NCBI GenBank assembly: GCA_963709405.1
Contig: CAVPXM010000079.1
Coordinates: 1-21,394 of the forward strand
From: an uncultured Nitrososphaerales archaeon
Lineage (GTDB): Archaea > Thermoproteota > Nitrososphaeria > Nitrososphaerales > Nitrososphaeraceae
Reading direction: 5' to 3'
DNA length: 21,394 bases
In this document: positions 1 through 21,394 of the stretch, in pieces
How positions within the stretch are numbered: position 1 is the first letter of the stretch
How the letters are laid out: every line of letters begins with the position of its first letter
Notes under the pieces: generated by a model
Told to the model about the DNA's origin: nothing
Database searches by the model: none
Seen by the model: only the letters and a program-made list of their open reading frames with translations
Program-made: the position numbers and the translations under genes

Positions 1-117
1 TTGGGTATTACCTAAATCTAACCCACGATATGAATACCCCGGAATAGAGCCCAACAAGTCGAATTCTTGCTTTCAACTCATATCTCATTACATTGGAGTA
101 CGAGAAAGAGGTGAAAA

Positions 118-303
118 TTCCTAAATATCCATCAATTAGAAAGACAGGGCGCAGACATACAAACCAAGGTGGAAGAATTGGAAGAAATGAATCAATCAGT
201 AAGACAGCGTGATAAAGTAAAGGATGATGCTATAGCACAACTATCAGATCAGCTTGTTTCATTATCAGCCAGGTTGCAGGAGATCGAGAGAAGACAAGGA
301 TAA
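118..303 (+). pseudogene. 3' fragment of a coiled-coil tail resembling the C-terminus of thaumarchaeal tyrosine integrases
   Basis: Frame 1 reads FLNIHQLERQGADIQTKVEELEEMNQSVRQRDKVKDDAIAQLSDQLVSLSARLQEIERRQG*, with an in-frame TGA at 112-114 just upstream. The integrase assignment is from recalled similarity only; no catalytic residues are visible. Confidence 0.4.
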
Positions 304-564
304 CTTCTAAGGTGCAACATAACTGTTAGTCAATCATACTCAGATCTCTGATAAGGCAAGTTGCGGACCTGCATTATTCTAGTCTACAACAGTATTCAAT
401 TCAGTCTAGAAGAAGATAGAAAACGAAGATAAAGAGCTGTGGTATATAAAATCTTCTTTTCTGGCTATTGCAAGTAACATATGTTATGATTTTTCATATC
501 ATATACTTACAAAGAGCTATTATCCATAATATATTTAAGCCTCTTTGCAATATATTGGAGTACT

Positions 565-1560
565 ATGGAGTATAATTGGAAGTCTATTCTAGATAAACTG
601 GAGATCAGCTATATTTCCGAAGGTCCAGAAAGGCAGGTAAAAGCTGTATCATCGATAAATGAGGCCAGAGCAAGTGATCTTGCTATGTGTTACTATGAAA
701 AAGAGAAAGGAGTTTCAATGATCTCACAATCTAGCGCTGGAATAATTCTATGTGCAAAGAGCATGCAAGGACGAGTACACCCAAAAGATGCAAACGACAG
801 CTCATCTTCTTGGATAACCCGAGATACGCTTTCGTTAAAATTATGAATCAGATGTATAATAAGAAAAATACAGCCGGCATTTCTGCTAGATCAGTAATTT
901 CCGAAACTGCTAAGATCGGTTCTGGTTGCTATATAGGTGACTATACTGTAATCGGCGATGATTGCATAATTGGTGATAATACGATGATTGGTACAAGAGT
1001 AAGTCTGCAAAATTGCCATAGTGGAAACAACAGTATTATACAATCAGGAGTGACAATTGGTGAAGACGGCTTTGCGTTTGAGAGAAATGCCGATGGAGAA
1101 CTCGAGAGATTCCCTCACATAAGAGGGGTCAAGATAGGCGATAATGTCGAGGTAGGTGCAAATACCAACATTGCCAGAGGCTCTCTATCTGATACCACAA
1201 TAGGAAACGGCACCAAAATTGCTGATATGGTCCATATAGGTCATAACATTGTAATAGGTAAGCACTGTCAAATCGCAGCAGGAACGGCTATCGGAGGGAG
1301 TACCGAAGATTGGAGATATGTGTTGGACAGGACTGAATTCAACCTTAAGAAAGGTACATGTTGGAAATAATGTCATCGTTGGTGCAGGTGCTGTGGTGAT
1401 ACGCGATGTACCAGACGGGGACATAGTTGCGGGGGTGCCTGCCAAATCAATAAAAGATAAAGTAACTACAGACAAATTATTTCTGATGGCAGGACAAACG
1501 ACAAAGGGGTCATATTTAGAATTAGGATTAGAACGAAAATCTTTGTGTACTATCCCTTAG
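565..1560 (+). CDS. LpxD-like hexapeptide-repeat (left-handed beta-helix) acyltransferase, split by two frameshifts
   Basis: ORFs 565-846, 750-1370 and 1318-1560 join into one protein. It has an LpxD-like N-domain (VSSINEARASDL, DNPRYAF), hexapeptide repeats, IGEDGFAF, GVKIGDNVEVGANTNIARG, DTTIGNGTKIADMVHIGHN, and C-terminal IVGAGAVVIRDVP..VAGVPAK. Confidence 0.85.
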
Positions 1561-1579
1561 AGAACACATAAATTTTAAG

Positions 1580-1845
1580 GAATCTCCTGATTGATGAACG
1601 TATGGACATAAGCCAGCCCAAGAAACCAGTTTTTATGGTGTACTGAAACATGTTATCTCACCAATTTCAGATGCCATCATCATTACAGAAAAGTAGTCTA
1701 TTCCTGTCATACTCATCAGTAGTATTTTAACTGATTCATTCCTTGACGCTTGACATCTTATCTTTTATTCAATATTTTTAATTTCAGTATTCAGAAACTC
1801 TATCCGCCTGATGTATTCGTGTAGTAAGATGTGATCGTTGTCACC
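1580..1845 (-). pseudogene. Internal remnant of an IS110-family transposase
   Basis: Nucleotide similarity to 12975-13235, including shared blocks ccaatttcagatg, attcctgtcatactcatca and tattttaactgattcatt. Encodes a degraded SVKIL.MSMTGIDYFSV.MASEIGEITCFS..KLVSWAGLCP.VHQSG. Confidence 0.8.
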
Positions 1846-1893
1846 ACCGCTACCACAGCCATCTTGTTATGTGAGACCCTCCAGGTCAAGTGT

Positions 1894-2664
1894 TCAGGAA
1901 TAATAGTTCACACCGAGAATGCTTTTGGTCAAAACAAAATTACTTTTCAAAGCAAAATAGGTTCGCAATGCATCTTCTACTTGGTCATAAATTTCAGGGA
2001 GGTAGGAAGGGTGGTTTTTCCACCACTCCAAGACATCATCCACCTTATTAAATTGAATCTTGTTGTACAATCTAACCGTACTAAATCTCTGATAACACTT
2101 GCCTATTTCTTCTATGCTTGATGCATGGATGAAATCGCCTGCAGATTTCATCTGTTCACGAGGATTGGGAATTACATGATTAATAATATTAAAAATTTCT
2201 TGATTATTCATTTTGCCATAACCGCAAATAAAGATGTGACCGTTAGGATTTAGCAGGGAACGTAAAGCGCATAGAACTCCCTTCATGTCTTTGGCATAAT
2301 ATATAGCATAGCAGGATAGAATGAGATCAAATTTAGAATCATGCAACAAATTGATGCATTCGTCGAAAGATCCTTTCATAGCTCTGATTTGTTTTAGTTG
2401 GTTCGTCTTGGCCTTTTCATTAACTTCAGTCACAGCCTCTTGTGATATATCAATACCCAAAATAGAACCTCCTGGTGAAACTAGGTCGGCAAAAGGGAAG
2501 GTATGTTTTCCTGTTCCACAGCCGAGATCTAAGACTCGCATCCCAGGATATGGTTTGCATTGCTTAATAACCCAGTCTTCCAATTTATAAAGTGTGCCCT
2601 TACTGTTGAGGTATCTCCGCCTCTTCAGCGTCTCATAGTACTGCATATCAATCCGTTCAACCAA
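1894..2664 (-). CDS. Class I SAM-dependent methyltransferase
   Basis: Intact 256-aa ORF with motif I VLDLGCGTG, GIDIS, FDLILS and LLNPNGHIFI. Confidence 0.9.
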   Translation of the reverse strand: MVERIDMQYYETLKRRRYLNSKGTLYKLEDWVIKQCKPYPGMRVLDLGCGTGKHTFPFADLVSPGGSILGIDISQEAVTEVNEKAKTNQLKQIRAMKGSFDECINLLHDSKFDLILSCYAIYYAKDMKGVLCALRSLLNPNGHIFICGYGKMNNQEIFNIINHVIPNPREQMKSAGDFIHASSIEEIGKCYQRFSTVRLYNKIQFNKVDDVLEWWKNHPSYLPEIYDQVEDALRTYFALKSNFVLTKSILGVNYYS

Positions 2665-3564
2665 GGTCGTTCAGTATCTTACTCCCAGTTCTTCAAATTA
2701 GTGGCTTAATATCATCTCGATTATAAAAAGGATTTGGCAATTGAGTATAAATGGTTTATTCAAGATGAAATTCAGTAGTTAAAAGATCTTCAAATACAAT
2801 CACTGTTAGGTCATGCCATCACTTTTTGACAATTATTTTTGTTTTATAGGTGTTAGTTAAGTCCCTGTGGAGGAATTAGTACTATCTGATGATGGCGAAA
2901 ATGTTACACTCGACGCTGGATAACGGTATTCCAGTTACCGTTAAGTCTTCGTACTATAATAGATTAAAAACTCCATTATAGTTTGGGTATGAAGACAAAA
3001 CAAACTAAATGAGTGAATGTGATTTACGCATAACAGAATTCCAGTTAGGCATGCTGGCGACACTAATCCATAAGGAGAGAATGCAGGTCTATGATGATCA
3101 GTTAATGATCGATGCACTAAAGGATATCTTAAGCCGTATAGTAAAGGCAAAAACTGATGTAGAGAAACAGGTATGAACTACAGTGACGAGATTTAAGTCG
3201 TACTATATTAGGATAGAAACACACGATTGACAGCAATGTAGTCGTTTAGTGTTCCCAGTAGTTTAAGTTGTATTATGATATGGTAGAAACTGAGTATATA
3301 AACCGAAATTATCTGATTTTTCTTTACATATTACAACTATTTAGCATAATGCAAAATTGTGCCCATTTTGTGACTGTCAATAGAGATCGCTTCATGTGTT
3401 CAAAAAGGGTCTGGATACAAAGACATCAGATTGCGGGTAAATAGATGAGACTATTGGATCGGTCTACACTTTTGTCACTCCTATCTAGTGGGTCGGCCAA
3501 TTATAATTATACTTCTCCAAAATGAGATAAGCCATCAAGGTCTTATCTATAGAATGGAGCATTT

Positions 3565-3740
3565 GGCGTGCCTCATGATATACATTGATTCCTATTATCA
3601 TTGTCTATGTCTACCAAAGACGTGGTCTATAAATTTGATCTCTCAATCGAGAAAACCCTTTTAATTTGATATGTTTCACACCGTTATTAGAAGAGGCTAT
3701 TTCCGATATGATTACAGGACTTGCGGAAATCCCGTTTTGT
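3565..3740 (+). repeat. Primase-associated non-coding repeat, copy A (long form)
   Basis: Aligns with 5488-5675 through gcg(t/c)gcctcatgata, atcattgtctatgt, ttttaat, tgtttca(c/t)accgttat(t/c)agaaga and tatttccga. Confidence 0.75.
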
Positions 3741-3888
3741 CTGACATGAATCATCTGCTAAGTTGAGACTTCTCCTATGTGTATAGATGAAGGCCGAATA
3801 TAATCGGTGAGCGCCTTCTAAAAGAAATGCATTTAATTTTGTAATTATGCCATGATATAACTCTATACATCAAATCCCCCCATCTTGA

Positions 3889-4004
3889 AGAATGTTTATA
3901 ATCTGGTGCGCCGCACACCTATTAGAAAAGACACTATTTCCGATAAATTAGTGCTCTGCTCTTGAATGTACAATATAGCCTGATTGAATTTCGACTACGA
4001 GAAT
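3889..4004 (+). repeat. Primase-associated non-coding repeat, copy B, directly downstream of primase copy 1
   Basis: agaatgtttataatctggtgcgccgcacacctattagaaaagacactatttccgata matches the copies at 6039, 9457 and 14810. Confidence 0.8.
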
Positions 4005-4620
4005 CTATGATTTAGTCAATACATTGTACAAGTACGAATTTTCTATCTTTAATTTCTCCAAACTTATAGGTAGATATCCACTCTTAGCAGAATTAATATT
4101 ATATTTAATTATGTAATTAGGACTAAAATCTAATCTTCTTAGTGAACTGCATCTATCTAGCCAATTCTTTATTGTTCCAGATGCCTCTTCTGGTGAATAT
4201 TTTCTAATATTGATAAGATAAGGAGCAAGGATGCGCCATAGTGCAAATTACCTGTATCCATCCACTGGTGTTTCCAATAGTTTTTCAAACCATCGGATAG
4301 TAGTTGTATTGCTGGTCTGAGTGCGCGCCCTCTTATTATCTATTAGTCTTTGCTTCATCTTTTCATTGATTAACCACAACTGAAAATAACGTAACAGATA
4401 GTTTATGGCTGGCCTTTGATCATATCATCGCTGTATTATTTTAACTTCCTGTCTGCATTTCGAATTTATGGTCCCAGGAACTCTCACAAGACATGAGTTT
4501 ACCGTAGGAATATGTTGATGATCTCCTTTCTTACTCGTTAGAAACTCTTCTGAAAATTGCATGAATTTGGAAGTCAGATCTTTTCCATTTGGATCTAAAA
4601 ATTTTGCAAATACGTTCTCT
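4005..4620 (-). pseudogene. AEP primase-PriX fusion, copy 1 (5'-truncated, frameshifted)
   Basis: Homologous to about 9593-10215. Reads FAKFLDPNGKDLTSKFMQFSEEFLTSKKGD...SCLVRVPGTINSKC...GYLPISLEKLKIENSYLYNVLTKS*; catalytic motifs I and II are missing. Confidence 0.85.
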
Positions 4621-4669
4621 TAATTTAAGATACATCAACGATAAATAATGTGAGAATGATGTATAACAA

Positions 4670-5421
4670 ATGACAGATCAAAAAGTTGCGATCATAATAG
4701 GTGGTAGTTCGGGTATTGGAAGGACAACTGCAGCTGTGCTTGCCAAAGATGGAGTTAAGGTTACTGTATCTGCGCGCCGTGCTACGGAAGGAGAGGAAAC
4801 CGTGCGACTAGTCAAAGAAGCTGGAAGTGACGGCATCTTTGTAAAGACAGATGTGACAAACGAAGATGATGTCACGTCACTTGTAGAGAAAACAGTCAAG
4901 GAATATGGTAGGCTCGATTATGCATTTAATAATGCTGGGATAGAAGAAATGATGACACCGTTATTAGATCAGACATCAGATGTTTTTGATCGGATTATGA
5001 ACGTAAATGTCAAAGGCGTTTGGTTGTGCATGAAATATGAGATTCCACAGATGATAAAGAGTGAGGGGGAGCAATAGTAAACATGTCTTCTATAGCCGGC
5101 GTTATAGGATTTCCACATATCCCAATCTATAGCGCGAGCAAACATGCTGTACTTGGACTGACCAAATCAGCTGCACTAGAATATTCCAAATCTGGAATCA
5201 GAATAAACGCTGTCGCTCCAGGTGCAGTTGAAACTGACATGGCTAAACGACTAGTGGGAGACAACAAGCAGTTTCTAGAAACAGTAAAGTCAATGCATCC
5301 TATAGGACGCATTGGCAATCCTGAAGAGATTGCAAATGCAGTAGCCTGGTTATTGTCTGACAAGGCATCTTTTGTCTTAGGTCACACATTGTTAATTGAT
5401 GGAGGAATGGTTAGTAGATAG
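4670..5421 (+). CDS. Short-chain dehydrogenase/reductase (glucose-1-dehydrogenase/FabG-like), one frameshift
   Basis: Motifs GGSSGIG, NNAG, YSASK and GIRINAVAPG. The break between ORFs 4670-5077 and 5083-5421 falls at a G homopolymer near 5065-5069. Confidence 0.92.
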
Positions 5422-5487
5422 ATAGTAGATGTGACCGTTTAAATGTAGAACACGTATATGTATGCATGATTCTAGGGTCTACTTTTT

Positions 5488-5675
5488 AGCGCGCCTCATG
5501 ATAGATATACACATATTTTTATCATCATTGTCTATGTATAATGATTATTAGTCTATACATTTTATGTTTTAATTCAGAAAAGGCTTTTAATGTGACGTGT
5601 TTCATACCGTTATCAGAAGATACTATTTCCGAGATAATTATATTGGACTTATCAAAATCTGATATCGCCCAGTAT
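5488..5675 (+). repeat. Primase-associated non-coding repeat, copy C (long form, no adjacent primase)
   Basis: Aligns with 3565-3740 and more weakly with 14734-14900; starts at agcgcgcc. Confidence 0.75.
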
Positions 5676-5746
5676 GTTCAACCTGCTGGACATTAACACA
5701 ATTTAATACATTGTTTTAAATCGACTAATTGCTTTATCTATAGATA

Positions 5747-5990
5747 TCAATTTATAGAGTCTGCAAGCTTCGAGGGCAATTCCGTGTATGCTATACCGGT
5801 GAGGTTGCCCTGAGCGTAGAGCAGTATCTTTTTATCCGATCCATTGAGTTTGGCAAGAATCGACAGATCCAGCTAAGTCAGTCAAAAACATTCGTTCCCC
5901 TTTGAGATCAAGAGCGATACCGATTCCCTCCTGCAAGTGGGTTAGTAGAATCTCTGGAGCCTTTCTCTTGCTCAGATCCGACATGGCACC
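5747..5990 (-). pseudogene. 3' fragment of a YWTD/LDL-receptor-class-B-like beta-propeller protein
   Basis: Reads APEILLTHLQEGIGIALDLKGERMFLTDLAGSV..., then after a frameshift NGSDKKILLYAQGNLTGIAYTELPSKLADSIN*. No 5' part is present. Confidence 0.6.
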
Positions 5991-6038
5991 TAAATTCTTG
6001 TCATCGTACCTAGGCCTCACTCTATCCATCAGATATCC

Positions 6039-6170
6039 CATTTTAGAGAATGTTTATAATCTTGCGCACCGCACATCTGTATTAGAAGACACTTTTTCTG
6101 ATATACTTATTCTGGATCTGAGAGAATATCCGATGTAATCTAATTTGGATTACGATTTCATTATCTATCA
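6039..6170 (+). repeat. Primase-associated non-coding repeat, copy D (no adjacent primase)
   Basis: cattttagagaatgtttat at 6039-6057 is identical to 9457-9475. It is followed by tattagaagacac, a tggat/atccg hairpin, gattacga and ttatcta. Confidence 0.8.
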
Positions 6171-6279
6171 CTGTCTATTATCATGCAATTTTAGTCGAAC
6201 TCAAACTATGGCTAGGTGAAATCACAGTAAGGAAAAATGAAACGTATGTTTATTAATTATGTAAAGTAATGTCTGCACG

Positions 6280-7276
6280 TTGATTGCAAATAATAAAAGG
6301 CATTCACAGAAATCATTAGTTTTGAGCCATTTGCTCATAGTAGTAATTTCTGGAATACTGTTATTCAGCGGAATCGCCATTAATTTGAATAATAATAGTC
6401 AAGCACAAGCACAAGAGCAGCAACAACAAGCAGGCCAGATAAAGGCCAACAAATTGTGGGAAACACCTACCAACCTAAAGAATCCAGAATCAGTAGCTTA
6501 TGCATCCAAACAAAATGTCTTGTTCGTCTCAAATGTAAATGGAAAACCAAATCAAAAGGATCAAAATGGATTCATTTCTGAGGTTTCACCTTCTAACGGG
6601 AGTATAATTAACTTGAATTGGGTGACAGGACTAGATGCACCAAAGGGTATAGTCATTTCAAATGATGGTAGTAAATTATATGTTTCAGACATTACAAACT
6701 TAGTAGAGATAGATATTGCAAATGGAAAAATAATCAAGCGCTTCAATGCACCAGGAATCTCTTTCTTAATGATGTTGTATCAGATAATCTAGGAAATATC
6801 TATGTATCATACTTGTACCAATACTATCTACAAGAGCCAGATGTGAATCTTGGTAATAGTACACTTCTTTAGAAGATTGGTTACAAAGCCCACAATTAAA
6901 TGGCCCTAATGGTTTGCATATAGACAATAACAAAAATAAATTAATTGTTGTTTCTTTGGGACCTTTAAGTAAACCTGGAGGAGGCATGGAGGTTATCGAT
7001 ATAAAAAATAAGACGATAAGCAGTTTAGGAGAACAAGGAACTACATCTCCTTTTGGTGGTCTTGACGGAATAGTGTCCGATACTACCGGAACACATTACT
7101 ACGTTACTGACAATCCTGCAGGAAAGATATATGATGTTAATGCTGATGGAACTGGATATGTAACTTTGATAGATTTACACACAATCGGCGCTCGCTGACC
7201 TAGGATCTATACCAGGCCAAAGTACGATTATAATACCTCTTATGCAGGATAACAAACTTGTAGTTACAAGTTATAA
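6280..7276 (+). CDS. Membrane-anchored or secreted SMP-30/gluconolactonase-like beta-propeller protein, frameshifted
   Basis: N-terminal hydrophobic segment and Q-rich linker, then LKNPESV, LFVSNVNG, NGFISEVS, WVTGLDAPKG, LYVSDI, LNGPNGL, GGLDGI and ADLG..P. There are several frame breaks; the end coordinate is approximate. Confidence 0.75.
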
Positions 7277-7383
7277 CAATAGAAACCTATGAGTAGTTGC
7301 AAATAATTAATTCTCTATGACCTTCTCTTTTTGATGCTTTATAACAAATAGGTCTTTTTGAGTCAGTCTTTGGATTATATTTA

Positions 7384-7587
7384 GATAAATGCACACATCC
7401 AGATGGATGCCACTGGCATATACTTCAGCCGGGTAAGGGCTTTCAATTCCATTCGAAGGAGTTTGTAAGGGGCTATGTCATCGGATGGTGCTCAGTTATG
7501 TCATCGAATGGAGGAAGTGATGCAGACCAAGCAAGTTTTGACTGTGCAAAGGGTCCAGATTCTGCTTCATGGGTGATAGTCAAATAA
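7384..7587 (+). pseudogene. 3' fragment of a Cys-containing hypothetical protein
   Basis: Open frame DKCTHPDGCHWHILQPGKGFQFHSKEFVRGYVIGWCSVMSSNGGSDADQASFDCAKGPDSASWVIVK* with no start codon at its 5' end. Confidence 0.4.
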
Positions 7588-7602
7588 TCATGATGCGAGA
7601 GA

Positions 7603-8031
7603 ATGAAAATATTACTTAGCGCACTTGCAATCGTGGTATTACTAGCGGCCATGGCACCAGTTGTGTCGCTGGACGCAAAACAGACGGCTATGGCAAAGGC
7701 ACCACTGGAGTATGTAGATGCATGGTTGGATGGATATCATAATTATTTACATGGAAAGATGTTACATGATGATATCCACACAGGTATATATAACTGGGGA
7801 TATAGTGATGGATGGAATTACGGAGTAGCACATAACTCAATAACGAAAAATATCAAGAATCATAATATAATAGTTCCAAAAGTCAAAGACATCAGGTATG
7901 TTGACGGATGGATAGATGGTTTTAGAGCAATGATACACGAACTGCCTCGGAATGTTACAGGACATACGATAAGTTACACGAGGGGATTTTATGCAGGATA
8001 TGATGCACCAGACTTTGGACCGCCACCCTAG
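7603..8031 (+). CDS. Secreted hypothetical protein with repeated Y-x-x-G-[YWF]-x-x-G-[YWF] motifs
   Basis: 142-aa ORF with a signal-peptide-like N-terminus and an internal duplication (YVDAWLDGY...HTGIYNWGYSDGW / YVDGWIDGF...HTISYTRGFYAGY). Confidence 0.7.
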   Translation: MKILLSALAIVVLLAAMAPVVSLDAKQTAMAKAPLEYVDAWLDGYHNYLHGKMLHDDIHTGIYNWGYSDGWNYGVAHNSITKNIKNHNIIVPKVKDIRYVDGWIDGFRAMIHELPRNVTGHTISYTRGFYAGYDAPDFGPPP

Positions 8032-8322
8032 CGCTGGCCCAATAGGACTTGTACGCCTGCCGTGATATCAGTTATTAGTTCCGTAACGAGGCCTACGAAC
8101 ACGTTATCAGCGCCCGTAAGATCGGGGATGATAGGGTTGTTAAAGACGCGCCCGTTCGTACCGACATAAGCCATGGCAAAGGGCGCGCTGGTATCGCCGC
8201 CTAACGAGAATTGAGTAATGCCTGTAACATCATTTCCGCTCCCCCGATCACGTCTGGTATCCTATGACGTTTCTTCCCTGTTTACTTATAGGATCGCCGG
8301 TAGGACCCCCTGTGAAGGCCAT
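8028..8322 (-). pseudogene. Possible small frameshifted hypothetical gene, GC-richer than its surroundings
   Basis: MAFTGGPTGDPISKQGRNVIG.., then after a shift GSGNDVTGITQFSLGGDTSAPFAMAYVGTNGRVFNNPIIPDLTGADNVFVGLVTELITDITAGVQVLLGQR*. Its stop overlaps the stop of 7603-8031 (ctag). Confidence 0.35.
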
Positions 8323-8393
8323 GACTGAGATACACATGAAGTTTTATCTATTCAATGTCCAGATATATTGAACAGTCAGGCTATACAGATAAT

Positions 8394-9449
8394 AGATCTC
8401 TTGCGTAATTAGCAGTTATGATCTATTAATGCTGCCTATTTTGACTGTATTCTTAGATTGAAATCTTGTTAGACTGCATCACTCTGAAGTTCAGTATACC
8501 GGATACAATATCAGATATGTTATTGTACCTTCTTAGTTTGTTTCTGAACTTATATACCCATTATTCCAAACTTCTTGATCTTGCATATGGTGTGTTCTAC
8601 TATCTATGATCCTGAGTCTTGAGTGATTCTTGTTGTATTTCATATCGTCATTTGAAAGCAAGGTATTCTTTTTCTTTTTAATGGGAAGTACAGACTTTAC
8701 TGTGGGAAAGTCCTTTTCAATACCAAGATAACCAAGATCAACTATGTTGTCAACTTGTGATGGAGTTATAGTAGGATGATTGTGTTTGTAAATGTCATAA
8801 TCATGTTTTCTTCCATTCCTGTGACCTGTCTTATGCAGGATCAAACCTTCAGTATTAACCATCAATTGTGTCTTGACAGTATGTTTCCTCTTTCTACCTG
8901 AATAGTAACTCTTTCTCTTTCTCTTGTTCTTAGGTCTTGGAATCTCCTGTTCTGTAGAGTCTATGAAAGCCTTGAATCCAGGGAAGTACTGTTCAACTTC
9001 CTCTATAGTTCTTAATCTCTTAGTACGTTTGTATATCTTCTTTGGCAATGGAATACACTCCTTTAGCAAAGATTCTAGGATAGTCAAATCTCTAAATACA
9101 TTGCTCTGGTCAAGATCAAATAGAAATCCCGATAATGCATATGTAATGTACAATCGATAATAAATAAACCAAAAGCATTAGAAGTCTTTCTCTTGGTTTC
9201 AGTTTAAACGGTCTACCGGCACCAACATCTCTTTTCCTCTTCCTTTTAGAAAGACGTCTTCTTTCATATTCCTCATATTTCGAGTCCATTTCTGTGCTTA
9301 TTTGATCAAATTCTGGTACAGTTAGTCCAGTAAGTGACCTGAATAACAAAGGCTTTTTGCATAGTCTTCTATATGACATCAAAGAGATATCACATAAATA
9401 TCCTATATGACGTCGAATATAGCTGTGCTTCTAATTACGCAAGAGATCT
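8394..9449 (-). mobile_element. IS5-family insertion sequence (ISL2/IS702-like), 1056 bp, both ends intact
   Basis: Perfect 19-bp terminal inverted repeats agatctcttgcgtaattag (8394-8412 / 9431-9449), with a 3-bp direct repeat AAT at 8391-8393 and 9450-9452. Confidence 0.9.
8453..9379 (-). CDS. IS5-family DDE transposase (HTH + DDE_Tnp_4-like), frameshifted
   Basis: FRSLTGLTVPEF, GAGRPFKL, FIDSTEQEIPRP, YYSGRKRKHTVKTQ, GRKHD and DLGYLG; the C-terminus ...SDIVSGILNFR...SI* ends at 8453. Confidence 0.88.
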
Positions 9450-9456
9450 AATGTCT

Positions 9457-9592
9457 CATTTTAGAGAATGTTTATTATCTGATATGCTGCATATCGTTAA
9501 TAGAAGCACTTTTCAGATATCGCTAAACCGGACCTGCTTTGTTGTCCGACTTGGTCTGATTCTGATTACGAATATCAGAGTTCGTTATCTAC
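9457..9592 (+). repeat. Primase-associated non-coding repeat, copy E, directly downstream of primase copy 2
   Basis: Matches copies B, D and F. The IS at 8394-9449 abuts its left edge. Confidence 0.8.
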
Positions 9593-10642
9593 CTAAGATT
9601 TAGCCAACATATTGTGCAAGTGCGCATTTTCCGTCTTTAGTTTTTCGAGACTTATTGGTAGATAACCATTCCTCTTTGCAGAATTAATATTATACTTGAT
9701 CATATAATTAGGATTAAACTCTAATCGCCTTAACTGGTCTGCATCTATCAAGCCAATTCTTTAGTGTACCAGAAGCCTCCTCAGTCGAATATTTTCTAAT
9801 ATTAATAAGATAAGGAGCCAGGATGCGCCATACTGCAAATTTTCTATAATCATCTATTGGAGTTTGTAGTAGTTTCTCATTCACCGAATTTTAGTCGAAT
9901 TGACAGTCTGAGCGCGCGCCCTTCTACTATTAGTCATAGTCTGAGTTGCTCTATCTTTTCATTTATGAGCCATCTTCTAAAATCGCGTAATAGATAGTTT
10001 ATCGCAGGTCTTTGACCATCCCATCGTTGTATGATTTTAACCACCTGCCCACATTTCGAATTTATGGTTCCTGGAATCCTAACCAAACATGAATTTATAG
10101 ATGGATTATGTTGAGGATCTCCTTTTTTATTCGTTAGAAAATCTTCTGCAAATTGCATGAATTTACTGGTGAGATCTTTTCCATTTGGGTCTATAAATTT
10201 TGCAAATACGTCTTCTTCCTCCAGGATAAATCCTTCCATAGGTTGATAGATATGATAGCCATTGCCAGTCCATAATACAGTAGGATGGCCGTGCATAATA
10301 GTTTCGATCTTCTTTAAGACTCTATTCATAGCTCTATCGAGTTTATCTTTCGATGTAAAGTCTTTGAGATCTATATCTATCATTAGAAAACTGATGGAGT
10401 TCTATTAATTTCACTATATTTAGTAAATGAAGGATAGGCATTGATCCTACAATCTTCAAAGTTTGATGTTCTAAAATAGTTAAGAACTTCCGTCTTGTTG
10501 AATGCTTCCTTTTGATGACCCCAGGGCTTTTGTCATAATATTTCTTGGGAATATCGGTTCTTGTAAATGAGTTAGAATGAAGCTTAGGTTCTGCTCTATT
10601 TCAGTTAAATCCTGACTACCAAGGGGGTAAGATTTCTTTCAA
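9593..10642 (-). CDS. AEP primase-PriX fusion, copy 2 (near full length, frameshifted)
   Basis: LSFILTHLQEPIFPRNI, DCRINAYPSF, motif I MIDID, motif II WTGNGYHIY and CLVRIPGTINSK. C-terminal EKLLQTPIDDYRKFAVWRILAPYLINIRK...YLPISLEKLKTENAHLHNMLAKS*. Start is approximate. Confidence 0.85.
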
Positions 10643-10657
10643 CCCTATATATCCTAT

Positions 10658-11182
10658 ATCACCCCAAATGTAGTATATGCTACAGACAGAAGGATAATCA
10701 TAAGAGATCCATTACATGCTAGGGCTTGAAAATATTGTAGACATCCCATATGATATTATTACAAGTGTTAAACTTGAGAAAAATATATTGTCATCTACAA
10801 TTAGATTCAAAACTGCAGGATTAGTCAGTTCTACGAGATTAGGAATGGATGGAAGAGATTATTGATTGGACAGGAGGATGAAGAAGGTGGGAAAATTGAA
10901 TCTATTCCAAAGAAAAAAGATGAGGATTTAATTGAAATAATAAGATCCGGAATGCAAAGTAGTAAAAAATCTCCTTCCTCTGAACGACAAGAATCGTCCT
11001 GTCACACCCAACCAGAAACTGTACACACTAAAGGGGAGACTGCTACTCAAATTCAACCGGATAGCCAATCAGTAACATCCATAGCTGATGAATTAGCTAA
11101 ACTTGCAAAATTAAGGGATCAAGGAGTAATTACAGAAGCAGAATTTGTACAGATGAAAGGCAATTTAATAAAGAGAACGTAG
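10658..11182 (+). pseudogene. PH-like domain plus C-terminal SHOCT domain protein, 5'-truncated and frameshifted
   Basis: ITPNVVYATDRRIIIRDP..ENIVDIPYDIITSVKLEK resembles a bacterial PH domain; SIADELAKLAKLRDQGVITEAEFVQMKGNL matches SHOCT. Confidence 0.75.
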
Positions 11183-11567
11183 ATGAGAGATTGCATTTAA
11201 AAATCACTTTACAACGATCTTTTACGTTCAGTCAAGTCAGAAATTTCTTATCGGATGTTTAATTCTACAATAGAAAGAAATCTTCTTCTATTATACAGAC
11301 ATAGATCATTCTTTTCTAAATGAAATCACTTTCACCGCAAATGGTACAACCAATGTTGGAATGCGCTATTAGTAATAATATCATTAATTAGACAAGAAAA
11401 GGAAGAATTTGATTGCGGAATATACCATATTTCATCCTCATTTGAATTCATTCTAAAATAACCTAGGTAATAGAGAAAATAGATGCTTTGTTGCATGATT
11501 CATTATGTTGTAAGTGATATTTATTTGACCACTCCGCATTTCAGTTACTAATAGTAATTATTCTGAT

Positions 11568-12624
11568 ATGATTGACTGGCCTTCGTACAATGAATCACTA
11601 GTCAGACGTGGTCAAGTACTCTTGGATTTTGATGTACTTGATGAATGGGATCATGAATTATCTCAAATGAATGAAGGTAAGGTTGGTGAGCCCTATGACT
11701 ACCCAGATTCATTTATGCAGCTTCTAGGTTACATGAGAGCATATTTCCATCTACCATATAGACAAACACAGGGTGTAGTCATGACTCATGCGAGTAAAAA
11801 AGTTCCAGGCATACCAGATTATAGTACCATTAGTAGACGCATAAACAAACTGGAAATTAAAATCAATGAAAGATTGGGAAATGATATTGTCATTGCTTTA
11901 GACAGCACTGGCATTAAAGTGACTAATCGTGGGAGAATGGATACGACACAAATGGCATGTTAGAAAAGGATATCTAAAGATGCTTTGTTGCATAATTCAG
12001 AAAGATCGTCATCTTGCAATGCTTTTAGTACCTTCTCAGGAATAGGCCAAATGCGGATTACTCCTTTTTAGCTGAATGTTTCAAAGTTAGTTGACTAATA
12101 TCGGATTCGTGCAACAAAGCATCTAAAGATACATGTGGCAGTATGTGGCAGTTGACATCAGAGGAAAAGAATCCTGTCTTTGGAGGTAACAAGTGAAGAG
12201 GTACATGATGGTAGGATACTAAAGAAGTTAGTAGATAATGCTTCTGAAAATAATAATCTGAAGGGTATATCCGCAGACGGTATGTACGATAGCAATAACA
12301 ATTTTAGATACCTATCAAAGAACCACATTAAACCTGGTATAAAGACAAGAAGTAATTCCAAGGTCAAGTCAACTAACTGTCATGCTAGGAATATGTCTGT
12401 AGTAAAACAACAAGCAAACTTCAAAAGATGGAAGCGAAGCGTGACTGATGGACATAGATGGATGGCAGAAACAGTATTCTCTTCTATTAAAAGAATGTTC
12501 GGAGAACATGTAACAGCTAGAAAATTTTCTAACATGGTAAAGGAGAATCTTCCTAAAGGCAACTCTGTATAACATGTTCAATCGAAATGACATAACCATC
12601 AGCATAAATGAACTAAAATCCTAA
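11568..12624 (+). pseudogene. IS5-family (IS903-like) DDE transposase, disrupted
   Basis: DWPSYNESLVRRG, LPYRQTQG, PDYSTISRR, IALDSTGIK, KGYLKIHVAVD (split by the MITE), HDG, ADGMYD and RWMAETVFSSIKRMFGE. Confidence 0.9.
11982..12120. mobile_element. 139-bp MITE with IS903-like ends
   Basis: Terminal inverted repeats gctttgttgca / tgcaacaaagc, flanked by the direct repeat atctaaagat (11972-11981 and 12121-12130). No ORF. Confidence 0.92.
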
Positions 12625-12635
12625 TGGATCATGCA

Positions 12636-13370
12636 TCTATGTAAAAGTTCCTACTTGGCTAGCATATCCTACTATTATCTAATGCTGCTTAGACCAGTCT
12701 TTATTATCTTAGTGTTGGATCCTCTTAAGTTTTGTTTCGTATAGACCAATCTTTCTTTCATTGTATAGTTTCTTGTATGTTAGCATATGCCACATTATAG
12801 TGCATATCTTATTTGCAACATGTGTTATTGCAATGTGACGTCCATGTCTTTTGGCCAGTCTTAGATAGAATTTCCTTAATCTACCGTCAGTTCTAGATGC
12901 AGTATTCAGCTGCTTCAATTAATATCCATCTTACCTTTTTATTACCATCTTTCATCCTTCCCATATACAATGAGTTTCCAGATTGATGCACTGATGGACA
13001 TCATAATCCAGCCCATGATACAAGTTTTTGAGGTGAACTAAATCTGCTAATATCGCCAATTTCAGATGATATCATCATTGCAGAGAAATAATTTATTCCT
13101 GTCATACTCATCAATATTTTAACTGATTCATTATTTGATGCGTCTATCCTTATCTTCGATTCAATATTTTTGATCTCTCTGGTAAGAAATTCAATCTGCT
13201 GAATGTACTCATCTGTAGCAAAAATCTGGTCATTGCCAGTTACTTTTACATCCCTTAGCCATTGTAATCCCTTTATGCCGAAAATCTTGGAATAACTGAA
13301 GTTCAGATCATCATATTTATCAAGAAATGAATGTACCCTATTAATTTCTCTGGTTCTATCCTGTACCACA
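12636..13370 (-). mobile_element. IS110-family element, 3' part (5'-truncated, frameshifted transposase ending at 12709)
   Basis: VQDRTREINRVHSFLDKY, LMSMTGINYFSAMMISSEIGDISRFSSPQKLVSWAGL, PSVHQSG, LRKFYLRL and AITHVANKICTIMWHML. Confidence 0.88.
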
Positions 13371-13371
13371 T

Positions 13372-13636
13372 ACCTCTCATCTACTTTGGAGCGGCTCAAG
13401 GAGTAGTGATAGACGAGGTAGAATCGACGCTATCAGGTGACATAGACCTTCAAGGCTATCTTGGAATGGCTGAGAATGTTAGAAATGGATATGAGAAAAT
13501 AAAGGTTACATTCAAAGTCAAGTCTAATGCACCAAAGGAAAAAGTAAGGGAACTTGTAGAACTTGCACAAAAGAGGTCCCCTGTATTTGATATATTCTCT
13601 AATCCCACACCAGTAGAAGTCTCTCTTCAAGAATAA
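13372..13636 (+). pseudogene. OsmC-like protein, 3' fragment
   Basis: LIYFGAAQGVVIDEVESTLSGDIDLQGYLG...VRNGYEKIKVTFKVKS...AQKRSPVFD. The N-terminal half is replaced by IS110 sequence. Confidence 0.8.
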
Positions 13637-14091
13637 ATGGAATAACAAAAATTTGGCTATAAAGACTGTCAACAAAAATAGAGGATCTAGCCAACCATCA
13701 AATATATCCAGTTCCAATTCTTTTTTGCAGTATTTTCTAGACTCCTTGTAGACTAGAGTTTCATCTTACTCCATAATTTTTGTGAAGTCACCAATTATCA
13801 AAGGCATCAAAAGTTATCCTTATTTACTAGTCCTATTGGGATGATTCTTACTCTCCTGGCTCTCCGATTACTTGTTACAGATACAGTTTCACATTGTCTT
13901 CACTTAAAGATAATCAAATCAATTCCGATTCTGACCAACGTTTCCTAATTCAAAGGATATATTTATAATCCCAAGTCCCAACAATTGTCAGACATCGGGA
14001 ATCGGCGACTGGATCATATCCATGTCTGTTTTCCCATCCAAATATTGCTTAGAGATACTACTGCTTCTCCTCCGGCAAAGACCGTTACCTT

Positions 14092-14420
14092 TCATTCCAA
14101 CTTTCCTTCTATAAGTGGTCTTATCGGAATCTTATCTTTTCGTAATTTAAGCTTATTGAATATGTCTGCGAACTGCTGCTGTTGCTGGGTTTGATCATCA
14201 TCGTCTGCCCCCTTCTTCTTCTATTTCTAATTCTATTCCAATTTCGCTCTTTATCACGTCTTTTCCTTCTCTTGCACCAATAAGAATTATCTGTGCATTT
14301 TTGTAGTCAATCGATTCCGTATCCTTTGTTAATGAAATATAGTTAAGTCTTGTTAAACTCCTTTAGTATTTCAGGTGGATATTTTGTGGCTTCTTGTACT
14401 AGAATAGCCTTCAGCGGGCT
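14092..14420 (-). pseudogene. 3' fragment of a conserved hypothetical protein
   Basis: Frameshifted KYPPEILKEF...IDYKNAQIILIGAREGKDVIKSEIGIELE...ADIFNKLKLRKDKIPIRPLIEGKLE*. Confidence 0.5.
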
Positions 14421-14514
14421 GATATGATACTTGCTCACTGACAATGGCTTTGCCATGGGGGTGTCCCAATTGAGCTATTGAAGCAAATGGTATAGACAAT
14501 ACAAAAATAATTTT

Positions 14515-14725
14515 TCTTAGTTGTCTTGATGGTAAGGTCGTGAGTTACTATCCGATCTAGCGATATATCTTTACTTATGTCATTTGGTTTTAGTTCAGGA
14601 TGATATGTGGTTATGACAGTCCAGATGTTATCAACTTTGAATCTATACCGTATATCATGTAAGGCACGCTTGTCCGCTGGCAGGCTATCGATAAATGACA
14701 CTGATGACATAGAAGAGACCATTGT
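14515..14725 (-). pseudogene. Internal fragment of a hypothetical protein recalled from thaumarchaeal integrated elements
   Basis: LPADKRALHDIRYRFKVDNIWTVI...PNDISKDISL...DLTIKTT. The family association is from memory only. Confidence 0.4.
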
Positions 14726-14733
14726 CGTCATCC

Positions 14734-14941
14734 AGCGCGCCCTTGACTGAACTATATGGCGTCTATGACCATTGAACCAAGTCAGTCCATAAATATGATA
14801 CCTGATTCTCTAAAAATGCTTATAACCTGGGATGTCGCACATCGTATTAGAAGACACATTTTCAGATAAAATTACAATGGATCTGATTTATTGTCCGATA
14901 TAGCCTGCTTTGGAGTACGGATATGAGAGTCAGTTATCTAC
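14734..14941 (+). repeat. Primase-associated non-coding repeat, copy F (long form), directly downstream of primase copy 3
   Basis: Starts at agcgcgcc. Core aaaaatgcttataacctgggatgtcgcacatcgtattagaagacacattttcagata, followed by a tggat/gtccg hairpin and gttatcta. Confidence 0.8.
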
Positions 14942-15430
14942 TTATGATTTATGCAAGTGCGCATTTTCTATCTTTAGCTTTTCGAGACTTATTGGCAGAT
15001 AACCATTCCTCTTTGCAGTATTAATATTATATTTGATTATATAATTAGGATTAAACTGCAGTCGCCTTAAATTATGACACCTATCAAGCCAATCCCTTAT
15101 AGTATGGAAAGCCTCATCAGCAGAACTTTTTCTAATATTAATAAGATAAGGGGCCAGGATGTGCCATATTGCAAATTTTCTGTAATCGCCTATTGGAGTT
15201 TGCAGTAGTTTTCAATCCACCAAATTTTAGTTGAATTTGCGGTCTTGACGTGCGTATCCGCCAACAGTTAGTCTCCGCAATGTTTTCATTAATTAGCCAT
15301 ATTCTAAATTCGCGCAAGAGACATTTTATTGCAGGTTTTTGACCATCCCAACTCTGTATAATCTCGACTACCTGACTACACTTTGAATTCGTGTGCCGGG
15401 AACTCTGACAAGACATGAATTGACCGCGGA
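14942..15430 (-). pseudogene. AEP primase-PriX fusion, copy 3 (5'-truncated, frameshifted)
   Basis: VNSCLVRVP..TNSKCSQVVEIIQSWDGQKPAIK.LLREFRIWLINE...TPIGDYRKFAIWHILAPYLINIRK...YLPISLEKLKIENAHLHKS*. Confidence 0.85.
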
Positions 15431-15448
15431 AATTTTTTTATTTCTTTA

Positions 15449-15741
15449 TTATCCCTGTATCCTTGAAATCGCCTTCTTCAAATCATCCAAATTCATTGCA
15501 GGATTTATTTCTACGTTGGCTTCGAATGCCTGAAATAAAGGTTCTGCAATGTTCGGGATCATATCTGGACTTGGCAAATCCAAAACAAAGACCATAGTTC
15601 TGTTTCCATTCACTTCAGTAAAGTATGCGGCCTCACAGTTGAACTTCTTGGTATAGTCTTCGATAGTCTTCAAGAAATTAGGATCTTAACCATCTTGTTG
15701 CCGGCAGTTGTTGGAATCATTGCTCTAATTAATACTCTCAT
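15449..15741 (-). CDS. Small GYD/DUF3303-like protein (~97 aa), one frameshift
   Basis: MRVLIRAMIPTTAGNKMVK-DPNFLKTIEDYTKKFNCEAAYFTEVNGNRTMVFVLDLPSPDMIPNIAEPLFQ...PAMNLDDLKKAI. ATG at 15741, frameshift near 15690. Confidence 0.7.
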
Positions 15742-15944
15742 GTCAATTCGTCAAAGTAAGCCGGTCGCGCCTCGATAATTAATCTTTCTATCTGAACTCA
15801 AAAATGATAAGAAAATGAACACAATTCTTAGTCATTATCTTTTAGGCAACTCAACATCCCCGCAAGGTTTCCAGTTTTGTATATCTAGCGATGGAATTCA
15901 GGAAAGGCATTGGATATGGTGCAAGGTGGATTGGTATTATATAA

Positions 15945-16057
15945 CACCCGAGATACCCGGGTTATTTCCTAATCAAGAAAAGAATTAGAAGAACATAGGA
16001 CAATATAATAACAGAAAATTATAATAGGATTCAAAACTATCCCGGGTATCACGGGTG
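15945..16057. repeat. 17-bp GC-rich inverted repeat flanking a 79-bp AT-rich spacer
   Basis: cacccgagatacccggg (15945-15961) and cccgggtatcacgggtg (16041-16057) are complementary at 16 of 17 positions. Confidence 0.85.
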
Positions 16058-16518
16058 CAATTTTAGGACAATAAAGTGTAGCGCTGCTAGTATAGCAGGG
16101 TTTCCTGCCAGTCTTATCTTATACTAGATCTTCCCTAAATTCCATTTAGTACCATCGTCTCCAGAGCCAGGAGCTTATCGAGCACTATATCTTGGTAACT
16201 CTCTACCTCAAGATTTCACTTCCAATCTATTCTATCTCTTCTGCACAATAACTGTTGGTTTTGGCCGTGATTATATTAAAAAGGCTCAATATCCGCATTA
16301 AGTATCTATTATGAGCAATAAAAAATACTTATGATTTCTATATTCTGCATTGTAAGAGAGTAAAAATGTATCATTTAGCTAATAACACATATGGTTTCGA
16401 ATAATCATTTAAAATCAATATCAGAATGTGAAGCGGTGACCATATGGCAAATAAATGATAATGCTCTACACTTCGATGGATCACATTTTGTAAAGAAGGA
16501 GGTTGTCATCTACTCTAA

Positions 16519-17965
16519 TTGACAAAATACCTTGTCGAAATATATGCTGAAAGTAAGAAAGGACTAAGGAACTTGGAAGGTCTAAATCTGGATATCAAGA
16601 CTCGTACTGCAAACAAAGAAGATGACAATAAATACTCAGTTACTGGCATTCTTTCTACAAAAGAAATTCAGGATGTAGAATCGAAGGGTTACCAGACAAA
16701 GATTATTTTAGATCTTTCCAAGGAAGCCACAAACCGTTTGAAGGAAGTTTCTTCAATCAATCTGTTCGCAGATATAAAAAATCTTTCTGAACTCATGATG
16801 AAAGCCACAATTCAATATTTGAATACAGGAGAAGTGGAAACAATTTTAACAACAATCCATAGGCTTTACCCGGCCATGGTTACCATCATAGAACTCCCAG
16901 AAAAGACACATGGTTTGCATACATCTCATGCTGTGCTAGTCCATACTACAGGTAACAGCAATAACAGCATCAGCAATTTTAAGCGCCCTGGTGTGTTGTT
17001 TACAGGAAGCATGCATGCAAGAGAATGGGGCGGGTCAGATATTTGCATAAACTTCCTAGTTAACTTGATAAATGCTTACAATACAAAAACGGATCTCACT
17101 TACGGCGATATGACTTTTCCGTCTTATGAAATAAGAAATATGCTTGAAAATATCGATATAATTGTATTTCCAGACGTAAATCCTGATGCAAAGAAATACT
17201 CACAAGCTGCAGATGATCCTGGTATACCTACAAGTATGGAGGGTATATGGTGGCGTAAAAATCGCAATCCTGACATAGTTCCAAACGGTGATAATCCGAA
17301 CCATGCGACAGGTGTAGACATAAACCGTAACTTTGATTTTCTTTGGAGTAGTGGAATAAACACAGTAAACAAAAATGGAACTAATTCTAGTGAAACATAT
17401 GGAGGGAAAGCAACTTTCTCAGAACCTGAATCGAGGAACGTCAAATCCATATTTGATATATACAAAAACATCTGCTATTTTGTAGATATTCATAGTTTCG
17501 GTGGAAAAATTCTATATAGTTGGGGTGACGATGCAGATCAATCAATCAATCCTCAATTGAATTTTACAAATCCAGAATACAAAGATGTACGAGGTATTCT
17601 AAAAGGTGATGGAGTTAAAGAGTACAAAGAATATATTCCAAAAGATGATCATGATACAGTAATTTACCTTGCTAATAAAATGAACGGCGCGTTAACATTG
17701 GTTCGTGGTCAACCTTACAAGGTTGAGCAATCAGTAGGCCTTTATGCCACATCTGCTACCTCTGATGATTATGCCTACAGTAGACACGTATATACACAAA
17801 GATGATGGCAAGATTTATAGCTTTACGATAGAATTCGACAGTAATAAAATGGGATTTATTCCACCAATTACTGAAATGAGAAATATTATAAAAGAGATAA
17901 GCTCTGCTATGACAGAACTTTGCATGATAGCATATAATATACATTGTAGTCCAATTCTAAGCTAA
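16519..17965 (+). CDS. M14-family zinc carboxypeptidase with an N-terminal prodomain-like region, one frameshift near 17795
   Basis: HAREW, WWRKNR, GVDINRNF, FSEPES, DIHSFG, YSWG and TSDDYAY. The catalytic-Glu segment YSFTIEF lies in ORF 17744-17965. Confidence 0.92.
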
Positions 17966-18631
17966 TTATAGAATAGTGTCCGTTCTGAAGTCTTATTACA
18001 GCTTATAGACTGATGAATTTATTGTAAAGCATTACTTTCAATCCTGCTTCTACTTTCTGTGCTCTAAATTTCTTTGAAAGTAGATCTTCACCTAATACAA
18101 TACAAGCTACATATAATAATGAAACTGGCCCGCGCGCCCCTTAACGTTCCCGCAGGTTTCCCGTGTATACTCAAATTGAGCGTCAATTTGCGTGTTTTCA
18201 GACGGGAATCTTTTCTAATGGATGTTCCTCGGTTCCCAGTCATCGATTTGTTTTATTGATGCCTGACTATAAGCTTCCGAAAATGATATCGAGGAAGCTG
18301 AAAATTACAAGTAATACCAAGGATATTATCTTGATAAATCGCAATTTAAGTGATAAGTGATTATGCTGAATTACTGAGTATCACATTGTGAGACATTACT
18401 GAACGATGTTCCATATTGCAGTCACTATACTTATTCTAACAAATCAATTAATGCCTATTAGTATAGAATGGTTCAGATGGCGTTTATAATGACAGCCAAA
18501 TGGCACATACAAAGAGATCTAATTTCGTATAGCTTTTACCTAGTATTGTAGTGATAAGGCGAAGTAGCATTACTTACTAATAAGAAACGATGCTGACCAA
18601 AATAATTATTCATTAATAACTAACTGACATT

Positions 18632-19534
18632 ATGCCAATTCAAGTAAAGGGTTTTGGATGGAAGCGTGATCACAATGATCCAAGAGATTTTACGCCAGAA
18701 CACAAGGAAATTCATGAAATTCTGACATTGAAGGGAACTAAAAAACCAAGAAAAATATCTGCTGTAGACTTACCGAAAAAATTGGACAATCGTAAATGGT
18801 GTTCGCCTGTTGAAGATCAAGGTCATTTAGGAAGTTGTACTGCAAATGCAGGTGTAGGGATGTACGAATATATGGAAAACAAGGCGAGGAGAAAATACAT
18901 AGATGGCTCGAGGCTCTTTTTGTATAAAGCCACAAGATTGCTTATGGGACAGGAAGGAATAGGTGACTCTGGTGCTTATATTAGGACAACATTGGGTGCC
19001 ATACGACTTTTTGGAATTCCATATGAACAGTTCTGGCAGTATACAGATGATCCAGACAAATTCGATAAAATGCCAGATCCTTGGCTATGGGTATTAGGAC
19101 AATATTTCCGAGCACTCAAATACTTTAGATTAGACTATTCTGCAGATGGCAAGGAAAATATACAAAGAATGAAAGAATTTGTCACCAAAGGATATGCTCT
19201 GGACTTTGGATTTGTTGTTTTTAGTTCTTACAAAGATGCAGAAAAAAATGGTGGCATATTCCTATATCCATCAGCTCAGGAATCAGTTGTAGGAGGACAT
19301 TCTGTGCTTATTGTTGGATTTGATGATGATAAGGTTGCAAAAAATCCGAGAGACAATAATACGAAAAAAGGTTGTTTTCTTATTAGAAATTCGTGGGGCG
19401 AATCATGGGGTGAATATGGTTATGGATGGATTCCTTACGAGTACTTTATACTGAATGCCAATGGAGACGTCTTAGCAGACGATGTTTGGACTATAACGCA
19501 AGAGGACTGGGTTGACTCAGGAGAATTTTTTTAA
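18632..19534 (+). CDS. Papain-family (C1A) cysteine protease
   Basis: Intact 300-aa ORF with DQGHLGSCTANA (Q, C), SRLFLY, GGHSVLIVGFDD (H) and IRNSWGESWGEYGYGW (N). Confidence 0.95.
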   Translation: MPIQVKGFGWKRDHNDPRDFTPEHKEIHEILTLKGTKKPRKISAVDLPKKLDNRKWCSPVEDQGHLGSCTANAGVGMYEYMENKARRKYIDGSRLFLYKATRLLMGQEGIGDSGAYIRTTLGAIRLFGIPYEQFWQYTDDPDKFDKMPDPWLWVLGQYFRALKYFRLDYSADGKENIQRMKEFVTKGYALDFGFVVFSSYKDAEKNGGIFLYPSAQESVVGGHSVLIVGFDDDKVAKNPRDNNTKKGCFLIRNSWGESWGEYGYGWIPYEYFILNANGDVLADDVWTITQEDWVDSGEFF

Positions 19535-19750
19535 AGTCTCATATTTATTGGATGTCCACTTTACCCATCCAACATCCCGTAATTAGTCCTACAAAAGCTA
19601 AGTGGTAGCATTTGTCTATTCACGTAAATAATTAATTCAAAGATATTTTGTGAAGATGTAAACTATATCTGACCTTGTTCAAAGCGAGGGATGAATTAAT
19701 CAATAAGGAAGAGTATAGCCGAATTAATCATTATGTGAATTCACTAATGA

Positions 19751-20810
19751 TTATTGATTTGAGGTTAGCATATTATACAAATCCGTATTTTCTGTCTTTA
19801 GCTTCTCCAGACTTATCGGTAGATAACCATTCCTCTTTGCAGTATTAATATTATATTTGATCATATAATTAGGATTAAACTCTAATCGCCTTAAAGAATT
19901 ACATCTGTCAAGCCAATCCTTTATCGTATTGGAAGCCTCATCAGCAGAACATTTTCTAATATTAATAAGATAAGGGGCCAGGATACGCCACACTACAAAT
20001 TTCCTATAATCATCTATTGGAGTTTGTAGTAGTTTTTCGATCCACCAGATCTTAGTCGAATTGGTGGTCTGAGCGCGCGCCTCTTTTACCATTTTCAACA
20101 GTCTGCGTTGTTCTATCTTTTCATCTATGAGCCATCTTCTAAAATGAGCGTAATAGATAGTTTATCGCAGGCCTTTGGCCATCCCATCTTTGTATAATTT
20201 TGACTACCTGCCCACATTTCGAATTAATTGTCCCTGGAATCCTAACCAAACATGAATTTATAGATGGATTATGTTGAGGATCTCCTTTCTTATTCGTTAG
20301 AAAGTCTTCTGCAAATTGCATGAATTTACTGGTGTAGATCTTTTCCATTAGGATCTATAAATTTTGCAAATACGTCTTCTTCTTCCAAGATAAATCCATC
20401 CATTGGTTGGTAAATATGATAGCCATTGCCAGTCCATAATACAGTAGGATGGCCATGCATAATAGTTTCGATCTTCTTTAAGACTCTATTCATAGCTCTA
20501 TCAAGTTTATCTTTCGATGCAAAGTCTTTAAGATCTATATCTATCATTAGAAAACTTGGTGGAGTTCTATTAATACCATCATATTTGGTAAATGAAGGAT
20601 ATGCATTGATCCTGCAATCTTCATAGTTTGATGCTCTAAAATATTCAAGGACTTCCTGTATATTGAACGCTTCCTTTTGGTACCCGAAGAGCTTTGGTCA
20701 TTATATTCCTTGGGAAAATGGGCTCTTGGAAGTGTGATAGTATGAAGTTTAGATTCTGGTCTACCTCATTTAATTTCTGACTACTAAGGGGGTAAATTTC
20801 TTTCTGTGAG
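19751..20810 (-). CDS. AEP primase-PriX fusion, copy 4 (near full length, frameshifted)
   Basis: NLNFILSHFQEPIFPRNI, DCRINAYPSF, MIDID, WTGNGYHIY, CLVRIPGTINSK and WWIEKLLQTPIDDYRKFVVWRILAPYLINIRK...IKDWLDRC...GYLPISLEKLK. It is split over ORFs 20326-20547, 20139-20348 and 19751-20098; the start is uncertain. Confidence 0.88.
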
Positions 20811-20909
20811 GAGGTGAAAGAAATAATCTGTTAGAATGCTACCCAAAGATGCACGTGCATTATTTTCGGGGTTTTTCTACTTAGGAGTAGAGTTGGAGGA
20901 TGGCATAGA

Positions 20910-21280
20910 AGCCTTTCATTAGTCTTAATTGCTTCTCTCCATTGATGACAAATGAAGGGTATTTTTCTCTCAACTCAATAGACTTGTCCACTACTTGATT
21001 TCGAATATCTCCGAACTCTAACCATAGCGGGTCTCCTTTCAAAAATGGTGTGTGAAATTGAAAACCTATCTTATTCGCCTTACCCTTCCATTCGTTTGTT
21101 TAATCTTCAATAATGGAGTAATTTAAGGCATTAATAGTCATTGTAATCCAGATATCTTTCCACAATGGTTTGCCATTATGCTCCGGGGCCCGATGACATA
21201 TAGTTTAAGATATTATGTTTGGTTGTTGAATAGGATCTCTTCCCTCTAATCTTATCGTGTGTCTCTTCAGTACCATCTAA
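20910..21280 (-). pseudogene. Internal fragment of a radical SAM protein
   Basis: LDGTEETHDKIRG...KDIWITMTINALNYSIIED...EWKGKANKIGFQFHTPFLKGDPLWL...YPSFVINGEKQLRLMKG. The CxxxCxxC-bearing N-terminus is absent. Confidence 0.7.
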
Positions 21281-21394
21281 CACGTGTTAACAATTTATTT
21301 TTAAATGAGTCTGAGAAATAGAGTTATTGACTAGTTTACTTGTAGTTGTTGTTTTGTTGTTGGCCTCAAGTTTTTGTTCTATCCAACTTGCGAT

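Follow-up and report, generated by a model that had tools for sequence, protein, structure and literature searches.

The window analysed here is an entire contig of 21.4 kb (C79) from a 4.8-Mb Nitrososphaeraceae assembly, a 100-contig bin with an estimated contamination of 3.67%. The genome is rich in repeats and pseudogenes, with ORFs of at least 100 aa covering only 63% of the bases and 36–50% of many contigs; members of this genus have large genomes (3.4–4.9 Mb) that are likewise rich in both. Repeat families (D1–D8) and self-blastn recovered the four homologous, co-oriented minus-strand primase–PriX copies named in a preliminary description of this DNA, which share 70–88% pairwise DNA identity over 486–1038 nt. 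Their stop codons lie at 4005–4007, 9593–9595, 14942–14944, and 19751–19753, reproducing the described spacings of 5588, 5349, and 4809 nt. Mapping by tblastn against an intact 371-aa paralogue (P0001) indicates that copy 2 (9593–10640) and copy 4 (19751–20810) are full length, both covering P0001 residues 3–361, and that copy 1 (4005–4636; residues 148–361) and copy 3 (14942–15430; residues 193–359) are 5′-truncated, so that no copy has lost its 3′ end and two lack 5′ parts of differing length, as previously described. The truncation point of copy 1 adjoins the start of a short-chain dehydrogenase (SDR) pseudogene, and copies 2 and 4 have a common 5′ boundary near the start codon with a copy on contig C40.

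Although the copies had been described as genes, each is broken by frameshifts and/or in-frame stops, and none retains one full-length open frame. Copy 1 lies in a single frame with in-frame stops, and copies 2, 3, and 4 require two to three frames and stop read-through: copy 2 needs three frames and contains several stops, copy 3 has frameshifts and stops, and copy 4 has three single-base frameshifts and lacks the 3′ repeat described below. The single-base indels lie outside homopolymer runs. With all four copies broken, this is no working gene array but most likely a graveyard for mobile DNA.

The encoded protein carries a PriX helix bundle fused to its own AEP-like domain within a single ORF of 311–390 aa. 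AEP motifs are given as hhhDhD/E (I), sxH (II), and hD/E (III) in the consulted part of PMC12770985 (citing Iyer 2005), and an alignment of 40 sequences (A2) has invariant D54, D56, and D140, with H95 in at least 90%. Only copies 2 and 4, when conceptually translated, show the DxD and GxH motifs noted earlier, as MIDIDL and GNGYH; copies 1 and 3 have lost motifs I and II by truncation. In Foldseek searches against the PDB, the N-terminal domain matched RepB′ (3h20; E 6.8e-4, prob 0.99) and the CAPP Prim-Pol (7nqd_B; prob 0.99) with TM scores of only 0.3–0.37 and a moderate model (pLDDT 72), and in this model RepB′ was also the best full-length structural match (256 aligned columns). No Pfam AEP model exceeded its cut-off for this domain (LigD_Prim-Pol, 15.6 versus 27.4 bits), and NCBIfam PriS scored 12.6 bits against a cut-off of 326. 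The C-terminal ~100 residues match the Sulfolobus PriX sequence profile (E 2e-12); intact paralogues score 42.6–44.8 bits with PF18689 (cut-off 25) and 58.6/62.7 bits with NF033412 (cut-off 50), and this region of the model (pLDDT 84–97) superimposes on 5of3_C, 5of3_F, and 4wyh (TMt 0.78–0.84, rmsd 1.7–2.6, prob 1.00). Within the window, PF18689 exceeds its cut-off in copy 4 (50.3 bits) and copy 3 (32.2 bits), falls just below it in copy 1 (24.4 bits), and has no match to the end fragment of copy 2. These sequence features suggest that the window copies are relics of an AEP protein with predicted primase activity fused to a PriX bundle.

A free-standing PriX subunit of the cellular PriS–PriL primase was ruled out by the fused ORF and by the presence of a separate PriS gene, which is single copy (C63:139261–139758), as the preliminary description expected of cellular PriS. 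The C-terminal ~100 residues resemble, in sequence and fold, the PriX of Sulfolobus (4wyh, 5of3), a non-catalytic PriSLX subunit that the part of PMC9258230 consulted reports as specific to Sulfolobales. Sulfolobus PriX is a free-standing cellular primase subunit, whereas the bundle here is AEP-fused, multi-copy, and, in the window subfamily, borne by mobile genetic elements (MGEs). The order of an AEP domain and then a helix bundle of the PriL/PriX/PriCT kind is shared with RSF1010 RepB′ (PDB 3h20) and pRN1 PrimPol, the latter being an example of the MGE-encoded AEP primases with fused PriCT-1/PriCT-2 bundles treated in the sections consulted of Kazlauskas et al. (2018; PMC5862659). Unlike in these primases, the bundle here matches PriX (PF18689, NF033412) rather than PriCT by sequence, and no helicase domain is fused.

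Homology between copies continues unbroken from the gene across its stop codon into a repeat, and the primase-plus-repeat unit proposed earlier is therefore real. This discrete repeat measures ~200–230 nt, begins ~40 nt downstream of the primase stop, occurs in 77 copies in this genome, and, in the model used, runs antiparallel to the primase gene. All six copies in the window are co-oriented (plus strand). Three lie directly 3′ of primase relics: at 3800–4000 (3863–3984 in one repeat search) for copy 1, at 9337–9560 for copy 2, with an insertion sequence (IS) in or against its distal part at ~9453, and at 14767–14908 for copy 3. Solo repeats occupy 3553–3753 (inside a 397-nt stretch, 3352–3748, that is missing in one metagenome run), 5489–5670 (matches at 5553–5670 and 5489–5651), and 6008–6168; these and the repeat of copy 3 were located by matches to the repeat or unit models. 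Copy 1 and its repeat together correspond to positions 309–1174 of the unit model. Among the 86 matches to this model, ~37 begin at model positions 964–982, and relics that carry primase sequence have 5′ ends scattered over positions 1 to 953; the repeat thus has a sharp common boundary in ~37 solo copies. Genome-wide, 32 of 40 adjacent repeat pairs are co-oriented. At congener loci, those with intact genes included, the repeat lies within ~30–50 nt of the stop in six of ten cases. It is non-coding and contains many short iteron-like words, a GGCGCGCC word, and a BRE/TATA-like box. A candidate end word, CTATAGATAR, was not enriched (6 observed versus 6.4 expected). A MITE- or IS-type transposable repeat fits poorly, since inspection of 23 copies by eye found no terminal inverted repeats (TIRs) at the unit ends and orientation is non-random.

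The intervals between copies hold differing cargo, as stated in the preliminary description: a split SDR, an M14 carboxypeptidase, a C1 peptidase, a SHOCT-domain ORF, an OsmC-like ORF, and IS transposases. Copy 1 and a solo repeat enclose the SDR (4670–5421, plus strand), which carries a frameshift near 5065–5083. The M14 carboxypeptidase (16519–17805) and the C1 papain-like peptidase (18632–19534), both intact, single copy in the genome, and on the plus strand, lie in the interval from copy 3 to copy 4. An IS5-like element (DDE_Tnp_4; 8400–9453, minus strand) has at least nine other genome copies at ≥90% identity. An IS at 11484–12600 (plus strand) consists of DDE_Tnp_1_5 and DDE_Tnp_1 transposase halves separated by a 161-nt insert and gives 20–31 blastn matches per 200-nt bin; next to it lies an IS110-family transposase fragment (Transposase_20; 12600–13400, minus strand; three copies at ≥90% identity). 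The suspicion that the ~5-kb regularity would weaken without such insertions was justified, as it is gone once multi-copy IS and repeat sequences, ~1 kb (8400–9453) and ~2.75 kb (10650–13400), are left out of the count. The genes in the intervals are mostly cellular in appearance (peptidases, SDR, and an acetyltransferase) and are encoded on the strand opposite to the primase copies. The inter-copy flanks have only the end repeat in common, and nothing in the analysis supports the proposal that a primase module shuffles neighbouring DNA. The suggested integron-like cassette system also finds no support: RNAalifold predicted no attC-type consensus structure on either strand of the repeat (energy 0.0), neighbouring ORFs show no orientation bias (17 versus 14), and the contig carries no integrase.

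Mis-assembly, or a strain chimera joining repeats of different loci or strains in the metagenome bin, could in principle have produced such an arrangement. The contig is short and taken whole from a 100-contig bin with some estimated contamination, and no metagenome contig was found to bridge the high-copy IS blocks. In run X1, one contig joins 7360 to 13894 with an 18-nt filler between ends that show no repeat; without 7361–13893, copy 2 is missing from it. However, many junctions of unique with repeat sequence (2766–4374, 4353–4816, 5686–6549, 6029–7398, 7740–8416, 13894–14551, 14616–15068, and 15473–16279) are spanned at ≥95% identity by metagenome contigs of four independent runs, and comparable multi-copy clusters are seen on further contigs of the genome and in each of the six congeners, which makes an assembly artefact very improbable.

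The family was counted and mapped in this genome, six congeners, 12 genomes from other genera of the same family, and 12 from other families. This genome holds ~36–40 loci or fragments, of which only two are intact, both on contig C38 and both of other subfamilies. Matches number 12–41 in each of the six congeners, 0–6 in the 12 other genomes of the family, and none in the 12 other-family genomes, so that the expansion, with dozens of loci, is confined to the genus. Intact window-subfamily genes were found in metagenomes (P0122, 93% identity) and in congeners. About 17 relics retain the 3′ end versus about six retaining the 5′ end. Since co-oriented arrays of the same kind occur on several contigs, the earlier notion of one hotspot is too narrow.

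Such an array might also stem from a single ancient relic through local duplication of segments and rearrangements mediated by ISs, with neither separate insertions nor a hotspot. Recent segmental duplications do involve relics, as shown by the flank upstream of copy 4 (20780–21394), which is 97% identical to C40:618–1229, and by positions 15400–15800, which are 98.5% identical to contig C38; several active IS families in the window and a genome unusually rich in repeats and pseudogenes would also suit this origin. In the free tree, however, copy 1 groups with a copy on contig C21 (support 99/92), and two other species supply the intact genes with which copies 3 and 4 group. The window copies comprise at least two sub-lineages common to other contigs and other species. 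Forcing the four copies into one clade costs 39 log-likelihood units, and the modest identity between copies and their dissimilar flanks likewise argue against local duplication. This interleaving weakly favours separate arrivals. Because the AU test does not formally reject monophyly (p = 0.0625), local duplication keeps a small probability, and we consider it unlikely.

The genomes of congeners preserve what appears to be the intact element, with a module order of tyrosine integrase, small ORFs, an 851-aa Walker-A NTPase-like protein, primase–PriX, and the ~230-nt repeat. Among ten intact full-length window-subfamily genes from GTDB species representatives, eight have the ~850-aa gene directly upstream, and several of these representatives have a PF00589 integrase farther upstream; the integrase at one congener locus (L019:2891–4066) scores 41.1 bits with PF00589. 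The earlier proposal of a family of primase-encoding mobile elements is thus upheld by the conserved integrase module in congeners, but the window itself holds dead relics only. PF00589 has 22 matches in this genome and none on the window contig, tblastn with congener integrases gave only noise in the window at E ≤ 1, and no remnant of the ~850-aa helicase-type NTPase was found there even at E ≤ 1. Genome-wide, the helicase has eight matches, all distant, versus 40 for the primase, and close helicase relics are absent. Every congener, too, has fewer helicase than primase relics despite the 2.5-fold greater length of the helicase gene, a scarcity not predicted by simple uniform decay of whole elements. 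A comparison of integrase-proximal with repeat-distal flanks for exact words of 10–16 nt revealed no convincing att direct repeats around the elements of L019, L020, and C49, nor were common outer boundaries found there. In three congener loci, primase copies have a solute-binding-protein gene 4–5 kb away.

Taken together, the window copies are probably dead replication-primase relics from a family of small, integrase-bearing integrated elements that is specific to this Nitrososphaeraceae genus. The metagenome contig that lacks the block with copy 2 would fit this reading as well. The primase–PriX protein and the upstream NTPase would prime element replication, and the end repeat may be the cis-acting end of the element, either an origin or an integrase arm region beside the attachment site. 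Incoming elements might integrate beside or into resident end repeats to form co-oriented arrays. Deletions, frameshifts, and inserted ISs would then erode these arrays, so that the int-distal end (the primase 3′ part with its repeat) would be the main remnant, interspersed with variable passenger or host genes. Integrative elements can accrete in tandem at one attachment site, for example as genomic island arrays at tRNA genes. The window resembles these in its co-oriented element ends with variable cargo between, and differs in that no att core, tRNA or similar target gene, or integrase was found in the array.

Less probably, although more plausibly than local duplication, the ~1.3-kb primase–repeat unit or the ~230-nt repeat alone might itself spread as a non-autonomous module, either because the element integrase mobilises it in trans or because recombination or replication copies it from the repeat end. 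Such spread would yield 5′-truncated copies with a constant 3′ end in cassette-like, repeat-bounded arrays with varied genes, and it is consistent with the excess of primase and repeat relics over helicase relics in all seven genus genomes, the sharp boundary of the ~37 solo repeats, the co-orientation of adjacent repeats, the repeat-containing 397-nt stretch missing in one run, and the recurrent solute-binding-protein gene. The preferential retention of the 3′ end also fits, but may be due in part to the PriX part and repeat being easier to detect; similarly, the 5′ boundary common to copies 2, 4, and the C40 copy may come from one ancestor. The lack of attC-type structure, the unbiased orientation of neighbouring genes, the window without an integrase, the absence of visible TIRs or target duplications, and the unenriched CTATAGATAR word count against it. 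It is doubtful, too, that the repeat lets the primase–PriX end and arbitrary neighbouring DNA copy or integrate apart from the element, by one-ended or cassette-like mobilisation; if true, this would explain why dozens of co-oriented repeats and 3′-biased primase fragments have hardly any helicase or integrase fragments beside them.

Elements decaying into relics, our preferred reading, would resemble the cryptic integrated elements (CIEs) and other integrase-borne iMGEs of Thaumarchaeota, which, according to the sections consulted of Krupovic et al. (2019; PMC6563490), are small, chromosomal in ammonia-oxidising archaea, and equipped with a tyrosine integrase and an AEP-domain protein plus helicase-type NTPase; these elements carry primpol–S3H fusions, MCM, Cdc6/Orc1, or RCRE. 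The AEP–PriX fusion, the separate ~850-aa NTPase, and the end repeat are absent from the element descriptions seen there, the word "PriX" does not occur in the text, and, unlike the elements described, the window contains relics only, without an integrase. If this reading is true, a genus of soil Nitrososphaeraceae carries a previously undescribed family of integrating elements, whose replicase would be an AEP domain with a PriX bundle beside a large orphan NTPase. Dozens of element copies per genome would then contribute to the unusually large, repeat- and pseudogene-rich genomes of these archaea, and their relics would form a data set for studying the decay of archaeal integrated elements. 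The natural AEP–PriX fusion would also allow the study of PriX-type bundles in primer initiation. For annotation, most Nitrososphaeraceae genes that carry the label "DNA primase noncatalytic subunit PriX" represent fused primases, and many are MGE-borne or dead.

Repeat finding and self-blastn identified four co-oriented stretches on the minus strand of the window, sharing 70–88% pairwise identity over 486–1038 nt, and translation placed their stop positions at 4005, 9593, 14942, and 19751, as the preliminary description had it; the observation is real and beyond chance. Residue coverage relative to P0001, an intact 371-aa paralogue in the same genome (C38:95367–96479), spans residues 148–361 for copy 1, 3–361 for copy 2, 193–359 for copy 3, and 3–361 for copy 4, which agrees with the claim that the 3′ end is kept in all and that two are truncated at the 5′ end. 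The term genes, however, does not hold, because none of the four copies is an open frame: copy 1 contains stops within its reading frame, and copies 2, 3, and 4 require two or three frames as well as stop read-through. Alignment to an intact congener gene showed that the frameshift indels are single bases in ordinary context outside homopolymer runs, and ORF density in the large contigs of the assembly is normal (78–80%); the breaks are therefore taken as real mutations rather than assembly noise. The proposal of a primase-based mobile element is right in kind, but the copies are pseudogenes and the window represents a graveyard rather than a working system. Copy 3 also has a Pfam hit to Peptidase_M27 below threshold (12 bits, E 0.088, cut-off 27), which was taken as chance.

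The window comprises the whole of contig C79, from an assembly of 4.83 Mb in 100 contigs with about 36% G+C, for which completeness and contamination were estimated at 91% and 3.7%. Neither tRNA genes, which are candidate integration targets, nor any Rfam family at gathering score were found in it. Metagenome contigs from four runs, each from a different study, align to parts of the window at ≥95% and span several unique-to-repeat junctions (2766–4374, 4353–4816, 14616–15068, and others); the best run holds at most 0.36 of the sampled words, and uncovered parts of the window are no evidence either way. The long-range order of the contig lacks independent confirmation, since no metagenome contig from the four runs spans the high-copy insertion sequence (IS) blocks. 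The coding density of the genome is unusually low, with only 63% of bases in stop-to-stop ORFs of at least 100 aa; about 25 contigs have 36–51% ORF coverage, and the two largest, higher-G+C contigs (C55 and C63) reach 78–80%. All six congener genomes are large (2.1–4.9 Mb, the 2.1-Mb genome being only 75% complete), and the genus seems to be rich in repeats and pseudogenes.

The PriX half of the family proteins is assigned firmly from profile searches and predicted structure. Both Pfam PF18689 and NCBIfam NF033412 exceed their cut-offs on the intact paralogues and congener genes, and within the window copy 4 scores 50.3 bits, copy 3 scores 32.2 bits, and copy 1 scores 24.4 bits against a cut-off of 25. 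The family profile matches Sulfolobus PriX structures (E 2e-12), and an AlphaFold model with an overall pLDDT of 72, rising to 84–97 across the PriX domain, superposes there on 4wyh and 5of3_C with TMt of 0.78–0.84. The assignment of the AEP half is more weakly supported, and no Pfam AEP model rises above its cut-off. Across 40 aligned family members, three aspartates (the two of the DxD motif and one further along) are invariant, and at least 90% have the GNGYH histidine, which matches the three AEP motifs as PMC12770985 defines them. The top structural matches of the N-terminal domain are AEP enzymes, RepB′ (3h20) and CAPP Prim-Pol (7nqd), followed by LigD and PriS, with a probability of 0.99 and a TM of only 0.3–0.37. 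The cellular primase is separate from this family; canonical PriS is a single gene on C63.

A genome-wide count by tblastn, with P0001, the second intact paralogue, and the window fragments as queries, confirmed the multi-copy state (40 places) but found nearly all copies broken. About 36 of these places belong to the primase family, and the hits at three others are confined to a repeat upstream of copy 2; the places are spread over more than 20 contigs. A stretch of about 800 nt directly upstream of copy 2 (10650–11480) contains a SHOCT-domain ORF and is 85–90% identical to at least six other loci (on C29, C36, C31, C78, C53, and C25), being another dispersed repeat. The only two intact family members of the genome, both on C38, share 47–56% identity with the window subfamily. 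P0001 has counterparts in many Nitrososphaeraceae at 70–93% identity, is flanked by a signal-peptidase S26 gene on one side and a Rad50/SMC-like gene on the other (L001:5368–6480), and has no end repeat (the non-coding unit described below) at its locus. It looks like a conserved chromosomal paralogue and may be a domesticated or ancestral member of the family. Its annotation in public records goes no further than "noncatalytic subunit PriX". Each of the six congeners carries 12–41 family matches, 12 other genomes of the Nitrososphaeraceae carry 0–6 each, and 12 genomes from other families of the order carry none; the expansion is restricted to the genus. Intact proteins of the window subfamily are also present in congeners and in metagenomes; the metagenomic P0122 (311 aa) shares 93% identity with a 155-aa copy 2 fragment.

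Ten loci were fetched from congeners, each surrounding an intact or near-intact primase gene. In seven of them an ORF of about 850 aa ends directly at the primase start, preceded upstream by a small ORF, an opposite-strand ORF, and an ORF of about 400 aa encoding a tyrosine recombinase (PF00589, 41.1 bits; PHROG integrase). The 851-aa protein contains a Walker-A-like word (GDNGSGKN) and has no match in Pfam, PHROG, or PDB sequences; leads from the ESM Atlas point to DUF3631/Toprim-type phage replication proteins with scores of at most 0.88 and TM below 0.5. In a wider, less selected sample of 79 loci from GTDB species representatives, the large gene lies directly upstream of 8 of 10 intact full-length window-subfamily genes, and one of the two exceptions has upstream sequence too short to judge. 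The pair also occurs in more distant subfamilies, including Nitrosocosmicus, sometimes together with an integrase. DNA homology among the congener elements begins at the small ORF and extends about 30–150 nt beyond the primase stop, which together with the conserved module indicates that the primase-PriX family serves an integrase-borne element as its replication gene. The element is similar in spirit to the cryptic integrated elements of Thaumarchaeota, whose replicons, in the accessible text of PMC6563490, include primpol-S3H, MCM, Orc1, and RCRE; the word PriX is absent from that text. The portion of Kazlauskas et al. consulted (PMC5862659) relates the PriCT bundles fused to primases of mobile elements to PriX and does not mention a thaumarchaeal AEP-PriX fusion. 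No description of such a fusion came up in full-text searches, and the supplements of both papers could list the family; the combination of integrase, orphan NTPase, AEP-PriX, and end repeat appears to be undescribed in the searchable literature. A solute-binding-protein gene (SBP_bac_1) lies 4–5 kb from primase copies at three loci of two congeners (L019:11483–12970, L025:13519–15127, and L026:12757–13603) with 81–83% DNA identity, is flanked by end repeats on both sides in L019, and may be cargo moving with the elements.

Homology of copies 1, 2, and 3 extends about 120–130 nt beyond the stop codon into the end repeat, a conserved unit of about 200–230 nt that holds GGCGCGCC, several GATAGACAT or TGTCTAT-like words, and a BRE/TATA-like GAAAATGTTTATAATCTG. 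An nhmmer profile found 77 copies in the genome, six of them in the window in a single orientation antiparallel to the primase. Among 86 matches of a gene-plus-flank profile, the primase-bearing ones have 5′ ends anywhere between model positions 1 and 953, but about 37 start sharply at 964–982, roughly 40 nt past the stop, which marks the repeat as a discrete unit rather than a mere leftover of random truncation. It lies 30–50 nt past the stop of intact congener genes at six of ten loci; of the 79 GTDB loci, those with the repeat all belong to the window subfamily and to this genus. The genome of the window carries a 4.7-kb unit, apparently intact (C49:12459–17157), in which an integrase gene (411-aa frame), one ORF on the opposite strand, and three further ORFs are followed by the same end repeat, with no primase or large NTPase gene, so that the end repeat is common to elements of differing gene content. 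We interpret the repeat as a putative cis-acting DNA site at the end of these elements that is distal to the integrase, either an origin or integrase-arm sites. Several other roles were rejected. RNAalifold on 50 aligned copies found no structure on either strand, and no Rfam match in 3300–6400 was obtained at E ≤ 1. As a promoter of the right-hand gene (nearest ATG-started ORF of at least 100 aa within 800 nt), the repeat lies on the same strand in 17 cases and on the opposite strand in 14 (p = 0.72), an earlier looser count having suggested a bias; left-side neighbours likewise show no orientation bias (16 vs. 17). A scan for bacterial-type promoters and terminators, ill-suited to archaea, stayed at chance level, and CTATAGATAR as a short end or att word was found six times against 6.4 expected.

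Several observations do not fit the relic interpretation and would favor a bolder one, namely independent spread of the primase-repeat end or of the repeat alone. The window holds no helicase (large-gene) or integrase trace at E ≤ 1e-4, and only noise even at E ≤ 1. The genome has no close relics of the large gene, with eight distant matches against 40 for the primase, and helicase matches are fewer than primase matches in every congener (7 vs. 41 in G004) despite a gene 2.5 times as long. Copies 2 and 4 and a copy on C40 all start at the primase start, and no convincing att direct repeats were found around the elements in L019, L020, and C49. We regard such independent spread as unlikely, and its strong version, cassette or one-ended mobilisation, as more improbable still. 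A cassette system in the strict integron sense fails on its defining features: there is no conserved repeat structure, no integrase on the contig, and no orientation bias of neighbouring genes.

Arrival of several related elements side by side, followed by decay, is favored by the element context, by co-orientation, and by a tree inferred from the 293-nt PriX stretch common to its 25 rows, which splits the window copies into two groups. Copy 1 pairs with a C21 copy (99/92 support), and this pair falls in a starred clade alongside copy 2 and one copy each from C44 and G004; copies 3 and 4 cluster with intact genes from G003 and from G001 and with four other relics of this genome. Constraining the four copies to one clade is 39 log-likelihood units worse with an AU p of 0.0625, so that their monophyly is not formally rejected. 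Multi-copy IS at 8400–9453, 11484–12600, and 12600–13400 have since inserted, and they explain much of the apparent period of about 5 kb, the regularity of which had been expected to weaken without them. Within one IS, a 161-nt insert (11982–12142) with bounding 31-nt inverted repeats (11971–12001/12101–12131) interrupts the transposase gene and looks like a MITE-like insertion; high-depth contigs of three runs lack it and join 11981 to 12143. In run X1, a metagenome contig connects 7360 with 13894 through 18 nt of filler and thus lacks the block holding copy 2 and three IS, and another lacks 3352–3748, a stretch including one repeat unit.

Among the neighboring genes, a short-chain dehydrogenase gene (4670–5421) lies in two frames with a break near 5065–5083 and has two to three paralogous matches at other sites of the genome. 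The genes for the M14 carboxypeptidase and the C1 peptidase (16519–19534), separated by an 830-nt spacer, are also adjacent in L035 (G006:C5:2240–4624) at 80% and about 94% amino-acid identity, with the coding-strand order reversed; an empty-site test via this pair was rejected, the nearest congener contig (G006:C5) being only 6.7 kb with reversed gene order. Recent segmental duplication also contributed to the region, window 15400–15800 being 98.5% identical to C38:42222–42622. Over its final 615 nt the contig shares 97% identity with C40:618–1229, and past the matching stretch C40 continues with a further end repeat and the 3′ part of a primase gene; the array therefore probably extends beyond the contig end. 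Of 40 pairs of adjacent end repeats, 32 point the same way (binomial p 2e-4, the pairs not being independent events), with long single-direction runs on C26 and C6. That relics of the primase end and of the repeat are in such excess, and so often co-oriented, is the feature hardest to account for; the array itself most likely consists of co-located, decayed relics of related integrase-borne elements.
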